DNA of 64,000 nucleotides from Kiritimatiellia bacterium. Lineage in GTDB: Bacteria > Verrucomicrobiota > Kiritimatiellia > RFP12 > JBMNHG01. Location of the stretch: contig JBMNHG010000002.1 in NCBI GenBank assembly GCA_050950285.1, positions 248,296 to 312,295 on the forward strand, in the 5' to 3' direction. Below the pieces are notes generated by a model. That model was not told where the DNA came from and made no database searches. It was given only the letters and a program-made list of their open reading frames with translations. Positions 1-64,000 of this stretch are shown piece by piece. The position numbers and the translations under genes were made by a program. Numbering within the stretch: the stretch's first letter is position 1; each line of letters starts with the position of its first letter.

Positions 1-2
1 CC

Positions 3-1469
3 GACTACATCGCGTCCTACGAGGCGGTCTACGTCTCCCGCCTCGAAGGGAGCTGCTACGCGGTCGACGACCCCCGCCAGCCGCTCGCTGCGGAGGTGTC
101 CGACTTCATTCCCGGCCAATGGTGGGCCTGGAATCTCGACAACGAATTCCACACCATCGCCCGCATCACCTTCAACGAAGCCGTCGCCTCCCACCCCCGC
201 GTGCGCATCGCCATCCTTTCCGGACGCGGCGACAACCAGAAGCCTTCCCACATCGGGGTCGGCGGCGTCCACGCCGAGTGGAACGGCTACAACGCCTACG
301 GCACGCCCGACTGGGCCTTCTTCGACGTGATCGACGCCCGTCCCGGCGACACCGTAGAGATCGACCTCCGCTCCACCCGCAACACGGCTGCGGCGATCGA
401 GGGCATCCTCTTCGACTCCGTCTGCACCGTCCCGAACGCCGCGCCCTCCATCGCCTCCATCGCCGCGTCCCCCTCGCCTGCGGTCGCCACGAACTGGACG
501 ACGACCGTCGCTCTTTCCGCCACCGCGACCGACCCCGAAGACGACCCCATCCACTTCTCGTGGTCTTGCGAAGGCGTCCAGCCCGGCCCCGTCACGCTCG
601 TGGCGGACGCGACGGCGAATTGCACCGCGCACCTCCCGGCCGTCGCCGGTACCTACATCTTCCGCCTGGACATCACCGATCTCGCCCACGACACGACGTC
701 GACCAACCTCTCCGTGGCGCTCTCCGTCCCGGACACCTGCCCCCACGCCGCCTTCGTCGGCTTCGAATCGACCTACAACCCCCACGCCGCCTGGGGTGCC
801 CCCGCCGGCGGGAACAAGGGGACCTTCCGCTCCCTCGCCACCGGCAACGAAGAGCTGGATGGCCTCAAAAACTACCTCCTCCCCGGCCACGCCAACGCCT
901 ACGGCCTCGACGGCTACGTCTTCCTCGGAAACTGCCGCGCAAACAACCAGGATCTCGGCCCCCTCGCGACCGGCACGCTCTACGGGAACACCCTCGTCAG
1001 CAACGCCACCGGCTACATCGAGTCCTTCGCCGCGACCCATGTCTCCGCCCTCGAAGGCAGTTGCTACGCGGTCGACGATCCCCGCGCCGACCTTTCGGAC
1101 GACGTCTCCGACATCGTCCCCGGCGAATGGTGGGTGCGCAACACGGGCACGCGGTTCGCGACCGTTGCCCGAATCACCCTCGGACGCGAGGTCCGCCGCC
1201 ACCCGCAAATCCGGATCGGCCTCCTCTCCGGTCGTGGCGACGGCCAGAAACCCACCCAGATCCGTATCGGCGGCCTCGCTGCGGACTGGGTCGGGGCCAA
1301 CGCCTACGGCTACCCCGACATCGCCTTCTTCGATCTGATGAACGCCCGTCCGGGCGATGTCGTCGACATCGACCTCCGCAGTGCCCACGGAGGCCAGATG
1401 GGGATCCAAGGCATCCTCTTCGATTCCGTCGCCGTGGGTCCTCCCGGCACCATCCTCCTGTTGCGCTAG
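3..1469 (+). CDS. Tandem-repeat-domain protein, 5' partial (reading frame enters from window start)
   Basis: The frame is open from nt 3 with no start codon. A ~110-aa module (PGxWW...ARIT...RI.LSGRGD.QKP..IGG....W.G.NAYG.PD.AFFD...ARPGD.V.IDLRS) occurs at aa ~1-110 and again at aa ~345-450. A third partial copy of the preceding segment (SYEAVYVSRLEGSCYAVDDPR) lies at the window edge. No family assigned. Confidence 0.55.
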   Translation, partial: DYIASYEAVYVSRLEGSCYAVDDPRQPLAAEVSDFIPGQWWAWNLDNEFHTIARITFNEAVASHPRVRIAILSGRGDNQKPSHIGVGGVHAEWNGYNAYGTPDWAFFDVIDARPGDTVEIDLRSTRNTAAAIEGILFDSVCTVPNAAPSIASIAASPSPAVATNWTTTVALSATATDPEDDPIHFSWSCEGVQPGPVTLVADATANCTAHLPAVAGTYIFRLDITDLAHDTTSTNLSVALSVPDTCPHAAFVGFESTYNPHAAWGAPAGGNKGTFRSLATGNEELDGLKNYLLPGHANAYGLDGYVFLGNCRANNQDLGPLATGTLYGNTLVSNATGYIESFAATHVSALEGSCYAVDDPRADLSDDVSDIVPGEWWVRNTGTRFATVARITLGREVRRHPQIRIGLLSGRGDGQKPTQIRIGGLAADWVGANAYGYPDIAFFDLMNARPGDVVDIDLRSAHGGQMGIQGILFDSVAVGPPGTILLLR

Positions 1470-1526
1470 ACGCCCCCCCTCCCCCGGCAAAAACGGCGCG
1501 CCGCGAAATTCGCGGCGTGCCGCCGC

Positions 1527-2822
1527 TCAATGCGGGCCCAGGCCGTCCAGGAGGCGGCGGGCGAGGCGGGGGAGGTCGGGGTCGCGGGCGCCCATCGTGG
1601 CGAGGACGACGCCGGGCGAAGCGTGGCGGAGGAGGAGGGCTTCTGCCGTGGCGGCGCCGGGGGCCAGCACCGCATTCGCGCCGCGCGCTTGCAGGGCCTC
1701 CACGAGGGTGTCGGAGTTGATGGAGCGGTCGGCGGTGCCCCCGGCGTCGTAGACCGGCAGGAGGCAGAGGAAATCGCCCGGTCGCATCGCGGTGGCGAAA
1801 GCATCGGCCAGTGCGTCTTTCATCTTGCGGAGAGGGGCGTAGCCGTGCGGGCGCCAGACGGCGGCGACGCGGGGGAAGGCTGCGGCGAGGGTGTTCCACG
1901 CCGCCGCGAGTTTGGCGGGGTTGTGGGCGTAGTCGTCCACCACCGTCACGCCACCCGCTTCGCCGACGCGTTCCAGGCGGCGTTCGATGCCGCGGAAGGT
2001 CGCAAGGGCGGCGGCGATGGGCCCTGGCTTCGCGCCGCACGCGAGGGCCGCCCGCACGGCCATCCAGGCGTTCTGCACGTTGTGGTTTCCGGGGAGGGGC
2101 ACGACGTACTCCGTGCCTTCCCAGGAGAATCGGCCGCTCCAGCCCGAAAGGCGGACGTCCTGCGGCGCGCATCCGCCGCCGGTGTCGAGGATCTCGCGGG
2201 TGACGCGGGCGCGGAAGGCCGCGAAAAGGGCCTCGGTCTCGGCCAGGGGGAAGTGGTCGGCGGAGGCGTTGGTGACGACGGCGAGTTCGGGGGAGAAGGC
2301 CATCAGCGAGCGGTCGCTCTCGTCCGCCTCGAAGACGGCCCATTCGCCGGCGCCTTTGCGGGTGGACCCGACGCGGGCGGGGGATTCCCAGCCCACGACG
2401 CCGGCGCCGTTCACGACCATCGGGTCGAAGCCGCACCCGGCGAGGATCCAGCCCGTTATCGCCGTCACGCTGCTCTTCCCGCACGTGCCGGCGATGGCGA
2501 GGAGGCGGCGTCCCTCCATGGCCTGGGCGAGGGCTTCGGCGCGGTGGAGCACCGGGATGCCGGACGTTCGCGCCGCGACAAGGTCGGGGTTGTCCTCCTC
2601 GATGGCGGAACTGACGACGACGCGATCGGCCCCGGCGGACACGCCCGTCCCGTCCTGGGGGAACAGGCGGACGCCCTGGGCGCGGAGGCGGGCGAGGGCG
2701 GGCGTCGCGTCGCCGCCGTCCACGAGGCGATCCGACCCCGTCACGTCGCCGCCGCAATCCAGCAGCGCCTGGGCGAGGGCGCTCATGCCGACGCCGCCGA
2801 TTCCGACCAAATGGCTTTTCAT
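1527..2822 (-). CDS. murC: UDP-N-acetylmuramate--L-alanine ligase (MurC)
   Basis: MKSHLVGIGGVGMSALA N-terminus and Mur ligase middle and C-terminal signatures. The start is the internal ATG of the long ORF 1527..3716. The ATG overlaps the upstream gene's TGA (ATGA). Confidence 0.9.
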   Translation of the reverse strand: MKSHLVGIGGVGMSALAQALLDCGGDVTGSDRLVDGGDATPALARLRAQGVRLFPQDGTGVSAGADRVVVSSAIEEDNPDLVAARTSGIPVLHRAEALAQAMEGRRLLAIAGTCGKSSVTAITGWILAGCGFDPMVVNGAGVVGWESPARVGSTRKGAGEWAVFEADESDRSLMAFSPELAVVTNASADHFPLAETEALFAAFRARVTREILDTGGGCAPQDVRLSGWSGRFSWEGTEYVVPLPGNHNVQNAWMAVRAALACGAKPGPIAAALATFRGIERRLERVGEAGGVTVVDDYAHNPAKLAAAWNTLAAAFPRVAAVWRPHGYAPLRKMKDALADAFATAMRPGDFLCLLPVYDAGGTADRSINSDTLVEALQARGANAVLAPGAATAEALLLRHASPGVVLATMGARDPDLPRLARRLLDGLGPH

Positions 2823-3859
2823 GATGTTTCCCTCCGCAGTTTTCGTCTCACCGACAGTTCGAGGCGTCGTTCCCACACCAACACCCAGGCCAGCGCCCAG
2901 CGTGAAAGGAGGAGCCACCCGAAGGAGCCCCCCACGCTCACGAGCAGGAGGAGGTCTTCGATATTGCTGTGCGCCACGGCGATGTGGTGGTTGAAGAGGT
3001 CGCTTTCCTCCTTCGGTGCGCGGCCCTGCTCGCACTCCTCGATCATGATGGCGGCCCCATAGGCGAGGCCGAGGGTGTTGGCCACGATCCACAGGAAGGC
3101 GGTGTCGGGCCGCAGGCCGAACAGCCGCATCACGGAGCGCAAGCGGCGGCCCAGCCAAGCGATGAGGCCGAACTCCGCGAGCAGGGCCTGCAGCAGCGTG
3201 AGCCCGAAGATGAGGACCGACAGTTTCACGAGCAGGCGCAACGTGGAGACGAACCACGCTCGGAGGGCGGGGCCCCAGGCGGTGGCGGCGGCGAGGTCGG
3301 GGACGACGGCGGCCGCAGCCGGGGCGGCAGTGTCGGTTCCGCCGGATCCGGGCATCAGGCGGTTGAGGATCCAGGCCATGCCGATGGAGGCGGCGGTGCG
3401 GATGAAGACCATCCGCAGGGCGGAGGAGCCGGTACGGACCTGCACGGCGGTCTCGGCGATGATGTTGTGGGCGCACAGCGCCATCACGGACAGAATCGTG
3501 ACGGCCCGCGGATCCGAAAGCCCCACGGCGTCCATCACGGCGATGCAGGCGTAGATGTTCACGAAATAGGCGGAGACGTACGCCAGGGCCGCCTCGCCGG
3601 GCAGCCCGACGAACCGGCAGACCGGCGCGAAGGCGTCCGCGATCGCCGCGAGGGCGCCGGACTGGCGCAACAGCAGGATGACGAACGCGCCGCCGGCAGT
3701 AAGCGGGACGAGCCATCGCACCGTCTTCGCGGCGGACGGGATGGCGCGTTTCGCGGCGCGCCGCGCGCGTTCGGAAAAGCGAAGCCGGGGTTGGTCCATC
3801 CGTTGTTGCATGGTCGGTCGGCGGATCTCCGTCGGGCGCAGGGCCCGCAACGGTTCCAT
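2819..3859 (-). CDS. Polytopic membrane protein with nucleoside-recognition (Gate)-like domain
   Basis: Multiple hydrophobic helices and a Gate/FeoB-like pattern (FGL..LQALLAEFGLIAWLG...FLWIVANTLGLAYGAAIM). Stop overlaps the murC start. The start codon choice is uncertain. Confidence 0.5.
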   Translation of the reverse strand: MEPLRALRPTEIRRPTMQQRMDQPRLRFSERARRAAKRAIPSAAKTVRWLVPLTAGGAFVILLLRQSGALAAIADAFAPVCRFVGLPGEAALAYVSAYFVNIYACIAVMDAVGLSDPRAVTILSVMALCAHNIIAETAVQVRTGSSALRMVFIRTAASIGMAWILNRLMPGSGGTDTAAPAAAAVVPDLAAATAWGPALRAWFVSTLRLLVKLSVLIFGLTLLQALLAEFGLIAWLGRRLRSVMRLFGLRPDTAFLWIVANTLGLAYGAAIMIEECEQGRAPKEESDLFNHHIAVAHSNIEDLLLLVSVGGSFGWLLLSRWALAWVLVWERRLELSVRRKLRRETS

Positions 3860-4055
3860 GGAGAGAGAGGTCGTACAGGGCCTCGCTGCGGACGGGGCCG
3901 ATGCGGAAGACGCCTGGAACGGGAAGACAAAAACGTGGGCAGCACTATAACGCCCCCCTCCCTGGAAAACAAGCCAAGCCGATTCGTTCGCGGAACAAGG
4001 CGATTCGCGGCTTCCGCCGTGAAGGGAAAGGGCTTATCATGCGACGACTGCCGAT

Positions 4056-4982
4056 ATGATCCATGCCACCCGATTCCTTGTTCCCCCGTCTGCGGCGGAC
4101 ATGCGCTTGGACCGCTTCCTCCGGGAGCGGTATCCCGGCGTCCGAGCCCCGGAGATCCACGCCGCGCTCCGGGAGGGGCGGATTCGTCGAAACGGGCGTC
4201 CCGCCGCGAAGGGCGACACGTTGCGCGGAGGCGACACCCTCGAAGTGGACGGCCTTCGGGAGACCTCCGACTGGCGGATTGCGCCCGACTCGTCGATCCC
4301 GCTCGACGTGTTGCGGGAGAGCCCCCATTGGGCCGCCTGCGCGAAACCCGCGGGAATGCCCACCCATCCGCTTCGTCCCGACGAAAAGGGAACGCTGGCC
4401 AACGCGATGGTCGCCCGCTGGCCCGAAATCGCGACCTTCGGCGAGCCGCCCCTGATGGGCGGGGTGCTTCACCGGCTGGACACGGACACCTCCGGCATCG
4501 TCCTCGCCGCGCGCGACCCCGGGAGCTATGCCGCCCTCCGCGGCCAATTCGCGGAGCGGACGGTCGTCAAGACCTACCTCGCGCTGGTGGCGGGCGTCGT
4601 GGAGACATCCGGACGCCTCGAGAACGACCTCGTTCATGCCGCGGCGCGCCCCTGCCGCATGACGGATGCCGCCCGCATCCGCACGAAAGAGCGCCCCATG
4701 CGCGCCGTGACCGAATACCGCCCGCTCTCCCGCCACGGCGGATTCACGCTTCTGGAGGTCGTCATCCGAACGGGCGTGACCCACCAGATCCGCTGCCAGC
4801 TTTCCCTTGCGGGGCATCCGCTCGCGGGAGACGCCCTCTACGGCGGGCCCGTGCATCCGGGGCTTTCGCGCCACTTCCTCCATGCCGTGAAAGTCGCGTT
4901 TTCCGATCCCGCGACGGGCCGTCCCGTCACCATCGAAGCGCCCCTCCCGCCGGAGTTGCAGGCCGTTTGCGCGAAGCGATAG
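4056..4982 (+). CDS. RluA-family 23S rRNA pseudouridine synthase
   Basis: S4-like N-terminus and the catalytic motif HRLDTDTSGIVLAARD. Confidence 0.85.
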   Translation: MIHATRFLVPPSAADMRLDRFLRERYPGVRAPEIHAALREGRIRRNGRPAAKGDTLRGGDTLEVDGLRETSDWRIAPDSSIPLDVLRESPHWAACAKPAGMPTHPLRPDEKGTLANAMVARWPEIATFGEPPLMGGVLHRLDTDTSGIVLAARDPGSYAALRGQFAERTVVKTYLALVAGVVETSGRLENDLVHAAARPCRMTDAARIRTKERPMRAVTEYRPLSRHGGFTLLEVVIRTGVTHQIRCQLSLAGHPLAGDALYGGPVHPGLSRHFLHAVKVAFSDPATGRPVTIEAPLPPELQAVCAKR

Positions 4983-4988
4983 CCCTTC

Positions 4989-5046
4989 CCGTCGGCCGGA
5001 AACCGCAAGCCGGAAAACAAAATCACACCCGACGGCCTCTTTTTTG
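4989..5046 (+). terminator. Putative intrinsic terminator after the rluA-family gene
   Basis: GC stem ccgtcgg(4989-4995)/ccgacgg(5029-5035) with an inner ccgg..ccgg pairing, followed by a T6 run at 5040-5045. The loop is long, so confidence is moderate. Confidence 0.45.
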
Positions 5047-5104
5047 CTATGGTGTACATAACCCGGCGCGCCATTTCCCGCGCCCAACGATAAGGATCCC
5101 GCCC

Positions 5105-5974
5105 ATGCTGACGAATCGACTCCCCTTCCGCGCCGCCTTTGCCGCATTCGCCCTGTCCACCCTCGCCGCCTTCGCCCAGCCCATCCTGCAGGACGGCGAC
5201 ACGCTCGCGTTCCTTGGAGACTCCATCACCCAGTTCGGCAAAGACACCCCGAGCGGGTATGTCCGCCTGGTGCTGAGCGGCCTCGAAGCGAACGGCATCA
5301 AGGTCACCCCCATCTTCGCCGGCATCTCCGGCCACAAGTCGAACGACATGCTCGCGCGCGTCGACCGCGACGTGCTGGACAAAGACCCCAAGCCCGCCGT
5401 GATGACGCTGAGCTGCGGCGTGAACGACGTCTGGCATGGCGCGCGTGGCGTCGAGCTCGAGCCCTACAAGGAGAACATCACGCAGATCCTGGACAAAGCG
5501 ATCGCCGCCGGCGTGAAGCCCGTGATCCTCACCGCCACGATGATTCGCGAAGACGCCGGGAACAACGAGAACCGGAAGCTCGCCGCCTACAACGACTTCC
5601 TCCGCGAACTCGCCGCCGAGCGCGACCTCCCGCTCGCCGACCTGAACGCGGACATGCAGGCCGCCATCGCCGCCGCCAAAGAATCCGGCGCCGCCCGCGA
5701 CAACGGCGGCAACTACCTCACCTCCGACGGCGTGCACATGGCCGCTCCGGGCAACCGCCTGATGGCCGTCGGCGTCCTTCGCGCCCTCGGCCTGGACGAC
5801 GGGCAAATCGAAAAGGCCAAGGAGGCGTGGCTCGACATCCCGAACGCCGTCCGCATGAACCTCGGGCCGCTGCTGACCCTCCGCGAATACGATGCCGTGG
5901 CGGTCAAGGCCGCCGCCGAAGGCAAGACCGTCCAGCAATTCCTCACCGACCTCGTGCAGGACGCGGTGAAGTAG
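5105..5974 (+). CDS. Secreted SGNH/GDSL hydrolase
   Basis: Signal peptide (MLTNRLPFRAAFAAFALSTLAAFA) followed by the GDSIT block, then the SGNH GxND and DGVH motifs. It is the C-terminal 290 aa of the long ORF 2969..5974; the rest of that ORF is antisense to other genes. Confidence 0.8.
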   Translation: MLTNRLPFRAAFAAFALSTLAAFAQPILQDGDTLAFLGDSITQFGKDTPSGYVRLVLSGLEANGIKVTPIFAGISGHKSNDMLARVDRDVLDKDPKPAVMTLSCGVNDVWHGARGVELEPYKENITQILDKAIAAGVKPVILTATMIREDAGNNENRKLAAYNDFLRELAAERDLPLADLNADMQAAIAAAKESGAARDNGGNYLTSDGVHMAAPGNRLMAVGVLRALGLDDGQIEKAKEAWLDIPNAVRMNLGPLLTLREYDAVAVKAAAEGKTVQQFLTDLVQDAVK

Positions 5975-6058
5975 GTTTCCCTTCCGACTCGCCGCCGCTC
6001 CGTGTCCAACTTCGACCGCACCTCCCCCACCCCGCCGCACGGGACCCAAAGACCGCCC

Positions 6059-6406
6059 ATGAAAGCCCATGAACAGGCGATCGCGCTCGCCCGCGCCCTC
6101 GACGAGAAACTCGCCCAAGACATCCGCGTCTACGACGTGTCCAAACGCTCGAACCTCACCGACTACGAGATCGTCGCCACCGGCATCTCCACGCCCCACT
6201 TGAAGGCGCTCGTCGTCGATCTGCAGAAGCGCCTGAAAGCCCGGGGCATCGTCGGCGCCCCCAGTTGCGGCGCGCCCGAAAGCGGCTGGGTCGTGCTCGA
6301 CGTCTTCGACGTCATCGTCCACATCTTCACCCGGGAGATGCGCGACTACTATCAAATCGAGGAACTCTGGGACGGGGCGCCCCTCGTCCCGTTCGAGGAA
6401 TCCTGA
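6059..6406 (+). CDS. rsfS: Ribosomal silencing factor RsfS (Iojap-like)
   Basis: The 115-aa product has the DUF143/RsfS pattern (LTDYEIVATGIS..HLKAL..DLQKRLK..G......ESGWVVLD.FDVIVHIF). The start is taken at the internal ATG 6059. Confidence 0.8.
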   Translation: MKAHEQAIALARALDEKLAQDIRVYDVSKRSNLTDYEIVATGISTPHLKALVVDLQKRLKARGIVGAPSCGAPESGWVVLDVFDVIVHIFTREMRDYYQIEELWDGAPLVPFEES

Positions 6407-6415
6407 GGTTCCGCC

Positions 6416-7531
6416 ATGTCCGCACCCATCGACGTCGCCGCCTACATCTGGCCCTCCTACACGGGGGACGAGCCCCGCGCCCGCGCCTTCTGGCCCGAAG
6501 GCATGGGCGAATGGGAAACCGTGCGCGCCATGCGCCCGCGCTTCCCCGGCCACGCCTGGCCCCGCAAGCCGCTCTGGGGCTACTGCAACGAAGCCAACCC
6601 CGATGTCATGCGGATGCAGATCGATGCCGCCGCCGACCACGGGGTCGACGTCTTCCTCTACGACTGGTACTGGTTCGACGGCCGCCCCTTCCTCGAGCAA
6701 TGCCTCGGCGAAGGGTTCCTGAAGGCTCCGAACAACTCCCGCATGCGCTTCTACCTGATGTGGGCGAACCACGACGCGACCCTGTGCTGGGACCGCCGGC
6801 TCGCCCACACGGACGGCCAGACCGTGGTGTGGCAGGGCGCCGTGGATCGCCGCCAGTTCGAGGCGGTGGCGCGCCGGTTGATCGACCGGTTCTTCACCCA
6901 TCCGCTCTACTACACGATCGACGGATGTCCCGTCTTCATGATCTACGACCTCGCGAACCTCGTGAAGGGGCTCGGCGGCGTGGAGGCCGCCCGCGCCGCG
7001 CTCGACGACTTCCGCGCCGGATGCGTGGAGGCCGGCCTTCCCGGACTCCACCTCCAGCTCGCCTACTGGAACGAGTGGGCCACCCGGCAGGGCGGCGGCG
7101 ACGGCGTCAAAATCCCAACCGGCGCCGCCCTCGTGGACGCGCTCGGATTCGACAGCCTGTCGCACTACCAGTTCTGCCACGCCACGGACATCGACCGCCC
7201 CTACCTCGACGTCCTCGCCGACATGCGCAACGAATGGGACCGTCTCGACCGCGAGTACCGGGCGGTCTACTTCCCGCACATCTCCGTGGGCTGGGATCCC
7301 TCGCCTCGCTTCCAGGACGCCGTGACGGGCCACCTTCGCGACACGACGCCCGCGAACATCCGCAAGGGTTTCGAGATGGCCCGCGACTACCTCGACGCCC
7401 ATCCGGAACGCCACCGCCTGGTCACCGTGAACAGTTGGAACGAGTGGACTGAAACCAGCTATCTGCAACCCGACGACCTGAACGGCTACGGATACCTTGA
7501 AGCGCTCCGGGACGTCTTCGGAAAGGCCTGA
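6416..7531 (+). CDS. WbsX-like / GH99-like glycosyl enzyme
   Basis: Pattern (Y.WP.......FWPEGMGEWETV...P.FPGH..PR.PLWGY.....DVM..QID.AADHGVDVFLYDWYWF) typical of the Glyco_tran_WbsX family. Confidence 0.6.
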   Translation: MSAPIDVAAYIWPSYTGDEPRARAFWPEGMGEWETVRAMRPRFPGHAWPRKPLWGYCNEANPDVMRMQIDAAADHGVDVFLYDWYWFDGRPFLEQCLGEGFLKAPNNSRMRFYLMWANHDATLCWDRRLAHTDGQTVVWQGAVDRRQFEAVARRLIDRFFTHPLYYTIDGCPVFMIYDLANLVKGLGGVEAARAALDDFRAGCVEAGLPGLHLQLAYWNEWATRQGGGDGVKIPTGAALVDALGFDSLSHYQFCHATDIDRPYLDVLADMRNEWDRLDREYRAVYFPHISVGWDPSPRFQDAVTGHLRDTTPANIRKGFEMARDYLDAHPERHRLVTVNSWNEWTETSYLQPDDLNGYGYLEALRDVFGKA

Positions 7532-7588
7532 GCCGACCTCCTGCGGCTCCCGCGCCGGCAAATCGCGGCACGCCGCCGACCGCCCCCC

Positions 7589-9043
7589 ATGAGACTTCTC
7601 CGAACAATCCGCGTGATGGTCGACCGGAAGCTCCAGATCCGGATGCTTCCGCCGGGGCCGCGGCGTTTCCTCGCCTTCAACTTCATCAACGTCCTCTCCT
7701 GGACCTCGCTCCTCGGCACGGTGCTCGTGCTCCATGCGACGGCGCTGGGCATCTCCAGCGCGGCCATCGGCGCACTGAACTCCATCCTCAACTTCGCCTG
7801 CATCCTCGGCATCTTCACGAAAACCCTCGCCGAGCGGATCGGTTCGAAGCGCCTCCTGCTGGGCGGATGGACGCTCCGCAACCTGATGGCGGCCCCCATC
7901 GTCCTCGTCCCGCTGGTGCGCCGGTTCTTCGGGTTCATGCCTGCCGCGGTGCTGCTCTTCGCCTGCATCACCCTCTTCTGCATCGCACGCGCCCTCTCGA
8001 ACATCGCGTGGGCGAGCTGGCTCCACGAAATCGTCCCCCCGAAGCACCTCGGGCGCTACTACACCGTGGAGTCGGTGATGACGCGCGTGCTCATGCTCCT
8101 CTGCGGCGTCGTCTGCTTCCTCGTCTTCTCGGGCTCGTCGTCCACGCCGTCCCCCGACAATCCGGACTACGCCGAGCTCTGGCGCTTCGCCGCGATTTCA
8201 GGCTTCGGCGTGACCATGGGGCTCGTCTCCACCCGCGTGCTCCGCAACGTGCCGGGCGGCATGCCGCCCGAGCCCGACGCACGGGGCGAAGTCCCCCACG
8301 CCAGCTTCCGCGCGGTGCTCCACGACCGGATGTTCCTCTCCTTCCTCCTCTGCTCGGCCTTCTTCTCCAGCCTCTACACCGGCGCGGCCGTGATGATTCC
8401 GCTCCTCCTGCGCCTGCACTTCAAACTGGGCACCGGAACCGTGCTGCTGCTCACGAGCCTCGGCAACCTTCTCGCCGTGGCCACCACCCCCCGCTGGCGC
8501 CGCGTGGCCGACCGCCACGGCAGCCCGGTGACGATGCTTGCCAACGGAGTGCTCTTCGCCATGTGCATGGGCGTCTTCGGACTCCTCGCGTATCTCCGGC
8601 CCGCGCGCGCCCCCCTCTGGATCCTCTTCCCCATCTGTGCGCTCGTGCCGGTGGCGGACAGCGGAAACGCCATGGCCACCTCCCGAGGCTTCATGCTGCG
8701 CGTGACCGCCGAGAACCGCCACGCCTGCAACGCCATCTGGAATGCGGGAACCCAAACCCTCTGCGGCACGGCGTCCATCGCGACCGGCCTGCTGTTGCGC
8801 GGCGGCGATGCGGGCATGCACCTCCGCTACGCCTCCGTGGCGTGGTGCTTCGCGCTCCTGATGCTGGCGACGGGATGGTTCGCCCTGCGGGTGCGAGTCC
8901 CCGAAGGCGACGCGCAACCCGGTCCCAGCCCCATCTACAACCCGGCCCACCCGCTCCAGAGCATCTACCGGATCATCCCCTACGTGCTCGCCCCCCGGCG
9001 CGGCGATCCCCTTGCCAGCGAACGTGTCGACCACGTGCGCTGA
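7589..9043 (+). CDS. MFS-type transporter
   Basis: About 12 predicted TM helices in two 6-helix halves. Substrate unknown. Confidence 0.55.
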   Translation: MRLLRTIRVMVDRKLQIRMLPPGPRRFLAFNFINVLSWTSLLGTVLVLHATALGISSAAIGALNSILNFACILGIFTKTLAERIGSKRLLLGGWTLRNLMAAPIVLVPLVRRFFGFMPAAVLLFACITLFCIARALSNIAWASWLHEIVPPKHLGRYYTVESVMTRVLMLLCGVVCFLVFSGSSSTPSPDNPDYAELWRFAAISGFGVTMGLVSTRVLRNVPGGMPPEPDARGEVPHASFRAVLHDRMFLSFLLCSAFFSSLYTGAAVMIPLLLRLHFKLGTGTVLLLTSLGNLLAVATTPRWRRVADRHGSPVTMLANGVLFAMCMGVFGLLAYLRPARAPLWILFPICALVPVADSGNAMATSRGFMLRVTAENRHACNAIWNAGTQTLCGTASIATGLLLRGGDAGMHLRYASVAWCFALLMLATGWFALRVRVPEGDAQPGPSPIYNPAHPLQSIYRIIPYVLAPRRGDPLASERVDHVR

Positions 9044-9054
9044 ACCGCGCCGAA

Positions 9055-10379
9055 TCATCCTTGCGATTCGCTGCTTCGAGCCGCGGGTTTCCCCGCAAGG
9101 CCCGCCGCGGAACCCATGAGGAGCCCGTACGCAAGCACCAGCTCGCCGTCGGCGAAGTTGTATTCCACGAGGCCGTTCAGGACAAGTGCGGCGAGCATCC
9201 CGCCCAATGCCGGCGCCAGCCCCCGCGATTCCGGCGGACGTCCCCGGTCGATGCGCCGCACGTCGCGAAAGGCGAGCACCAGCCACGCCAGGTAGATCGC
9301 CAGCCCCGCCCAGCCGGTCGATGTGGCCATTTCGACGGGGTTGGAGTGAAGGTGGTAGCGCCGCGGCTCCACGTGCCGGACGTTGGCCTTCCCGGCGAAC
9401 TCGCGCATCCGCTCGGGCGTCATCGCGCGGAACCCGATGCCCCCGGGATGCTCGCGCATCACGGCGGGCGCGACCTTCGTCCACATCACGACGCGGCCGC
9501 CGTTCTGCGGATCGAACTCGTCGAAAAGCGACGCCATGCGGACCCTCGTCGCCGGGATTGCGGCCACGACGACCGCCAGCGCCACAAGCCCCAGAAGCCC
9601 CTTCTTCCAGGGAATCCGCCGGAAGCAAAGGAAAACCAGCACCGCCAGCGCCGCCAGCCAAGAGCTGCGCTTGAAGGTGAGCAAAAGCGCAAGGGAGGTC
9701 AGCCCGGCCAGAATCGGCCATACCCGCAACGCCACGGGCCCTCCGACGGGGAAGCGCAAGCGGAAGGCCCAGTGGCCGCCGGCGGTCTTGTCCCGGGAAA
9801 GCACGATGGCCACCGCTCCGACGAGGCCGGCCATCAACCGCTGCGAATCGCCCAGCTCCCCCCGGTCGAAGAGCACAAAAAGGAACGAGGGGCGGGCGAG
9901 CGAGTGGCTGAGACCGGCGAAGGTGCGCTCGGACATCGACCCGCGGGCGAACGCCTGCTCGAGCAAGGGGGCGAACGCCTCGCTGGCGGCGTTCACCTCT
10001 TCCGTTACCGCCAGGGCGACGGGAATGTTGCAACAGAGCACGCGCAGGGCGAGCACCCCCGTTCCAGCACGTAGGCGCGAACGAGGCTCCACGCCTTCTC
10101 GCGACTGTCCACGATGCTCGCCGCCAGCGGAATGCCGAGATACCAGACCAATTTCGAAAGACGCGACAACCCCCGGTCGGGATCCAGCCCATGCCAGGTG
10201 GCGCCGAATGCCACGGCAACGAACAGCACCCACATCCACGCAACAGGCGGGAAGCGCAACGTCCGCCGGCCCTTGGCGACGTCCACGCCCAGCGAGATGG
10301 CCGTCAGCACCAGCAATGCCCGCCCGAGCGGCAACGAGAAGCCTGCGGCAAACGCCGCCCCATCAGAATCGAAAACGTC
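9055..10379 (-). CDS. O-antigen ligase (Wzy_C) family membrane protein, frameshifted
   Basis: Wzy_C-like region (HSNPVEMA...NGLVEYNF) in ORF 9055..10239. The N-terminal TM helices lie in the overlapping ORF 10005..10661 in another frame. The two frames join at a G5 run near 10055-10062 (..RAYVLE | GVLALRVLCCNIPV..). The start near 10379 is approximate. Confidence 0.6.
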
Positions 10380-10496
10380 CTGTTCGCAAACGGAATCATC
10401 GCCGCCATCATATCCATCCGCCCATTCTCCGTCAAACACCGTCTCGCATGGACAGCGGGCCGTTGCCAACTGTCCGGAAGAGTGTTTCCTGTATTC

Positions 10497-10570
10497 GGCT
10501 GGCGACAGGAGCGAGCGCCTGCTCGTCCCTTGTCTCCCGACCCTTGACGCCCCCCCGTCGCCAGCCGATT
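10497..10570. repeat. Near-palindromic GC-rich element in the divergent promoter region; related copy at 37795-37850
   Basis: Termini ggctggcgacagg...ccgtcgccagcc are inverted. Internal blocks gagcgcctgctcg and gggggcgtcaagggtcggga (reverse-complemented here) recur at 37795-37850. Confidence 0.5.
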
Positions 10571-10676
10571 GCGTGTTTCCTTTGGATTCTCCTTGGCAAA
10601 AAGGGTATACTCTCCTTTTATTTTCATGACCGCGTACAAGATGCGGCATTTTGCGTTTCATTCGAGAGAACCCACC

Positions 10677-11369
10677 ATGCTGGAACAGTTGAAAGAAACG
10701 GTTTGCACCGGAAACAAGCGGTTGGTCGCCGCCGGGCTCGTCGTCCTCACCTGGGGGAATGTGTCAGGGTTCGACGAGGAAAGCGGGCTTGTCGTCATCA
10801 AGCCGAGCGGCGTGGACTACGATGCGATGGAACCCGGGCACATGGTGGTGGTGGATCTCGATGGGCAGGTGGTCGAAGGATCCCTCCGCCCCTCGTCGGA
10901 CACGCCCACGCATCTGGAGCTCTACCGCTCCTTCAAGGGCATCCGCGGCGTGGTCCACACGCACAGCGCCGAAGCGACGGCCTGGGCGCAGGCACGCCGG
11001 CAGATTCCGCGTTACGGCACCACCCACGCCGACGGGTGCGACGGCCCCGTCCCGCTTACGCGGGAGCTGACGGAGCAGGAGGTCGAGGATGCCTACGAAC
11101 TCAACACGGGCAAGGTGATTGTGGAACGTTTTGCGGACCTCGACCCGCTTGCCGTGCCGTATGTGCTGGTCACGGGCCACGCGATGTTCTCTTGGGGGAC
11201 CTCCGTGGCGAAGGCGGTGGACAACGCCATCGCGCTTGAATCCATCGCCAGGATGGCCCGCCTTACCGAGACCGTCGCCGCGAACGAACCCATCCACGAA
11301 CTCTCCGCCCATATCGCCCGCAAGCACTATGAGCGGAAGCATGGCCCCCGTGCCTACTACGGGCAATAG
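10677..11369 (+). CDS. araD: L-ribulose-5-phosphate 4-epimerase (class II aldolase family)
   Basis: 231-aa product with ..LTWGNVSG...VIKPSGVDYD.M.....VVDLDG..VEG...PSSDTPTH..LY..F..I.GVVHTHS..AT.WAQ. Confidence 0.85.
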   Translation: MLEQLKETVCTGNKRLVAAGLVVLTWGNVSGFDEESGLVVIKPSGVDYDAMEPGHMVVVDLDGQVVEGSLRPSSDTPTHLELYRSFKGIRGVVHTHSAEATAWAQARRQIPRYGTTHADGCDGPVPLTRELTEQEVEDAYELNTGKVIVERFADLDPLAVPYVLVTGHAMFSWGTSVAKAVDNAIALESIARMARLTETVAANEPIHELSAHIARKHYERKHGPRAYYGQ

Positions 11370-11422
11370 GAACCCCCATCTTCAAAAGGCGTAGCCGCAA
11401 GGCCATTCGACGAACCCCCGGA

Positions 11423-12355
11423 TTGAAAATCCCCCTCATGGACAAACCCACGCTCGTGATTCTTGCCGCCGGAATGGGCAGCCGCTTCGGAGGCATCAAG
11501 CAGATGACCCCCGTCGGGCCCTCCGGCGAAATCCTGATGGACTATTCGGTTTTCGACGCCCTCCGCGCCGGATTTGGAAAGGCCGTGTTCGTGATCCGAC
11601 GCGACTTCGAAGAGGACTTCCGCCAGCAAGTCGGCATCCGCTACGAAAAGCGCGTCGACGTGGCGTACGCCTTCCAGTCGCTCGACGACCTCCCGCCCGG
11701 ATGCACCATCCCCGAAGGCCGCGTCAAACCCTGGGGAACGGCCCACGCCACCCGCGCCGCCCGCGAGGCGGTGGGAGATGCGCCCTTCGCCGTCATCAAC
11801 GCGGACGACTTCTACGGACGCGACGCCTTTTCCCGGATCGGCTCCTTCCTCGCTTCCGACCCTTCCCCCGCGGAATACGCGATGGCGGGCTTCCGCCTTC
11901 GCGAAACCCTCTCCGACAGCGGCACCGTCTCCCGGGGTGTCTGCGAGGTTTCCCCCAACGGCTTCCTGGCCGGCTTGCGCGAAGTCGTCCGGCTCGCCCG
12001 CACCGCCGACGGTTCCGCCGTGGAGAACCTCGAAAATCCCGACGCCCCGGAACGCCTCTCCGGGGACGAATTCGTTTCGATGAACCTGTGGGGATTCCCC
12101 GCCGCCTTTCTCGACCGCATCGAAGAGCGTTTCCCCGGCTGGATGCACAAGCACTCGGGCGACCCCAAGGCCGAGTGGTACCTCCCCTCCGTGGTGGCCG
12201 AACTCGTCGCCGAAGGCCGCGCCACCGTGCGCGTGCTGCCCACCACCTCCTCCTGGTTCGGCGTGACCTATCCGGACGACCGCCCCCGCGTGGCCTCCGC
12301 CCTCGCCCGCCTCGTCGAACAGGGCGTCTACCCCCGCGATCTCTTCGGGCGATAG
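11423..12355 (+). CDS. Sugar-phosphate nucleotidyltransferase family protein
   Basis: N-terminal [11 protein letters not shown] nucleotide-binding loop, followed by KPWGTAHA. Confidence 0.65.
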
Positions 12356-12458
12356 GCCGCACGCCCTCCACGCGTGCGGCATCCGAACGCGAAGCGGCGT
12401 CAAAGGGGAGGATTTCATCTTTGACACCTCCCCCCGGATACTGCACACTGTTTTTTTC

Positions 12459-13338
12459 ATGAAATTAACCAGTCCGTCCCAGATTTCCGCCTGGTGTGCG
12501 GCGCATGGTTTCAAGCCGAACCGCATGCTGGGGCAGAATTTCCTCATCGACCAGAACACCCTCGATTTTCTGGTGGATGCGGCGGAACTGCGTCCGGGAA
12601 GCCGCGTGCTGGAGGTGGGGCCGGGATTGGGGGTGGTCACCGAAGCCCTGATCGAGCGTGGCGCCTGCGTCACGGCCGTGGAAAAAGATCCGGTGCTCGC
12701 CGAGCGCCTTCCCGAGGCCCTTGCCGAGGTTCCGGAGGGCCGCCTTCGCGTGATTCCGGGCGACATGCTCGAACAGGATCTCGACGCCCTGCTTGCCCCT
12801 CCCGGATTCGACGTCTGCGTGTCGAACCTCCCCTACTCTTGCGGAACGCGGATTCTGATGGACCTGGCGCGTCATCCGCTCGCACCCTCCCTTCTGGTGG
12901 TGACCGTGCAGCTCGAGGTGGCCGAGCGTTTCGCGGCGCCTCCGCGCCATCCGGCCCGCGGACTCGCCAGCGTCTGGCTGCAACGCCTGTACGACATCGA
13001 AATCGCCCGCGTCGTGAAACCCACCTGCTTCTGGCCGCGACCGGAAGTCTCCTCCGCCATCGTGCGCCTGCGACGGCATGGCCGCGAGCCGCTGACCCCC
13101 GTCGCAACGGAACGTTTCGAATCGCTCGTGCGCCTCGGCTTCACCCATCGCCGCAAGCAGCTGGCAACAACCTTGCGTCATGCGCCTGCGCCGTTTACCA
13201 TGTCTCCCGAACACACCGCCGCCTTCCTTTCTTCCCTCGGACTCTCGACCCTCGCGTCCGTCCCGAAGAGCTTACCGTGGCCGAGTGGCGGTCCCTGGCC
13301 GCCGAAAGCCTTATTCACTCCCTCCCGAACCCGTATGA
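12459..13338 (+). CDS. rsmA: 16S rRNA (adenine1518/1519-N6)-dimethyltransferase RsmA/KsgA (two apparent frameshifts near the 3' end)
   Basis: [11 protein letters not shown]-binding [12 protein letters not shown] and NLPY motifs. The C-terminal tail (..[17 protein letters not shown]..) continues in a second frame, and the stop lies in a third frame, overlapping the ahcY ATG (ATGA at 13335-13338). Confidence 0.8.
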
Positions 13339-14730
13339 ACGACTTCAAGATCAAAGACCCCTCCCTCGCCCCGCTCGGCCGCAAACTCATCGCAATGGAA
13401 GAGCACGAGATGCCGGGCCTGATGGCCTGCCGGGCCAAATACGGCCCCGTCAAGCCCCTCGCCGGCGCCCGCGTGACGGGCTCGCTCCACATGACGGTCG
13501 AAACCGCCATTCTCATCGAAACCCTGCGCGAACTGGGTGCCGATGTGCGCTGGGCCTCGTGCAACATCTTCTCCACGAACGACTCCGCCGCAGCCGCCAT
13601 CGCCGCTGCGGGCGTGCCGGTGTTCGCCTGGAAGGGCGAGTCCATTCCCGAGTACTGGTGGTGCACGAAACAGGCAATGACCTGGCCCGATGGCACCGGT
13701 CCCGACCTGATCGTGGACGACGGCGGAGACGCCACGCTCCTCCTCCACCTCGGCACCGCTGCGGAGACCGATCCTTCGCGTCTCGACCATCCCGCGTCCG
13801 AAGAGGAAGCCGCCCTCTTCGCCCTCGTCCGCGAGACCCTCGCCTCGGATCCCCGCTGGTTCTCGAAGACCGCCGCCCGCGTGCGCGGCGTCTCCGAAGA
13901 AACCACCACGGGCGTCCATCGCCTCTACCAGCTGGAAGCCGAAAAATCGCTCCTCTTCCCCGCCATCAACGTGAACGACTCCGTGACCAAGTCGAAGTTC
14001 GACAACATCTATGGATGCCGGGAATCCCTCGTTGACGGCCTGAAGCGGGCGATGGACATCATGCTCGCCGGCAAGAACGCGCTCGTCTGCGGCTACGGCG
14101 ACGTCGGCAAAGGCTGCGCCGAAGCCCTCCGCGGACAACCACTGCCGCGTTCGCGTGACCGAAATCGACCCCATCTGCGCACTCCAGGCGTGCATGGCCG
14201 GCTACGCCGTCACCACCGTGCAGGACGCCCTCCCCTGGGCCGATATCTTCGTGACCTGCACCGGCAACGTCGGAATCATCACCGCCGACGACATGGCGAA
14301 GATGCGCGATCAGGCGATCATCTGCAACATCGGCCACTTCGACAACGAAATCCGCGTGGCGGATCTCCTCGCCTGGCCCGGCATCGTCCGCACGACCATC
14401 AAGCCGCAGGTGGACATGTTCACCTTCCCCGACGGGCACTCGATCTACCTGCTCGCGGAAGGCCGCCTGGTGAACCTCGGGTGCGCCACGGGCCATTCCG
14501 CCTTCGTGATGAGCACCTCGTTCACGAACCAGATCCTCGCCCAGATCAAGCTCTGGCAGGAGGACATGCCCGTGGGCGTGACCCGCCTTCCCAAGGAACT
14601 CGACGAAGAGGTCGCCAGACTCCACCTCGCCAAGCTTGGCGCGAAGCTCACCACGCTCACGCCCGCCCAGGCCGACTACATCGGCGTGAAACCCGAAGGC
14701 CCCTACAAGTCCGATTTTTACCGTTACTGA
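13335..14730 (+). CDS. ahcY: Adenosylhomocysteinase (one apparent frameshift ~14130-14155)
   Basis: N-terminus [31 protein letters not shown]..., NAD-binding [15 protein letters not shown], and the C-terminal half in ORF 14155..14730 ending ..KSDFYRY. The frames join with a 1-nt offset at ggacaaccactgccgcgttcgcgtgacc. Confidence 0.85.
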
Positions 14731-14780
14731 TCCATCGTTCTCCTGTATCCTGTATCCCCATCACGAAAGGAACCTCCCCC

Positions 14781-15101
14781 ATGCCCGCCGAACTCACCGC
14801 CTCCACCTTCCAAGACGCCATCTCCCGGGGCGTCGTCCTCGTCGACTTCTGGGCCCCCTGGTGCGGCCCCTGCAGGATGCAGGGCCCCATCCTCGAACAG
14901 GTCGCCCCCGCCTTCGAAGGCCGCGCCACGATCGCCAAGCTCAACATCGACGATCCTTCGACCCAGAACATCGCGAAAGACCTCGGCATCCGCAGCATCC
15001 CGACCCTCGTCCTCTTCAAGGACGGCGCAGAGGTGGAGCGCTTCATCGGCCTCACCCGCGCCGACGCCCTCCAGGCGGCGATCACGTCCGCGCTGGCATG
15101 A
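14781..15101 (+). CDS. trxA: Thioredoxin
   Basis: WAPWCGPCR active site in a 106-aa product. Confidence 0.85.
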
Positions 15102-15143
15102 TCCGTCCGTAGGACAACAGCCCTCCGTTCTCCAGCCAGCCCC

Positions 15144-15935
15144 ATGCGCCATCGTCGTGCGATCGTCCGGGACCACCTCCCCCTGGAGGCGGGTTATCGC
15201 TGGCTGGAACTGGAGGCGCCGGAAATCGCCGCGGCGGCTCGTCCGGGCCAGTTCGTGCACCTCCGCGTGCCCGCGCTCGAAGCCTCCGCCCTGCGGCGCC
15301 CTTTCAGCATCTGCGACGTGCGCGGAACGCGGCTCTGCCTGCTCTACAAGGAGGTCGGACGCGGCACTGCCGCCATGGCTTCGTTGCGCGAGGGCGACGC
15401 GGTGGACCTGCTGGGTCCGCAAGGCAACGGATTCCCGCTGGAGTGCGGCGGCCGGACCCCCATCCTGCTTGGAGGCGGATACGGCGTCGCGCCGCTCTAT
15501 TTCCTCGCGCGCAGCTCCCGCGCCACGGCGTGCTGATGACGGGCGCGCGGACGGCAGGCGACATCCTCCTGAGCGGACGCTTCGCCGAACTCGGGCTGGG
15601 AAGAACGCTTCGCCACGATGGATGGCTCGCTCGGCGAAACCGGACTCGTCACCGTCCTCCTCGACGCCTGGCTGAAGCCCGCCCCCGCGAACCCGCCGTG
15701 TTCTACGCCTGCGGGCCCGACGGCATGCTCCGCGCCGTGGGGGATCGCGCCATCGCCCGCGAGGAGCCGACCGAAGCCTGGCTGTCGCTCGACAAGCACA
15801 TGGTCTGCGGCGTAGGCGCCTGTCTCGCCTGTGTCCAGGAACTGCGGTCCCGGGATGGCACGACCCGCCTCGGCGCGCGTCTGCAAAGACGGCCCCGTCT
15901 TCGAATCCCGCGAAATCGTCTGGAGCCATCCATGA
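15144..15935 (+). CDS. pyrK: Dihydroorotate dehydrogenase electron-transfer subunit PyrK (several apparent frameshifts)
   Basis: FAD/NAD-binding N-terminus (RPGQFVHLRVP...RRPFSI..), GGGYGVAPLYFLA, and the C-terminal 2Fe-2S CGVGACLACV block. The true end (...[19 protein letters not shown]) lies in another frame, with its stop overlapping the pyrD ATG. At least 3 frame changes occur between 15515 and 15880. Confidence 0.7.
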
Positions 15936-16844
15936 GCGACGACGCCCCCGACCTGCGCGTGAACCTTGGCGGACTCGCCATGGCGAACCCCGTGACCGTG
16001 GCTTCGGGGACCTTCGGCTACGGCCTGGAATATGCGGAACTCGTCGATGTCCGCCGCCTGGGCGCCATTACCGTGAAGGGCATCCGCCTGGCACCCTGGC
16101 CGGGCAATCCCCTCCCCCGCCACGTCGAAGTGCGCGGCGGCATGGTGAATGCCATCGGATTGCAGGGGCCGGGCGTGAAGGGCTTCATCGAGCACCATCT
16201 CCCGCCGCTCCGGGCGCTGGGTGTCCCCGTGATCGTGAACATCTGGGGCGACTCGGCGGACGAATACGCGGAAGTCGCAAGACGCCTCTCCGACGCGGAA
16301 GGCGTCTCCGCCCTCGAGATGAACCTCTCCTGCCCCAACGTCAAGGCCGGCGGCGCGGCCTTCGGGACCGATCCGGCCACGATGGCGGCGGTCGTCTCCG
16401 CCACGCGCCCCGCCACGCGCCTCCCCTCTTCGTGAAGCTCGCCCCGAACGTGCCGTCCCATTGCGCCATTCGCCCGTGCGGCCGCGGACGCCGGCGCGGA
16501 CGCGCTGTCGCTGATCAACACGGTTCCGGCGATGGTGATCGACATCGAGGCCCGCCGCCCCGTGCTGGCGAACCGCATCGGCGGCCTCTCCGGTCCCGCC
16601 ATCCACCCATCGCGGTGAAGCATGTCTACGACGCCGCCCAGGCCGTGAAGACGCCCATTCTCGCCATGGAGGCGTCTTCTGCGCCCGCGACGCCATCGAA
16701 TTCCTCCTCGCCGGCGCCACCGCTGTCGCGGTCGGCACCGCGACTTTCATCGATCCAACCACCACGCTCCAGGTCATCGACGGCATCCGGGACTACATGG
16801 TTCGCCACCGCATCCCTTCGATGCGCGACTTCCCGCGCATTTGA
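15932..16844 (+). CDS. pyrD: Dihydroorotate dehydrogenase catalytic subunit PyrD (class 1B), several apparent frameshifts in 3' half
   Basis: [31 protein letters not shown]....GAITVKG......GNP.PR......[12 protein letters not shown]. The C-terminal part (..[19 protein letters not shown].. and ..MRDFPRI*) is scattered over three frames between 16430 and 16844. Confidence 0.75.
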
Positions 16845-19800
16845 GCAGGCGGAATCCGGACGTCGCGACCAATCGGCAACGGAGACTGCGCCATGAACTG
16901 ACCCTCCATGCCCCGCTCGGCGTCGATTGGACGCCACAGCATCTGTTCCTCGCCCTTCCGGGCGTCGAACCCGGCCTGCCGCTGGACCTCGAAATCGACG
17001 GCATCCCCGCCCCCTTCCAGTACACGGGCGCACGGGCGCCGCGATGGCGCGGAAATCTGCGTCAAACTCGGCTTCGGGAAAGAGGAAACGCATGGGCTTT
17101 CCTTCGCGCCCGCCGCATCCTGCGGAACGGACCTCGCCCGGCGGCAGCTCTGGGAAGGCGATGGCCGCGATGCGCCTCCGGCCGAAATCGGAGCGGCCGG
17201 ACGCACCCTCCTCGTCTCCCCCGGCGCACCGTTCGGCGGATTCGCCGGCCACGCCATGCGCTGCGTCGTGGACGCTCCCCGTCCGCTCGCCCGCGCCTCG
17301 CTTGCGCAGACCTGCGACGGACCGCTCTTCACCGACTACACGCTCGCGCTCCGCTATGGCGAGGACGGCCGCTACACGGTCGACTACCGCTGCTTCAAGT
17401 CGGAGCCGTATGTCGAAATCCGCGAGACCTTTTCGCTCGGACCGGGCGCGGAGATGCGCTTGGACGCTCAATCCCGAAAGCGCTTCACGCACATCCTGAG
17501 CCGCGACAGTTTCGAGGGCGAACGCACGCCCCACGGTCGAAACCCCTCGGCGAAGAGCATCCTCGGGACGTGCTCTGCCGTCTCCAGATGCCCGTCCTCT
17601 CCGAGTACTTCATCCCGAACAACCGCGGCTGGTTCGCGTTCTTCGACCAGCGGAATCCCGCCGCCGGCATGGTGGGTATTCTGGGGCTCCACGGCGCACG
17701 GTGGGAGGAGCCCGTCGCCGCCATGCCCGAACTCTTCGACGCCGGCAAAACGGTCCTCTGGCGCGCCTCGCTCGCAAGCGGACGCCGGTGCTGGCTGCTG
17801 TATGCCGGCCCCCTCGAAACCTCCTACCGCATCCTGACGCCGACAAGCCGGCGGAGGTCCCGAACCCCGCTTCGTCTTCCACCGTCTCCATGCCGAATTC
17901 AACGCGTTGCGCCTCGACGGACACCTCGACCTCGACGGCTCCGCCTGCTACGACGCCTCCGCCGCGAACGCCCCCGCCATCTTCGGGCCTGGCGACTTCC
18001 ATGCCGACGCCCGTCGACGCGTCCAGGCGCTCGAGTGCCTGCGTCGCATGGGCGAGCCCCCCTCCCCCGCCTTCGCCTACCTCCTCCAGCCATCCGACGA
18101 CGCCGCGCGCCTCCTGCGCGACGACATCGCCTCCCGGTTCGCCCGATGGGTGCGCCAGTTCCAAGGCTACCGAACGGGCGAAAACGACTACGCGAAAAAC
18201 GTCATCGGCTTCTCGCGCCGCCTCCGCGGCCTGCTGCTGTCCTACGAACTCCTGCGCCGCGACGGCGCGCTGTCCGATTCGGACGTCCGGCGATTCAACG
18301 CTTGCTTCGTTTTCGCGGCGCGCCGCATTTTGGACGAAGGCCGTTGGCCCCACTCCCGTTCGTGGAAGCATCCGGACCATCCGGAATCACCCGCGACTTC
18401 TACGCCTACGGTGGCGAGCACAAGCCCGACCGGCTCGTCTGGACGAACAGCCTTCCAAACTTCCAAAGCGACCCCATGGCCGCCCTCGCCCACCTCGCCG
18501 CGCTTTTCCCGACCCACCCCGACGCCGCCATTGGCTGCGCTTCGCGCTCGAGGACATCGACCGCCAGCTCGACGCCTACTGCGGGAACAGCGGCGCATGG
18601 AGGAATCCATCAACTACACGCTGTATACCCTCTCGTACCTCGTGATCACCTTCCGCGCCCTCAAAGGCCGCACCGGACGCGACTTCTTCCACGACCCGCG
18701 GATGCGCCGCCTCATCGGCTGGTTGTGCCGCTTCTTCGGACCGTTTGACAAGCGATTCGGCGTCGCCACGTGGCCCGCGATCGGGAACGCCGTCCTTCCG
18801 CAGATCCAGGCCGAGCCCTCCTCGCCTTCGCCGGCGAACTCGCCGGAGACGACCCGCTCCGCCGCGACTGCATCGCGCTCTGGCAACGCGTCGCCGGACA
18901 TGTCCGCCCGGCGGAGCATGCGCCGCTCCTGCTCGCCGCCATGGCGCCGGACGTGCCGGCGAGCCGCTTCCCCTGGCCCCCCTCGCCAGCGAGGTGATGG
19001 ACGAAGTGGGCGTCTCGATGCGCGATGGCTTCGGAACCCCGCGGGAAAGCTTCTCTTCCAGAAAATCGGATTCGCCAAGGATCACTACGAGGACGACGAA
19101 AGCGCCTTCAACTGGTATGCCAAGGGGACGCCTTTCTGCATGGACTACGGCACCTACACCGGCGACGTCGCCGTGGGTGCCGCCCACAACCTCGTCGAAA
19201 TCGCCGAGGGCGACCCCCTCCGGCGCGGCTACCTCGCGGACCACTTCTTCTCCCCGCACGTGGACTACACCCGTTGCGAGATCCCCGTCACCCTCAAGCT
19301 CCTCTGGGGCCGCATCCGTCCTTTCGAGGAAATCGACGCCGCCCACGTCTCCACCCCCCGCGAACGCACGCCCTATTTCTACATCGGCGACCGCAACCCC
19401 GTGGGTCCCGAAGTGCTGGAAAGTGCGCATGCTCCTCTTCGTGAAGCCGGACTACGTCGTGCTCTTCGACCGCGTCTTCGGGCGCGTTCCCCATCGCTGG
19501 AACCTCCATTTCACCGGCGGCCCCATCGAACGGAAGGGGAATCTGCTCGCCTCCCGGGGCCGCTTCGACCTGGACCTGCTCGCCTGCGTGCGGCATCCGG
19601 CGGAGTTTTCACTGGAAACCGGCGAGCTCGTTCCAAGGGTCCATCCGGGTTGGCGGCGGGGAGGAGGCGAGGCGACGCCACGCCCAGCACTTCGTCCGCA
19701 TCGCGAACAAGGAAGACGGGCTCTATCGTGCGCTCCTCTTCGCAAAAGAACGCGACCGCGACGTCCGGATCGAGCCGGCGGGCGAAACAAGGATTCCGCG

Positions 19801-20078
19801 TGATACGACGCCCGACTACGCCGACCTCGTCTTCCTCAACGATGACTACGTCGAAGAACAGGTCGGCAACGTCCGTCTTCCGCGGGCGAGCCGGCTGGTT
19901 GCGCCGCCACCGCGATGGCCGGATCGAATCGCAAGCCCCTTCCGGCAGCTTCCCCGAACCGATGCGTTCCTCCAGCCGTCCGTGAACCGTCCGGCGCGAC
20001 AGCGGCGTGCCGCGGCAGGATTCGCGCGGGATTCGCGGGCGGCCAGGAATTCTTATGGCAGACTTCACGCGGTTTTGA
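16841..20078 (+). pseudogene. Heparinase II/III-like polysaccharide lyase family gene, reading frame broken at least 6 times
   Basis: Coherent protein segments of one ~1000-aa Hepar_II_III-like protein alternate between the ORFs 16841.., 16908.. and 17907... Examples are ..YTLALRYGEDGRYTVDYRCFKSEPYVEIRETF.., ..FHADARRRVQALECLRRMGE.. and ..FNWYAKGTPFCMDYGTYTGDVAVGAAHNLVEI... It may be a genuine pseudogene or dense assembly indels. Confidence 0.5.
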
Positions 20079-20167
20079 TAAAGTGAGCCTGCTTTTGTCT
20101 CAACCTCAAAGCGTTCCTGCTTCGAAATCTACGGCGGGAGCGACCAATCCCATCGGAGTTCTATTTC

Positions 20168-20931
20168 ATGAGCGGTCATAGCAAGTGGGCTAAAATCAAG
20201 CACGCAAAGGCGGGTGCCGACGCGAAGCGTGGCAAGGTTTTCAGCAAGTTCGCCAAGGAAATCATGATCCTCGCCCAAGGCTGGCGGCGGCGATCCCGCC
20301 ACCAACGCGGCGCTGCGCAACATGCTGGCCAAGGCCAAGTCGGTCAACATGCCGAACGACAACATCGAACGCGCCATCAAGAAAGGCACGGGCGAAGGCG
20401 CTTCGGTCAACTTCGAGGAAATCACCTATGAAGGCTATGCGGCCGGCGGGATCGGCCTCGTGGTGAAGGTTCTCACCGAAAACAAGAACCGTTCCGCGGC
20501 GGAAGTCGGCAACATCTTCAAGAAGAACAATTCCGAATTCGCCAAGATCGGCTCCGTCTCGCGCAACTTCGAGCGCAAGGGAAAGATCGAGATCGACGCC
20601 GAAAGCCACGGCGAAGACGAGGTGATGACCGTCGCCCTCGAGGCAGGCGCCGACGACATGGTGACGGAAGACGGGGAGTTCATCATCTACACCTCGCAGC
20701 AGGCGTTCGCCGACGTGTGCGACGCCCTCGCCCAGGCGAACATCGAAACCGACTCCGCCGAAATCGGCCTGATTCCCACCGTCACCAAGACCATCGACGA
20801 CATCGACGTGGCCAAGCAGGTGCAGCGCTTCATCGACGCGCTCGAGGGACTACGACGACGTCCAGGACGTCTACAGCGACATGGTTCTCGACCCCGCCGT
20901 GGCAGACGCCCTCGAGGCGGAAGAGGAATAG
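20168..20931 (+). CDS. yebC: YebC/PmpR-family transcriptional regulator (two apparent frameshifts)
   Basis: [36 protein letters not shown], then the frame shifts at ~20280 into ..[35 protein letters not shown]... The C-terminal ..[25 protein letters not shown] sits in a third frame after ~20850. Confidence 0.8.
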
Positions 20932-20999
20932 TGCAGGGTCTTCCCGGGAATCCTGCGGCCTCCACCGCCCCTTCGGGCGCGCCTCCGGGCGCGCCCGTC

Positions 21000-21501
21000 G
21001 TGTATCGGGTGCTCGGCATCGACACCTCGCTCCGGTCCAGCGGGCTGGCCGTGGTGGAGGCCGAAGGGCAGCGGTTCCGCGCCCTTTGCTACGGGCTGGT
21101 GAAGAATCCGCCGGCACGTCGGCTTTCGGCCTGTCTGGGGCATATCCGGGAGGACATCGCCGGTCTGGTCGAGGAATTCCATCCCGATGCGGCGGCGATC
21201 GAAGGCATCTTCTACGCGAAAAACGTCCGTACCGCCATGATTCTCTGCCATGCGGCGAGGTGTCGCGATCGACACCTGTTCGGCTGCGGGGCTCCCCATC
21301 TACGAATACGAGCCGCGGCGCGTCAAGCAGGCGGTGCTTGGCCATGGCAATGCGACGAAGGCGCAGATCCAGCGGATGGTCGCCACCACGCTCGGCCTGC
21401 CGAAGATTCCGCCCGAAGACGCCGCCGACGCCCTGGCCATCGCCCTCACCCATCTCCACAACCGGAACCGGATTGCCCTGGGCTTGGACAAGCCGCTCTA
21501 G
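21000..21501 (+). CDS. ruvC: Crossover junction endodeoxyribonuclease RuvC (one apparent frameshift ~21255)
   Basis: VLGIDTSLRSSGLAVVEAEGQR....YG, then after the shift ..GVAIDTCSAAGLPIYEYEPRRVKQAVLGHGNATKAQIQRMV...PEDAADALAIALTH. A GTG start near 21000-21009 is inferred. Confidence 0.75.
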
Positions 21502-21586
21502 GCAACTCCGGCGGAATCTCGGACACCATGAAGCCCTCCCCTCCCGAACTGCGCGCGAACGACAAGGTATTCCGGGTGGTCGACGC

Positions 21587-22318
21587 ATGAAACTCCTGTT
21601 CATCCGGCACGCCGATCCCGACTACGCCATCGACTCGCTTACCCCCAAGGGTTGGCGCGAGGCGGAGATGCTTGCCGGATTCCTGTCGGAAATCGACGTG
21701 CTCGCCTATTACGTCTCGCCGCTGGGGCGGGCGAAAGACACCGCCTCCCTCACGCTCGCCCGCACGGGGCGCACGGCGACGGAGTGCCCCTGGCTGCGCG
21801 AGTTCACCCCGGCCATCCGGCGTCCCGGCTCCCCCGGCATCGCGCCGGTTCCCTGGGACTGGCTGCCGCAGGATTGGACGGCGGACGAACGGTTCTACCG
21901 GCGCGACCTCTGGGCCGAGCCGGAAAGAATGCGCGAAGGCGGCGTGCGCGAGGCGGCCGACGAAGTCGCACGGGAATTCGATGCGCTGCTTGAAACCCAT
22001 GGCTACCGCCGCGACGGCAACCTCTACCGTGCGCTGGCGCCCAGCAATGCGACGCTCGTCTTCTTCTGCCATTTCGGCGTCGAATGCCTGTTGCTCGGCC
22101 ATTTGCTGGGCCTCTCCCCCATGGTGCTCTGGCATGCCACGTGCGCGGCGCCATCCTCGATCACGACGGTCGCAACCGAAGAGCGGCGCGAAGGCATCGC
22201 ATGCTTCCGCATGCTCTCCTTCGGCGCCACCCCCCACCTCGCGATCCACGGCGAGCCGCCCGCCTTCGCCGCGCGATTCCGCGAATGCCATGCGAACGAT
22301 GCGGAGCGCCGCGATTGA
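21587..22318 (+). CDS. Histidine phosphatase (phosphoglycerate-mutase-like) family protein
   Basis: N-terminal LLFIRHADPDYA with the RH catalytic dipeptide; 243 aa. Confidence 0.6.
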   Translation: MKLLFIRHADPDYAIDSLTPKGWREAEMLAGFLSEIDVLAYYVSPLGRAKDTASLTLARTGRTATECPWLREFTPAIRRPGSPGIAPVPWDWLPQDWTADERFYRRDLWAEPERMREGGVREAADEVAREFDALLETHGYRRDGNLYRALAPSNATLVFFCHFGVECLLLGHLLGLSPMVLWHATCAAPSSITTVATEERREGIACFRMLSFGATPHLAIHGEPPAFAARFRECHANDAERRD

Positions 22319-22362
22319 CCCGGCAGCGAACCCTCACCCCCTCCCCCTGGACTGCCATCCCC

Positions 22363-23280
22363 ATGCGAACGACATCGACCCCCACACTGGAAGACTTCCG
22401 GGCAAGCCGGGAAACCTTGGTCGGAATCGACTCCGACGGGTGCGTTTTCGATACGATGACCGTGAAGCAATGCGTCCATTTCCACCCGCTGATCGTTTCG
22501 TCCTGGCACTTGGAAGCCATTGGGAAGGAAGTCCGGGAGACGGCCGAATTCCTCAACCTTCGCTCCTGCTGGCGCGGCCGCAACCGCTTCACGAACCTTC
22601 TCCTCACCTTCGAAATGCTGGCGCGCCGCGCCGATGTCGCGGGGAAGGCGCCGCTCCCGCGCCTCGATTCCCTGAGAGCCTACTGCGAGTCGGGGGTGCC
22701 GCTGGGCAACCCGTCGCTGGAAGAGGCCGTCCGGGCGACGGACGACGCCGAACTGCGGCGGACGCTGGAATGGAGTCTTGCGGTGAACGAGGATATCGCG
22801 CATCGCATGCGCCCCATCCCGCCCTTCCGGTGGGCGGTCGAAGCCCTGCGCCGCATGCAGGGGCACAGCGACACGCTGGTCGTCTCCCAGACCCCCTTCG
22901 AAGCGCTCTCCCGCGAATGGAGGCAACACGGCATCGACCACCTTGTCGCCGCGATCGCGGGGCAGGAGGCGGGCTCGAAGACGACCCAGCTGCTCGAAGC
23001 GGCGGCGGGCCGCTACAAGCCGGGACGCATGCTCATGATCGGCGATGCGCCCGGCGATCGCGCCGCGGCCCGGGAGGCGGGCGCCCTGTTCTATCCCATC
23101 CTTCCCGGACGCGAGGAGGAATCCTGGCGCCTCTTCTGCGAGCGCGACTACCCCCGCTTCCTGGCGGGAGAACTCGATGCCGCGACGCTCGACGCGCTCC
23201 AGGCGGAGTTCGACGCCCTCCTCCCCGACACGCCGCCCTGGGAGGAAACACGGCCGACAACGCCGGATGACGCAGGCTGA
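22363..23280 (+). CDS. HAD-like hydrolase (tentative)
   Basis: DSDGCVFDT resembles HAD motif I (DxDxT/V). Weak overall, with no second motif confidently assigned. Confidence 0.4.
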   Translation: MRTTSTPTLEDFRASRETLVGIDSDGCVFDTMTVKQCVHFHPLIVSSWHLEAIGKEVRETAEFLNLRSCWRGRNRFTNLLLTFEMLARRADVAGKAPLPRLDSLRAYCESGVPLGNPSLEEAVRATDDAELRRTLEWSLAVNEDIAHRMRPIPPFRWAVEALRRMQGHSDTLVVSQTPFEALSREWRQHGIDHLVAAIAGQEAGSKTTQLLEAAAGRYKPGRMLMIGDAPGDRAAAREAGALFYPILPGREEESWRLFCERDYPRFLAGELDAATLDALQAEFDALLPDTPPWEETRPTTPDDAG

Positions 23281-23286
23281 GCGCGC

Positions 23287-23907
23287 CTAGGCGAGGAAGG
23301 GATTGAAGGCCCGCTCGCGGGCGATGGTGGTGCGGGGCCCATGGCCGGGGCAGACGACCACCTCGCCGGGAAGCGTCATCAGCCGTGCCAGCGAGTCCTG
23401 CTGCCGGCGCATGTCGCCGCCGGGAAGGTCCGTGCGCCCCACCGATCCCGCAAAGAGCGTGTCGCCGGCGAGCAAGACCTTCTCCCCGCCCAGGTAGTAG
23501 CACACCGAGCCGGGCGAGTGTCCCGGCGTATGGAGCACCGCAATCTCCAGGCCGCCGACGGAGAGCGCGTCCCCGTCGTTCGCGGCGCGAAGACCGGCCG
23601 GCACACCGGGGACGCGCAGGTAGGGCGGGATGCGGTTGACGGGCGTGAAGGCCCACTCGGCATCGGCGGGATGGAGGTAGACGGGGAGTTCGGGCGTCGC
23701 GGCGAGCAGGCCGTCCAAGGCGGCGATGTGGTCGATGTGGCCGTGCGTGAGCAGCGCGCCCGCGAGGCGGATGCCCAGCGATCGGGCGGTTTCAAGGATG
23801 TGGTCGGCCTCGTCGCCCGGATCCACCACCAGCGCCTGGGCGGGATCCTTCCAGAGCAGTGCGCAGTTCTCCTCGAACGCGCCGACCGTGAGCCACCGGA
23901 TGTTCAT
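23287..23907 (-). CDS. MBL-fold metallo-hydrolase (GloB-like)
   Basis: THGHIDHI zinc-binding motif and HTPGHSPGS. The ATG overlaps the stop of the upstream giant gene (ATGA). Confidence 0.8.
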   Translation of the reverse strand: MNIRWLTVGAFEENCALLWKDPAQALVVDPGDEADHILETARSLGIRLAGALLTHGHIDHIAALDGLLAATPELPVYLHPADAEWAFTPVNRIPPYLRVPGVPAGLRAANDGDALSVGGLEIAVLHTPGHSPGSVCYYLGGEKVLLAGDTLFAGSVGRTDLPGGDMRRQQDSLARLMTLPGEVVVCPGHGPRTTIARERAFNPFLA

Positions 23908-26900
23908 GGTTCCGTCCTTTCCTTCCGTGCGTCGAGATCCACGAAGGTCGTCCCGTCCTTGCGCCCGAGGAAAAGCCCGTAGCTGCCTTGGAAGCGGACG
24001 CCTCCGCGCGCGGTGTCGTCCCAGTCCAGTTCCGAACGGGAGAAGAAGAGGCGGTCGTCGATGCCGTCGCCCTTCACGTGCACGCCCACGATGCGTCCGC
24101 CGGCGTCCCGGAGCGCTTCGGCGGAGAGCGGCGCCGCGCCGGCGACGAGGGGGCGGAGCACGGCGGCAATGCCCTTCGGCGAATCGCCCGCGAGGCGAAG
24201 GTGGCGCATGGTGAAGGTCGGCGCGCCGTGGAACTGCAGGATGGCGTCCTGGCGGATTTCCTCCTCGTCGAAGAGCTGGTCCGGCAGCAACACCTGCAGA
24301 TCGGTGCCGTAGCGGCCCTTGAACCGGTAGTCGCCGGGGCCGGCGACGGCGTGTTCGTCGGAGACGGCCTGGACGTTCCAGTGGGTCTTGACGCCGGCAG
24401 GCAGGCGGAGCTCGTCGTGCAGCACCACGTAGCCGGCGTCCTTCACCCAGCACACCGAACGGGAGTCGGCGGGATTCGGCTCGTTGAAGCGGTCGAAGGC
24501 CACTTGGACGAGGAAGTCGTCGCAGGCGTCGCTGAGGAAGACGGGGTCCTTCGCGGTAAGGGCCTTGGGATGGACGCCCTGGCAGAAGTCGGCTTCGGGC
24601 AGGCTGGCGAAGCGTTCGACGTGGCCGGGGGCCAGGGGGGACTGCGAATCATGGAAGGCGAGCGTGGTGTGGCGCCAGGTTTCGCCCGCCTCGCCGCCGT
24701 CGTAGACCAGCGGCTTGCCGTCCGCGAAGAGGAGGAGGCTGCCTTCGGTGTTGTGGTAGCGATAGCCGCCGGGGCCTTGCTTGAACAGGAGGTAGAACTC
24801 CTGCGGGGTGTCGAAGCGTCCGCGGAAAACGGCGCCGAAGCCTTCGAGGCGGCGGCTGGCGAGCGGCTGCGGCGGGGAGACGGGTTCGAGATCGCTCGCG
24901 TCGAGCGATGCGAACAGGAGCGGCAGGTTGCCGAACCCCAACCCGACGGAACCGCCCGTGCGGTAGGCCCAGAGGAGCTGGTCGGCGAGGACGGGGTCGC
25001 TCTCCCGCAGGACCTGGCCCATCAAGGCGAAATGCTCGGGGACGGCGGTGCCGAGTCCGGCGTGGTCGCCGATGGGCGGCAGGCGGCGCGAGGCGGGCTC
25101 GGCGCGGTAGGCGGCATCGTCGAGCGGGCGCGTCATGGCTTCGTCGGAGGTGGGGAAGGCGGGCGTAAGGAGCAAGATGCCCCACCGCATGAGGTCGGGG
25201 AGGCGCTCGATCGACGCAGGGTCCAGGCGGCCGTCGCGCCACAGGTGGTAGAGCAGGTTGATGCGGCATTTGAGGGCCTGGAGGTAGTAGCAGGCGGGGT
25301 TCTCGTACCACTTGCCGCTGCCGGGCGTGCAGTAGGCGTCGAGGGCCACGCGCGTCCGTTCCGTGGCGTGGTCGGCCATGGCGTCTGCGTCGGGTTCGCC
25401 GGCGAAGACGAGGCCCACGGTGCCCACGACGTCCACGCGATCCGCCTCGAAATTGGCGTTGCGCGCGCCGAACCCCCAGTTCATGAAGTCCTTCTCGCAG
25501 TACATGTGGCCCATCAGCAGGAGGAAGCGGCGGACGAGGCGCTCCTCCTGTGCGGTGAAGCACCCGCTGGCGGCGATCAGGTCGTAATCCTCGGCCCAGG
25601 CGGTGATGGGGCGCGCGCCGACGGGCGAGTACATGTCGGAATGGTCGCGTCCCAGAAGGGTCATGCGCGCTCGGATCCGCGCGACGCCCACCAGTTCGAG
25701 CTTCTTGCGCCATGCGACCAGCGGATCGCCGTCCACCGCGAAGCGAAGGCCCGTGGCGGGGCCGTGCACCTTCCCGGAGCAGATGCGCTTCCAGGATTCG
25801 GCGAAGGCCGGGTCGAAGCGCTTTGCGCGCAACGCGCGAAGTTCGGCCCTGCGGGCGACCACGCGGGGACGCTCCGCGGCATCCTGGACGTCGAGGTTCC
25901 AGCGGGCGAAATCATCGAGGCGCGGGGAGCCGAACTTGTGGTGCGAACGCGCAAGCTCCTTGTCGGGGCCGTCGTTCGCCGCGAAGGAAGAGGCCAGCAA
26001 CCCCCACTGGCGCTCGCCGTCGAAGAAGGCGAAGTGGAAGGCGGCATCGCCTGCGGCGGACGTGCGGACGGTAATCATCGACACGGTCGAACCGATCATC
26101 TCGGGGTATGGCCAGTCGAGCTCGCGATTGCCGTCGATCGGGCCATGCGAGAGGCGTTCGAACTTGCGGTCGATCCACTCGCCGCGGCGGAGGGTGAAGA
26201 CGGCGATGTAGTCCTTCTCGTCGAGGCCGTCGGGGGTCATCGCATAGCCGAAGTCGCAGGTGGCGCGCCACCACATGACGGATTCCTGGAGGCGCGCGAG
26301 TTCGCGGTCGGCCGCATCGAGCGTGCGCCAGTGGGGCGACCCGTTTTCCGCGCCCCAGTAGGCATAGCCGCGCCCGCCGGAGAATTCGGGGAGCGAGAAG
26401 TCGAAGGCGCCCTCCAGATCCGGCGGCGGTGTTTCGCGGGCGAGGAGCGCCTCTTCGCCCTGGAGGAAGGCGAGGTCGAGGCGGAAGGGCGAGCCGTCCG
26501 AGAAGGCGAACTCGATGCGGAGGCGCGCGGCGAGCGGCCCTTGCCCGAGGATGGTGGTGCGCCGCGAGGCCACCGACACGCCTTGCGGAAGGACGAAGCG
26601 GCCGCGGCCGCGCCACACGCCATCCGCCGCCCGCACGGAAACGATCGGCGCGATGCCGTCGTCGCCCCGCGCTTCGCCCCAGGCGATGCGGAAGGCGGCG
26701 CGACCGGTGTCGACCACGGCGGTGCGGCCGTCGGCGTCGGGCGTGATCGCCAGCGACGGGAAGCCCCCCTGCGCGGCGGACGACAGTTCGCAGACCGAGG
26801 CGATGTCCGTGCCCAGGGTGGCGCAGTGCCCGACGGTTTCGTAGAGTCCGATCAAACGGTCCGAGCGGGCGGGCAGTTCGGGAAGACAGAGCACCTGGCC

Positions 26901-28034
26901 GTCCGCGAGCGTCTGGAAGGGCGCAAATCGCGGCGCGCCGTTTTCCGGGCCTCCCGGGCTTCCGTTTGCGCGGCGTGCCGCGCGCGGATCCAGGAGGACG
27001 AGACGCGCGTCCTTCGACGGCGTCCGGGCGACCCGGAAGCGGTAGGGCTGGCGCGGGAAATCGTAGTCGAAGGGATTGCGCAGCCGCTCGACGTGTACCT
27101 TGCGGTAGGGGACGCCGTCGTCGAGGAGGAGATCGGGAAGACGGTCCGGGAAGGGCTCCGGGCGTGCGCTGCGCCACTCGTCGAGCATCGCGTCCACCAC
27201 GGTGGCGGTGTCGGCCGCGACCTCCACGCCGATCCGGAAGAAGCGGGTCGCGATGTCGAAGGCGTCCTCGTCGAGGCGCGCCGCGAGGAAGGCGTGGCGG
27301 CCGACGGGGACGGCGTCGAAGACGTAGCGGCCCTCGGCGTCGGCAACCGTCTCCAGCCCGCGAACCTCGCCGATGACCGGCTCGTAGTGCATCTCGGGTT
27401 CGTCGTAGGTGGCGGGATCCTTCTCCTTCATTTCCACGGCAAGACCCAGCACGACGGTGCATGCGGAGGCGGGGGAGCCATCGGGCAGGAGGAGCGTCCC
27501 GCGGACGACGCCGGTCGCGGGGGAAGCGTCCTCCGTTGCGCCCGGAGCCGGCTCGAAGCGTTTGCGGAGCGCCTTCGCCTCGTCCCAAAGGCTGGCGGCA
27601 TCGAGGGCGTCGGCGAGGCGTGCCACCTGTTCCGGGGCGGGATGCCCGGGAAGCGTCCGGACGGCCTTCCGGATGTCCCCGGAGATGCGGTCGCGCAAGC
27701 CTTGGGCGTAGGACTCGTATCCCATGCCGGCGGCGGCTTCGGACGAGCGCTGGTATACGTCGTAGGTGAAGAGCATGCGCATCACCGAGACGCGCGCGAG
27801 GAGGAAGTCCAGGGAGGATTCGTCCGCGATCTCCGAAAAACGCCGCAACGCGGCCTTCGCGGCCTCGACATCGCCCAGATAACGGAAGATGTCGCATTCG
27901 AGCACGAGCGATTCGGGGGTGTCGGGAAGACCGTCCGCACGGGCCCGGAGCAGCATGCGGCGGGCGGTCTCGTAGCGTCGGGCGGCGTAGGCGGCGCGGA
28001 TGGCCGCGAGGGGGGAGGAGGTCGAAGCGTTCAT
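23904..28034 (-). CDS. 1376-aa multi-domain protein: N-terminal TPR-like, CarboxypepD_reg-like beta-sandwich, heparinase II/III-like lyase domain
   Basis: The start (MNASTSSPLAAIRAAYAARRYETARRMLL) overlaps the esterase stop (ATGA). The middle has ..TGVVRGTLLLPDGSPASACTVVLGL...DAEGRYVFDAVPVGRHAF. The C-terminal half is heparinase II/III-like. This is the real product inside the 2374-aa ORF 23904..31028. Confidence 0.7.
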   Translation of the reverse strand: MNASTSSPLAAIRAAYAARRYETARRMLLRARADGLPDTPESLVLECDIFRYLGDVEAAKAALRRFSEIADESSLDFLLARVSVMRMLFTYDVYQRSSEAAAGMGYESYAQGLRDRISGDIRKAVRTLPGHPAPEQVARLADALDAASLWDEAKALRKRFEPAPGATEDASPATGVVRGTLLLPDGSPASACTVVLGLAVEMKEKDPATYDEPEMHYEPVIGEVRGLETVADAEGRYVFDAVPVGRHAFLAARLDEDAFDIATRFFRIGVEVAADTATVVDAMLDEWRSARPEPFPDRLPDLLLDDGVPYRKVHVERLRNPFDYDFPRQPYRFRVARTPSKDARLVLLDPRAARRANGSPGGPENGAPRFAPFQTLADGQVLCLPELPARSDRLIGLYETVGHCATLGTDIASVCELSSAAQGGFPSLAITPDADGRTAVVDTGRAAFRIAWGEARGDDGIAPIVSVRAADGVWRGRGRFVLPQGVSVASRRTTILGQGPLAARLRIEFAFSDGSPFRLDLAFLQGEEALLARETPPPDLEGAFDFSLPEFSGGRGYAYWGAENGSPHWRTLDAADRELARLQESVMWWRATCDFGYAMTPDGLDEKDYIAVFTLRRGEWIDRKFERLSHGPIDGNRELDWPYPEMIGSTVSMITVRTSAAGDAAFHFAFFDGERQWGLLASSFAANDGPDKELARSHHKFGSPRLDDFARWNLDVQDAAERPRVVARRAELRALRAKRFDPAFAESWKRICSGKVHGPATGLRFAVDGDPLVAWRKKLELVGVARIRARMTLLGRDHSDMYSPVGARPITAWAEDYDLIAASGCFTAQEERLVRRFLLLMGHMYCEKDFMNWGFGARNANFEADRVDVVGTVGLVFAGEPDADAMADHATERTRVALDAYCTPGSGKWYENPACYYLQALKCRINLLYHLWRDGRLDPASIERLPDLMRWGILLLTPAFPTSDEAMTRPLDDAAYRAEPASRRLPPIGDHAGLGTAVPEHFALMGQVLRESDPVLADQLLWAYRTGGSVGLGFGNLPLLFASLDASDLEPVSPPQPLASRRLEGFGAVFRGRFDTPQEFYLLFKQGPGGYRYHNTEGSLLLFADGKPLVYDGGEAGETWRHTTLAFHDSQSPLAPGHVERFASLPEADFCQGVHPKALTAKDPVFLSDACDDFLVQVAFDRFNEPNPADSRSVCWVKDAGYVVLHDELRLPAGVKTHWNVQAVSDEHAVAGPGDYRFKGRYGTDLQVLLPDQLFDEEEIRQDAILQFHGAPTFTMRHLRLAGDSPKGIAAVLRPLVAGAAPLSAEALRDAGGRIVGVHVKGDGIDDRLFFSRSELDWDDTARGGVRFQGSYGLFLGRKDGTTFVDLDARKERTEP

Positions 28035-30145
28035 GGGGATGGCAGGGTCGGGGAGTCGGAAGATCGGCGGCGAGGGAGGGGCTGGGTGGCGACCGGCCAG
28101 TCGTCCGTGCGGAAGGGGCTGGCGGGGAGGCCTTCCGCATTGAAGAGATTGGCGCCGGCGGGGCCGATCTCCCACGCGTAGCGTACGGCGACGGGTTCGG
28201 GCACGTCGGGGGAGCGCACCACGACGGTGTCGCCGTCGATGGCGGCCTCGCCCCAGACGAAGCGGCGGTCTTCGCCTGCGATGGCGAAGCGGGAGAGCGG
28301 TCCGTCCTTGGCGACGAGGCCCCCGCCGACGTTCCGGAAGCGGAGCCGGACGGTATCGCCTTTCACCTTCATGCCGGCGAAGACGGGGCCGCTGTACACC
28401 AGATCCTTCTCCCCATACTCGATGGCGCGGGCGGCAAGGGCGAGGCGGCGTCCGACCTCCCGCTTGTTCCGGGGGTGGATGTCGTGCGGGTCGCCGATGT
28501 CGATGGAGACCACCTGCGCGGTCTTCGGGAGCGACAGGGCGAGCGACTGCGCCTCGCGCACCACGGCCCAGTCGTGGTCGCCGGGCTGTCCCAGCGGTCC
28601 GCCGAGGCTGGCGAGCTGCACCCAGAGGAAGGGGAAGTCGCGGCCCCAGCGGTCGCGCCAGCATTGGATCATGGCGGGGAAGAGTTCGCGGTATTCCCAG
28701 GCGTTGCCGGAGTTGGATTCGCCCTGGTACCAGATCGCGCCGCGGAAGGCGCACGGCGCGAGCGGATGGATGAAGGTGTTGTAGAAGGCGCAGGCGAGAT
28801 TGGGATTGTTCGGATTGCCGGGAGGGATGGGCAAGGGGTGGGTCGCGCGGAAACGCCAGGCGCCGGCGAGCGGAAGGCGCGACGAGGCGTCGTGCCCCTG
28901 GTCCGGCGCAATCCAGAGCGAATCGGCGGGGGAACGGAATCCGCCCTCCCCCATCCCGTCGTACACGCGCACGGCGAGCACGACGGGGCCCGCCTTCACG
29001 AGTCCGGCGGGGATGGCGTAGAGGCGCGGGGCGGTGTAGTGGTCCATGTCCTTCGCGAGCAACGAGCCGGTGCGCCCGATTTCGACGCCGTCGAAGAACG
29101 CGATGTCGATGTCGTCGATGGCGCCGAGCGAAAGCGTGAGTTCGCGGCCCGCCCATTCCGCAGGGATGTCGACGGCGCGGCGGTACCAGGCCTCTCCGTT
29201 GAAATGCTCCCGCCCGATGCCGGCCTTCTCCCAGGCGCCGGGCGCGTCGAGGGAATCCCAGGAGGCGTCGTCGAGTTCCGGCGCGGCCATCGAGGCGAGG
29301 TAGGCCGCATTCGTCTCGAGGGCGGCGATGGAGGCGGCGACGGCCTCGTAGGCGGCGGTCCGTTCGTTGAACTGGTCGCACCGCGCTCCGAAATCGCCGT
29401 CCGCGAGGGTGTCCAGCTCCGCGAGGTCGTAGGCCTTGAAGGGGAAGCGCGCGAGCGTCTCCTCGCCGGTCCAGGCCTCGATCCGCGTGCCGCCTTCGGA
29501 GGCGTTGAGAAAGCCGACGGGCACGTCGAAGCGCTCCATCAGTTCGCGGGCGAAGAAGAAGCCGACGGCCGTGAAATTCGAAGCGGCGGAGGGGCTGGAG
29601 ACCACCCAGCCGCCGTGGTTGAAGTCGGGCGTGGGGCGGCGGGCGACCTCCCCGCGCACCAGGCATTGGCGGAGCATCGGGAGATCGGCGGCGGCAATGG
29701 CCTCCGCGGCGTTGTCGGCGTCCCGGAGGTTGAACTGCATGTTCGACTGTCCGGAGCAGAGCCAGACATCGCCGAAGACCACGTCCGAGACGGTGTTCGT
29801 GGTGCGTCCGGCAACCGTGAGCGTGCGGGGGCGGCCGTGCTCGGCGGGATGGGGCGGGAAGGTCACCTGCCAGCGCCCGTCGGCGTCCGCGACGGCGCGC
29901 TGCGGAGGCTCGCCGTCGAACCAGGCTTCCACCAGGCCGCCGGGGTCCGCCCAGCCCCAGACGGGAAGCGGGCGGTCGCGCTGGAGCACGGCGTGGCTGG
30001 CAAAGAGCTTCGCGAGGCGCACGTTCCCGGCGTCGGGCGCGCGTCCGGGGAAGAGCGCGGAGGTGGCGCGAGGGCTTGCGCACCCCGCGATGATGGCCAG
30101 GCTGAAAGCGACGGGAAGCGCGGCGGGACGGAATCGGTGGTTCAT
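28031..30145 (-). CDS. Sialate O-acetylesterase (SASA/SGNH family), lipoprotein signal
   Basis: Lipobox-like N-terminus (MNHRFRPAALPVAFSLAIIAGCASP) and the GQSNM catalytic serine block. A duplicated SASA-type organisation runs to ~704 aa. Confidence 0.8.
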   Translation of the reverse strand: MNHRFRPAALPVAFSLAIIAGCASPRATSALFPGRAPDAGNVRLAKLFASHAVLQRDRPLPVWGWADPGGLVEAWFDGEPPQRAVADADGRWQVTFPPHPAEHGRPRTLTVAGRTTNTVSDVVFGDVWLCSGQSNMQFNLRDADNAAEAIAAADLPMLRQCLVRGEVARRPTPDFNHGGWVVSSPSAASNFTAVGFFFARELMERFDVPVGFLNASEGGTRIEAWTGEETLARFPFKAYDLAELDTLADGDFGARCDQFNERTAAYEAVAASIAALETNAAYLASMAAPELDDASWDSLDAPGAWEKAGIGREHFNGEAWYRRAVDIPAEWAGRELTLSLGAIDDIDIAFFDGVEIGRTGSLLAKDMDHYTAPRLYAIPAGLVKAGPVVLAVRVYDGMGEGGFRSPADSLWIAPDQGHDASSRLPLAGAWRFRATHPLPIPPGNPNNPNLACAFYNTFIHPLAPCAFRGAIWYQGESNSGNAWEYRELFPAMIQCWRDRWGRDFPFLWVQLASLGGPLGQPGDHDWAVVREAQSLALSLPKTAQVVSIDIGDPHDIHPRNKREVGRRLALAARAIEYGEKDLVYSGPVFAGMKVKGDTVRLRFRNVGGGLVAKDGPLSRFAIAGEDRRFVWGEAAIDGDTVVVRSPDVPEPVAVRYAWEIGPAGANLFNAEGLPASPFRTDDWPVATQPLPRRRSSDSPTLPSP

Positions 30146-30196
30146 GGGAAACCTTTCCAAAGAGCGCAAAAAACGAAGCGGCGGCGAAGAGGCGTC

Positions 30197-31744
30197 CTAG
30201 TGGCCACGACGCGTCCCGCCGCCGCGTCCGCCGCCATGCGGGGCGGGGAGGCGGCACTTCCCGCTGTTGTCCTCGAGCCAGAGGCTGCCTTGCTTGCGGA
30301 AGGCGGGGTTCTCCCATCGGCGGAGGATGTTGCAGTAGCGGCACCCGTCCTGGAGGGTGCCATGGGCGGTGTAGGGGGGGAGATGTTCGGCGAGATGACG
30401 GCGCCACGGGAGGTCGAACGCGCCGGTATCCGAGCCGGAGGCGGTGTCCACGGGGATGAGCCGCACGGCACGGAAGGCGGGGAAGAGCAGGCCGAAGGCG
30501 TTGGCGGGGAGGCGTCCCCCCTCCACGGAATCGGAGGCGAGATAGCCGAAGGGCTTGGCGGCGGCGGTCCAGAGCACGTCGTCGCGCTCCATCCCCGAGG
30601 AGGTCCCGATGCGGTCGGCGCTCGCGTAGACGCGCACCACGGCGTCCGCGCCGGCGACGTTGTATTCCCTCTTCACGGGGCCGACCACGGGGAAGGCGTC
30701 GGGCCCGTCCGCCTGGATGGCCTCCCAGTCGTGCCAGAGGGAATCCTCGTAGACGTACCACGTCTCGACACGCTCGAAGGCGTTGGAGAAGGCGTCGGCG
30801 GCGATGTCCCCGTCCAGCGACGCGGCGCCTTCGCGGAAGGAGGCCTCCCCGACGAGCATGCGGAGTCCGGTGGTGACGGGCGCGACGCCGAGGCCGAAGA
30901 TTTCGCAATTGAAGAACGAAGGCGGATCGGGCTCGGGAAGCGGCTCCCACCACGTGTAGTCGGTATAGACGTCGAGGAGCGTGCGCGGCGGATTGTCGGA
31001 GATTTTCTGGTGGAGGAAGAACCAGCACCAGTTTCTTCCGGCGACGGCTTCGTAGAAGTCGCGGGTCCGGAGGATGTGGCCGCCGGTGGCGTCGTTGTAG
31101 AAGCGGGCGTTGTCGGGTCCGGCGGCGATGCCGTGCTCGGCGGCGGAACGGAGCATGGCGGCATAGGCCTCCCAGGCGCCGGGGAAGGGAGGGTCCAAGG
31201 CCTGCGCGCCGCCCACGGTGTCGCCATAGGACAGCACGCCGGAGGCATGGTCGCGGAGGACGTCGGAGAAGCCGGGGTCGGCGTAGAGGCGGTTGTTCTT
31301 GGCGGCGACTTGCGCGGCCATCAGGGCCACCATGGGGCCGGTGAGGCAGAGGCGCGCCTGGATGTTGGTGATGGCGTCCACCGCGGCATCGGCCGCGGCG
31401 GCCTCCGGGGTGCCGGGTTCGCCGGCGCCGGCGAGGACGAGGGCGTGCATCACGTTCAACTCGCCGATGAGGTTCAGCGTATCGCCCTGCCAGCGGGCGG
31501 CGGCGAGGGCCGCCGCGTCCCCGCCGTTCTGGGCAAGGGACTTCGAGGCGACGAGGCGATGGAGGTCCACGTTCCAGAGGAAGACGAACGCGAGGATGGT
31601 GAGCGCGAGGACCAGGAAGACGATGGCCTGGCCGCGCTTCCGGGGGGACGCGGGGGCGCGACGCGCGTCCGCCCCGCGCCGGGAAGAAAGGGCGTCCGAT
31701 CGCGGCATGCCGCGAAACGCCGGATGTCGCCGCTCACCAGCCAT
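30197..31744 (-). CDS. TadG-like Flp-pilus-associated pseudopilin
   Basis: A basic region (..PRKRGQAIVFLVLALTILAFVFLWNVDLHRLV) and a single TM are followed by the TadE/G-like N-domain signature (..LAQNGGDAAALAAARWQ..). The soluble C-terminal domain is large. Confidence 0.6.
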   Translation of the reverse strand: MAGERRHPAFRGMPRSDALSSRRGADARRAPASPRKRGQAIVFLVLALTILAFVFLWNVDLHRLVASKSLAQNGGDAAALAAARWQGDTLNLIGELNVMHALVLAGAGEPGTPEAAAADAAVDAITNIQARLCLTGPMVALMAAQVAAKNNRLYADPGFSDVLRDHASGVLSYGDTVGGAQALDPPFPGAWEAYAAMLRSAAEHGIAAGPDNARFYNDATGGHILRTRDFYEAVAGRNWCWFFLHQKISDNPPRTLLDVYTDYTWWEPLPEPDPPSFFNCEIFGLGVAPVTTGLRMLVGEASFREGAASLDGDIAADAFSNAFERVETWYVYEDSLWHDWEAIQADGPDAFPVVGPVKREYNVAGADAVVRVYASADRIGTSSGMERDDVLWTAAAKPFGYLASDSVEGGRLPANAFGLLFPAFRAVRLIPVDTASGSDTGAFDLPWRRHLAEHLPPYTAHGTLQDGCRYCNILRRWENPAFRKQGSLWLEDNSGKCRLPAPHGGGRGGGTRRGH

Positions 31745-32441
31745 GGTCTTCCAAATAGAGGGGATAGTGGCTCTCGATCTCCTGCCGGCCCCGGAGACGC
31801 AGCCGGCCTTCGTCCAGGGGGGAGCGCCCGGCCGTTCCGAAGAGGTCCAGGAGGGCCTTCACGTGGAGGTGGAGCGGGTAGGATTGCTCGACCGCCACCT
31901 CGTCCATCCTCGAGAGAACGAGGGGGGCGAAGCCGCCTCCGCCGAGGCCGGAGCCGCGGATGTCGTCCCAGTTTTCGTAGTCGAGGATCTGGTCGGCGGT
32001 GGGCTCGTTCGGAGAGTCGAGGTAGTCGCCCAGGCGGGCGAGTTCGAAGTCGCCACGTTCGCTGTGGGGATGGCTTTGCAGGGCGAGGTCCCAGACCGCG
32101 CCGGGGTTCCCGGAGGCGACGGCATTCCGGAAGGCCGCGCCGGCGAAGCTTTCGCCCGCGGGGACGGTCATGGCGCCGGCATTGGGGATGGCGGCCACGC
32201 GCATCGACTTGCGCACCATCCATCCATTGAAGCCGACGGCGCGCGCACGGGCGGCGCGCGCCGCGGCATGCCGCAGGATTTCGCGGCTCGCCGAGGCATG
32301 CGCGAGCTGGAAGAGGCCGAAGAAGAGCAGGCAGATGAGAAGGATGGCGAGAAGCGACTCGATCATCGCCTGCCCGCAGCGGCGGGAATCCGGCCTAGTT
32401 GAGCGTGCCGTCTTCCTGGAGGCTGCGGAGGCCTTCGCCAT
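31734..32441 (-). CDS. TadE-like pseudopilin with Flp-type prepilin motif
   Basis: ..SRRCGQAMIESLLAILLICLLFFGLFQ: a G/QxM[IV]E prepilin-peptidase motif then a hydrophobic helix. Overlaps the 3' end of the flp gene by 47 nt, so the start is uncertain. Confidence 0.55.
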   Translation of the reverse strand: MAKASAASRKTARSTRPDSRRCGQAMIESLLAILLICLLFFGLFQLAHASASREILRHAAARAARARAVGFNGWMVRKSMRVAAIPNAGAMTVPAGESFAGAAFRNAVASGNPGAVWDLALQSHPHSERGDFELARLGDYLDSPNEPTADQILDYENWDDIRGSGLGGGGFAPLVLSRMDEVAVEQSYPLHLHVKALLDLFGTAGRSPLDEGRLRLRGRQEIESHYPLYLEDHGW

Positions 32442-32640
32442 CGCTCACGTCCTCGTATGCGCCCTGGGCCTCGGAACCGACATCGGCATCCAGCGCGGAG
32501 GTGGCGCCGGCGGTCTTCTTGAAGATCGCCTTGCCGAATTTGCCGAAGAGCACGATGCCGGTAATGGCGATGAGCACCACGATGATGATGTATTCGACCA
32601 TCGTCTGGCCGCTGCGGCGGTTGCGGGGTTTCTTGGACAT
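32395..32640 (-). CDS. flp: Flp-family type IVb pilin
   Basis: 81 aa with ..RNRRSGQTMVEYIIIVVLIAITGIVLFGKFG: the canonical Flp G/xxMVEY processing motif and hydrophobic core, plus an acidic tail. Confidence 0.7.
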   Translation of the reverse strand: MSKKPRNRRSGQTMVEYIIIVVLIAITGIVLFGKFGKAIFKKTAGATSALDADVGSEAQGAYEDVSDGEGLRSLQEDGTLN

Positions 32641-32679
32641 GGATGGGTCTCCTTGGGAAGTGCCGGGTGGCGCCGGAGT

Positions 32680-32925
32680 CTAGGGATAGTCCGAAGAAAC
32701 CAGCGTAAGCGTGCGGTCTGCCTGCAAGCGCAACGCGTACAGGAAGAGCGCCATCACCGCCACGACGGCCAGCAGGGACGCCGCGACGATCAGGTACTCG
32801 ATCATGGCCTGCCCGGAACGCCCGCGTTTCCTGCGGGGCGACCACGGCCAGGCCGCCACATGCCGAATCACTTTCAGCAACATGCCATCACTGTACCCCA
32901 AGCGGGGCGGAAATGCAATTGCCAA
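32680..32925 (-). CDS. flp: Flp-family pilin, second copy
   Basis: ..RKRGRSGQAMIEYLIVAASLLAVVAVMALFLYA. The true start may be the internal Met (MLLKV, ~32883). Confidence 0.65.
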   Translation of the reverse strand: MAIAFPPRLGYSDGMLLKVIRHVAAWPWSPRRKRGRSGQAMIEYLIVAASLLAVVAVMALFLYALRLQADRTLTLVSSDYP

Positions 32926-32975
32926 ACGTTTCGTCCGGGGACTCCGCGACCGACACCGCCGCGGGATTCCCCGGA

Positions 32976-34964
32976 TCAGGATGCATGGAAGGTGCGGGCG
33001 CGGATCTTGGCGCGGACTTCATCGTCGAGGCGATGGTAGTATTCGGCGTAGCCGCCCACGCGCACGATGAGGTTCCGGTGGCCGTCGAGGTTCTTCTCCG
33101 CCTCTTCCAGCATGTCGCGCGACAGGCAGGTGATTTGCACCTGCATGCCCCCAAGCGAGAAGAACCCTTCGATGAGCGCCCGCAACGCGGGTTTCCCGAA
33201 GCCCGGCTGGAGGGTGAGGTTCAGCACGGGAATCCCGAGGGCGGCGGGGAGGTCCATCGCCGCCACGCTCTTCAGCAGCGCCGTCGGCCCGAGAGTGTCT
33301 TTCCCGTAGATCGCGCAAAGGGAATCGGCGAGCGCCTCCCCCGCCGCACGACCGTCCGGCGTGGCGCCCACGTAGCGGCCGCCCTGGCCGTAGGAGACGA
33401 AGAGGATCGACGCAGGCAGGAATCCAAGGCCGAAATGGGGTTTGCGGTTCCGAAGAAAGCCGAATATCTCGCGGGTGAAATCCCCGGCCAGCGCGTCGGC
33501 TTGCGGATGATTGATGCCGTGGCGCACGGGACAGGCCTTCATGCGGCGCAGGAAATCGGGATCGGAGGCCGCGAGTTTCGCGAGGAAGTCCTCTTTGGTG
33601 TAGTCTTGCCTCCGGTAGACGTGCTCCCGAAGCGCCAGCAGCGAGTCGACGGCGTTCACGATGCCGGCGAAACTGACGAGGCTCCAGGCGTAGCGGGCGC
33701 CGCCGTCGTTGAAGTCGCGTTCGTTGGCGATGCAGTCGTCCACGAGCAGCGTACGCATCGGGAGCGGGTTCCAGCGGGCGCGCTCGGCCTGCGAATTCGC
33801 GATTTCGCGCGTTACCGTGTCCACGGCGCCGGCGATGTCCGCCAGGTACGCGCGGTAGAAGTCGTCGAAGGTGGCGCATTCGGCCAGGCGGGCCTGGAGG
33901 GCCTTTTCGAAGAGGAAGGGCAGGTTGATGCCGGCATCGAGCGAGCCCACGTTCGAAAGCCCGGCGAGCATCGTCTCGGTGCAGCCGCCGCCGCAGAACC
34001 GCGACACGTCTTCGCGGCGGATTTCGGGGAAGCGGGCGAGGAGGCCGTCCACGATTCGCCGGCGGTTGTAGAACGAGGGCTGGGCCCCGCCGGCGAGGAT
34101 GCAGTCGAGCGCCTCGTCCCAGATTTCGTCGGAGGTGTCGTCGCCCACGAGCAGCTCGATCATCGGACGGCGAAGGCCCCGGACGGCGCGCAGGCAGGGA
34201 AGGACGAGCGGGTTGGGGGTCATCCCCACGGCCATCGAATAGGCGTCCGTGGCATCGACGATCTTGAACCATTCGCGGAGAACCGGCGTGGGGTCGCCGT
34301 CGCGTTCCGCGTCGTAGTAAGGGGCCAGGCCGTCGGCGAGGCATCCTTCGTTGTCGCAGCCGTCGAGGAAGAAGACGAAGTTCCAGCAAACCATGGCCTC
34401 GTAGAAATCGCGTGCCGGGGCGAAGGGGACGCGTTCGAGGGCCGCGACAAGGCGGGGAGCGGCGTTTTCGGAGCGGAGCTTGGCCAGAAGGCGCCCATGC
34501 CAGGCGCGGATGCCGGCCAGCAGGTCGAGAAGGCCGTCCCGCAGGCCGTCGTCTTCCATGGCCTTGACGCGCGCTTCGTAGCCGTCGAGCCCTTCGGCGA
34601 GCACCCGCTCGTAGTTCGGCGTGGAGTGGGTGTACATGTTGCCCGCGACGGAATGCTGCCATGGCACGGTGGACTGGTAGCGGAAGAAATCCGATTTCGC
34701 GAAGGTGTCCTTGAGCGCCGGATCGGCGGCTTCGAGACGTTCCCAGTCGACCGCGATCTGCAGGTACGTCGAACGCACCGCCACGTCGCAGGGAAGCGGC
34801 GAGCAGGGATAGAAGAGGCCGCCGCCATACGGGGGAAGCGGCGTCTGCTCGTAGTATCGGCGGAGGGCCCGGGCCTTGCGCGTGAAGAGGGGGCGCGTTT
34901 CGTCCTCGTAGAGTCCCGCGGCGTAGTATTCGCCGATACGGCGGAATCGTTCGGAAAGAGTCAT
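32976..34964 (-). CDS. Glycyl radical enzyme (PFL-like superfamily, GCxE-type active site)
   Basis: C-terminal glycine-radical motif RVGGYAEYYHRLDDE. Active-site loop ..RFCGGGCTETMLAG (Cys plus Glu as in eliminase-type GREs). 663 aa from the MTLSERF start, which is short for the family. Confidence 0.8.
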   Translation of the reverse strand: MTLSERFRRIGEYYAAGLYEDETRPLFTRKARALRRYYEQTPLPPYGGGLFYPCSPLPCDVAVRSTYLQIAVDWERLEAADPALKDTFAKSDFFRYQSTVPWQHSVAGNMYTHSTPNYERVLAEGLDGYEARVKAMEDDGLRDGLLDLLAGIRAWHGRLLAKLRSENAAPRLVAALERVPFAPARDFYEAMVCWNFVFFLDGCDNEGCLADGLAPYYDAERDGDPTPVLREWFKIVDATDAYSMAVGMTPNPLVLPCLRAVRGLRRPMIELLVGDDTSDEIWDEALDCILAGGAQPSFYNRRRIVDGLLARFPEIRREDVSRFCGGGCTETMLAGLSNVGSLDAGINLPFLFEKALQARLAECATFDDFYRAYLADIAGAVDTVTREIANSQAERARWNPLPMRTLLVDDCIANERDFNDGGARYAWSLVSFAGIVNAVDSLLALREHVYRRQDYTKEDFLAKLAASDPDFLRRMKACPVRHGINHPQADALAGDFTREIFGFLRNRKPHFGLGFLPASILFVSYGQGGRYVGATPDGRAAGEALADSLCAIYGKDTLGPTALLKSVAAMDLPAALGIPVLNLTLQPGFGKPALRALIEGFFSLGGMQVQITCLSRDMLEEAEKNLDGHRNLIVRVGGYAEYYHRLDDEVRAKIRARTFHAS

Positions 34965-35058
34965 GGCGGAAGAATACCACATTCCCCCGATCGGGCGCAC
35001 CCTCCGATTGGGACACCCGGTTGAACCGGCCGCCCGGCAAACACCTTGCCATTCGTTG

Positions 35059-37698
35059 TCAGTATCGTGGCCTGCCACGGGGAGGTTGACGTGAAGAAGG
35101 CACATCCCAATTGCGGCACTTCCTGCCGTCGGCATCGAAAAAACGGATGCGATGCAGGTTCGTGTCCAGAAACTTCAGCCGGAGGGAAAACCGCCGGCCT
35201 GCGCCGCATTCGCCGCCAATCGCTGGCAATGGGATCCGGACTTTATAGGTTGGCTTCCTGCAAAACTGGTAATCGTTCAGATCCATTCGCGCTGCCAATG
35301 AGGTCATGTCCGACTCTGCAATGCGGGTCCCGTTCAAGTCAAGTACCTCGACACGCGGGAACATGCCTGAAAGTCGAGCTTGCGAAAGCGCATTGTTGAC
35401 GCTGAAGAGCAGTGAACGTGAATCCTCGTCATGTGCAATGTTCCAAACCACCAGTCCGTTCTTGAAATGGAGCGACGGCGTGGCGACCGGATGGAACGAG
35501 GACAAGGAGAAATCCGTTCCGGAAACGGAGCGGAAGCGCAGCCTGTTGGGGATGTGATGGAAGTTGCAGTTGGCAGGGATGGGGCACCGAATGCCATGCC
35601 GCGCGTCCTCGAAGGAAAAAAGGCCAAGCGGGAATCCATCCAAGTCAACCTCGACAAAATCATCCGCAGGTTCATCCCCCGGCGGGCAATCGATCGAGAA
35701 ATCAATGACATTGTACCGACGGAGGATGTCGGGCCTGATGAACCGGAAGATTTCGTTCCGGGACACTTGCGGCGTGATGATCTGGTTGACGATGTAGCGA
35801 TCGTCTTCGACAATCGTCGAAAGATTGTCTTGGGAGAATCTCGTGCCATTCCATGGGGAGTCTGGCGATAGAAACGCCTTGTCGACGACAACCAGTGGGG
35901 TTGGCCAGACCATTTGCAGCAAATCGATGCCTTCGAGCCGGGATTTCTCATCGTCCGCATTGACTTTCGCACATATTTTTCGCGAAAGGTCCGGGAACGT
36001 ACCCTCCCAGGCGAAAACAAAGAAGTTTTTGTTTCGGGCAAGCTGCAGCATTTCACGCGAGGTGATTTCTCGATCGTGCATCGGGAAAACCGCGAGAACA
36101 GGCGGTTCGGGAAGGTTGTCGATATATTGGACCGAGGGCAGTCTGTCGATCGGCTCGAACCGGTGCAGGCCCGCACGGGCGGGGGTATGGGTGTCCGGCA
36201 GGCAGACTGATTCCACCCACACCGAGGCGAAAGCCAAGACAGGAATCGCCAGGGAGGCGAATCCCCGCAACTGCCTGTTGCGGACGCGACGGACAGAATC
36301 GAGCCATGAATCGAGTCCTCGTGCCGCCGCTACGACCATGAACAGCAGGACAAAGAACGAGAATCTCGATACAACGCGGAAGCCCCATAGCGCATGGCAT
36401 TGCCGATAGAGAGTCCAGTATATCCGGTTTTGAGCGACCGTGCCGATCGATCCGACGCAGAAACTGGGGCCAAACGAAAAAACCATGGCAAATAGGGATG
36501 CGCATCCCAGCCCCTTGAAAAAACAATCGTTCATGTCGCATCCGCGAACATCGAAGACAAAGACAAAGGCGACCGCCGCCGCGCACGCAATGTAGACGGA
36601 ACATACGAATGCGTTGATGCCAAAGGGCGTTTCCCCCGCGACATTTGCAGATACGCCTTGAACCAGAAACGCACACAAGGCCACGAGCAGGGTCCACAGG
36701 ATTACGTTCTGGGCCACGAATCGCTTGCCCGATCCGCGAACGGATGCGACGTGTGAACGAATCAACTCCCACGATGCCAGCAGGAAGACCGCGAGGGTGG
36801 GATATGCGCATGCTTCGTTTTGGATCGTCTTGTCGAATGGCGGCCATTTTACCCGATAGGGCGGCACGATATAGCTGGCTGGTTCCAGCACATGCCGTTT
36901 GACTTCCCCGATTTTCCGGACGAGCATGTTGCTGTCAAGGACCCTCGCATAGGGCCAGAGGAAATACCCTGCCAGAAGGATTCCCAGTACGCCTGCAACC
37001 GCGAGCGGGAGCCAGAACTTCCCGAACGATGGAAGTAATTCCTTCCAGGATTTGCGGAACAAGGGAATAACGATGAATGGCAGGAGGAACAACAGGAATA
37101 CCGCATGGTACAGCTCGGACATTGCCTGCAGCCACAGCGACAGGCAGCACGACACCGCATGGCCAATGCTTGGCCGCTTGAAGTAGCGAACCAGAAACAG
37201 CAGGAAGAGCATCACGCCAAAATTCAACTGCATGTTGAATTCGACGATATAGCGCAACTTGTACGGCAGGATCGTAAAGATTGCCGCCAACGTGAAACTC
37301 GCAATGCGCCCGACTCCCAACTCCTTCAGCAGAAGCCACATGCATGTTCCAGACAAGGCCCAGAACACGAGGAAGCAAATATTGTACGAGAGAATTGGGC
37401 CCGCATGGAAGACTCCCGCCAGGAAGGCGGCAAGGAAGGCGGGCGGATAATGCAACCCTTCGAAATAGAATCCCGAAGGATAGGGATAGAACATGTTAGT
37501 ATTGCCGTCAACCGGCAGAAGACGCCCGTGAAGGAGTTCCCGGGCCGTAAAATCCAGGCGCCAGGCATGCAATGGAGGATCCCAGTGGGCAAAGAGGCTG
37601 TCCCTGAAAGTCATGCACCACGGCCACGTCGCAAGGACAATGATGGCCGTCAATTCCAGAGTGACCAGAAGAAAAGGCAATAGGCGTTTCTTCTCCAT
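35059..37698 (-). CDS. 879-aa polytopic membrane protein (possible GT-C-like glycosyltransferase) with large C-terminal soluble domain; low-GC gene
   Basis: More than 12 hydrophobic helices in the first ~500 aa, then a ~370-aa hydrophilic domain. The base composition is clearly AT-richer than the flanks. Confidence 0.5.
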   Translation of the reverse strand: MEKKRLLPFLLVTLELTAIIVLATWPWCMTFRDSLFAHWDPPLHAWRLDFTARELLHGRLLPVDGNTNMFYPYPSGFYFEGLHYPPAFLAAFLAGVFHAGPILSYNICFLVFWALSGTCMWLLLKELGVGRIASFTLAAIFTILPYKLRYIVEFNMQLNFGVMLFLLFLVRYFKRPSIGHAVSCCLSLWLQAMSELYHAVFLLFLLPFIVIPLFRKSWKELLPSFGKFWLPLAVAGVLGILLAGYFLWPYARVLDSNMLVRKIGEVKRHVLEPASYIVPPYRVKWPPFDKTIQNEACAYPTLAVFLLASWELIRSHVASVRGSGKRFVAQNVILWTLLVALCAFLVQGVSANVAGETPFGINAFVCSVYIACAAAVAFVFVFDVRGCDMNDCFFKGLGCASLFAMVFSFGPSFCVGSIGTVAQNRIYWTLYRQCHALWGFRVVSRFSFFVLLFMVVAAARGLDSWLDSVRRVRNRQLRGFASLAIPVLAFASVWVESVCLPDTHTPARAGLHRFEPIDRLPSVQYIDNLPEPPVLAVFPMHDREITSREMLQLARNKNFFVFAWEGTFPDLSRKICAKVNADDEKSRLEGIDLLQMVWPTPLVVVDKAFLSPDSPWNGTRFSQDNLSTIVEDDRYIVNQIITPQVSRNEIFRFIRPDILRRYNVIDFSIDCPPGDEPADDFVEVDLDGFPLGLFSFEDARHGIRCPIPANCNFHHIPNRLRFRSVSGTDFSLSSFHPVATPSLHFKNGLVVWNIAHDEDSRSLLFSVNNALSQARLSGMFPRVEVLDLNGTRIAESDMTSLAARMDLNDYQFCRKPTYKVRIPLPAIGGECGAGRRFSLRLKFLDTNLHRIRFFDADGRKCRNWDVPSSRQPPRGRPRY

Positions 37699-37794
37699 GG
37701 GATTCTCTCCGTCAATTATTCCATACCGGCCATAATTTAGATAATAGGATTACTCTCCGCAAGTCTTTTTGTCGATCGATCGGCCGGCGACACT

Positions 37795-37850
37795 CGGCTG
37801 GCGACAGGGGGCGTCAAGGGTCGGGACGAGCGCCTGCTCGCCCGCTTGCG
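37795..37850. repeat. Second copy of the GC-rich promoter-region element seen at 10497-10570
   Basis: cggctggcgacagggggcgtcaagggtcgggacgagcgcctgctcg shares the 15-mer, the 20-mer and the gagcgcctgctcg block with the 10.5 kb copy, in rearranged orientation. Confidence 0.5.
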
Positions 37851-37958
37851 GCTTGCAGCCCTGAAAGGGCGGGATCGTCCGGGCCTTGGGCCCTTGTGCT
37901 GCGACGGGACGGGAGCATGGGCGTCCCCGCCCCCGCATCCCTGCTCGCGCCAAAGGGT

Positions 37959-37967
37959 GTGGTGAGG
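37959..37967. repeat. Target-site duplication (left), GTGGTGAGG
   Basis: An identical 9-mer directly abuts both inverted-repeat termini. Confidence 0.7.
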
Positions 37968-37992
37968 GGGCGCATCTCCGTTTTGCTACCGG

Positions 37993-39249
37993 CTACGCTG
38001 GGACTGCTGCCTGGGCGCAGCAGTGGTGGAGCTCCCCGTTGACGTACCATATGTACGCCTTCAGGAATGACTCGAGCCCGACTGCGGACCAGAACTGGCC
38101 GCACCGCTTGAAGCGGTTCTGCAACTGCGAACAAAGCGATTCGACCGCGCCGCTTCCGATGGGGCGCCCCAGCCTGCGCTGCCTGAGGTAGTCCATGTGG
38201 TCCTTGTGCTTCATGAAATATTCCGTCTCGCGTTGCACGGCCTTCGCGTCCCAGCATCCATCGCCTTCGTGCGCCTTGAGGATATCGAGTAGCGTCTTCC
38301 CCCCGTACCGCTTGAGCTTCCTGCAACGCTCCGAAAGCCATGCCTTTCGCGCGGGCTCGTCGTCCGGGAAGAGCGCCGCGGCGAGCGCGCCGAGATGCTC
38401 GGTGGCGTGGTAGTAGTCCAGCGTCCCTTCGGCGATGGTGGCGAACCTGTCCTCGAAGATGTTCCAGAGGTAGGTGCCGCCGTCCATGACGATGTAGACG
38501 AACTTCGCCTGCATCATCCCCATCCGCCGCGCCTCGAATTCGACCTTCCGGCCGAAGTCGACCGGATCCGTGCCGGCCGGCATGCAGACTGCGTGCTTGG
38601 TGACAAGCACGCGCCTTCCCCCGCTTGTCTCCGCGGCGTGGGCGAGCTTGAAGATTGTCGCCGACTTCATCTCGCGCCATTCCACGCGCTCGGCGGCTCT
38701 TGGGTTGCGCTTCCCCCATCCCGCCCCGCGGTGCCGGGCGAACCAGCCGTCCATCATGATCACCAGCGTGTCCTCGCTCCCCGCCGCCTCCTCGCAGAGC
38801 CGGGGAAGCTTCCCTTCCTCGCAGCGCCCGGCGATGTCCCTGACGACGTCCATGACCTTGTCGTCGCTGACGGGGCACCCCCATTCCCTGCAGAGCTTCG
38901 AGGCTTTCTCGAACGATCCCGTCTCCATGGCCGTCGCCGCGATCCTCATCTCGAACGCGGGGGAGACGCAGCCGCGCCTGCCGCCGAAAAAGCGCAGGCG
39001 CATCGGCGTCTCGTACCGACCGGACGACCGGCAGAGCCCGTTCTTCACTTTCAGTTCAACCGGCCCGAACCCGGTCGCGACCCTCATGCCGATCGTCCTG
39101 GTCTTGACGAGCGGCTTCCCGTCGCTTCCCTCGGAGGGGGTGCTCTCCGCGAGCCTCTGCAGGTAGTCTTCGTACTCCCTGCGGGCCAGTTCCATGTGTT
39201 TGCGCTGGATTGCCTTTTCGGCTTCGATCAGGTTTTTGCAGGTTTCCAT
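37993..39249 (-). CDS. Transposase, ISKra4-family-like
   Basis: 418 aa with a characteristic ..LDYYHATEHLGA.. region and an RNaseH-like DDE core. Lies inside the IR-bounded element. Confidence 0.7.
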   Translation of the reverse strand: METCKNLIEAEKAIQRKHMELARREYEDYLQRLAESTPSEGSDGKPLVKTRTIGMRVATGFGPVELKVKNGLCRSSGRYETPMRLRFFGGRRGCVSPAFEMRIAATAMETGSFEKASKLCREWGCPVSDDKVMDVVRDIAGRCEEGKLPRLCEEAAGSEDTLVIMMDGWFARHRGAGWGKRNPRAAERVEWREMKSATIFKLAHAAETSGGRRVLVTKHAVCMPAGTDPVDFGRKVEFEARRMGMMQAKFVYIVMDGGTYLWNIFEDRFATIAEGTLDYYHATEHLGALAAALFPDDEPARKAWLSERCRKLKRYGGKTLLDILKAHEGDGCWDAKAVQRETEYFMKHKDHMDYLRQRRLGRPIGSGAVESLCSQLQNRFKRCGQFWSAVGLESFLKAYIWYVNGELHHCCAQAAVPA

Positions 39250-39259
39250 TGTCTTTCCT

Positions 39260-39315
39260 TCCTTTCGCGCTTGATACTATAGCATTCGAATGCTATAGCA
39301 TCAAGCGCGAAAGGA
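39260..39315. repeat. 56-bp near-perfect palindrome between transposase and accessory ORF
   Basis: tcctttcgcgcttgatactatagcattc|gaatgctatagcatcaagcgcgaaagga, with a single mismatch (a39276/c39299). The right arm contains the AAGGAG Shine-Dalgarno (39311-39316) of the accessory ORF. Confidence 0.7.
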
Positions 39316-39323
39316 GAAACCAG

Positions 39324-39620
39324 ATGGAAAAAGACACCTCAGGCGATGAAGAGAAGATTCGTGCCATCAAAGAGCAGATCGTGGCTCTCGGGCCCATGCG
39401 CCCCGGACGGCTCAGCGTGCAATACCAAAAGCCCAAGGAGAAGGCCGGGCCGTTCTACCAGATCAGCTACACGATCCAGAAGCGAAGCCGCTCGGACTAT
39501 GTACGCGAAGCCGATCTGGAACGTGTGAAGGCAGAACTCGAAAACTACCAGACGTTCAAGCGCCTTTGCGAAGAACTGGTTCTGGCCTCGCTGGCACTGG
39601 CAAAGTCGCGACAACGCTAG
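39324..39620 (+). CDS. IS-borne accessory ORF (99 aa), unknown function
   Basis: Good SD 8 nt upstream. Charged, coiled-coil-like protein (MEKDTSGDEEKIRAIKEQIVALGP...). Inside the IS boundaries. Confidence 0.45.
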   Translation: MEKDTSGDEEKIRAIKEQIVALGPMRPGRLSVQYQKPKEKAGPFYQISYTIQKRSRSDYVREADLERVKAELENYQTFKRLCEELVLASLALAKSRQR

Positions 39621-39683
39621 CCCCTCAAAACCTGCCCCAGTCTTCCCGATGGACGAGGTGGGGAGCAAAACGGAGATGCGCCC

Positions 39684-39692
39684 GTGGTGAGG
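39684..39692. repeat. Target-site duplication (right), GTGGTGAGG
   Basis: Identical to the 9-mer at 37959-37967. Confidence 0.7.
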
Positions 39693-39800
39693 TTTTGTGC
39701 TTGACGCCTTTCCACCTCCTTCGCATCATGGCGGCATGGATGGGGGTCGGCTCGTCCCGCCGCCCCCCGGCATGCGGCAACGGTCTTTGCGGGAGTCTCC

Positions 39801-41693
39801 ATGGCGGGTTGTTTCCGAAAGTTGCATACGCTCCGCTCCGCGCGGCTCGCCGCGGTGTCGGCCGGCGCCGGGCTCTCCCCCGGCGGCACGAACACCCTCC
39901 GCCTGCTCCGCGGTTGCTTTTCCGTCAGCCCGCCGCCGCTCGACGGGGCGGACGCCGCGCGGCTTGCCGAGGCGGTCCGGGCCAAGCCCGCCTGTTCCGC
40001 CGCCCTGTGCGGCCTGCTGTCCGGGCGCCGCGAAGGCTGGCTGGCCGAGGACGTCCGGGCGCGGCATCTGCTGGACTCCGGGAAGGCCTCCGAGGCCGCC
40101 GCCGCGTGGGAGGCCATGCTCCGCCGCCGCCGCGGCCCGCCCGACCGCATCGCCTTCGCGCGCTGCGAGGCGCTGGCCGCCTGGAAGCCGGGGAAGGGCA
40201 TCGAGGCGCTGGAGGAGTGGCTGGAGCGCTACAAGGACTCGCCGCTGCGCGAGCGCGCCGCCGCCTGCCACGCCCTGCTGCCGGCCCGCCATGGCGACCC
40301 GGCCGAGGCGGCATCCCGCCTCGGGGCCTTCCTCGGGGAATACCCCGGCAGCCGCTTCGCGCCCGAGGCCCGGCAGGCGCTGGCCAGGGCGCGCGGCGCA
40401 TCGGACCGGCTGGAACAGCTCCGGGCGGCGCAGGCCGCCAAGGAGGAGAGGCGCCGGCGCGACCCGGCGTCGGCCGACCTCGAACGCGCCGAGTCGCTCC
40501 TCTCCCAGGGACGCCACGCCGACGCCGAAAAGGCCTTCCTGTCCTTCCGCGACCGCCGCCGCCATCCGCTGTGGGGGCGCGCCTGGCATGGCCTCGGCAA
40601 AGCCCGCCACGCCCGGGGCGACACGCAGGGCGCTCTCGCCGCCTGGGACGACCTCTGGCGGCGCTCGCTGGCCGACACCAACGTCCTGTGCGCCGCCCGG
40701 GCCCGCCGCGCGGCGGGCGACGCCTGGCTCGAGGATCTCGGCGAGCCGGCCCGCGCCCTGAAGGCCTACGACGAAGCCGCGTCCCGCACCGACTTTTCCG
40801 ACCCCGCCTTCGACCTCAACCGCGGGCTCGCCCTGCTGATGCTCGGGCGCGCCCCGGAGGCCGCGGCCCTCTTCACCCGCCGCCGCGACGCGTCCGCCGG
40901 CGACAAGGCCGAGTTCCTGCGCTGGGACCGCCTCGCGAAGGAGTGCGCCGCCGGACGCCTGGCGCCGCCCCCGCGCGGCCTGCTCCCCGACCAGCGCCGC
41001 GCCCGTACCGACCTGGCGATGGCCGACGCCCTCCTCGCGGCCGGCGAGCCGGCCCGCGCCCTGAGGCTCTACCGCCGCGCGTCCGCCCCCCTGGCGGGCC
41101 ACGAGGGGGCCGACCGGTGCGACCTGGGCATGGCGCTCGCCCTGGCCGCCCTCGGCCGGCCGAAGGAGGCGCTCGCCCTCTACGGGCGTTTCACGGGCGA
41201 ACACGGGCGCAGCCCGCTGGCCGCCGGAGCCCTGCTCCGCGCCGGCACGCTCTGCGCATTGCCCCGCGTGAACGACTTCAAAGGCGCCTGCCAGTGGTTC
41301 GCCCGGGTCGTCGAAAACCACCCCGGCACGCGCGAGGCCGAGGCGGCGGAGTTCTATGCCGCCAAAAGGCTCCACGACCCCTTCGACGACGACCAGCGAA
41401 ACGACCGTCCCCGATTCCCGCATGGCAAGCCCGTCCATCCCGACATCACGCTCTCCCGACATCACGCTCCATTGGGAGGCGGGGAACCCGCTCGCCCTGC
41501 TCGGGGGAACCACGGTTTACACGAACAAAATCGAGATCGACGCCGGGGAGGTCGACTGGCCCCTGGATTACGCCGTCATCCCGCGTCATTCGGCCATTTC
41601 CTTCGCCATCGCCGCCGAGGGCCAGGCCGCCGAGGGCGGCAAGGCGGTGGACATCGTCCACGGGCGCGTCGTCGACGTGGACCTCGACGTTGA
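39801..41693 (+). CDS. TPR-repeat protein; probably the N-terminal part of a single TPR-trunk-toxin gene interrupted by a 16-bp duplication
   Basis: TPR-like helical repeats throughout. The last real residues (..KPVHPDITL) match the N-terminus of module 2 (KPVNPHITLHW), and the tail after nt 41455 is out-of-frame read-through. Removing one 16-bp repeat unit fuses this frame to 41422..43458. Confidence 0.6.
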   Translation: MAGCFRKLHTLRSARLAAVSAGAGLSPGGTNTLRLLRGCFSVSPPPLDGADAARLAEAVRAKPACSAALCGLLSGRREGWLAEDVRARHLLDSGKASEAAAAWEAMLRRRRGPPDRIAFARCEALAAWKPGKGIEALEEWLERYKDSPLRERAAACHALLPARHGDPAEAASRLGAFLGEYPGSRFAPEARQALARARGASDRLEQLRAAQAAKEERRRRDPASADLERAESLLSQGRHADAEKAFLSFRDRRRHPLWGRAWHGLGKARHARGDTQGALAAWDDLWRRSLADTNVLCAARARRAAGDAWLEDLGEPARALKAYDEAASRTDFSDPAFDLNRGLALLMLGRAPEAAALFTRRRDASAGDKAEFLRWDRLAKECAAGRLAPPPRGLLPDQRRARTDLAMADALLAAGEPARALRLYRRASAPLAGHEGADRCDLGMALALAALGRPKEALALYGRFTGEHGRSPLAAGALLRAGTLCALPRVNDFKGACQWFARVVENHPGTREAEAAEFYAAKRLHDPFDDDQRNDRPRFPHGKPVHPDITLSRHHAPLGGGEPARPARGNHGLHEQNRDRRRGGRLAPGLRRHPASFGHFLRHRRRGPGRRGRQGGGHRPRARRRRGPRR

Positions 41694-43458
41694 CGCCAAC
41701 CACGACGGCAAAATTGATGACGCCGACGAGCCCTTGGAGGTGGACCCCGGCGGCTATGTGTGCGTCGGAACCAACAACCTGACGCCGGTCACGCTCAAGT
41801 TGGAGCCCGTCGGCCTGCCCGGCAAACTGACCCTCTCGGCGACGATGGGTGGGGACCGAATCCGCATCTGGAAAGACGCCGGGCGCGCGACCGAGGTGAT
41901 ATTGACCAATGGCTGCGCCCAGGTGGCTCCCGGCACGCTCTACGTCGAGGGGGTCACCAACAGCGCCGCCCTCCGCGACGTGGAACTCCGCCTCGAATAC
42001 GACGAGAACCCGGAGGGCCAGAATAACCGCCTCTTCAAGTGCGAGGACAGGGTGAAGCTGACGGCCGTGAAGGTGGACTTGGATATCGACTCGGACAACA
42101 ACGGAGCCATCGAAGAAGCAGACGAGGCCCAAGAACTTACCGAACCGGGCAAGTTGATCTATCTGAACCATGATGACGACAACAAGAACGACATAGAGGA
42201 CAAGGCCGAGAACACTGCAATTGTCACTGATGAAGATGACCTCCAACCAATCAAGCTTGCATTTTCACCAAACATCGCTGGCGGAAAGATAATCCTTGCT
42301 GCTCCAAGTGGTGGGTCTCGGATTCAAGTTTGGGGAAACTCCACAAAAGGTGTTGCGAGTGAGAAAGTTGACCTGCCGAAGACGTGGACAATAGGCACTG
42401 ACGCTGTCCCTGCAACACTCTATGTCGAGGGCATCGACCCCGGTGCTGCTCAATTGAAATTGGCTTACGAGGTTAACTCGGTCGAAGTTTGCAAGGACGA
42501 GATCAAGTTGGGCATCGTCAAAATTGAGTTCAAGGAACGGGGCGATACAAAATACGGTTATGATAACGGGACCGTTGACAACAACCCTGTTCCCAAATCG
42601 GTTGACACTCCCCCACAGAAGTATGACTGGGTAAACGTTGACAGAGACAACAAGACGACAGATGTGGACGTAGAGATTACTCCGGCGTCGTATGCCAAGT
42701 ACGTTAATTTTATTAGCAGCGATGACGCAAAAACCACATGCAATCCTGTCGCAGCAACTGCAAATCCGCAGAAATTGACCATAACCGGCACAGCCTCGGG
42801 GACATCCCATGTCCAGACGCGACTTGGAACCACAACAGGTGCTAAAGGCACTCGGTTGAATGTGGCCTGTTACAAGCTGGCAGCCCTTAATGTCAATTTC
42901 TATAAGGTAAGTGCCACGGGGCTTGCGCCTGATGGTACCACGGCGGAACAATTCGAAAGTGGCGCGAATGCGTTCCTCAAGCGGGGTGTCAGTGAACTAT
43001 CACTGACCGACAACGGCACCACAATAACTAACTACGATGACAACGCAAATTCTAAACTAGATATCGATGCAACGGCGGGGGATGGCGGAAGTGAATGGGT
43101 CAAGGTGACAGCGGCACTAGGGGCTCCTGTTGGGATGAAACTGCTTCATGTAAAGGCCTTGCGCGTTAACATCGGGGGAACATGGGTCAACGCAACAGGC
43201 TTACGCTATGGTGATTGGACGCTGGTTTCTGACGAGTCAACGAGCAAAGTCAGAACTGTCGCCCATGAGATGCTTCACAAGCTAGGACTGAAAGATACAG
43301 GCCCCAGTGGGAGCAACACTGCAAACATCATGTACTATATGAGCAATGGCACAAAGTACTTTGTGGGGTATTTCAAAGTGGAAGGCGTTCAGACTGGGTC
43401 TGGCACGTCTTACACCCCAAAACAACACGAGCTACAGTGGGAAATGATTTATCGGTGA
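41422..43458 (+). CDS. Polymorphic-toxin-like module 1: conserved trunk + C-terminal HExxH (zincin-like) region
   Basis: Trunk ..GKAVDIVHGRVVDVDLDVDANHDGKIDDADEPLEVDPGG...LTLSATMGGDRIRIWKDAGR..EVILTNGCAQVAPGTLYVEGVTNSAALRDVELRLEYDENP. Reiterated ~100-aa modules. C-terminal ..VAHEMLHKLGL.. (43264-43278). Confidence 0.65.
   Translation: MASPSIPTSRSPDITLHWEAGNPLALLGGTTVYTNKIEIDAGEVDWPLDYAVIPRHSAISFAIAAEGQAAEGGKAVDIVHGRVVDVDLDVDANHDGKIDDADEPLEVDPGGYVCVGTNNLTPVTLKLEPVGLPGKLTLSATMGGDRIRIWKDAGRATEVILTNGCAQVAPGTLYVEGVTNSAALRDVELRLEYDENPEGQNNRLFKCEDRVKLTAVKVDLDIDSDNNGAIEEADEAQELTEPGKLIYLNHDDDNKNDIEDKAENTAIVTDEDDLQPIKLAFSPNIAGGKIILAAPSGGSRIQVWGNSTKGVASEKVDLPKTWTIGTDAVPATLYVEGIDPGAAQLKLAYEVNSVEVCKDEIKLGIVKIEFKERGDTKYGYDNGTVDNNPVPKSVDTPPQKYDWVNVDRDNKTTDVDVEITPASYAKYVNFISSDDAKTTCNPVAATANPQKLTITGTASGTSHVQTRLGTTTGAKGTRLNVACYKLAALNVNFYKVSATGLAPDGTTAEQFESGANAFLKRGVSELSLTDNGTTITNYDDNANSKLDIDATAGDGGSEWVKVTAALGAPVGMKLLHVKALRVNIGGTWVNATGLRYGDWTLVSDESTSKVRTVAHEMLHKLGLKDTGPSGSNTANIMYYMSNGTKYFVGYFKVEGVQTGSGTSYTPKQHELQWEMIYR
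41439..41470 (+). repeat. 16-bp tandem duplication (cccgacatcacgctcY x2) at the TPR/trunk junction
   Basis: Units at 41439-41454 and 41455-41470, with 15/16 identity. Deleting one unit gives an uninterrupted ORF 39801..43458. Confidence 0.7.
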
Positions 43459-43475
43459 GGAAAGGTGCTTTACAG

Positions 43476-44417
43476 ATGAGAACGTTCTTGGCATGTTTTA
43501 CTTTCTTCGCGTTCCAGGCCTTGGTGCGCGCAGAACCTGGCACTGTCGCAGAGGTCCTGAATAACCTCCGGAAGGGAGATGCCCGGGGGTTGCGGACTGA
43601 TCAGTACACAAATGCGGCGAGTGCCGTTGCCTTTCTGGAGAACATCGGTGTTCTGGAAGACGAGAAGATCCGACTGAAGGTGGTGCGGTTCTCGGCAACG
43701 CTGATGCGTCGGGCGGCAAGAGCGGGCTCGCAGCAGGACGAACAGAACGTAGAAGCCTTCACTGGCCAGATGGTGAAGATCCTTAAGGCTGATCCATCTA
43801 GGCGTATCCGGGAAGAGGCCGCGAAGAGTCTTCTGGAAATGGTCTCCCCGCGTGTTCTCGATCGCTATCACGCCGTTCTACGTCTTGCGGCCGAGGAAAG
43901 GAAGGACATCGCTACGCTTCTTGTCTGCGCATCACTGCATTCCTGCGATGCAACGTGGTTGGCGGAATTGGTGCGTACAATGAAACCGGAGTCCCGGATG
44001 GAGAAGCGCCAAATCGACAGCATTCTGGCGCGGTGCGGGGATCAGGCTGCAACAGATCGTCTCATTGATGAAGCAGGTCATGCGCAGGGAATGAGCGATG
44101 TTGAGATTGGTGAGTTGGTCGCCGCTTTGGCCTTTGTGCCTTCCGAACGGGTTCAGATGTTTCTTGGACTAGGTCTTCGCTCTGACACTGTTGTTTCACT
44201 ACCCGGGGGAGGCGCGATTCCCTGGCGCAACTGCTGTGCCCGTTCTTTGGTCCGAATGCACAGGCACGACGAGAGTTTTCCTGTAAAGAGGGACGACTAC
44301 ATGTATAGTGACGATGAGCTTGACAGAATCGAACAGTGGAGTGTGGTTACTCTCGGCATTGCCCCCCGTAGTGGAACACGGAGGAGCTTGAAAGTGACAC
44401 CAGGTATTCATCAGTAG
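43476..44417 (+). CDS. Signal-peptide partner protein 1 (candidate immunity; HEAT/armadillo-like repeats)
   Basis: Starts 18 nt after the module 1 stop. Signal peptide (MRTFLACFTFFAFQALVRA), alpha-helical repeat composition, and AT-richer DNA than the core genome. Confidence 0.55.
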   Translation: MRTFLACFTFFAFQALVRAEPGTVAEVLNNLRKGDARGLRTDQYTNAASAVAFLENIGVLEDEKIRLKVVRFSATLMRRAARAGSQQDEQNVEAFTGQMVKILKADPSRRIREEAAKSLLEMVSPRVLDRYHAVLRLAAEERKDIATLLVCASLHSCDATWLAELVRTMKPESRMEKRQIDSILARCGDQAATDRLIDEAGHAQGMSDVEIGELVAALAFVPSERVQMFLGLGLRSDTVVSLPGGGAIPWRNCCARSLVRMHRHDESFPVKRDDYMYSDDELDRIEQWSVVTLGIAPRSGTRRSLKVTPGIHQ

Positions 44418-44531
44418 TGGCACAGGCATAGGTTCGCGGCAAGAGCGAAGCACCCGGAACCCTCTCTACTGGGTGTCCCCTCCGCTCTAGTTGTCTTTGG
44501 CTCATGCAATGATTTCATTGTCGTCTTTCAA

Positions 44532-46253
44532 ATGAACATCTGGCACAAAGAATCTGTAAAACCCGTGAATCCGCACATCACGCTCCACTGGGCGGGGGTG
44601 CGCGAACTGTGCCTTCTGCACGGGGACGGGACGTTGTTCCCGAACGGCGGGCAGATCGACTCGCGCGCCGTTCCCTCCTGGCCCCTCCGCTTCCGCGTCG
44701 GGCCGCTCGCGCCGACGACGGAGTTCGTGGTGCGCCTTTTCGGCGAAGCCGACAACGTGACGGGCGAGAAGGCGGTGGACATCGTCCACGGGCGCGTCGT
44801 CGACGTGGACCTCGACGTTGACGCCAACCACGACGGCAAAATTGATGACGCCGACGAGCCTTTGGAGGTGGACCCCGGCGGACTGGCCTGCGTCTGCACG
44901 AACAAACTGACCCCGATCATGCTCACGCTTCAGCCCGCCGGACTGACCGGCAGGCTGACCCTCTCGGCAACGATGGGAGGGGACCGAATCCGCATCTGGA
45001 AAGACGCCGGGCGCATGATCGAGGTGGTATTGACCAATGGCTGCGCCCAGGTGGCTCCCGGCACGCTCTACGTCGAGGGGGTCACCAACAGCGCCGCCCT
45101 CCGCGATGTGGAGCTGCGCCTCGAATACGACGAGAACCCGCCGAACCAAAACAACCCCCTTTTCAAGTGCGAGGACAGGGTGAAGCTGACGGCCGTGAAA
45201 ATAGATTTTGTCACTCCCGCCGGTGATCCGGTAAATGCCGCCGTGCAGTCGGGCGACGGGCAAAACGAATTCACCTACTCGACAGCCACTCCCGGCGTTC
45301 TGACGATGAACCTGAAGGCGCACGTCACACCGAGCGGTATCGCCAACCAGATCAAGGGCCTATGCCTGTTTACGGTTGATATGATCGCCGGTTCCACCTT
45401 GGCTTGGGGCTCGTCGAATCCTAACGGCAAGCCGACAGCGAACGGTGATGACCTGTTGGCGACGGTCACGTTCACCGGTTTGCCCGCGAACAATTCCGAC
45501 TTCGGGGCCAAGAAGGCCGCTATCCACTTCAACGCCAGCAAGCAGGATGAAGCGAACTACGAAGTATTCTTTCCCCGAGATGTGGCGAACAATCCTGGTG
45601 GTTCTGATCCAAATTGGTTCTACTACTGGGGTCAGGTTTATGTGAATGCGAACGTTCAATATGTGGCCGCTGCGGCGGCCGGACGCGTACCTGCCATGAC
45701 AGGCTGGACGTACAACTCTGTACCAAGCAAAACTCGCATTGAAATCGGTAGCGGACATCCCGCAAAATACAAATCCTATGGCATCGGAGAGGAAGCGTCG
45801 GGCATTGATCGCTACATAATGACGGGAATACATGAGGAGAAGCATGTGGCACAGATTGCTGCCGCAGATGCTCTTCTGCCTACCAGCGGTGCCGATTCCT
45901 TTCGCTTCGGTTGGTCATGGAATCAATCCACTCATAATCATTGGACAAAGGGGCCTGATGGGCAATGGGGTGTTGCCGGAGTTGATGATGACGGGAATGG
46001 TGTAGTTGATGACGCAGCTGTGGCACCACCCTTTGAACCTGGGAACGGTGACGACATCAGCCTCGACCGCGCAACATGGCCGTGGTGGCCAAATACGTGG
46101 ACACTGCCCGGCGGAGTTTACGCCACCATCCATCCCATTGAAGGCGAGGCCGTCAAGGCTGCGGATGACGCAATGAATGAAAACGACTATGCGCCCCAAG
46201 ATTGGGGCAAGCCCGGCAAGAACCACAAGACGGTAAACAAGTGGGATGATTGA
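44532..46253 (+). CDS. Polymorphic-toxin-like module 2: same trunk, unrelated C-terminal region with HEEKH
   Basis: Nucleotides 44773-44883 differ from 41640-41750 by 1 nt. The trunk diverges after ..FKCEDRVKLTAVKIDF. C-terminal ..GIHEEKHVAQ.. (45831-45845). Begins only 10 aa before the trunk homology (MNIWHKESVKPVNPHITLHW). Confidence 0.65.
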   Translation: MNIWHKESVKPVNPHITLHWAGVRELCLLHGDGTLFPNGGQIDSRAVPSWPLRFRVGPLAPTTEFVVRLFGEADNVTGEKAVDIVHGRVVDVDLDVDANHDGKIDDADEPLEVDPGGLACVCTNKLTPIMLTLQPAGLTGRLTLSATMGGDRIRIWKDAGRMIEVVLTNGCAQVAPGTLYVEGVTNSAALRDVELRLEYDENPPNQNNPLFKCEDRVKLTAVKIDFVTPAGDPVNAAVQSGDGQNEFTYSTATPGVLTMNLKAHVTPSGIANQIKGLCLFTVDMIAGSTLAWGSSNPNGKPTANGDDLLATVTFTGLPANNSDFGAKKAAIHFNASKQDEANYEVFFPRDVANNPGGSDPNWFYYWGQVYVNANVQYVAAAAAGRVPAMTGWTYNSVPSKTRIEIGSGHPAKYKSYGIGEEASGIDRYIMTGIHEEKHVAQIAAADALLPTSGADSFRFGWSWNQSTHNHWTKGPDGQWGVAGVDDDGNGVVDDAAVAPPFEPGNGDDISLDRATWPWWPNTWTLPGGVYATIHPIEGEAVKAADDAMNENDYAPQDWGKPGKNHKTVNKWDD

Positions 46254-46274
46254 TTCTTTTCGGAGGAGAACATT

Positions 46275-46952
46275 ATGAATAATCGATTAGTGACAATGTT
46301 GCAGGCGATTGTGTTGATGGTTATATTGCTAACCACAGGTCGAGTGTTTGCTGGAAATGCCGAAGTGGAAAACATAGACATGGTTGATACGAAACAGTTG
46401 CTTTCAGCGCAGACGATGGAGCGGAGTCAGGCGCTGGACAGGTTGACTGCAAAATATCGCGAGGTCTCGGCGTCGCTCTTAAAGACACTGGAGGAGGCCA
46501 AGACCGAGTTTAGAACGGATCGCCGTTATCATTCGCCTCTTCACTCCGCCATACTGGCAGTCGATGCATGGCAGGTGATTGATGCCGATGCGCTTCTCCT
46601 TTCGATGGTTGACTACGAGTTAGATCCAAGTTCCTTGCCATTGGGAATGGATGTACCAGGCGACTATTTTTATCCCGCAGCCAAGACGTTGGTCCGCTTG
46701 CGCGTGGACATGGCGAAAGTGGAACGAGCGCTTGGAGCCACAGAGGACCCGAAAGCGCTGAGGATATTGACATGGGTGTTACTTGAACGAGGAGAAGACG
46801 TCGAGAAGGCGAAGATGGCTTTAGCCGATGCAAGCGGCAAAAGTCATGGGGCCACGGAAAAGCGGAATATCAGCGAAGCGCTAGAGCTGCTCAACAACCC
46901 TTCGGAGTTGTTGCCGATGCCGTCGAGGGGTGACCATCCTTCATCGAAGTGA
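46275..46952 (+). CDS. Signal-peptide partner protein 2 (candidate immunity)
   Basis: Starts 22 nt after the module 2 stop. N-terminal MNNRLVTMLQAIVLMVILLTTGRVFAG. Low GC, no similarity to partner 1. Confidence 0.55.
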   Translation: MNNRLVTMLQAIVLMVILLTTGRVFAGNAEVENIDMVDTKQLLSAQTMERSQALDRLTAKYREVSASLLKTLEEAKTEFRTDRRYHSPLHSAILAVDAWQVIDADALLLSMVDYELDPSSLPLGMDVPGDYFYPAAKTLVRLRVDMAKVERALGATEDPKALRILTWVLLERGEDVEKAKMALADASGKSHGATEKRNISEALELLNNPSELLPMPSRGDHPSSK

Positions 46953-47186
46953 CTGCTTTACGGCCTACGCACCTGACACGCCGCGTGCTGGAAGAAAGGC
47001 CACGCGGCGCGCCAGGTGCTCCGGCCTTGCTCCGGCGCTATCGCGCTTCCGGGGCACCTCCGCGCTGACGCGCTCCGGTGGTGGACTCGCTCACACGTTG
47101 CCCTTTCCGGCGCACCCCCGTGTTGCCTCCAGGCCGACACCTTGCATACATTGACAAATGGAATGACGGATTGATACGCTGTCCGC

Positions 47187-48941
47187 ATGGAATCAAGCCT
47201 CTGCATGAATGGCGCGAATGAACGGACGGCTTGGGAATATGCCGTGTGTAGCGGCCAAGACAACCACGACGACGAGCCGCCGGAGGAGGATCCCGGCGGC
47301 TACGCCTGCGTCTGCACGAACAAATTGACGCCGCTCAATCTGAAGGTGCAACCAACCGACCTGCCCGGCAAGGTCAGACTCTCGGCGACGGGCGGCCAGC
47401 GCATCAGAGTCTGGGAGAACGCCGGCCGCACCGGCGAGGTGGTATTGACCAATGGCTGCGCCCAAGTGGCGCCCGGCACGCTCTACGTCGAGGGGGTCAC
47501 CAACAGCGCCGCCCTCCGCGACGTGGAGCTGCGCCTCGAATACGACGAGAACCCGCCGGGCCAGAGCAACCCCCTCTTCAAGTGCGAGGACAGGGTGCGG
47601 CTGGTCGTCATAAAAGTGGACTTAGACATTTGGAACGGGGGAGCCGATTTGGACAACGGTGAGGCTGCCGGCCCCCAGGGGGCACAGGTCCCGGACGCCG
47701 ACGAGGAATCCGTCGGAGCATACATCCTCGTCAACTGGGATGATGACGACGGTGACGGCAAAATCAATGGCACCGGAAGTGGCTGGATATCCTTTCCAGT
47801 GCCAGATCTCGACGAATCAACGGCCATTACCGACGAGGATAATCTAGCGCAGTTGAAACTCAATCTTACGCCGTTACTTGATCTTGGAACGGTTGAACTG
47901 GAAGTGAGTGGTACCGATGCGGGCAAGATCAAGCTCTGGACCGAGTCAACCAAAGGAACGGTGGTCACACTCACATCCAACAAGAAGACATGGAACCTAT
48001 CAAACCCGACGCAGAAGAGCGAGTTTCAGAACTTAATGGCCAACAGCCTGTGGATCGAGGGAGTTGACGCGGGATCGGGTGAACGGGCTGCAACCTTTAC
48101 ATTGTGTTTCAAGGACAGTGGTGGAACTGAAATCTGCAATGACGTTAACAAGGCAACGTTGGTGATGCTGAATCTTGCGAACGTCGCTGGTAGAGAGGTT
48201 GACAATGATGCTCTTGCGGAGAGAGGGCATACGGCAGTAGTCGGTCGCTATGATGGCAGCTGCACCAAGGCCGATTTGCTCAATGCCGCGCACTATACAC
48301 TCTATGAGGCAGATGGGGGTGGAGATTGGGCCGGCACAGAACCAGGACCACGTGAAGCCCTTCTTACTCATGTTACGGCCAGACCAGGCCGCGAGTTTTT
48401 TGGTTCATTGTCACCCTTCTTGACGTCGTACTACAACAGCTCGTCAATGCCTAACACAGCGCAGGGTTACAGAACTCGTTTGAAGATATTGCTGGTGGCC
48501 AGGCGCTTGATTGATAACACCGCCAGCATAGGATATACAAAGTTCAACGCTGTCCTACCCGGAAACTGGAACGGCAATTTGGGCACGATTACAGATCTCC
48601 GATGCGACGGGTTCGTCGAAGTCTGCTATGAGTGGTCGGGCGTCAATTCGTGGGGAAGGATCGCAGGAGGTGGAGCCCGGTACAGCATCCTCGTTGCAGG
48701 GAATCAAGATGACCATAATGAATGGGTATGGGGAGACGTCCCGCAAGATGGAGCGAGTGACTTCTGGGCATGGCTGATGCCGATAACACAGATCGGATAT
48801 GCCGACACCTATATTGACAGCCATTATCCCCCATACACCAACGGTGACTTCGACTATACGGCGAACAATTTTGAAGGGACTTTCTGGGAGAGTGCCTTTT
48901 CCTCTCAACAACTCGTCATGCCAACGCTTTCAAATCCGTGA
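47187..48941 (+). CDS. Polymorphic-toxin-like module 3: 5'-truncated trunk + third unrelated C-terminal region
   Basis: Trunk homology starts abruptly at ..DNHDDEPPEEDPGGYACVCTNKLTP (the ~80 aa found in modules 1/2 are missing). ..VVLTNGCAQVAPGTLYVEGVTNSAALRDVELRLEYDENPP is identical to copy 2 at the protein level. The C-terminal half is unique with no HExxH. Confidence 0.6.
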   Translation: MESSLCMNGANERTAWEYAVCSGQDNHDDEPPEEDPGGYACVCTNKLTPLNLKVQPTDLPGKVRLSATGGQRIRVWENAGRTGEVVLTNGCAQVAPGTLYVEGVTNSAALRDVELRLEYDENPPGQSNPLFKCEDRVRLVVIKVDLDIWNGGADLDNGEAAGPQGAQVPDADEESVGAYILVNWDDDDGDGKINGTGSGWISFPVPDLDESTAITDEDNLAQLKLNLTPLLDLGTVELEVSGTDAGKIKLWTESTKGTVVTLTSNKKTWNLSNPTQKSEFQNLMANSLWIEGVDAGSGERAATFTLCFKDSGGTEICNDVNKATLVMLNLANVAGREVDNDALAERGHTAVVGRYDGSCTKADLLNAAHYTLYEADGGGDWAGTEPGPREALLTHVTARPGREFFGSLSPFLTSYYNSSSMPNTAQGYRTRLKILLVARRLIDNTASIGYTKFNAVLPGNWNGNLGTITDLRCDGFVEVCYEWSGVNSWGRIAGGGARYSILVAGNQDDHNEWVWGDVPQDGASDFWAWLMPITQIGYADTYIDSHYPPYTNGDFDYTANNFEGTFWESAFSSQQLVMPTLSNP

Positions 48942-48958
48942 AAGGTAGGAAACAAATC

Positions 48959-49735
48959 ATGAGGAAGACTCTCTTACTCTTGTGCGCCTCGCTCGCATTT
49001 TCCTTGGTGGGGCTTGCAAATGATGATGCTTTGTTGAAAGCTCTTGCAGCCGGAGATCGCACGGCCAGGAAGAATGCGGCAATGCAGATCGAGCAACGGT
49101 CAGTGAAAGACCTGCTCGCTCTTGCGGAAGAAAGCATTAAGAGCGAGAGCCTTGAACCTTCGGCAGCCATCTATGTCTTCCACCAGATACTGTGTGTTGC
49201 CTCTGAAAAGGGATTCACTGTTCATGATGCCGCTGCGTTGATCAGAATGCCTGGTGCTTCCGAGTTCAGGCAGGCACTTATAGACTGGATTAGAGAATTT
49301 GGAACCAAGAGAATTAATTCCGACGACGCTGCTGGAATGCTTCCTGAGATAGATGCGTATTTCCAGTCCAAGCAGGAGACTTTGCGATTCAGAACAACTG
49401 CACACAAACTGTCACGCGATCTGGCATGGAAGATCCGCGTCGACTTGAACGAGAAGGAGAACATGCAACCTGATCAGCGTGAGAAGATGAAGCAACTTCT
49501 CTGTGGGCATATCGATCACGTCTGCCAAGTTGTTGCCGACAGCACCGAAGCTGATGAAGCTGTTGAGGTATTTGCAGGTTGCGTCCCGTACTATCGCCTC
49601 TATGCTCGCGAGGGACTCTATCAAGATGGCGACCTTCAAGATGCGCTTCAACAAGCTGCCAATCAGAGGAACCGTAGCCCAAAGACGAAGAAGGCTATTC
49701 AGGCAATGATCGCCGAGCTGTGGAAGGCAGAATAG
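48959..49735 (+). CDS. Signal-peptide partner protein 3 (candidate immunity)
   Basis: MRKTLLLLCASLAFSLVGLA signal peptide; lies in a 3'-terminal overlap/abutment with module 3; low GC. Confidence 0.55.
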   Translation: MRKTLLLLCASLAFSLVGLANDDALLKALAAGDRTARKNAAMQIEQRSVKDLLALAEESIKSESLEPSAAIYVFHQILCVASEKGFTVHDAAALIRMPGASEFRQALIDWIREFGTKRINSDDAAGMLPEIDAYFQSKQETLRFRTTAHKLSRDLAWKIRVDLNEKENMQPDQREKMKQLLCGHIDHVCQVVADSTEADEAVEVFAGCVPYYRLYAREGLYQDGDLQDALQQAANQRNRSPKTKKAIQAMIAELWKAE

Positions 49736-49920
49736 GGCCGGACATATTCAAAACTATCAACCAAGGTTATCGTTTCAACCCCGGTTTTGGCCGTTTTCGA
49801 GCGTTTTGCTTCAAAAACGGTCGAAAACGTCGTTTTTCACACGCTCCGTTTTCGAAAAGCGCTTGGTGACAAACCTACCCCGTTTACAAGTTTTCGAGCC
49901 CTTCCTTATAACGCGCGGCG

Positions 49921-50997
49921 ATGTATCTCAAATGTCACTCGCGTCACAAAGACGGCAAAACCCACCACTACTGGAACGTCATGGAGCGTGTCGGCGGCGC
50001 CGACGGGCGTCGCTTCGAGCGCCAGGTGCTCTGTTTGGGAGAGTTGGGCGTCGAGGAGAAGCGCGACTGGGAGGCTCGCATCGAGAGGGTTTCAGGCGGC
50101 GGGCGAAGACCCGGGCGACTGCTTTTCGAGCTGCCCGAGGAGCCGCCCGACGAGCGCCTCGCCGAAGACCGCGCGCCATCCAGGCCCGAAGCCGTCCGAA
50201 TCCGCCTTTCAGGGTTCTCGCTGAAGAACCCGCGCCAGTACGGCGGCTGCTGGCTGTTCTGCACGCTCTGGGGGAAGCTCGGGCTCGACGCGTTCTGGCT
50301 TCCGCTCCTGCCGGCCTCGCGCAAGGGCACCCCGCGGGTTGACGTGCTCAAGATCCTCTGCGCCAACCGGCTCCTCGACCCATCGAGCGAATGGCGCGTC
50401 CACCGGGAGTGGTTCAAGCGCTCGGCCATGGGGGACTTGCTCGGCTGCGGGGAGGAGCTCTCGGCCAAGGACACGCTCTACCGCTACCTGGATCTTCTCC
50501 TCGAGCACAAGGACTCGTTCTTCCAGCACCTGCGCGGGCGCTGGACGGACATGTTCAACGCCTCGTGCGACGTGCTCCTCTGCGACCTAACGAGCACGTA
50601 CTTCGAGAGCGACCCGCCCTTCCCGCCGGGGGACAAGCGCATGCACGGCTACAGCCGGGACCATCGCGGCGACTGCGTGCAGATCGTCATCGCGCTGGTG
50701 ATCACGCCCGACGGGCTCCCCGTGGCCTACGAGGTCATTCACCACAGCCGGGAATCGCGCATCGAAAGCCACGTCTTCGTCGCCTTCATCGCCTACAGCC
50801 TCTCGGCGATCCAGATGATCGACGTGCACTTCCCCATCGGCGACGCCCGGGATTTGGTCTTCTCCCGCTACACCACGCCGGAGGCGGACCAGAAGCTGAT
50901 CCTGGACGCTCTCGGATGGGAGCTTCCCCCGCAGAACCCGCCGAAAATCACGACCGGAGGGAAAGTCGAAACTGGCCGTCTGGCGACAGACTTTTAA
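49921..50997 (+). pseudogene. IS1634/IS4-superfamily transposase, C-terminally truncated remnant
   Basis: Hallmark N-terminus MYLKCHSRHKDGKTHHYWNVMER and the first DDE block LLCDLTSTYFE. At 358 aa it lacks the distal catalytic region of ~550-aa IS1634 transposases. Confidence 0.55.
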
Positions 50998-51059
50998 AAA
51001 GGTTTTGTTGATTTCCAACGACTTACGTCGTCTTTTCCGCTCGAATAGCGAAAGTCCGG

Positions 51060-52562
51060 CTAGAAGTACAAATCGCGTTCGCCGGCGACGATGCGGTTGT
51101 AGCGATCGAGCACCTGCGGATAGATCTTCGGGTACATCTCCCGGATCGCGGCGAGTTCGGATTGGATGACGGGCTCGCATATGCCGAGGCTCTCGGGCGA
51201 GGCGAAGTCGTCGAGCCACTCGCGGAAGGTGAGCACCGCGTTGATCTTGCAGAAGGTGCCTTCCTTGCCGGTCTTCAGGGCGTCCATGATGCAGCCGCCC
51301 GTGCGGCCGCACCGATACCCCGCCGTGCAGAACGACGTGATGATGCCCTTCTTCGCGAGGTCCACGATCATCTGCTCCAGCGACCGGGTGTCGCCCAGAA
51401 GGAACTGCTGCTCGTCGATCTCCTGCCCCGTGCGACCCTCGGAGTAGCCGCCGATGTCGATGCGCGTCCCGGCGTCCATCTGGGTGATGCCGATGGCAAG
51501 GCAGCGGTCGCGAAGCTCCTTGGTCTCGCGCGCGGTGACGATGAGGCCCGTGTACGGCACGGAAAGGCGGAGCACGAGGACGGCCCGGAAGAAGTCGTCG
51601 TCGGTGAAGGAGCTTTTGGCGTTGGCCACGTCCGAACCGGAGGCGGCGTGCATGCGGGGGACCGAGAAGGTGTGCGGGCCGACGTTCGCGAAACGCTCCA
51701 GTTCGCGGGCGTGGGCGCACATGGCGGCGACTTCGAACTTCCAGTCCGGATTAAGCCCGAAGAGCACGCCGAGGCCGACGTCGTCGATGCCGGCGTCGAA
51801 GGCGCGGTGCATGCAGGTGGCGCGCCAGCCGTAGTCGCCCTTCACGGTGTCCGCCGGGTGCATCTCGGCGTAGAGCTTGTGGGAGTAGGTTTCCTGGAAA
51901 ACCTGGAAGGTGCCGATGCCCGCATCGTGGACGATCTTGAGGTCGTCGATCGAAAGCGGGGCGGCATTGACGTTGATGCGGCGGACGTTGCCGACGCCGC
52001 GCCGCGTTTGGACCCGGGCGGAGTAGATGGCGGCGAGCGAATCGGCGATGAAGCGGGCGCCGGTGCACGGGTGTTCCCCGTAGACCGCCATCACGCGCTT
52101 GTGGCCCAGCGCAATCATGGCCTCGGCTTCCCGCCGCGTCTCCTCCAGGGTGAGACAGCGGCGCTTCTCCCTCGGGTTGTCGGCACGGAAGCCGCAGTAC
52201 TTGCAACGGTTCACGCAGTAGTTGCTGATGTACATCGGGGCGAAGGTCACGATGCGATTGTCGTAGACCTTGTGCTTGATCCTGCCGGCGGCATCGGCCA
52301 TTTCGGCGAGCAGCCCGGGATCGTCCACGGCGAGCAGCGTCGCGGTCTCGTCGCCGGAGAGGGTTTCGATGGCCAGGGACTTCGCCAGGATGTCGCGGAC
52401 GCGCGCGGGATCGGGCTGGGCGGCGGCGAGCTGGGCGGAGATTGCGCTGTCGTCGATGAAGTCGCGACCGTCCCGGTAGTAGCGGGTGATTTCGTCGCGC
52501 CGGATTGTCTTGTCGAGGAACTCGCGGACGGCGGTGGAGCTCCCGGTGGAATCGGTGTTCAT
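51060..52562 (-). CDS. Radical SAM enzyme, ThiH/HydG-like (2-iminoacetate synthase family)
   Basis: CVNRCKYCGF CxxxCxxC motif, a BioB/ThiH-like barrel, and an extra C-terminal Cys cluster (SFCTAGYRCGRTGGC...C) as in HydG. ~500 aa. Confidence 0.65.
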   Translation of the reverse strand: MNTDSTGSSTAVREFLDKTIRRDEITRYYRDGRDFIDDSAISAQLAAAQPDPARVRDILAKSLAIETLSGDETATLLAVDDPGLLAEMADAAGRIKHKVYDNRIVTFAPMYISNYCVNRCKYCGFRADNPREKRRCLTLEETRREAEAMIALGHKRVMAVYGEHPCTGARFIADSLAAIYSARVQTRRGVGNVRRINVNAAPLSIDDLKIVHDAGIGTFQVFQETYSHKLYAEMHPADTVKGDYGWRATCMHRAFDAGIDDVGLGVLFGLNPDWKFEVAAMCAHARELERFANVGPHTFSVPRMHAASGSDVANAKSSFTDDDFFRAVLVLRLSVPYTGLIVTARETKELRDRCLAIGITQMDAGTRIDIGGYSEGRTGQEIDEQQFLLGDTRSLEQMIVDLAKKGIITSFCTAGYRCGRTGGCIMDALKTGKEGTFCKINAVLTFREWLDDFASPESLGICEPVIQSELAAIREMYPKIYPQVLDRYNRIVAGERDLYF

Positions 52563-52778
52563 GGAATCCCTTTCATGCGGGAAAACCGCAGAAAAAATAT
52601 CGAACAAAAAGATTACGCGCACGCCACCCGCAAAGCAAATCAAATCAAAAGAGGCTCTTGCAAAACCGCGACCCGGCCGGACGACACAGAGGTCGTCCCT
52701 CCATCCGGCCCGCCGGGGACGGCGGTCCCCAGGCAGGGCGTCCCTCCCGATCCGAGGAGCGGCGTGTCCGGACGGCCC

Positions 52779-55700
52779 TTACCGGATCGTGATCTGGAAG
52801 AAGCGGCAGTCGCCGGGATGGGTATCGACGGCCTCGATCGGGAAGGCGGTGTCCGTGAGCTCGAGTTCGCCGGGCACGCCGCCGGGTTCCGTGTAGCGGA
52901 GCAGCTTGACGACGCCTCGCGCGGTCGTGGGCTTGCCCACGCCATCGACTTCGATCGCGCCACCGATTGTGACGGCGCCCGTCGCCGGGTCGATCGCGAT
53001 GCGGGTGATCCGCAGTTCGATTTCACCGTTCTCGGGCGCAAGGCCCGTGAGATAGCACCGGCCGAGCTGCGTCGCGTCGCCGGTGAAGGCCGAGAGCGCG
53101 GCCTGCCCGTCGGCGTCGGCGCCGAGCGCTGCGAACCACTGGCGGAGGATGTCGTTCGTGGACGCCGCGGCGACCACGGCCTTGGCGGCCGCGTTCGCCG
53201 GCGGGAGGTACAGCGGATGCCACTGCGACGGCTCTGTCACCAGTGCGCCGAACTCGTCGGCCACGAACGAGGCGCCGGTTCCGTCGCACGCGCCATCCCA
53301 CCAGTCGGCATCGACATACAGCGCCTGGCACACTGCGCCGGCGGGATCGGTCACGGAAAGCGCGAGCTTGCCGTTCGTGAGTTTCTCCAGCGGCCAGTAC
53401 CCGGACTTGGCGAGCGTGAGCGCCTTGCCCTTCTTGATGGCGACGGAGTTCGTGATCGTGAGGTGGAGCGACGGGGCGTTCGTGGTCACGACGCCGTTCT
53501 TCTCGCTGACCTTGGCGGCGGTGATCGTGATGTCGGCGAGGTCGATTGCCGCGGCGGCATCGAGGTTCGTGACGACGAGGTATTCCGAGCCGTCGCCTTT
53601 GCCGTCCGCAGTACTGCTCATCACTTCCGCAATGCGGAGCGAGTTGGGCAGCGCCGTGAAGGAGGGCCGCCACTGCGCGCGCTCGAGGATGTTCGTGGCG
53701 GGTTCTTTCGCGATGAAGGACGCGCCCGTGCCATCGCATGCGCCGCCCCACCACGAGGTATCGATGTAGAGCGTCTGGATGGTGGCGCCGGAAGCGGCGT
53801 AGAGCCGTGCGTCGACCTTTCCGTTCGTGATTTTTTGCGTCGGGCCGCTCCAGTATTCCGCCTTCATGCAGGGGATCGATTCGCCAGCCCCGAGGATTTC
53901 GCCGGAAGCGAAGGTGAAGTCGCACTTCGGGGATTCGCCGTGCTTCGCGCAGGTCACGCGCACGCCTTCGAGGTTGACGCCCGCCACGGGGGAGGTGTTG
54001 GTGATGACGATGTATTCGGAACCGTCGCCGCCGCCGTCGGCGGTGCAGCTCATGATCTCGACGATGCGGAGCGCGTCCTCGGGTTCGGCGTACGGGATGG
54101 AGGGTTCCTGCGAGACGACGGCTTCGGTGAGGGCGCTCCATTCGCCCGTCGACGCGTCGTAGGCGCGGGCGAGCACGCGCGTGGGCCTGTCGGAGATGGC
54201 GACGATCGCGTTCACGGAGTCGGCCGCCGTTCCCAGGCTGCAGTCCCAGTAGAGGTCGGACGAGCCGCTGTTGCACTGGTGGACTTCGACCGCGAGGACG
54301 TTCGTGCCGTCACGCAGCAGGTTGACCGGGATCTCGATCGAGTGCTCGTAGTAGGTGTTCTGCTCCGGCGCGCCGACCGTCGTGTTGGCGAACGTGTCGT
54401 ATCCGACATCGCCCGGGTTCATGTGGTGCCGTTCGATCTCGACGCCGTTCAGGTAGAGCACGTAGCCGTCGTCGGCGAGGATGTCGCCGACGAGGCGCGT
54501 GACGGTCGCGGCGTTGGATCCGCCGGGGATGCCGATGGTCTTGCGGAAGTAGGTCGTGATGACCTGCGTGCCGGAATCGCCGTGGTTGATGTAGCGGTGG
54601 GTCGCAGTGCCGACGGCATTGCCGTTGCCACCGACGACGCCGAGGATGCCGTTGCCGTGATCCCAGGACGAATCGTCGAACGCGACGGAATTCCAGGCGT
54701 TGCCGGAGGCGTCGTCGGCGGGCTTGTTGCCCCAGTCGTAGAAGCGCCAATCGGCGTTCTTCGCCACGAGCGCGATCGGCTCGGCGGCATCGCGTGTCAC
54801 GAGCGTGGCGGTGGCGGAAGGCGCATTGCCGTCGCGCGGGTCGGAGCCGTCGGTCGTGTAGTAGAACGGCGTGCCGCACGTGAGCACGAACGGGGTTTCG
54901 GAATCGAGTTGTCCGGAGTAGGCCGAGGCGGAAGGCGCGTCGATGGACGGGAACCAGCCGTGGTTGCGGTAGTGCTGCACGAGATATGGCGTACGGCGGG
55001 AGATGAAGTTCAAGGACGTGGCGCACCCCCGGTTCAGCCACGTGTTGCGGCCCCAGTCGTTGTGGCCCCAGCGCGCGAGTTCGCAGACGACCATGCTGTC
55101 GATCTCGGCCATGCGCTTGCGGAAGCGCCCGGTGGCCTTGGCGGGAGTGAGCGCGCCATCGCCGAAGAGGTGCTTCTGGATCCGGTCGGCGAAAACGGCG
55201 CGGTACTCTGCGTTGTCGAGCAGCTTGTAGTGGAGCTCGGCGGGGTTGAAGGCGCGGAGTTCCCCGAAGGTCTCGGGACGGTAGCCGGTCGTGCCGCGGA
55301 GCAGGCTGTCGGTCTCGGGGCCGCCGCCGAAACCGAGCGAGTGCTCGGCATCGTGGCGGAGCCAGATGAAGCCGGTCGAAGCCCCGGTGCGGTTACGCAG
55401 GCCGTACATGTTGTTCGCCATGTTGTCGGCGGCCGGGGAGTCGTTGTCGACCGCGTAATGGACGTTGATCATGAAGTCCATGAGGTTGGTGGCGTCCACG
55501 AGGACCGGATACGCGGGATTGCGCGTGCCGTCGGGATTCTTGCCGAGTACGCGGTAGTAGTTGTTGGAATAGCTTCCCCCGTAGCCTTCGTTCTCGGTGA
55601 TGTCGCGCAACAGCGTGAAGGCCTCCATGTCGCCGTCGGAGGCGGTCGTCTGGTAGCCCGGCTGCGAGGTCTTGATGAGATCCCAATCGTCGTCGTCGCC

Positions 55701-58700
55701 GCCGAGGTAGGTTTCGGCGTAGTCGGCATCGCCGCGTTCCTCGGTCATGTAGACGCCCCAGTAGACGCCGTTGATGAAGAGGTTGTAGTAGCGCGTGCGC
55801 TTGTAGGGCTGGCCCATGTCGCGCTGGGTGTCGCGCGAGAAGAGCTCATGGATGAGGGTGTCGCTATCGCTTCCCTGGTAGAAGGAGTAGTTCTGCGAGC
55901 AGCGGAGATCGACCTTCTCGAAGCGGTCCGCGCCTTCGTCGCCGAAGAGCGGGAAGTCCAGTGCACCGGAGCCGTATTCGCTGCGGAAGAAGAGGCGGAG
56001 CGAGTGCTTCGCGTAGCCGGGCGAACGGCTGTACGCGCCGCGGATCCGGACGCCCGCGGGCGTGCTGAACTCGTTCGCGGCGCCGTTCACGGGGTCGATC
56101 TGCTCGACGTGGATCGCGCGCTCCCATGCGCGGCCGTCATTGTTCGCGTTCACGTAGATGCCGGTCTGGGCATTGAAGAAGTTGCCGGGATCGGTCACGA
56201 TCGAAAGCGTGCAGACGAAGTTCGTGAAGCCGTCGAGGATGCGGACGGAGTTCGTGAAGCCGTCGAGCAGGAAGGAGCGATCCGGGCCATTGACGATGTC
56301 CGGGTCCATGCCATAGCGCATGGCCTGGCCGTTCACGGCCCCGTTGTCGGGGAAGCCGGGCGGCGTGGAGGTGTCCTGGGCGAGGATGTCGTCGAGGAAG
56401 AGATAGGTCGCGGTGGAGTCGACCTGGAGGATCGAGCGGGGATCCGGCACCGCCGCACGGACGACCGTCGTGGACGAAATCGCGATGGGTGCGGTGTAGC
56501 GGAATCCGTTCGCCGCCGACGGCGCCGTCCCGTCGAAGGTGTAGTAGATCGGGGCGGTGGGGTCGCTTTCGCAGGAGAGGGAAAGCTGGAAGGGCTGCGT
56601 CTTGTAGCCGTGCGGCTCGCTGAAGGTCACGGGGGGCGTCATCTCGGTGTTGCCGTCGTCGCCGTTCGCCTCGCCGGGGGTCGGCAGCCTGAAGTAGTAG
56701 AGGCGGTCCTCGGAAAGGATGCGGACGAGGCGCACGTCGAGGAGGAAGTCGGAGGAGGTGGTCGAGCGGCGAAGCCCGGTCACCACGAGTTCATTGCCGT
56801 TGGTGCGGAGGAGCGAGACCGGCACGTCGTACGCCTCGGGCGTGAGGGCAAGCGTGACGGGGCGATCGGTCGTTGCCGTGGCGTCCGCTTCGGGGATGCC
56901 GTCGGGCGCATTCGAGCGCGCGATTTCGGTGCCGTTGAGCGTGGCGACGAAGCCGTCGGCGTAGCGGATGCGGAGCTCGAGGCGGTCGTCGGGACCGGCC
57001 GTGCCATCGAAATCGAAGAAGGTGCGCCAATCGAGGCGGGATTCTCCGGCCATCGCATCCGACACATCGTTGGCGAGCGCGCTCGAAAGCGCGCCGGCGT
57101 GCACGATCGGGCCGGAGGGATCGCCGACCAGCTTGAAGGCGCTGGTCCAGTTCTCCTGGAATCCCTGGGCGACGGAGAAGTCGCAGGCGGAACCGCCGCC
57201 GCCCTCGAACATCACGAAGCGGACGTTGTATGCGCCCGCTTCGGGGAAGTTGAAGGTGAAGAGCGACTGCGTATAGCCGCGCCCCGTGGCGTATTCGCCG
57301 ACAAAATCGACGCCATGGCCGGAAATCCTGGCGCGGAACCCATCGTCGGTGCCAGCGGCGAAGGTCCACAGTCCGGGGGACGGGACATAGATCACGCCAT
57401 CGGCGGCGAGCACGAAGTTGTCCATCGTGTCGCCCGTGGAGGTTGTGCCCGGGAATGGATTCGCGGTGTAGTTCATGCCGCTTCCGTTGGCGAAGGCGAT
57501 GGTCTGGAAGTCCGCGTGGACGGGGTCGGCGGCCCACCTCGAACGATCGGCCACGCATGCCTCGGCGGTATCGATGTCGCCGAGGCCGACGTTCATGCGA
57601 TAGAGGGTGCAGGCGAAGGCGCCGGGCGTAGTCGAGAAGCCGACACCGCCGGTGATGGAGTGCCAGTCGCCGGCATCGGCCACGCGGTATTCCGCCGCGG
57701 CATCGGCATCGGCCAGCTGCTCGTAGTCGCGGGCATAGCCGTAGGAGAAGTCCTTGATCTGCGGACCGAAGGAGAACTGCGAGACGATGTCGCCCTCGGC
57801 GCGCGCGAGCGCGACGGCTTCGCCATCGGCGGAGAACCCGATGTCGACATGGACTTCGCCATTCGTCCAGCCCGTGTAGCCGTAGTCGTCGCCCCAGACG
57901 ATGAGATATCCCTCGGCCGGGATGACCGTGTCCGTGGGGAGTTCCTTCCACTTCGACCACTTCTTTGAGGGATCGTCCGTCATGCGCCAGCCGGAGAGAT
58001 CGACCGCCACCGGATTCGGGTTGTAGAGTTCGACCCAGTCGGAATCGTCGCCGTCGGCGGTGAGGAGCGTGGTGCCATTGCTCGCCATGATTTCGTTGAT
58101 CCTGACTTCAAGGCCGGTGGCTGGAGTCGTGAAGGTTCCGGAGACGGCGTCGGAAGCCGCGCCCATGTTGTTCGACGCGATCATCGAATAGGCGTATGTC
58201 GAATCGCCTTCGAGCCCGAGAATGCGGAATGTCGCGGTGTCGCCGGAGTCGAGGCCTGTCGCGACTTGCCCGTAATCGCCGAGCGAGGCGGCGTCGGGAC
58301 CGTATGCGAAATGGAAGGACGCGTTCGTCGCGGCGGTACCCGCGTAATCGCATGCCACGGTGAACACGGCGCGGTCGATGTCGCCGCCCGTGTGCTCGAC
58401 CGTGAAGCGCGGCCCGGAGAGGACCGGCACGCCGATCGCCTCGATTTCCGCATAGAAGGCGCCCAGCGATTCCTGGGCGCCGAAGTTGACGCGGATGCCG
58501 ACGATGCGGTGGCCGAGGGGTTCGCCATCGGAATCGGAGAGCACGGCGAGGTTCTGGCCGACACTGTCGGGCGCCTCATAGCTGATGGCGGAGCCAGGGA
58601 GGATCGACCACGTCCCGTCCTCGGCCTGGACCTCGATCGAGTCGATGTCGATCCGGTCCTTCGACGTGTCGTTCCACTGCGAATAGAAGCGGAGCGACAG

Positions 58701-59045
58701 CAGGTCATAGCCATTGTCCGAAGCGGCGAAAGCGCGCGTGAGGACGGTTTTCCCGCCCGCCGCCGACGAGGTGATGATGTAGCGGTACTTGTTGTTGGCC
58801 GGAACGTTTTCGTACACCAGGCCGTCGGTAAGAACCTTGGGCGACTTGGAGGATCCGCTGGTGACCACGGCGGAGTCCCTGGCCTGGGTCACGAATGGCG
58901 GCAGGCCGCGAAGCAGGTTGTTCGCGGAAGGAGCGAACTCGGTCCAGGACCATGTGTTGGTCGTCCAGACGGGGGCCCCATGAAGCATGGCCGCGGCTGC
59001 GAAAACAACTGCGGAAAGGAAAACGCGTTTTGTGTCTGCTCTCAT
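52779..59045 (-). CDS. Giant (2088 aa) secreted CotH-kinase-like protein with lamin-tail (LTD) and multiple beta-sandwich domains
   Basis: Signal peptide (MRADTKRVFLSAVVFAAAAMLHG). LTD motif RINEIMASNG...DWVELYNPNPVAVDLSGWRMTDD. CotH core ..GIYVNANNDGRAWERAIHVEQID...HSLRLFF....LIHELFSRD.....YYNLFINGVYWGVY.TEE. Duplicated C-terminal modules (..RIVEIMSCTADGGGDGSEYIVITN.. and ..RIAEVMSSTADGKGDGSEYLVVTN..). Confidence 0.75.
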   Translation of the reverse strand: MRADTKRVFLSAVVFAAAAMLHGAPVWTTNTWSWTEFAPSANNLLRGLPPFVTQARDSAVVTSGSSKSPKVLTDGLVYENVPANNKYRYIITSSAAGGKTVLTRAFAASDNGYDLLSLRFYSQWNDTSKDRIDIDSIEVQAEDGTWSILPGSAISYEAPDSVGQNLAVLSDSDGEPLGHRIVGIRVNFGAQESLGAFYAEIEAIGVPVLSGPRFTVEHTGGDIDRAVFTVACDYAGTAATNASFHFAYGPDAASLGDYGQVATGLDSGDTATFRILGLEGDSTYAYSMIASNNMGAASDAVSGTFTTPATGLEVRINEIMASNGTTLLTADGDDSDWVELYNPNPVAVDLSGWRMTDDPSKKWSKWKELPTDTVIPAEGYLIVWGDDYGYTGWTNGEVHVDIGFSADGEAVALARAEGDIVSQFSFGPQIKDFSYGYARDYEQLADADAAAEYRVADAGDWHSITGGVGFSTTPGAFACTLYRMNVGLGDIDTAEACVADRSRWAADPVHADFQTIAFANGSGMNYTANPFPGTTSTGDTMDNFVLAADGVIYVPSPGLWTFAAGTDDGFRARISGHGVDFVGEYATGRGYTQSLFTFNFPEAGAYNVRFVMFEGGGGSACDFSVAQGFQENWTSAFKLVGDPSGPIVHAGALSSALANDVSDAMAGESRLDWRTFFDFDGTAGPDDRLELRIRYADGFVATLNGTEIARSNAPDGIPEADATATTDRPVTLALTPEAYDVPVSLLRTNGNELVVTGLRRSTTSSDFLLDVRLVRILSEDRLYYFRLPTPGEANGDDGNTEMTPPVTFSEPHGYKTQPFQLSLSCESDPTAPIYYTFDGTAPSAANGFRYTAPIAISSTTVVRAAVPDPRSILQVDSTATYLFLDDILAQDTSTPPGFPDNGAVNGQAMRYGMDPDIVNGPDRSFLLDGFTNSVRILDGFTNFVCTLSIVTDPGNFFNAQTGIYVNANNDGRAWERAIHVEQIDPVNGAANEFSTPAGVRIRGAYSRSPGYAKHSLRLFFRSEYGSGALDFPLFGDEGADRFEKVDLRCSQNYSFYQGSDSDTLIHELFSRDTQRDMGQPYKRTRYYNLFINGVYWGVYMTEERGDADYAETYLGGDDDDWDLIKTSQPGYQTTASDGDMEAFTLLRDITENEGYGGSYSNNYYRVLGKNPDGTRNPAYPVLVDATNLMDFMINVHYAVDNDSPAADNMANNMYGLRNRTGASTGFIWLRHDAEHSLGFGGGPETDSLLRGTTGYRPETFGELRAFNPAELHYKLLDNAEYRAVFADRIQKHLFGDGALTPAKATGRFRKRMAEIDSMVVCELARWGHNDWGRNTWLNRGCATSLNFISRRTPYLVQHYRNHGWFPSIDAPSASAYSGQLDSETPFVLTCGTPFYYTTDGSDPRDGNAPSATATLVTRDAAEPIALVAKNADWRFYDWGNKPADDASGNAWNSVAFDDSSWDHGNGILGVVGGNGNAVGTATHRYINHGDSGTQVITTYFRKTIGIPGGSNAATVTRLVGDILADDGYVLYLNGVEIERHHMNPGDVGYDTFANTTVGAPEQNTYYEHSIEIPVNLLRDGTNVLAVEVHQCNSGSSDLYWDCSLGTAADSVNAIVAISDRPTRVLARAYDASTGEWSALTEAVVSQEPSIPYAEPEDALRIVEIMSCTADGGGDGSEYIVITNTSPVAGVNLEGVRVTCAKHGESPKCDFTFASGEILGAGESIPCMKAEYWSGPTQKITNGKVDARLYAASGATIQTLYIDTSWWGGACDGTGASFIAKEPATNILERAQWRPSFTALPNSLRIAEVMSSTADGKGDGSEYLVVTNLDAAAAIDLADITITAAKVSEKNGVVTTNAPSLHLTITNSVAIKKGKALTLAKSGYWPLEKLTNGKLALSVTDPAGAVCQALYVDADWWDGACDGTGASFVADEFGALVTEPSQWHPLYLPPANAAAKAVVAAASTNDILRQWFAALGADADGQAALSAFTGDATQLGRCYLTGLAPENGEIELRITRIAIDPATGAVTIGGAIEVDGVGKPTTARGVVKLLRYTEPGGVPGELELTDTAFPIEAVDTHPGDCRFFQITIR

Positions 59046-59198
59046 GGTGGTATCGTACCCCATTCCCGCAATGCACCGCAATCCGATAATTGGCCTGTAC
59101 GGTTCACGGGATGGAACCCTGCTTGCAAGGCGGGAAATCCAGGGCCATCACACGACATTGGTTTGACACCCGGAAGAGCATGGGGTACCTTTCCGCCC

Positions 59199-60161
59199 AT
59201 GAGAATTCTGTCTGGCATCCAGCCCTCGGGGAAGCTTCACCTGGGCAATTATTTCGGCATGATGAAGCCGTCCATCGACCTCCAGATGCGCGGCGACGCC
59301 TACATTTTCATCGCGAACTACCACGCCCTCACCACCGTCTCGGACCCGCAGAAGCTTCGCGAGGACACGTGGGACGTCGCCCTCGACTTCCTCGCCTGCG
59401 GCCTGGATCCCGACCGCACCTGCTTCTTCCGGCAAAGCGATGTGCCGGAGGTGACCGAACTCACCTGGCTGCTTTCGATCGTCACGCCCATGGGACTGCT
59501 CGAGCGGTGCCACTCGTACAAGGACAAGCTGGCCAGAGGCATGGCCGCGAGCCACGGCCTCTTCTCCTATCCCGTGCTGATGGCGGCGGACATCCTCGCG
59601 TACCAGTCGGACATCGTCCCCGTGGGGCGCGACCAGAAGCAGCACGTCGAAGTCACCCGCGACATCGCGATCAAGTTCAACAACCAGTTCGGCAAAACCT
59701 TCCGGATTCCCGAACCCTCGATCGAAGACGTGGTGGCGGTGGTCCCCGGGCTCGATGGGCAGAAGATGTCCAAGAGCTACGGCAACACCATCGACCTGTT
59801 CTCCCCCATCGAGGAGGCCAAGGCGCGCATCATGCGGATTGTCACCGACAGCACGCCGCTGGAGGACCCGAAAGACCCCGACACCTGCAACGTCTTCGCC
59901 CTCTACAAGCTGTTCGCAACGCCGGACGAGCAGGCCGACATGGCCGCCCGGCTCCGCGCCGGAGGCATGGGATACGGAACCGCGAAGAAAGAGCTGGCCG
60001 CGAAATTCGAGGAAACCTTCGCCCCCCTGGTCGCACGGCGCGCCGAACTCGCCGCGCGTCCGGACGACGTGGAGGACGTGCTCCGCGCCGGCGCCGCCAA
60101 GGCGCGCGCCGAAGCCCGCAAGACGCTCGACGCCGCCCGGAAGGCCGTCGGCATCGCCTGA
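59199..60161 (+). CDS. trpS: Tryptophan--tRNA ligase
   Basis: SGIQPSGKLHLGNY (HIGH-type) and KMSKS motifs; 320 aa, intact. Confidence 0.9.
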   Translation: MRILSGIQPSGKLHLGNYFGMMKPSIDLQMRGDAYIFIANYHALTTVSDPQKLREDTWDVALDFLACGLDPDRTCFFRQSDVPEVTELTWLLSIVTPMGLLERCHSYKDKLARGMAASHGLFSYPVLMAADILAYQSDIVPVGRDQKQHVEVTRDIAIKFNNQFGKTFRIPEPSIEDVVAVVPGLDGQKMSKSYGNTIDLFSPIEEAKARIMRIVTDSTPLEDPKDPDTCNVFALYKLFATPDEQADMAARLRAGGMGYGTAKKELAAKFEETFAPLVARRAELAARPDDVEDVLRAGAAKARAEARKTLDAARKAVGIA

Positions 60162-60192
60162 TCCCCCGGACCACGCCCCGCGGGGCGCCGCG

Positions 60193-60786
60193 CTACAGGA
60201 CGCCCTTGCTGGACGGCACGCCCGCCTGGCGGGGATCGATTTCCACGGCGTCGCGAAGGGCGCGGGCGACGGCCTTGAAGACCGACTCGTAGACGTGGTG
60301 GACCTCGTCGCCGTAGAGGTGGTGGATGTGCAGGTTCATGCGCCCCTGTATGACGAACGCGCGGAAGAACTCTTCGACGAGTTTCACGTCGAAGTCGCGG
60401 ATGCGCTGCTTCTCGTTGGAAATCCGGTAGACGAGGAAGGGGCGTCCTCCCAGGTCGATGGCCACCTGGCAGAGCGACTCGTCCATGGGCAGCAGGAGCG
60501 ATCCGTACCGGCGGATGCCCCTGCGATCCCCAAGCGCCTGGTCGAGACAGGTGCCGAGCACGATGCCGATGTCCTCCACCGTGTGGTGGTAGTCCACGTC
60601 GAGGTCCCCGGTGGCCTGCACCGTCACGTCGCAAAGCGAATGGCGGGCGAACAGCTCCAGCATGTGGTTCAAGAAGGGAATGCCGGTCTCGACATCCGGG
60701 ACGCCGGATCCATCGAGGTCGAGGACCACCTTGATGTCGGTCTCGCGGGTCTTGCGGGCGAGTTCAGCGGTACGGTGCGGTTTCAT
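60193..60786 (-). CDS. hisB: Imidazoleglycerol-phosphate dehydratase
   Basis: 197 aa with ..RKTRETDIKV.LDLDG.G...V.TGI.FL.HML..FA.H......V.A.GDL.VD.HHT.ED.GI.LG. Confidence 0.85.
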   Translation of the reverse strand: MKPHRTAELARKTRETDIKVVLDLDGSGVPDVETGIPFLNHMLELFARHSLCDVTVQATGDLDVDYHHTVEDIGIVLGTCLDQALGDRRGIRRYGSLLLPMDESLCQVAIDLGGRPFLVYRISNEKQRIRDFDVKLVEEFFRAFVIQGRMNLHIHHLYGDEVHHVYESVFKAVARALRDAVEIDPRQAGVPSSKGVL

Positions 60787-60805
60787 GGAATCCACTATAG
60801 GGGAG

Positions 60806-60847
60806 CCGGCCCGGAAACACAACCCCTGTCGCTTGCGTCCGGGCCGG
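60806..60847. other. GC-rich hairpin between ABC permease and hisB
   Basis: A 10-bp stem ccggcccgga / tccgggccgg around a 22-nt loop. There is no U-tract on the transcribed (minus) strand. Confidence 0.35.
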
Positions 60848-60878
60848 GCAGGGGGAGGCGCGGGAAACGGACGCGGCG

Positions 60879-62582
60879 CTAGACGCGGAAAAGGGCGCCC
60901 AGCTTCTTGCCGAGGAGGAGGCTGCTCCCCACGATGGTCACGGCCAGGAAGCTCATGGCCCAGACGCCGAGGGCGGCGGCGAGATGGCGTCCCACGCCGA
61001 TCAGCTGGAAGAGCTCGTAGATGGTCTTCGTGATCGGGTAATACTCCATCTTCTGGGCGAGGATCAGGCTGTCGGACACCTCGAGCATGCTGAAGGCGAA
61101 GGTCAGCAGGACGCCGGCGATGAGATTGGCGCAAATCAGCGGGAGCGTGATGCGCCCCAGGGTACGGGCCGGCGAGGCGCCAAGGTTGGCGGAGGCCTCC
61201 TCGAGGGTGACCGACGTCTGCTGCAGGCCCGCGCTGGCGGCGCGCACCATGTAGGGAAGGCGCCTCACCGCGTAGGCGATCACGAGGAAGAGGGTCGGGT
61301 TGACGTGGACGTCGAGGAAAGGTTTGATGGCTTCGGGGAGGAAGTCGCGGTTCACGAACCACTGGCTGATGGAGAGGAAGCCGAAGGCCATGACCAGTCC
61401 GGGCACGGCCAGCGGGATCATGGCCAGGGCGTCGAGCGCCCCGCGCACGACGATGCGGGAACGGACGGTGACCCAGGCGATGCCCACGCCGAGGACGATG
61501 TTCACGGCCACGGCCAGGGCGGAGAAGACGAGGCTGTTCCGGATCCCGGCGATCGTCATCCCATGGCTCAGGGCGGCCGAATAGTGGGCGACGGTGAACT
61601 GTTCGGGAAGGACCGTGCGGTACCAGGAGCCGGAACTGCTGAAACTGGTGAGCACGACGCCGATGTGGGGGAGCAGGGCGAAGACCGTCACCAGCAGGAA
61701 GGGCAGCATCGCGACCAGCGACCGCCAGCCGTGGAGCGGCTTTTCGACATGGGCGGTGGTGGCCCGGGTCTGCATCGCGTGGGCCCGCCCGCCGAAGAAC
61801 ACGCGGGCAAGCACGTAGAGCAGGACGCTGGCGGCGAGCACCACGGTGACGAGCGCATACGGGAAGGGGCTGGAGCTGATCTCCTTGAGTTCGTCGTAGA
61901 TCTGCACGGCGGCGCACCGGTTGAAGTTGAGCATCATCGGCGTGCCGAGCTCGGTGAAACTGGCGATGAATACCAGCGTCCCGCCGGCGAAGAGGCCGGG
62001 CGCGATCAGCGGAAGGGTGATCCGGTAGAAGGTGCGCCAGCCGTGGCAGCCGAGGTTGGAGGCGGCCTCCTCCATCGCGGGATCGATGTTCGCGAGCGCG
62101 GCGGAGACGTTCAGATAGAGGATCGGGTAGAAGGCGAGGGACTGGAGCACCACGACACAGGCATAGCGGGAAAGGCCGAGCCAGTCCACGGGGCCGATGC
62201 CGAGCAAGGCGTTCAGGGCTCCGTAGGGCCCCAGCATCTGCATGAGCCCGATCGCGCCGACGAAGGGGGGAAGGATCATCGGCACGAGGATCAGGGAGGA
62301 GAAGACGCCGCGGCCGATGAAGGTGTAGCGATGGGAGATGGCGGCCAGCGGGATCGCGATGCAGGAGGACAGGAGGGTCGTGCCCAGCGCGATGAAGAAG
62401 CTGTTCCGCAACCCTTCCGCATAGATGGGATTCTTGAAGACGCCGACCATGTACCGCAGGGTGAAGCTCCCTTCGTGGCGGAAGCCGCCGGCAACCACGT
62501 GGAAGACCGGCCAGAGGCACATGGCGCCAAGCAGGAGGGTGAACAGGCAGAAAAGAATCCAGGCGGTGCGGTTGCGGAGCAT
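60879..62582 (-). CDS. ABC transporter permease, fused two-domain FbpB/ThiP (iron(III)/thiamine-type) family
   Basis: Two tandem 6-TM permease domains, each with an EAA-like loop (..EEAASNLG.. and ..EEASANLGAS..). 567 aa from MLRNRTAW. Confidence 0.75.
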   Translation of the reverse strand: MLRNRTAWILFCLFTLLLGAMCLWPVFHVVAGGFRHEGSFTLRYMVGVFKNPIYAEGLRNSFFIALGTTLLSSCIAIPLAAISHRYTFIGRGVFSSLILVPMILPPFVGAIGLMQMLGPYGALNALLGIGPVDWLGLSRYACVVVLQSLAFYPILYLNVSAALANIDPAMEEAASNLGCHGWRTFYRITLPLIAPGLFAGGTLVFIASFTELGTPMMLNFNRCAAVQIYDELKEISSSPFPYALVTVVLAASVLLYVLARVFFGGRAHAMQTRATTAHVEKPLHGWRSLVAMLPFLLVTVFALLPHIGVVLTSFSSSGSWYRTVLPEQFTVAHYSAALSHGMTIAGIRNSLVFSALAVAVNIVLGVGIAWVTVRSRIVVRGALDALAMIPLAVPGLVMAFGFLSISQWFVNRDFLPEAIKPFLDVHVNPTLFLVIAYAVRRLPYMVRAASAGLQQTSVTLEEASANLGASPARTLGRITLPLICANLIAGVLLTFAFSMLEVSDSLILAQKMEYYPITKTIYELFQLIGVGRHLAAALGVWAMSFLAVTIVGSSLLLGKKLGALFRV

Positions 62583-62808
62583 GACGTCGATCTCCCGAAG
62601 GAAGCGAGCGGGCCGCCCCGGATGGCCCGGGCGGCGGACGTGACACGGACAGGATAGCCCCAACGACGCTTTCGCGCAAGGGCCATGGCGGGGGGATGGA
62701 ATCCCATGGACGCCAGGCGTTCGGATTCGGAGGTGCCCGGGAAGAATGGCGACATGCCATGGCGGCCGACCTTGACACAGGCTCGATGGGGTCTGTATCG
62801 TTTCCGCA

Positions 62809-63954
62809 ATGAAACGTCGACGGTGGATGGAATGGCTTTTCTTCGCCGCCTTGTGGGCTGCCTATTGGGCCTTCGGGCTCTGGCTCCGCCAGCAGATCTC
62901 CTTCGAGCCGGACGGCGAATTGCACGGGTTCGACTACAACGGACACGGGGATCTCTTTGCCAGCACGGGCAGGTTGATCCGCTTCATGCGCTTCCGGCAT
63001 CCCCTCTTCGGATTTTTCCTCTATCCCATCGCACTGGTCGGCGAGCCGTTGGCACAGCAATCGACATGGCTGTACTGGGGGTATCTCTGCGCCGTCTTTT
63101 CGGCGGTGGTGACGGCTTGCGTCTGGATGGTCTGGCGCCTATGCACCGCAATCTGCGGGGATCGCTTCCGCGGCGCGCTCTGCGCCATCCTGTTCGCGGG
63201 GTTTGGCTACGTGGCCTATCTGGCGGCCTGTCCGGAGAGCTTTTCCATCTCCATGCTGTTGTCGCTGGGGGTCCTCGCCTGGGGCATGCGCGACCGGACG
63301 GAGGGGGCGGAGACGGCGGAAGAGAAGCGTGATCTCGTGATGCTGGACCGCATCGTCTGGGGCGCCTTGTTCTTCCTGTCCGCCGGCGTGACCATCACGC
63401 AGGGCGCGAAGGTCGCGCTGGCCTATCTGGCGACGCATCGCCTCACGCGGAAAGAGGGGTGGGTCCTGGGGATTTCCACGGCGGGGCTGGTCGCCGCGGG
63501 GGTTCTCTTCTACGTGGCGAAGCTCGTGTGGTTTGGGAATGGCGGGTACACCATCGGCGACGCGCTGGCCTACAACTTCGGCTTCATCGTGCGCGGGGTC
63601 GGCTGGCGGGAGCGCCTGCGGATGCTGGAGATGTTCTTCTTCGAGCCGGTCATCCCGCACGGGGCGCCCTACCACGAATTCCGGATCCCCTCCGGCTATC
63701 GGACGATCGTCCCGTACCTGGCCTGCGCGGCGCTCTACGTTCTTGCCGGGATCGGCGGGTGGCGGATGCGGCGCACGCGCCTCTTCCGCGTCATGGCGGC
63801 CGGGTTTTCCGTGGACGTCCTCATCCACCTCGTCTGCTTCTGGGGGATGGAAGAGGGGCAGATCTACTGCGGGCACTGGTTCCACCTTCTTCCGCTTCTG
63901 GTGGGAGGGGCGCTTGCGCCCCGCCGCCCCCTTCAAAACGGGCGCGGAAGTTGA
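62809..63954 (+). CDS. Polytopic membrane protein, unknown function
   Basis: 381 aa with ~9 hydrophobic helices and no recognised motif. Confidence 0.4.
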   Translation: MKRRRWMEWLFFAALWAAYWAFGLWLRQQISFEPDGELHGFDYNGHGDLFASTGRLIRFMRFRHPLFGFFLYPIALVGEPLAQQSTWLYWGYLCAVFSAVVTACVWMVWRLCTAICGDRFRGALCAILFAGFGYVAYLAACPESFSISMLLSLGVLAWGMRDRTEGAETAEEKRDLVMLDRIVWGALFFLSAGVTITQGAKVALAYLATHRLTRKEGWVLGISTAGLVAAGVLFYVAKLVWFGNGGYTIGDALAYNFGFIVRGVGWRERLRMLEMFFFEPVIPHGAPYHEFRIPSGYRTIVPYLACAALYVLAGIGGWRMRRTRLFRVMAAGFSVDVLIHLVCFWGMEEGQIYCGHWFHLLPLLVGGALAPRRPLQNGRGS

Positions 63955-64000
63955 CCGGAGCCGCGCGACGGCCTACCGGGATCCATCGCGAAGGTACTTC

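Follow-up and report, generated by a model that had tools for sequence, protein, structure and literature searches.

A tandem gene array with a PAD_M-like stem, predicted calcium sites and unrelated C-terminal heads, resembling a polymorphic toxin locus, in a Kiritimatiellia bacterium

Gene and cassette layout of the array

The window, namely the whole stretch of 64,000 nucleotides analyzed here, contains three tandem open reading frames on the + strand (W1, W2, and W3) that have the block at positions 41636-42075 in common. Each of them is followed by a gene for a predicted exported protein, and transposase genes flank the array:

37993..39249, - strand: ISKra4-type transposase, left flank (NCBIfam NF033572, E 2.8e-45, below the curated cut-off; Pfam UPF0236)
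39801..41453, + strand: TPR region, N-terminal part of the ancestral full-length first gene (Pfam TPR_16, E 1.6e-15)
41356-43458, + strand: ORF W1, with two modules
41438..41469, + strand: 16-nt tandem duplication (cccgacatcacgctcN x2), read directly
41461..41664, + strand: pre-module beta-rich trunk segment, W1 aa 36-103, with likeness to W2 at the protein level only
41665..42078, + strand: module A of W1, short-form PAD_M-like Ig module (HMM E 2.8e-52; pLDDT 93-98)
42061..42531, + strand: module B of W1, long-form PAD_M-like (HMM E 1.1e-59)
42532..42915, + strand: beta-rich linker from module B to the W1 head, no family match
42916..43458, + strand: head 1, metzincin-like zinc metallopeptidase domain (HEMLHKLGLKD ... 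NIMYY)
43476..44417, + strand: partner I1, exported and mostly helical, candidate immunity protein or inhibitor for head 1 (signal-peptide-like N-terminus MRTFLACFTFFAFQALVRA)
44532-46253, + strand: ORF W2, with one module
44565..46253, + strand: cassette W2 from its GTG start (NCBI protein P0004), composed of a pre-module segment, module A (44793-45209) and head 2 (45210-46253) with a conserved HExxH
46275..46952, + strand: partner I2, exported, after head 2 (signal-peptide-like N-terminus MNNRLVTMLQAIVLMVILLTTGRVFA)
47130..47186, + strand: W3 leader remnant, a different leader of ~60 aa interrupted by TGA
47187-48941, + strand: ORF W3, with two modules; HMM matches define a 5'-truncated module A (47253-47624), a long-form module B (47607-48176) and head 3 (48177-48941)
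48959..49735, + strand: partner I3, exported, candidate immunity protein for head 3 (signal-peptide-like N-terminus MRKTLLLLCASLAFSLVGLA)
49921..50997, + strand: IS1634-type transposase (partial), right flank (NCBIfam NF033559, E 7.5e-35; 120.9 bits against a cut-off of 100)

The 16-nt duplication shifts the TPR region, which also has NCBIfam YbgF/BamD-like TPR matches, out of the W1 frame. Without it, the frame reads ...GKPVHPDITLHWEAGNP, like the homologues P0003, P0006, and P0018, and the related contigs L001 and L004 lack the duplication, their alignments to the window being 17-19 nt shorter there. Judged from these frames, W1 was originally the 3' portion of a longer gene with TPRs, which the first-pass annotation had missed. 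Cassette W2 is 99% identical to P0004 (561/562), the sole mismatch being the GTG start itself (V in the window, M in P0004), and its homology to W1 starts at 'KPV', with AT-rich DNA upstream. Along the pre-module segment (AF2 pLDDT 48-76), W1 and W2 have a DNA identity of 40-57%, versus 90-100% further on. The leader of W3 was recognized by tblastn, which aligned P0032 aa 33-238 with 47130-47741 (69.6% identity), the window reading TLTNGMTD*YAVRMESS where P0032 has ...MTDGYAVRMESS.

Because W1 is frameshifted and the W3 leader carries a stop, the array may have lost its activity in this genome. The locus could even be a decaying relic between two insertion sequences, made of pseudogene fragments with no current function in this genome, a reading compatible with both lesions (the W1 frameshift and the TGA in the W3 leader remnant), with the transposases on both sides, with the presence in the database of the W2 protein but not of the W1 protein, and with the broken or fused ORFs of related arrays (P0012, P0035, and P0033). 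However, no interruption is seen in W2, W3, or any of the three partner ORFs (225-584 codons), the stem holds blocks of 97-100% identity among the copies, which indicate recent gene conversion, and the duplication may have arisen in assembly or act as a reversible switch. We regard decay as a possible but rather unlikely explanation, and one that concerns the present activity of the locus only, not the nature of the system, for which we prefer a polymorphic-toxin-like array.

The stem module and its PAD_M-like fold

The block at 41636-42075 corresponds to one copy of a module of ~140-160 aa, longer than the ~100 aa first proposed. DNA identity inside the block is 84-100% across W1, W2, and W3. 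A repeat block found independently coincides with this interval, segments 41634-41933 and 41840-42086 matching 44762-45214 with 90% identity and the distal part matching 47266-47629 with 76-84%. Within W1, aa 100-240 align with aa 238-390 (31% identity, E 1.4e-16), an internal reiteration that, at this E value, is not due to chance. HMM matches give two modules each in W1 and W3 and a single one in W2. The self-alignment and the HMM copies bear out the reiterated module described by the first-pass annotation, although its 'at least twice per protein' applies to W1 and W3 and not to W2. The peptides quoted there are all present at the places given: DVDLDVDANHDGKIDDADEP spans W1 aa 107-126 (41674-41733) and recurs in W2 (44802-44861), DLDIDSDNNGAIEEADE spans W1 aa 241-257 (42076-42126), DGDGKINGTGSG spans W3 aa 188-199 (47748-47783), and LTLSATMGGDRIRIW and TLYVEG are both found in the sequence. 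DGDGKINGTGSG had been taken for a recurrence of the first loop in W3 but is part of a different one, the second acidic cluster (NWDDDD...); the counterpart of this cluster is the Ca3-5 region of protein-arginine deiminases (PADs) and not the DxDxNxDG loop.

The trunk that contains these modules had been left unassigned; by Foldseek and profile comparisons, it is very probably a divergent PAD_M-type Ig-like domain, the middle domain of PADs. The AF2 model of W1 aa 36-405 has a pLDDT of 81.8 (93-98 over the modules), and every one of its top 50 Foldseek matches in PDB is a PAD1-4 or PADI6 structure (best E 1.5e-11 over ~296 columns); PAD is the best structural match by two methods. The module profile has PAD4 as its best PDB match (E 0.04), aligned over the N153/D155/D157/D165/D176 loop, and hhalign against a PADI2 fragment places both acidic loops in register (E 2.3e-4). 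The Pfam PAD_M model has no match to W1-W3 at E <= 1, and two close relatives reach E 0.0046. In genuine PADs such as P0191, P0140, and P0134, the last module covers the same residues as Pfam PAD_M, above the cut-off, and is adjoined by Pfam PAD (E 1e-45 to 6e-77); Pfam PAD_M scores 38-82 bits where the module profile matches genuine PADs. What places the window proteins in the PAD_M superfamily is the predicted fold together with this transitive profile evidence. The PAD catalytic (pentein) domain, with its GEVHCGTN cysteine, was not detected on W1-W3 with Pfam PAD.

The Ca6 and Ca3-5 reference sites of PADI2 and PADI4 are experimentally defined. In the hhalign and module alignments, the PADI2 Ca6 ligands D123, D125, D127, V129 (carbonyl), and E131 correspond to W1 D113, N115, D117, K119, and D121, which form the Ca6-type loop of module A (D113-x-N115-x-D117-G-K119-x-D121). 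PADI2 Ca6 involves D125 and E131, for which the substitutions D125N and E131D are reported in bacterial and fungal PADIs (PMC8826395), the very pattern seen in module A. The Ca3-5 cluster (PAD4 N153, D155, D157, D165, D168, and D176) is aligned in the B modules of W1 and W3, and the corresponding segment is deleted in module A. W1 module B combines a Ca6-type loop with a Ca3-5-like NHDDD...DEDDL cluster, which the profile aligns with PAD4 N153-D176 and also with PADI2. Given this residue-by-residue correspondence with the Ca6 and Ca3-5 sites, the trunk loops are credible as predicted Ca sites, in agreement with the Ca-binding-like loops noticed earlier.

Breakpoints, heads, and partner genes

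The identity between W1 and W2 jumps from 0.4 to 1.0 at ~41640 (W2 breakpoints at ~44565 and ~44760). W3 homology starts in the middle of a module, at ~47265 (W1 41719), with the same step in identity from 0.4 to 1.0, and this sharp breakpoint fits the recombination event that had already been proposed from its mid-trunk start. Identity collapses at ~42079, the junction lying in the last strand of module A (...DRVKLTAVKVDL), and beyond it the second module, the head, and the downstream gene are unrelated among the copies. GC content is 0.65 in module A versus 0.49-0.56 distally (0.49 in W1 module B).

In head 1, H117, E118, H121, N137, and M139 are invariant across eight homologues, the 'G' position of the HExxHxxGxxH/D motif being variable. 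Its profile has weak PDB matches (best E 0.0086), nearly all of which are to metzincins and lie at the zinc motif, and Pfam has no match to head 1 on W1. The preceding linker (42532..42915) is kept together with head 1 in P0011, P0009, and P0025. HExxH is found in every listed head-2 relative. Head 3 (AF2 pLDDT 34.6, no PDB sequence match) has H18, R142, C143, E148, C150, and E152 invariant among 11 homologues, one of which matches Peptidase_C92 (PF05708) below threshold (E 5.3e-4); on the conserved residues and that match, it looks like a Cys/His hydrolase-like domain. Heads 1 and 3 have eight and three matches, respectively, among 5.8 billion sequences, and neither was seen on RHS, CDI, or LXG scaffolds, this stem being the only one that carries them.

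Partner I1 aligns over its full length (41% identity, E 2.7e-74) with the gene that follows P0011, the head-1 protein of a Lentisphaeria MAG (L005_d1), and I3 likewise (32% identity, full length, E 5e-39) with the gene that follows P0053, the head-3 protein of an unrelated 8.8-Mb genome (L006_d1). I1, I3, and these counterparts all have signal peptides. By these matches, the downstream gene co-varies with the head in distant genomes, for I1 with head 1 and for I3 with head 3. I2 has no family match in Pfam or NCBIfam. Elsewhere, the 39 C-terminal regions of close relatives form 21 clusters, which extends to other genomes the variable C-termini noted for this trunk, and the 125 tails of distant relatives form 43. 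Related contigs contain similar arrays whose downstream genes encode HEAT or ankyrin repeats, both immunity types in the list of Zhang et al. (PMC3482391), and in one relative a trunk fragment is fused in frame to a partner-like ORF.

A conserved 5' block with sharp breakpoints and adjoining promoterless truncated copies would also suit antigenic or phase variation, in which recombination brings silent 3' cassettes to an expression site and alters an exposed domain, toxicity not being selected; the frameshifting 16-nt tandem duplication could then be reversible. We consider this very improbable: the variable parts have conserved catalytic motifs (HExxH, H...RC), and each travels with a specific exported partner, needless for antigenic variation. 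The breakpoints, the GC drop, the unrelated heads, and the co-varying signal-peptide partners argue for a locus that behaves like a polymorphic toxin array.

Proposed function and comparison with known systems

Taken as a whole and including its mechanism, the interpretation of the locus as a polymorphic-toxin-like array with a PAD_M-like Ca-binding stem, swappable heads, and exported partners seems to us moderately probable. The expressed locus would be the first gene (TPR region, stem, and metzincin-like head), and W2 and W3 would be 5'-truncated orphan cassettes able to swap its 3' end via homologous recombination in the stem. The heads would be hydrolases directed at the envelope, two of them HExxH peptidases and the third a permuted papain-like amidase or peptidase, and the exported partners would neutralize them in the periplasm of the producer. 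The PAD_M-like modules might serve as rigid, Ca-stabilized spacers, folding once outside the cytoplasm and displaying the head. Export probably depends on Sec, because many relatives have a signal peptide directly before the first module. By a crude heuristic, signal-peptide-like starts are found in relatives such as P0025, P0038, P0047, P0049, and P0051 and in 62 of the 141 distant representatives. W1-W3 have no recognizable signal peptide or known trafficking domain, and no T5SS, T6SS, or T7SS genes were found in the window. As the first-pass annotation had stated, there is no known delivery domain (RHS, FHA, LXG, MafB, PAAR) among the Pfam and NCBIfam matches on W1-W3, nor on 50 relatives. 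That the stem is the trunk of a toxin we infer from the organization of the locus.

These proteins might instead be ordinary secreted or surface hydrolases with Ig-like spacers, involved in nutrition or cell-surface remodeling and not in interbacterial antagonism, their partners being inhibitors, chaperones, or unrelated proteins. Many relatives are indeed very large multi-domain proteins that combine a signal peptide with PKD, FG-GAP, TIG, and FlgD-Ig domains, an architecture typical of surface proteins, and the delivery system that a toxin might use is not found nearby, nor are the heads found on known toxin scaffolds. We nevertheless find this explanation improbable, in view of several hallmarks of toxin-immunity cassette exchange: tandem 5'-truncated copies with near-identical stem DNA and unrelated heads, the co-variation of head and partner across phyla, the HEAT or ankyrin partners of the relatives with the one in-frame trunk/partner-like fusion, and the GC drop at the junction.

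Beyond the polymorphic-toxin-like array of the window, the module profile matches 3,936 metagenomic representative proteins with 1-11 copies each and very diverse tails, and a genuine PAD catalytic domain forms the C-terminus of 7 among the 141 top module-bearing representatives. One speculative and rather doubtful extension is that the PAD_M module is a stem shared by a large, so far undescribed family of secreted bacterial proteins whose C-terminal heads are interchangeable, the PAD catalytic domain being only one of them. If true, citrullinating enzymes would have arisen as one effector head of a polymorphic, toxin-like system, and the N-terminal Ig domains and allosteric Ca sites of animal PADIs would be relics of the bacterial stem.

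Among known families, the stem resembles PAD_M (PF08527; PADI1-4, PADI6, and bacterial PADs), a Ca-binding domain, in its Ig-like sandwich, in a DxDxD/NxDGxxE/D loop that aligns with PADI2 Ca6 and, in long-form modules, in an NxDxD...D...DL cluster that aligns with Ca3-5; the module HMM and Pfam PAD_M coincide in bacterial PADs. In contrast with PADs, the window proteins have no PAD catalytic domain after the modules, window-type modules form tandem arrays of 1-11, module A is devoid of the entire Ca3-5 insert, and the catalytic-domain residue that completes Ca4 in PADs has no counterpart. Ca-stabilized Ig-like stalks (BIg/cadherin-like repeats of RTX adhesins, pilin domains) are likewise secreted tandem beta-sandwich modules with acidic Ca loops, but their structural scores are clearly below those of PADs, and these adhesins have neither interchangeable enzyme heads nor partner genes.

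Dockerins and thrombospondin type-3 repeats, to which the loop had first been likened, have only the generic DxDxDG-type acidic loop chemistry in common with it: the trunk has no Pfam Dockerin or TSP_3 match, and its loop opens an Ig-like sandwich instead of lying within a TSP wire or an EF-hand-like pair of helices. A true bacterial TSP3 repeat is present in one relative, P0007, in the N-terminus and outside the module.

The closest systems in organization are the Sec/T2SS-dependent polymorphic toxins and the CDI/Rhs-like orphan cassette arrays (Zhang et al. 2012, PMC3482391). The stem type is absent from that catalogue ('PAD' occurs 0 times in PMC3482391), W1-W3 have no VENN, PxxxxDPxGL, HINT, or other known pre-toxin junction and no identified secretion marker, and the window heads are not common to other toxin scaffolds. 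TPR repeats are listed for Sec-dependent toxins (PMC3482391). The array resembles polymorphic toxin systems in its conserved N-terminal part followed by hypervariable C-terminal enzyme domains, in the co-varying gene immediately downstream, in the 5'-truncated orphan cassettes that carry stem DNA of the main gene, and, among its relatives, in the HEAT or ankyrin partners.

Tandem modules of the trunk and their relationship to PAD_M

The block at 41636-42075 is common to three tandem toxin-like ORFs (W1, W2 and W3), each of which is followed by a smaller partner ORF (I1, I2 and I3, respectively):

41356-43458, + strand, W1, ORF of 700 aa
43437/43476-44417, + strand, I1, smaller ORF after W1
44532-46253, + strand, W2, ORF of 573 aa
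46275-46952, + strand, I2, smaller ORF after W2
47187-48941, + strand, W3, ORF of 584 aa
48938/48959-49735, + strand, I3, smaller ORF after W3

A repeat search matched 41634-41933 and 41840-42086 to 44762-45214 (90%), and the distal part of the block to 47266-47629 (76-84%). All peptides quoted in the first-pass annotation were found where it had placed them, and the reiteration that it had seen inside the protein is borne out by the self-alignment of W1, in which aa 100-240 match aa 238-390 with 31% identity (E 1.4e-16). The repeated unit, however, is a module of about 140-160 aa and not of ~100 aa as first proposed. A module HMM, seeded with the two copies of W1 and then iterated over relatives, assigned to the module aa 104-241 and 236-392 of W1, aa 88-226 of W2, and aa 23-146 (N-terminally truncated) and 141-330 of W3, so that the proposed minimum of two copies per protein holds for W1 and W3 but not for W2. 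The W3 string DGDGKINGTGSG, previously taken for a recurrence of the DxDxNxDG loop, sits in another acidic cluster. Hereafter, module A is the short-form copy in the common stem (or trunk), module B the long-form copy in W1 and W3, and heads 1, 2 and 3 are the C-terminal domains of W1, W2 and W3.

Neither Pfam nor NCBIfam had a significant match to the trunk, the heads or the partners when W1-W3 and their partner ORFs were scanned, and a phmmer search of PDB sequences with W1 did not rise above noise. W1 aa 36-405, modelled with AlphaFold2 from 50 sequences, reached a mean pLDDT of 81.8 (93-98 over both modules). The Foldseek search of this model against the PDB, a check which the first-pass annotation had proposed, retrieved exclusively peptidylarginine deiminases (PAD1, 2, 3, 4 and PADI6) among its top 50 matches, the best one having E 1.5e-11 across about 296 columns of alignment, with 13-18% identity. 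This fold rules out a dockerin or thrombospondin identity for the trunk; the likeness to such sites noticed in the first reading stands for the generic DxDxDG loop chemistry but for nothing else. RHS, FHA, LXG, MafB and PAAR domains, which had already seemed not to fit, were rejected without any match.

A 27-sequence module profile (A3) found PAD4 as its best match among 177,635 PDB sequences (E 0.04), with pG..v.lN.DdD...D....enDL aligned to GAILLVN153CD155RD157...D165...D176L. The corresponding region of PADI2 was checked on PDB chain 4n2c_A, whose numbering is offset by 21 from the native one, in agreement with the mutant names D123N and D177A in PDB titles; hhalign of A3 with this fragment (E 2.3e-4) brought the two acidic loops into register. 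Residues D113, N115, D117, K119 and D121 of module A in W1 align with PADI2 D123, D125, D127, V129 and E131, reportedly the ligands of calcium site 6 (Ca6), K119 occupying the position of a main-chain carbonyl in the PADI2 register. Cummings et al. (PMC8826395) assign PADI2 D125 and E131 to this site and report D125N and E131D in bacterial and fungal PADIs; module A displays exactly this substitution pattern (N115, D121). Module B of W1 and W3 retains the N-x-D-x-D ... D ... D-L cluster equivalent to PAD calcium sites 3-5, and in module A the insert carrying these sites (about 21 residues and longer) is wholly deleted.

Searched with HMMER through 1.84 billion cluster representatives, A3 recovered 3,936 proteins at E <= 1e-3 (1,950 at <= 1e-10 and 317 at <= 1e-30), with up to 11 modules and lengths to about 3,500 aa. 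In 7 of the top 141, the C-terminus is a true PAD catalytic domain (Pfam PAD, E 1e-44 to 5e-80), in three of them with the C-terminal motif GEVHCGTN. The last HMM module of these proteins is the stretch that Pfam recognizes as PAD_M, above gathering score (module HMM 286-446 versus PAD_M 289-419 in P0191; 767-853 versus 768-917 in P0140), and the modules further upstream score far better with the module HMM (P0191 137-278, 4e-36). Given this coincidence with PAD_M in genuine PADs, the module very probably belongs to the PAD_M superfamily, as a divergent branch with multiple copies and predicted calcium ligands. A fold and likely calcium sites can now be given to a domain that was blank in Pfam and NCBIfam and comprises about 3,900 representative clusters.

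A disrupted first gene and mosaic cassettes

W1 is an incomplete gene. A 16-nt unit (cccgacatcacgctcN) is tandemly duplicated (x2) at 41438-41469 and throws the upstream TPR ORF (39801 onwards; Pfam TPR_16, E 1.6e-15) out of frame with W1. Without the duplication, the TPR ORF reads ...GKPVHPDITLHWEAGNP directly into W1, exactly as the homologues P0003, P0006 and P0018 do, and the related contigs L001 and L004 do not have it. The duplication may have inactivated the gene, may act as a reversible switch or may be an error of assembly. The alleles of L001 and L004, 86-99% identical elsewhere, lack the TPR segment 39855-41358, and in them the first 18 codons of the gene run straight to ...RLHDPFDDDQRN; the more distant relative P0006 has a TPR region ahead of the trunk. 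The GC content of the TPR segment (0.78) is the highest in the window; it is 0.63-0.67 in module A and the segment before it and 0.49-0.56 in the distal part (module B, heads and partner genes), with flanks at 0.66-0.68.

From its GTG start, W2 is identical to the Kiritimatiellia MAG protein P0004 (locus tag ACOX5G_01370). Its homology with W1 starts at 'KPV' (about 44565), downstream of AT-rich DNA, and that of W3 with W1 and W2 starts within the codons of the Ca6 loop, at about 47265. Upstream of the latter, 47130-47186 corresponds to the last about 19 codons of another leader of about 60 aa, broken by a TGA that replaces a Gly codon. This leader (M..R.IE[IL]V..LA.GVDPFTGE.FP..SP..QA.T...; no Pfam match) is also present in P0032, P0005, P0021 and P0033, with three different junctions to the trunk. 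Scored in 30-nt windows, a three-way DNA alignment puts W1/W2 identity at 0.4-0.57 as far as about 41630 and at 0.97-1.0 over 41659-41748; between about 41899 and 42048 identity among all three copies is 0.9-1.0, and beyond about 42079 it drops to <= 0.4. Stem DNA is the recombination substrate common to the three copies, and these identity steps, with the start of W3 homology, give good support to the recombination breakpoint suspected at first reading.

The locus is flanked by ISKra4-type and IS1634-type transposases, and no tRNA marks an island within the window.

37993-39249, - strand, ISKra4-type transposase gene

Between this gene and a 98-codon ORF without family match (39324-39620) we saw by eye a 54-nt near-perfect palindrome (39261-39314; 27-nt arms, one mismatch). 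Left of the transposase, in the same low-GC island, lies an 879-aa ORF (35059-37698, - strand, GC 0.555) with a hydrophobic N-terminus and no Pfam or NCBIfam match. A 2,100-aa ORF (52779-59081, - strand) contains lamin-tail (LTD), CotH kinase-like, CHB_HEX_C_1 and Fn3-associated domains; its neighbours are a radical-SAM/BATS protein (51060-52643), to the same side of the island, and, beyond the island, a glycyl-radical enzyme (32976-35135).

Exchangeable heads, partner genes and possible function

The association of the trunk with variable C-termini, on which the first reading had made its interpretation depend, extends to other genomes: 39 regions past the last module, from 54 close relatives, formed 21 BLAST clusters, and 125 tails of distant representatives formed 43. 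In head 1 (W1 aa 521-700), H-E-x-x-H ... L-x-D/H and N-I/L-M are invariant across eight homologues (HEMLHKLGLKD ... NIMYY in W1), and the weak PDB matches of its profile are nearly all metzincins at the zinc motif (best E 0.0086). Head 2 has HExxH in all relatives listed. Head 3 has invariant H18, R142-C143, E148, C150 and E152; one homologue matches Peptidase_C92, a permuted papain-like amidase (E 5.3e-4), and the head-3 profile had no match in the PDB. Its assignment as a Peptidase_C92-like hydrolase is tentative, since the AlphaFold2 model from a 10-sequence alignment is poor (pLDDT 34.6). A Kiritimatiellia protein annotated as transposase (P0205, Pfam Y1_Tnp) matches 36% of the W1 head-1 region at 72% identity, which points to a fusion of a head fragment with an IS200-like gene or to a joint gene call.

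I1, I2 and I3 have signal-peptide-like N-termini, as read from the ORF sequences. The gene after P0011, a head-1 protein from a Lentisphaeria MAG, resembles I1 over its full length (41% identity, E 2.7e-74), and that after P0053, a head-3 protein from an 8.8-Mb genome, resembles I3 (32%, E 5e-39); both also have signal peptides. At the level of sequence, these pairs show that I1 and I3 co-vary with heads 1 and 3 across genomes, and heads and partners are cassette-like. In the arrays of L001, L004 and L007, a HEAT- or ankyrin-repeat gene follows each cassette. P0035 (NCBI ACOX5G_10435) is an in-frame fusion in which a trunk fragment up to ...GKAVDIVHGRVV continues into a partner-like protein whose N-terminus resembles a signal peptide (KCFLFAVCLLAVPAFA...); it resembles the product of a deletion that took out modules and head. 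P0053 itself (L006 1-17320, an 8.8-Mb ENA contig) begins mid-module without any N-terminal region and is flanked by two copies of an element with an HTH protein, a primase-like protein and two tyrosine recombinases; it looks like an orphan cassette on or beside a duplicated mobile element.

On balance, the locus is more likely than not a toxin-immunity system. The first gene (TPR, stem and head 1) would be the expression locus and W2 and W3 orphan cassettes; the heads would act as envelope-directed hydrolases, which the exported partner proteins would neutralize in the producer's periplasm, and the modules may be calcium-stabilized spacers that fold outside the cytoplasm. Export across the family is probably Sec-dependent, because signal peptides begin many relatives, directly before the first module in P0025, P0038, P0047, P0049 and P0051 and, according to a crude heuristic, in 62 of 141 distant representatives. 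None was seen on W1-W3, and the window contains no T5SS, T6SS or T7SS genes. The frameshift and the stop codon in the leader of W3 mean that the system may be silenced or in decay here; a relic devoid of function in this genome, which would be compatible with the toxin-immunity reading, is possible but not our first expectation. Word-indexed searches found heads 1 and 3 on no other toxin scaffold, their 8 and 3 relatives all having the same stem. This extreme rarity and confinement, and the search for a delivery system that identified none, leave room for the relic and for two further alternatives: ordinary secreted hydrolases with dedicated inhibitors, which we regard as unlikely, and an antigenic-variation cassette system, which seems very improbable. 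As a toxin-immunity system, the locus would offer heads and partners as candidate new envelope-directed enzymes and inhibitors.

Origin of PADs and comparison with polymorphic toxins

Contig L009 (1-9241) encodes P0191, a secreted bacterial PAD with a signal peptide, two modules, PAD_M and PAD, arranged as in an operon together with a TPR protein, in a layout resembling that of the window locus. An upstream paralogue shares only the N-terminal 140 aa of P0191 (50% identity), and signal-peptide ORFs follow both genes. This suggests that PAD enzymes may have arisen within such a multi-head stem family, the bacterial PAD catalytic domain being one of dozens of heads on the same multi-copy stem in secreted proteins, and provides a testable proposal for the source of the non-catalytic, calcium-regulatory half of PADIs.

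The PAD_M superfamily and the logic of polymorphic toxins are already known. The sources we searched did not describe cassette-exchanging secreted proteins of PVC-group bacteria with a stem of tandem PAD_M-like modules, and the literature on PADs or deiminases in polymorphic toxins, or on Kiritimatiellia toxins, yielded nothing relevant. Such modules constitute a new stem type for polymorphic toxin-like cassette systems and extend the range of the latter to the PVC-group Kiritimatiellia and Lentisphaeria, a taxonomic range of the module that rests on few named MAG proteins. 'PAD' is absent from the polymorphic toxin catalogue of Zhang et al. (2012), in which TPR repeats occur among Sec-dependent toxins and HEAT and ankyrin repeats among immunity proteins, as in the partners of L001, L004 and L007.

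Follow-up and report, generated by a model that had tools for sequence, protein, structure and literature searches.

The window analysed here, a 64-kb stretch of DNA from a Kiritimatiellia genome, contains a low-GC island at 41.3-49.8 kb that consists of three tandem two-gene pairs. In each pair, a large protein (M1, M2 or M3) with a common N-terminal scaffold and a distinct C-terminal tip is followed by its own partner gene (I1, I2 or I3). The GC content of the island is 51-61% versus about 65-71% across most of the remaining window, and IS elements lie on both sides of it. The features are as follows:

37968..39683, minus strand: IS element just upstream of the island, with a UPF0236-type transposase (37993-39249); missing from the sister contig L001
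39801..41438, plus strand: TPR-repeat 5' extension of the M1 gene (Pfam TPR_16, TPR_6, TPR_2; blastn of the window versus L001)
41356..43458, plus strand: M1 enzyme gene (ORF list, three-module alignment; 99% identical to the 710-aa JGI protein P0001)
41634..42086, plus strand: copy 1 of the shared scaffold DNA repeat; other copies at 44762-45214 and 47266-47629 (repeat search, protein alignment)
42874..43455, plus strand: metzincin-like catalytic domain of M1 (tip residues about 107-300)
43476..44417, plus strand: partner I1, 313 aa, helix-rich, with a signal-peptide-like N-terminus and a faint HEAT-like signal
44532..46253, plus strand: M2 enzyme gene (ORF list, alignment, model)
45576..46250, plus strand: C-terminal HExxH domain of M2 (model pLDDT 94.3, pTM 0.91)
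46275..46952, plus strand: partner I2, 225 aa, helix-rich, with a signal-peptide-like N-terminus and no Cys
47187..48941, plus strand: M3 enzyme gene, 5'-truncated (alignment with the other modules)
48938..49735, plus strand: partner I3, 265 aa from GTG 48938, helix-rich, with a signal-peptide-like N-terminus; alternative ATG at 48959
49921..50997, plus strand: ORF at the downstream edge of the island, transposase-like by eye, with no Pfam match

The scaffold is a calcium-loop/Ig-like, PAD_M-like domain (E 0.0046) that was found in Kiritimatiellia and Lentisphaerae only and bears many different tips in relatives. In M1, two scaffold domains and a Big_2-like domain separate an N-terminal 'HPDITLHW' region from the metzincin tip; M2 begins with a 'HITLHW' region and continues through a single scaffold domain into an Ig-like subdomain (45240-45575), which leads to the HExxH domain; M3 lacks roughly 115 residues from the start of the scaffold and keeps two calcium-loop/Ig-like domains. 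At the DNA level, the scaffold copies are 76-90% identical (repeat families D1-D3), and this repeat is a likely recombination substrate for tip exchange. Beyond the scaffold, the three tips share no sequence similarity in the three-module alignment, in agreement with the sequence-only reading of the window, which had described the two HExxH tips as otherwise unrelated.

That reading had also placed HExxH motifs in the tips of modules 1 and 2 and none in module 3, and had proposed the first two as candidate zincin-type toxins. Both motifs are indeed there, HEMLH encoded at 43264-43278 in M1 (context KVRTVAHEMLHKLGLKDTGPS) and HEEKH at 45831-45845 in M2 (context YIMTGIHEEKHVAQIAAADAL), and M3 has no HExxH. 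Seven HExxH motifs in total occur in the six-frame translation of the window, and at least one appeared in 0.9% of the shuffling trials for the M1 protein and in 1.6% for M2; the invariance of the motif within each family speaks against chance.

In the predicted structure, the tip of M1 adopts a metzincin (zincin) fold that comprises a twisted beta-sheet and helices, the active-site helix bearing the HExxH motif. Its structural neighbours are protein endopeptidases, the nearest metzincins being mirolysin and ulilysin (pappalysin-type, bacterial), adamalysins/ADAMs and archaemetzincin. Every homologue of the tip carries HExxH, in the pattern AHExxHxxxLx[D/H]xGPxG; in the extended motif HEMLHKLGLKD, the homologues all share the H, E and H and nearly all share the D (His in P0009). 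This Asp (43294-43296) is the candidate for the third zinc ligand that the sequence-only reading had suggested looking for; among metzincins, snapalysin has Asp in this role. Twelve residues past it lies the nearly invariant Met of an NIM(Y) motif, the candidate Met of the Met-turn (43330-43332), in a C-terminal subdomain modelled at pLDDT <50. Unlike the known metzincins, M1 falls in no Pfam or NCBIfam family (best sub-threshold matches, Reprolysin_4 with E 0.047, 13.8 bits versus a cutoff of 22, and TIGR03952 with E 0.084), its putative third ligand is an Asp (replaced by His in one member), and the homologues do not keep the Gly of HExxHxxG, this position being G, D, K or S. A sequence search of the PDB gave no match for the tip. 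About 12 members of the family are known, and all lie on Lentisphaeria/Kiritimatiellia-type contigs. As judged from the model, the M1 tip would be a metzincin endopeptidase that binds zinc and cleaves proteins, an assignment that we favour, with little room to spare, as part of the overall reading given below. Nothing points to the peptidoglycan-cleaving activity that had been suggested earlier, the structural neighbours of M1 being enzymes that act on proteins.

The zincin assignment of M2 has a different footing. The domain is modelled with confidence, and HEEKH lies on a long helix (tip residues 188-210) preceded by a strand, but a structure search with the catalytic half yielded no solved fold and no known zincin catalytic domain, so that here the term rests on motifs. 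In 83 family sequences, H198, E199, H202, D321 and G326 are invariant columns, and the domain contains an invariant DWxxPG (46200-46217). The candidate third ligand is Glu E301 (46140-46142), on a later helix (299-311 in the model); in nearly all family members, a conserved Glu is found in a [PD]xExx[AC] context 18-26 residues ahead of DWxxPG. HExxH is kept in every member of the first homologue set with a complete C-terminal domain and in 103 of 103 further complete-domain representatives, in all of which the domain ends no more than 25 residues from the C-terminus. The 13 homologues that do not show HExxH are mostly partial matches (~11-50% query cover), and all 13 miss the DWxxPG end. The family is large (1,929 clusters at 50% identity), with no Pfam family for the window M2 or the 83 members (isolated matches to Peptidase_MA_2, Tox-MPTase2 and DUF6782 at E 0.027 or weaker), no NCBIfam match for M2 and no PDB match with the M2 profile. 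By its conserved residues, the M2 tip is probably a Glu-liganded zinc hydrolase from this large uncharacterised C-terminal HExxH family. The parts of the protein ahead of this domain vary widely among members and include TSP3, transglutaminase, RCC1, beta-helix, Ig and PKD domains. N-termini with TSP3, Ig, PKD or beta-helix domains are typical, too, of ordinary enzymes that are secreted or act at the cell surface, which speaks against a toxin function.

Given the unmatched catalytic half of M2, one could regard HExxH as incidental or non-catalytic, or assign the locus to phage tail-fibre/chaperone genes or to anti-phage defence. We consider this whole class of explanations, already disfavoured, to be very improbable: hundreds of diverged sequences all keep the H, E and H, the fold of the M1 tip is that of a metzincin, and matches to PHROGs, PADLOC and viral contigs are all absent.

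The tip of M3 (48159-48938), a type common to P0015 and P0019, carries an invariant GH (48225-48230) and LRC[DE]xxxEVCxE (Cys at 48603-48605), and has no Pfam or PDB match. It is possibly a Cys/His hydrolase, which might be papain-like.

The three partners are unrelated to each other by BLASTP; M3 and I3 share 4 nt, the GTG start of I3 overlapping the stop codon of M3. The earlier claim that all of them have signal peptides fits their N-termini, in each of which a basic stretch is followed by a hydrophobic core and then by an AxA-like site (MRTFLACFTFFAFQALVRA before E, MNNRLVTMLQAIVLMVILLTTGRVFAG before N and MRKTLLLLCASLAFSLVGLA before N), and the maximum 12-residue Kyte-Doolittle mean is 1.9-2.9 for I1-I3 versus at most 1.0 for M1-M3; these features are consistent with export of I1-I3 via a signal peptide. 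The pairing of partner and tip recurs elsewhere. In a Lentisphaeria MAG, a homologue of I1 (41% identity, E 9e-71) lies directly 3' of P0004, a gene with an M1-type tip, and homologues of I2 directly follow genes for M2-type tips in L006 (56% identity, E 5e-87), L013, L015 and L016, the latter two with tandem modules on another scaffold. In Verrucomicrobiota, Polyangiaceae, Sorangium and a metagenome, M2-type tips that are less closely related pair with a second partner family. On two metagenome contigs, L012 (I2 98% identical to that of the window) and L014, a whole I2 stands beside a 3' enzyme stub of the last 47-73 codons, with two different breakpoints. Such intact partners next to enzyme stubs are what is expected of immunity genes.

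Thus, of the proposal that the partners are periplasmic immunity proteins, the immunity part gains from the tip-specific pairing and from the orphan I2 genes; the argument from location is weaker. Among relatives from the PVC group, both enzyme and partner have a signal peptide, and in two myxobacterial loci neither does. Hence, the location of the partner may simply follow that of the enzyme, and a periplasmic partner says little about an envelope target. That the myxobacterial partners have no signal peptide is an observation that does not favour a toxin function.

As for the enzymes, hydropathy reveals no signal peptide in the window M1, M2 or M3, and many of their full-length relatives have a Sec signal peptide. 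M2 starts downstream of the signal peptide and first domain of its relatives; it shows no upstream in-frame start because an entry of the ORF list begins with the start codon that first follows a stop. The TPR-repeat extension of M1 is out of frame with the rest of the gene because of a 16-bp tandem duplication (41439-41454/41455-41470), and the likely internal start of M1 is ATG 41422. The window differs from L001 by three indels; in the blastn comparison, the 1509-bp segment 39856-41364 is missing from L001, where the M1 gene begins at the position equivalent to 39801. Fusions of TPR repeats to the scaffold are also found in P0013, P0025 and L008. It is possible, if on balance doubtful, that the copies in the window are no longer functional and persist as decaying pseudogenes or silent cassettes, as the frame break in M1, the truncation of M3, the start of M2, the flanking IS elements, the indels and the split or stop-interrupted homologues in L002, L006 and L007 would suggest. 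However, all six ORFs, three for enzymes and three for partners, are uninterrupted over 225-700 codons with catalytic motifs conserved, and M2 and I2 are identical or nearly so in another assembly (the P0011 tip is 100% identical to that of M2). Decay would be compatible with any of the functional readings discussed below for the intact ancestors. Probably not every copy in the window yields a complete protein, and M1-M3 may be silent cassettes; 5'-truncated cassettes recur often among relatives.

A different question is what the intact pairs would do. They could be ordinary secreted or surface hydrolases, serving nutrition or matrix remodelling, each with a dedicated periplasmic inhibitor or secretion chaperone and with no role in interbacterial antagonism. 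Precedents exist: serralysin has a periplasmic inhibitor, Inh/AprI. The secreted metalloprotease CpaA of Acinetobacter has an adjacent dedicated chaperone, CpaB (PMC4713064; PDB 6o38). As in these systems, where binding to the enzyme is known, a putative zinc endopeptidase gene is followed here by a small partner gene whose product is probably exported. The Sec signal peptides and the adhesin- or enzyme-like N-terminal domains of many full-length relatives, the parallel localisation of enzyme and partner, and the failure to find a known toxin-delivery domain fit such a function. Yet CpaA/CpaB and serralysin/Inh are single stable loci, whereas the present cassettes form tandem arrays with exchangeable tips and, on other contigs, leave orphan partners, and I1-I3 are unrelated in sequence. 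Tandem cassettes on a recombinogenic scaffold, with unrelated tips and partners and frequent 5' truncation, are unlike housekeeping secreted proteases. I2 stays intact and highly conserved where the enzyme gene has been lost, with two independent breakpoints, which counts against a chaperone or self-inhibitor because such a partner would be useless once the enzyme is lost. On this evidence, we consider a purely secretory role unlikely, though worth keeping in view.

Another option is that the enzymes are cargo effectors of a type VI secretion system (T6SS) encoded elsewhere in the genome, with the partners as periplasmic immunity proteins. In Sorangium cellulosum So0157-2, an M2-type domain is encoded 1.8 kb from VgrG, PAAR and DUF4123 genes, in a protein with no signal peptide and with a conserved small upstream gene, as in a cargo layout. 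Moreover, the C-terminal zinc metallopeptidase of VgrG2b, from the H2-T6SS of Pseudomonas aeruginosa, is toxic in the periplasm and is countered by the immunity protein PA0261 (PMC6899460). Like VgrG2b/PA0261, the M1 and M2 pairs combine a C-terminal domain of zinc-metallopeptidase type with a cognate partner, for which toxicity and neutralisation would have to hold as well. Unlike VgrG2b, which is delivered on a T6SS spike, they lie in a 64-kb window where Pfam detects no VgrG or other T6SS component, and no sequence or structural similarity of M1 or M2 to VgrG2b was seen among the search matches. The T6SS linkage is confined to the one Sorangium locus, no VgrG is found within 5 kb of the Polyangiaceae locus, none of 37 long family members is fused to PAAR, VgrG, MIX or FIX, and most PVC relatives have a Sec signal peptide, which T6SS cargo would not need. 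Delivery by a T6SS therefore seems improbable. VgrG2b, the one characterised T6SS HExxH periplasmic toxin, showed no peptidoglycan hydrolase activity (PMC6899460), which argues against assuming a peptidoglycan target here.

The arrangement most resembles an array of bacterial toxin/immunity cassettes. The tip-specific partners, the orphan I2 and the tandem arrays fit the logic of polymorphic toxins and their immunity proteins better than that of a protease with its chaperone. Colicin M with Cmi and pesticin with Pim have N-terminal uptake or receptor domains, a C-terminal killing enzyme and an adjacent exported immunity protein, and colicin-type toxins are made without a signal peptide. The present enzymes likewise have no signal peptide, a putative C-terminal enzymatic domain and an adjacent partner that is probably exported; as far as this comparison goes, they differ in having no sequence relation to those toxins, no lysis gene and a different enzymology, colicin M and pesticin being phosphatase or muramidase enzymes and not HExxH proteins. 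For polymorphic toxin systems, HExxH toxins, HEAT-type immunity proteins and export by a signal peptide only have been described, and their zincin-like toxin domains include Tox-MPTase1-5, Tox-ALF and Tox-HopH1 (Zhang, Aravind et al. 2012, PMC3482391). As in those systems, a variable enzymatic C-terminus is joined to a conserved N-terminus, and one type of tip also occurs on many N-termini; a tip-specific small gene follows directly 3', as judged from conserved synteny alone; and tandem 5'-truncated cassettes share a homology block, with truncation in M2 and M3, orphan I2 in L012 and L014, and arrays in L015 and L016. The HExxH tips, the helical-repeat partners and the signal-peptide-only export of relatives are further likenesses. 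The differences are that all matches to Tox-MPTase/Imm Pfam families are sub-threshold here (best single member E 0.045), that the scaffold is limited to Kiritimatiellia/Lentisphaerae, that the partners are probably exported, and that a recognised trafficking determinant is absent: the window enzymes have neither a signal peptide nor a known delivery domain, searches of the window proteins and of 37 long members of the family gave no RHS, PAAR, VgrG, LXG, TPS or HINT domain, and there is no filamentous haemagglutinin, pre-toxin HINT or pre-toxin peptidase domain.

Taken together, these data tip the balance slightly towards a horizontally acquired array of three polymorphic toxin- or bacteriocin-like cassettes, each comprising an enzyme and a cognate helical partner with a signal peptide. 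Under this scenario, the enzyme would be exported from the producer cell by some route and would damage the envelope or the periplasmic proteins of competitors, while in the producer and its kin the partner would bind its cognate tip within the periplasm and block it.

Three tandem modules, each consisting of a gene for a large protein (M1, M2 or M3), in which a shared scaffold front is followed by a differing C-terminal tip, and a gene for a partner protein (I1, I2 or I3) directly downstream of it, are laid out as follows:

41356..43458 (+ strand), M1 ORF, with HEMLH encoded at 43264-43278
43476-44417, I1 ORF, helix-rich by composition
44532..46253, M2 ORF, with HEEKH encoded at 45831-45845
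46275-46952, I2 ORF, helix-rich by composition
47187..48941, M3 ORF, without HExxH
48159-48938, M3 tip, a non-HExxH domain with an invariant GH and the motif LRC[DE]xxxEVCxE, common to two related proteins (P0015 and P0019)
48938-49735, I3 ORF, helix-rich by composition
41634-42086, 44762-45214 and 47266-47629, shared DNA block within the M1, M2 and M3 ORFs, 76-90% identical

Thus, both HExxH motifs are encoded exactly where the sequence-only reading placed them, M3 has none, and the tips are, as proposed, unrelated in sequence, the alignment of M1-M3 being fully divergent past the shared block. The GC content of the 42-50 kb segment is 51-61%, as compared to about 65-71% across most of the remaining window, and the large and partner ORFs are separated by at most 21 nt or overlap in all three modules. 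The shared block encodes a calcium-loop and an Ig-like domain; a weak PAD_M match (E 0.0046) was obtained with one relative. None of the six module proteins has a significant match in Pfam, NCBIfam, PADLOC or PHROGs, their nearest relatives being found in Kiritimatiellia and Lentisphaeria MAGs. A scan of 185,579 GTDB species genomes recovered the scaffold at only two loci, and a scan of viral contigs at none. A promoter and terminator scan gave nothing above shuffled sequence.

Could the HExxH motifs be fortuitous? Upon shuffling, at least one HExxH appears in 0.9% of trials for M1 and 1.6% for M2, and only 7 are found when the entire window is translated in all six frames. All M1-tip homologues keep AHExxHxxxLx[D/H]xGPxGxNTxNIM, and HExxH is present in every M2-tip homologue of the initial search with a complete C-terminal domain, forms an invariant column in an alignment of 83 M2-tip sequences, and recurs in 103 of 103 further complete-domain representatives. 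Conservation carries more weight here than the chance statistics.

In M1, the motif reads HEMLHKLGLKD, with Asp at the position of the third ligand (His in one homologue) and, among the homologues, a nearly invariant Met 12 residues further on; the Gly of the canonical metzincin motif varies, and the Met-turn region is modelled unreliably. Curated sequence families matched M1 below threshold only (Reprolysin_4, E 0.047; TIGR03952, E 0.084), and a PDB sequence search with the tip as single sequence yielded nothing meaningful. The structural neighbors of the tip are protein endopeptidases, and the structural search also turned up CpaA/CpaB (PDB 6o38). We conclude from the structural model that the M1 tip, which represents a small, unclassified family of about 12 members, is a predicted metzincin-fold zinc endopeptidase. 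Of the two proposed zincins, the M1 tip is thereby confirmed by structure; the case for M2 comes only from the motif and the secondary structure. The M2 tip is predicted with pLDDT 94.3 and pTM 0.91 and comprises:

residues 1-112, Ig-like subdomain
residues 188-210, long helix carrying HEEKH, preceded by a short strand
past this helix, a long loop region, well predicted and containing invariant Asp residues
residues 299-311, helix carrying a conserved Glu
a few residues before the C-terminus, invariant DWxxPG

PDB searches with the M2 tip, both as single sequence and as profile, retrieved nothing meaningful, and no solved relative of the catalytic fold was found. An exhaustive HMMER search delineated 1,929 clusters, counted at 50% identity, at E <=1e-3 and 546 at E <=1e-30, from Kiritimatiellia, Lentisphaerae, Verrucomicrobiota and Myxococcota. 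Proteins bearing the domain are 250 to 2,242 residues long, and in each of the further complete-domain representatives (103/103) it stops no more than 25 residues short of the C-terminus. Many full-length members start with a classical signal peptide, and the fronts of the long ones contain TSP3 repeats, transglutaminase cores, RCC1 repeats, beta-helices, or Ig, PKD or LTD domains; among 37 long members, Pfam detected no RHS, PAAR, VgrG, LXG or TPS modules. Being large, absent from Pfam, and endowed with a confidently predicted structure that has no solved counterpart, this family is a candidate new peptidase family. As for the M3 tip, our guess from its motifs would be a His-then-Cys, permuted papain/NlpC-P60-like hydrolase; the databases gave no support for an NlpC/P60 or papain-like assignment, and a PDB profile search found nothing meaningful.

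The N-termini of I1, I2 and I3 all resemble Sec signal peptides (3/3), as the sequence-only reading had it, and BLASTP detects no mutual relationship between the three proteins. I1 and I2 follow their tips into other genomes. Specifically, an I1 homologue (41% identity, E 9e-71) follows an M1-type tip in a Lentisphaeria MAG, and I2 homologues are found downstream of M2-type tips (70-88% identity) on four contigs (L006, L013, L015 and L016). On two of these (L015:3-3859 and L016:1108-7262), tandem arrays are built on another N-terminal scaffold ('VVFAWTSKGDLWH...'), with an M2-type tip and I2 in the first module, then a conserved 106-aa ORF, and then modules with other tips. More distant M2-type tips (42-55% identity), found in a metagenome contig, a Verrucomicrobiae MAG, a Polyangiaceae MAG and Sorangium cellulosum, have partners of another family than I2, homologous among themselves. 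Signal peptides are present on all PVC-type partners examined; none was found in the two myxobacterial partners or their enzymes. On two further contigs, intact I2 homologues (L012:902-1746 and L014:368-1283; 98% and 81% protein identity) lie behind an enzyme gene reduced to its last 47-73 codons, with different breakpoints (window equivalents 46111 and 46032). An intact I2 beside an enzyme stub is what an orphan immunity gene would look like. At another locus (P0133; JGI 3300056388), close to a Y1 transposase, a gene for a 4,627-aa Laminin_G/PA14/TSP3 protein is followed by those for a 280-aa protein with faint HEAT similarity, an M2-family protein and a 135-aa ORF, possibly a further array of cassettes.

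The locus matches the comparative-genomic definition of a polymorphic toxin system in that a shared recombinogenic front carries unrelated tips, the same tip occurs on many fronts, and tip-specific partners in conserved synteny are accompanied by truncated cassettes and by orphan partners beside enzyme stubs. This definition explicitly takes in toxin domains with HExxH, immunity proteins of the HEAT type and export by signal peptide only (PMC3482391). An established precedent is VgrG2b/PA0261, in which the effector, a zinc metallopeptidase, works in the periplasm and a cognate immunity protein counters it (PMC6899460). The proposal of a toxin with periplasmic immunity, resting entirely on comparative genomics, is the best-supported reading and, in our judgment, somewhat likelier to be right than wrong. 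The chief rival would be a secreted protease of the usual kind that has its own inhibitor or chaperone, CpaA/CpaB being an example (PMC4713064). It fits with the negative outcome of the searches for a delivery system, with the N-terminal domains of the M2 family, which are typical of surface enzymes, and with the localization of the partners, which would simply track that of the enzymes. Against it stand, above all, the orphan partners beside enzyme stubs, and we consider it rather improbable; if it were true, the finding would be routine.

For the suggestion that the toxins might cleave peptidoglycan we found no support. The idea of a peptidoglycan hydrolase was dropped: the structural neighbors of M1 are protein endopeptidases, and HExxH is not known as the motif of the LAS and M23 cell-wall peptidases. 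VgrG2b itself showed no peptidoglycan hydrolase activity (PMC6899460). Searches of PHROGs, PADLOC and viral contigs lent no support to phage or defense-system readings.

A link to type VI secretion (T6SS) is seen only in Sorangium cellulosum So0157-2 (CP003969.1; L005:5049-12945), where an M2-type protein without signal peptide is encoded between a conserved 260-aa gene upstream and its partner downstream, with VgrG, PAAR and DUF4123-FHA genes 1.8 kb away from it. A Polyangiaceae MAG (L010) has this three-gene unit too, with no VgrG in the 5-kb flanks examined, and Pfam finds no T6SS genes in the window. A Pfam search for a secretion system across the rest of the window returned only housekeeping genes, a TadE-like protein and large unannotated ORFs. 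Among the long ORFs are:

23907-31028 (- strand), 2,374-aa ORF, no Pfam match
35062-37698 (- strand), 879-aa ORF with many hydrophobic segments, no Pfam match, directly abutting the island
12459-15101 (+ strand), KsgA-type RrnaAD, partial AdoHcyase and thioredoxin in one long ORF
15443-16435 (+ strand), DHOD Fe-S domain and DHO_dh in one long ORF
20322-21590 (+ strand), YebC and RuvC in one long ORF

The last three, which come from a crude ORF call, are either real fusions or ORF-calling artefacts of a high-GC genome.

A metagenome contig 99.9% identical to the window (L001) lacks three of its features:

37968-39683, IS element
39856-41364, in-frame TPR-coding segment of 1509 bp inside the 5' end of the M1 gene
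41439-41454/41455-41470, 16-bp tandem duplication

The population is thus polymorphic at this locus. The duplication puts M1 out of frame with the TPR part. M2 starts at the 'HITLHW' region, with no in-frame start codon upstream, M3 lacks the first ~115 scaffold residues, and hydropathy of the N-termini indicates a signal peptide in none of M1, M2 and M3 (0/3); longer relatives possess, before the 'HITLHW' point, a signal peptide, an extra N-terminal domain and a 'PPFRVTVPSVDVDW' region. With such late starts, missing signal peptides and longer relatives, the window copies look like 5'-truncated cassettes, one of them a frameshifted gene, and may be silent or defective. This family has many interrupted copies: in a Lentisphaeria MAG (L002:5089-7527), an in-frame stop splits an M1-type gene into a 302-aa signal-peptide part and a 508-aa part (P0004), the intact 818-aa form being found elsewhere (P0002), and there are further cases on L006 and L007.

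Work on interbacterial toxins has dealt almost wholly with Proteobacteria, Bacteroidota and Firmicutes, and our literature search found no paper on such a toxin system in Kiritimatiellota. It is possible, if on the doubtful side, that the M2-type tip, an undescribed enzyme family, serves as an interbacterial toxin of the PVC group, which would use a Sec-dependent, bacteriocin-like route, a lineage-specific calcium/Ig scaffold and at least two unrelated immunity families. What holds real potential here is this C-terminal HExxH family alone, large, undescribed and with no solved structural relative. Since the same M2 domain occurs with differing partner families, with or without signal peptides depending on the phylum, nature would offer, if the toxin reading is right, an experiment in which the roles of immunity protein and chaperone could be separated. 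If true, the scenario of the M2-type tip as a PVC toxin would add a new family of peptidases, along with a new scaffold for delivering polymorphic toxins, to a phylum from which no such toxin has been characterized. The toxin reading of the locus, if right, would also make its three enzyme/partner pairs a compact set open to testing, from a phylum rich in uncultured members.

Follow-up and report, generated by a model that had tools for sequence, protein, structure and literature searches.

The locus considered here, part of a 64,000-nucleotide window of DNA from a Kiritimatiellia bacterium, raises a double question: whether a reading frame of exceptional length encodes one intact, exported protein built around a CotH kinase-like core, and whether that core would act as an enzyme or as a binding surface.

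Integrity of the gene and its relatives

The coding sequence and the one internal irregularity found in it are the following.

52779..59045, minus strand: whole coding sequence, with an ATG start, 2088 aa and a stop codon, and no internal stop
56205..56264, minus strand: in-frame tandem duplication of 30 bp (DGFTNSVRIL / DGFTNFVCTL, aa 928-947) at the N-terminal edge of the CotH core

The first-pass annotation had described a single 2088-aa ORF, the largest intact gene in the window. The latter holds among real genes, the next ORFs being of about 700-880 aa. In the ORF listing the minus-strand frame stays open upstream as far as a TTG at 59081. An even longer ORF of 2268 aa overlaps the locus on the opposite strand (51162..57968); it was rejected as a gene and is considered a shadow ORF, because its GC1 of 0.88 mirrors the GC3 of 0.88 of the real gene.

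In principle, what looks like one giant gene could also be a pseudogene in decay, a fusion of ORFs or the product of a chimeric assembly. Long spurious ORFs are frequent in high-GC MAGs such as the source (the 2268-aa antisense ORF is an example), and the gene does contain the internal duplication (period 30, 1.9 copies, 92% match by TRF). Nevertheless, a separate public assembly, Logan contig L001 (run SRR31066179), is 100% identical across 6977 bp including the whole gene, and GC3 varies little over its length, with values between 0.81 and 0.92 in every block of 200 codons; an assembly artefact was rejected on these two grounds. The duplication, which is present as a single copy in homologs, keeps the frame and is found in its two-copy form in L001 as well. 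Moreover, full-length homologs of 1730-2084 aa are collinear in domain order at 41-55% identity. The artefact reading is essentially refuted, and the probability that we leave to it is negligible.

An identical protein, starting 19 aa later, is held by NCBI under the name lamin tail domain-containing protein (P0001). More than 200 relatives combine the lamin tail domain (LTD), Fn3_assoc and CotH, mostly from Kiritimatiellae, Verrucomicrobiota and Phycisphaerae; PF00932, PF13287/PF13290 and PF08757 occur together in most of the 120 relatives listed, and the closest among these (P0002-P0008) show 41-55% identity over 52-85% of the query. The query shares with full-length homologs in this family of PVC bacteria the collinear order LTD ... 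Fn3_assoc/CHB_HEX_C_1 - CotH ... LTD(s). Like the other giants of this type in Kiritimatiellae, Verrucomicrobiota and Planctomycetota, it has tandem divergent LTDs and a C-terminal tail. It differs from them by an orphan N-terminal module seen elsewhere in P0010 only, by the number of its C-terminal LTDs (two, against one to three in relatives), and by the 10-aa tandem duplication, which is private to the query.

The genes adjoining the query are a radical-SAM/BATS gene, trpS, an ABC permease and a DUF6080 gene. Comparison of homolog neighbourhoods revealed no conserved partner or substrate gene; one homolog adjoins glycoside-hydrolase genes (Melibiase, CelD_N).

Probable export and domain architecture

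Outside the CotH core the protein was divided into the following segments, in order from the N-terminus.

58974..59045, minus strand: signal-peptide-like N-terminus (aa 1-24), MRADTKR followed by a 14-residue hydrophobic core
58431..58967, minus strand: N-terminal module (aa 27-205), ending ...FYAEIEAIG
58110..58430, minus strand: tentative Ig/FN3-like linker module (aa 206-312)
57768..58109, minus strand: LTD-1 (aa 313-426)
57126..57728, minus strand: PA14-like module (aa ~440-640)
56691..57083, minus strand: jelly-roll module A (aa ~655-785; RIRYADGFVATLNGTEIAR)
56439..56612, minus strand: Fn3_assoc / CHB_HEX_C_1 module (aa 812-869)
54081..54878, minus strand: second Fn3_assoc-like module, split by jelly-roll module B (aa ~1390-1655; FYYTTDGSDPR ... 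RVLARAYDASTGEWSALTEAVV)
53646..54077, minus strand: LTD-2 (aa 1657-1800)
53211..53645, minus strand: LTD-3 (aa 1801-1945)
52782..53210, minus strand: C-terminal tail domain (aa 1946-2088), ending ...CRFFQITIR

In order, the protein runs from the signal peptide through the orphan beta-module, the Ig-like module, an LTD, the PA14-like module and a jelly roll to the Fn3_assoc/CHB_HEX_C module, and then from the CotH core through the Fn3_assoc-like module interrupted by the second jelly roll and the two divergent LTDs to the 143-aa tail.

Translation from the ATG at 59045 yields MRADTKRVFLSAVVFAAAAMLHGA, where the Kyte-Doolittle value peaks (1.93); no other 19-mer of the protein is strongly hydrophobic, and homologs start with similar signal peptides, in agreement with the signal peptide annotated earlier. 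The protein had also been suggested to be surface-anchored, and this suggestion found no support. A Kyte-Doolittle scan of the whole protein gave no second hydrophobic segment outside the signal peptide, a motif search found neither an LPXTG nor a PEP string, and no Pfam sorting domain was detected, the C-terminal tail being without any Pfam match. None of the known sorting signals (LPXTG, PEP-CTERM, the T9SS C-terminal domain, a C-terminal TM anchor) is recognizable at the C-terminus. The product would be a Sec-exported, highly acidic, soluble, multi-domain protein, probably carried beyond the inner membrane.

The LTD and beta-sandwich modules that had been read from the sequence were recovered by Pfam profiles; LTD, CotH and Fn3_assoc/CHB_HEX_C_1 all score above the Pfam cut-offs. 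Taken together, three LTD stretches give PF00932 a whole-protein score of 97.7 bits (E 6.4e-28); the best of them is at aa 310-426 in LTD-1, where the cited motifs RINEIMASNG (aa 315), DWVELYN (aa 336) and VDLSGW (aa 348) were located. LTD-2 also passes the curated cut-off (E 2.6e-8, 34.7 bits vs 34.3, match at aa ~1662-1760), and LTD-3, with 20.6 bits and a match at aa ~1805-1890, lies below it. These last two are tandem modules of about 145 aa with 41% identity (BLASTP, E 1e-37) and contain the repeat motifs CTADGGGDGSEY (aa 1667) and STADGKGDGSEY (aa 1811). The duplication reported for the last ~250 aa is therefore a real repeat, placed at aa 1657-1945 and not at the very end, since the non-repeated tail follows it.

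The remaining modules are assigned with varying strength. The N-terminal module, for which neither Pfam nor PDB gave a match, is probably a beta-sandwich; phmmer linked it to a single relative, the C-terminal portion of P0010 (3.7e-6). For aa 206-312, the tentative linker assignment follows a Pfam match of very low significance (Kre9_KNH, Ig-like, E 0.095). PF07691 matches the PA14-like module at aa 536-620 with E 0.0026, below the gathering score; at the matching position in homolog P0133 PA14 is found with E 1.9e-8, and PF07691 is also among the precomputed domains of P0003 and P0005. Jelly-roll module A is without a Pfam match in the query, and its equivalent stretch in P0133 matches the CBM-like PF14683 (E 6.8e-5); modules A and B are 34% identical over 88 aa (E ~2e-6). 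The Fn3_assoc / CHB_HEX_C_1 module is recognized by PF13290 (E 1.1e-13) and PF13287 (E 4e-13). The second Fn3_assoc-like module has no Pfam or PDB match of its own, and its two halves are contiguous in homologs P0005, P0007 and P0008.

The structure model of the tail consists of a helical bundle of four helices and a generic FN3-like beta-sandwich of six strands, closing on the pattern RFF-x-L/I-x-I/V-E/R. The domain is invariably found at the extreme C-terminus and is common to two different LTD-CotH architectures and a C10 cysteine peptidase. It may represent a module for attachment or sorting of Kiritimatiellia surface proteins that is restricted to the lineage and new to description. The protein would then be a phosphotransferase tethered to the envelope and working outside the cell on gut glycoconjugates of host or dietary origin; we regard this reading as improbable.

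Fold and catalytic residues of the CotH core

Three features describe the core.

54891..56228, minus strand: CotH atypical kinase-like core (aa 940-1385; PF08757 at aa 999-1330)
56007..56009, minus strand: K1013, candidate nucleotide-binding lysine of the N-lobe
55344..55442, minus strand: catalytic segment with D1202, N1212, D1232 and E1234, from the profile alignment to 5jd9

The match to PF08757 scores 59.3 bits (cut-off 23.8) and spans positions 1-299 of the 322 in the profile, which places the protein in the CotH family, and a profile of the query's family aligns with PDB 5jd9/5jda (E 2.3e-9). The AF2 model of the core (pLDDT 86, pTM 0.88) has as its best Foldseek match the B. cereus CotH structures 5jd9/5jda (E 1.7e-12, probability 1.00, target-normalised TM 0.74), followed by CtkA, Fam20C, PI3K and HipT. 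On this predicted model the bilobal kinase-like fold of B. cereus CotH (5JD9) is reproduced, which bears out the earlier description of the core as complete.

In the profile alignment D1202 corresponds to D224 of B. cereus and D228 of B. subtilis, and D1232 to D247 and D251, respectively; the Asp, Asn and Asp of the family fall on B. cereus D224/N229/D247, and the spacing between the two aspartates is 23 residues in both Bacillus proteins. The B. subtilis CotH mutants D228Q and D251A are catalytically inactive (PMC7821199). Both the catalytic and the metal-binding aspartate thus have counterparts in the query, as D1202 and D1232. Conservation among the 78 family members is nearly invariant: 74 keep D1202, 75 N1212 and 77 D1232. 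K1013, conserved in 71 of the 78, stays a candidate equivalent of the CotH lysine because the PDB alignment begins at chain residue 77. The clade of the query carries an insertion of 5-9 residues between the catalytic Asp and Asn (D+10 vs D+5).

With the catalytic residues retained and the gene intact, the combination that would have spoken against the original reading, loss of these residues together with a frameshift or chimera, does not occur. Near-invariance in 78 members is the pattern to be expected of an enzyme and not of a degenerate pseudokinase, and the core would probably be catalytically competent.

Possible functions and comparison with known systems

The closest characterized parallel is CotH of Bacillus (B. 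subtilis; B. cereus, PDB 5JD9/5JDA), with which the query shares PF08757, the modelled kinase-like fold, the catalytic Asp pair and the loop Asn, at a sequence identity of about 12%. Bacillus CotH is a single-domain protein of about 360 aa whose targets in the mother cell are CotB and CotG, whereas the query has a core of about 450 aa with a catalytic-loop insertion, lying behind a signal peptide within a 2088-aa multi-domain protein. The class Kiritimatiellia is not known to sporulate. The genes next to this one in the Kiritimatiellia MAG give no sign of CotH in the strict sense, a spore-coat morphogenetic kinase: CotB/CotG-like (Ser/Lys/Arg-repeat) neighbours are absent from the locus.

The accessory part includes three LTDs, one PA14-like module, two jelly rolls, two modules of Fn3_assoc/CHB_HEX_C type and one orphan N-terminal module. 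Most of them belong to module types whose members in other proteins bind polymers, glycans among them; by analogy, the LTD, PA14-like and jelly-roll modules may be binders. The kinase activity of the protein, its substrate and the binding of glycans or other targets by its accessory modules are inferences. The protein would be exported and then tethered through its binding modules to a polymeric target, which could belong to the cell itself (its envelope or matrix) or lie outside it (a glycoprotein or polysaccharide), and the CotH core would move phosphate from a nucleotide onto hydroxyl groups of this target, in parallel with the phosphorylation of CotB and CotG by CotH in the Bacillus spore coat. 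We hold this reading, with a secreted CotH-type phosphotransferase that is catalytically competent and bound to a polymer, about as readily as we doubt it. No ATP supply is known in the periplasm or outside a diderm cell, and a classical kinase reaction there is for this reason problematic.

The same problem favours a non-catalytic role, in which the CotH domain would be a protein- or glycan-binding surface and the whole protein an adhesin or a component of the cell-surface matrix. Non-catalytic beta-sandwich modules make up about 75% of the protein, and the secreted or surface CotH invasins of Mucorales (CotH2, CotH3, CotH7) are ligands of the host receptors GRP78 and integrin (PMC9973265). 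These are short, single-domain fungal proteins, unlike the query, and a motif search showed that their receptor-binding 'CotH motif' QTNDGAY is absent from it; nor was a cell anchor found. The near-invariant Asp, Asn and Asp would moreover be hard to explain without catalysis, and we consider pure binding unlikely, though worth weighing.

Extracellular CotH modules are also known in cellulosomes (PMC6083626, review PMC12484212), and it is cellulosomes that the literature found to pair CotH with the lamin tail domain concerns. In Clostridium thermocellum, CseP (Cthe_0044) is a CotH protein and Cthe_0239 has the order LTD, LTD, Fn3, CotH (PMC6083626); according to a 2025 review, what CotH does in cellulosomes is 'not clear yet', with a structural role as one option (PMC12484212), which is in line with a binding function. 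That such proteins were called poorly characterised is hence fair. Cellulosomal CotH proteins, in C. thermocellum as in anaerobic fungi, resemble the query in being extracellular and joining CotH with LTD and Fn3-type modules, but they ride on the cellulosome by dockerins, whereas the Pfam search of the query detected no known attachment module and no match to the dockerin PF00404 at E up to 0.1. Some distant relatives (P0046, P0068, P0103) do carry PF00404.

A further alternative keeps the core catalytic and changes its substrate: the phosphate would go to a hydroxyl on a sugar, in a polysaccharide or a glycoconjugate, instead of to a protein, and the glycan-type modules would deliver this substrate. 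Kinase-fold enzymes of the secretory pathway that act on sugars include Fam20B, a xylose kinase, and POMK, an O-mannose kinase. PA14-like, CBM-like jelly-roll and CHB_HEX_C_1/Fn3_assoc modules are the usual partners of carbohydrate-active enzymes, Kiritimatiellae are described as polysaccharide specialists (PMC6388578, PMC7356697), and the Melibiase and CelD_N genes beside one homolog point in the same direction, but the neighbourhoods are not conserved across homologs. Fam20C is among the structural neighbours; together with H. pylori CtkA it is a secreted kinase-fold protein, although both are weaker matches (3akj, E 1.4e-3; 4kqa, E 1.2e-2), with distant fold similarity only (TM 0.2-0.35), no sequence similarity and other accessory domains. 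Furthermore, the sole characterised CotH enzymes are Ser/Thr protein kinases and no specific glycan-binding family exceeds its cut-off in the query itself. We rate a sugar acceptor slightly below the purely binding role.

Extracellular bacterial CotH-domain proteins are numerous and recur in polysaccharide-degrading lineages and in cellulosomes, and the question behind them is which target is phosphorylated and what supplies the phosphate donor beyond the cytoplasm. The present gene leaves knowledge of the family unchanged and makes this question no more testable than the existing homologs from cultured organisms do. Its protein is already catalogued within a large, functionally uncharacterised family, and it is thus one more ordinary member of an understudied group: a clean full-length example from a gut-type Kiritimatiellia bacterium, in which the catalytic motif is intact, the domains are mapped and the C-terminal tail domain is both rare and well modelled.

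Gene structure and surroundings

The features needed here are:

51060-52643, minus strand: radical-SAM/BATS gene (HydG/ThiH-like on visual inspection), on the same strand as the CotH gene and beginning some 200 nt downstream of it
52779..59045, minus strand: CotH gene, encoding a giant lamin tail domain (LTD)–CotH kinase-like protein of 2088 aa
59199..60161, plus strand: trpS (tryptophanyl-tRNA synthetase), upstream of the CotH gene and divergent from it
Beyond trpS, further upstream of the CotH gene: ABC permease and DUF6080 gene

The CotH gene is a single ORF of 2088 codons on the minus strand, uninterrupted from its ATG over 52779..59045, which bears out the one long reading frame proposed in the first-pass annotation; all the peptide strings quoted there are found in the product, at aa 315, 336, 348, 1667 and 1811. 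The frame is open further upstream, as far as a TTG at 59081. Translation from the ATG at 59045 starts with MRADTKR and continues into a hydrophobic core of 14 residues, the sole strongly hydrophobic 19-residue window of the protein, and the closest homologs all start with comparable signal peptides. An identical protein is already catalogued in NCBI (P0001, 2069 aa, "lamin tail domain-containing protein"), and its public annotation begins 19 residues later, at Met20, with loss of the signal peptide (58989-59045, minus strand). The ATG at 59045 is the better start and agrees more closely with the homologs.

The gene did not arise through assembly. Logan contig L001, built from one sequencing run (SRR31066179), covers the entire gene and shows 100% identity over 6977 bp, while GC3 lies at 0.81-0.92 in all 200-codon blocks, the same as in flanking genes. 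Chimeric or pseudogene origin was rejected on this identity and the even GC3, and the possibility that the giant gene is an artefact is essentially excluded. A plus-strand ORF of 2268 aa (51162-57968), antisense to both the CotH gene and the radical-SAM gene and longer than the former, was rejected as a gene, because its GC1 of 0.88 (GC3 0.61) mirrors the GC3 of the CotH gene and marks it as a shadow ORF cast by the GC-rich coding strand. A promoter and terminator scan gave a result no better than with shuffled sequence.

The immediate neighbours, the radical-SAM/BATS gene and trpS, are of housekeeping type. Comparison with the gene neighbourhoods of two homologs, P0002 and P0008, showed unrelated surroundings without conserved partners, and the 6977-bp contig L001, retrieved for P0001, is too short to contribute further context. 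The neighbourhoods thus offer neither a conserved operon partner nor a hint of the substrate.

Several other parts of the window were inspected. The stretch 41300-49800 has a GC content of 0.51-0.58, against 0.65-0.70 elsewhere, and looks like a foreign island; it carries six plus-strand ORFs (41356-43458, 43437-44417, 44532-46253, 46275-46952, 47187-48941 and 48938-49735), with no Pfam or PADLOC match for those checked and no tRNA nearby. Adjoining it, a plus-strand ORF of 358 aa (49921-50997, starting MYLKCHSRHKDGKTHHYWNV) resembles by eye the N-terminal part of an IS1634/IS4-type transposase, apparently truncated, and had no match in Pfam. The region 39600-41800 is very GC-rich (0.74) and contains several overlapping ORFs on both strands; the 630-aa ORF 39801-41693 gave no PADLOC match. 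The second largest plausible gene of the window, a minus-strand ORF of 879 aa (35059-37698), has a GC3 of only 0.67 and matched nothing in Pfam or PADLOC.

Modules and family of the CotH protein

Pfam matches along the CotH protein
LTD; strongest at aa 310-426; whole-protein E 6.4e-28 (three LTD stretches together)
PA14; aa 536-620; weak match
CHB_HEX_C_1 / Fn3_assoc; aa 812-869; match
CotH; aa 999-1330; 59.3 bits (cut-off 23.8)
Second LTD; near aa 1662-1760; 34.7 bits, slightly over cut-off
Third LTD; aa 1805-1890; under cut-off

The duplication that the first-pass annotation placed in the last ~250 aa is instead a pair of tandem LTD-type modules of about 145 aa each (aa 1657-1800 and 1801-1945; 41% identity, E 1e-37), of which relatives carry one to three. 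Two otherwise unassigned jelly-roll modules, at aa ~655-785 and ~1420-1620, are mutually homologous (34% over 88 aa). In the relative P0133 the stretch corresponding to the first scores as CBM-like PF14683, and a clear PA14 domain occupies the position equivalent to the weak match; the second, for which a PDB search gave no match, is inserted within a second Fn3_assoc-like module (FYYTTDGSDPR ... RVLARAYDASTGEWSALTEAVV), whose halves are joined in the relatives P0005, P0007 and P0008. Such glycan-type accessory modules favour the reading of the CotH core as a carbohydrate-directed kinase, which we nevertheless judge rather unlikely.

The N-terminal ~180 residues past the signal peptide have no relative in Pfam or PDB, and aa 26-309 gave no match by Pfam, PDB phmmer or a word-indexed protein search, the last of which missed even the identical P0001 and so gives a weak negative; among the sequences fetched, this module recurs only in the C-terminal part of the relative P0010. 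Overall the protein is strongly acidic, with 264 Asp+Glu to 147 Lys+Arg; it contains no second hydrophobic segment, LPXTG or PEP motif, and has no meaningful match in NCBIfam. An in-frame tandem duplication of 30 bp (56205-56264, minus strand; 92% match; DGFTNSVRIL / DGFTNFVCTL) adds ten residues directly ahead of the CotH core's first strand; it is single-copy in homologs and is present in a separate assembly too.

More than 200 related proteins score better than E 1e-5; of the 120 matches listed, most combine LTD, Fn3_assoc/CHB_HEX_C_1 and CotH. Where a source is named, it is Kiritimatiellae, Verrucomicrobiota or Phycisphaerae. A scan of genome contigs found only two related loci, one in a Kiritimatiellae MAG from goat abomasum and one in a further Kiritimatiellia MAG.

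The closest homologs conserve the final 143 residues. Searched against 1.84 billion representative proteins, this tail found only 34 relatives, with the match at the extreme C-terminus in every case; a word-indexed search returned nine short fragments only, and a tail profile found no relative in PDB. Among 15 carriers examined, one is a Peptidase_C10 protein and 14 are LTD and/or CotH family proteins, in two architectures (PA14 + Fn3_assoc or Laminin_G_3). That the tail may be an undescribed attachment or sorting module, making the protein an envelope-tethered extracellular phosphotransferase, seems to us quite improbable.

The CotH core and its active site

As a single-sequence query the whole protein matched nothing in PDB, and a family profile was needed. 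The profile of 24 family members (alignment A1) matched both B. cereus CotH structures (5jd9 and 5jda; E 2.3e-9), and the conserved Asp/Asn/Asp of the family align with B. cereus D224, N229 and D247. The 23-residue spacing from D224 to D247 is the same as from D228 to D251 in B. subtilis, where substitution of either residue inactivates the kinase (PMC7821199); this paper and the 5jd9 alignment are the source of the catalytic numbering. The counterparts here are D1202, N1212 and D1232, conserved in 74, 75 and 77 of 78 aligned domains respectively, and in the clade of this protein 5-9 residues are inserted after the catalytic Asp and before the Asn. E1103 is kept in 76/78, and K1013, a candidate N-lobe lysine not alignable to the structure, in 71/78.

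AlphaFold2 modelled aa 940-1400 with confidence (pLDDT 86, pTM 0.88). The model is structurally closest to B. cereus CotH (E 1.7e-12, TM 0.74 normalised to target), followed more weakly by CtkA, Fam20C, PI3-kinases and HipT, all kinase-fold proteins. The first-pass annotation had named catalytic loss, coupled with frameshift or chimerism, as evidence against its reading; the Asp/Asn/Asp is retained and the gene is intact.

A binding-only role, as adhesin or scaffold, has been argued for the CotH invasins of Mucorales (PMC9973265), but in our protein the catalytic residues are near-invariant and the fungal receptor-binding motif is absent, both of which weaken this alternative and leave it a minority possibility.

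Proposed function

The product is a secreted-type, soluble, multi-module protein in which only the CotH domain, with its kinase fold and conserved active-site motif, is enzyme-like. Of the functional readings the best supported, to which we give about an even chance, is that the beta-sandwich modules would hold the protein on a polymeric target, where the CotH core would act as a catalytically competent phosphotransferase. The main difficulty for this phosphotransferase is the phosphate donor, since neither the periplasm nor the cell exterior is known to be supplied with ATP. Cellulosomal CotH proteins, both in C. thermocellum (CseP; Cthe_0239 = LTD, LTD, Fn3, CotH; PMC6083626) and in anaerobic fungi, pose the same puzzle, and a 2025 review still describes the role of cellulosomal CotH proteins as unclear (PMC12484212).

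The private features of the protein (orphan N-terminal module, 30-bp duplication, rare tail domain) are minor; it is a member of a catalogued, experimentally untouched family, and its architecture, fold and motif are as this family predicts.
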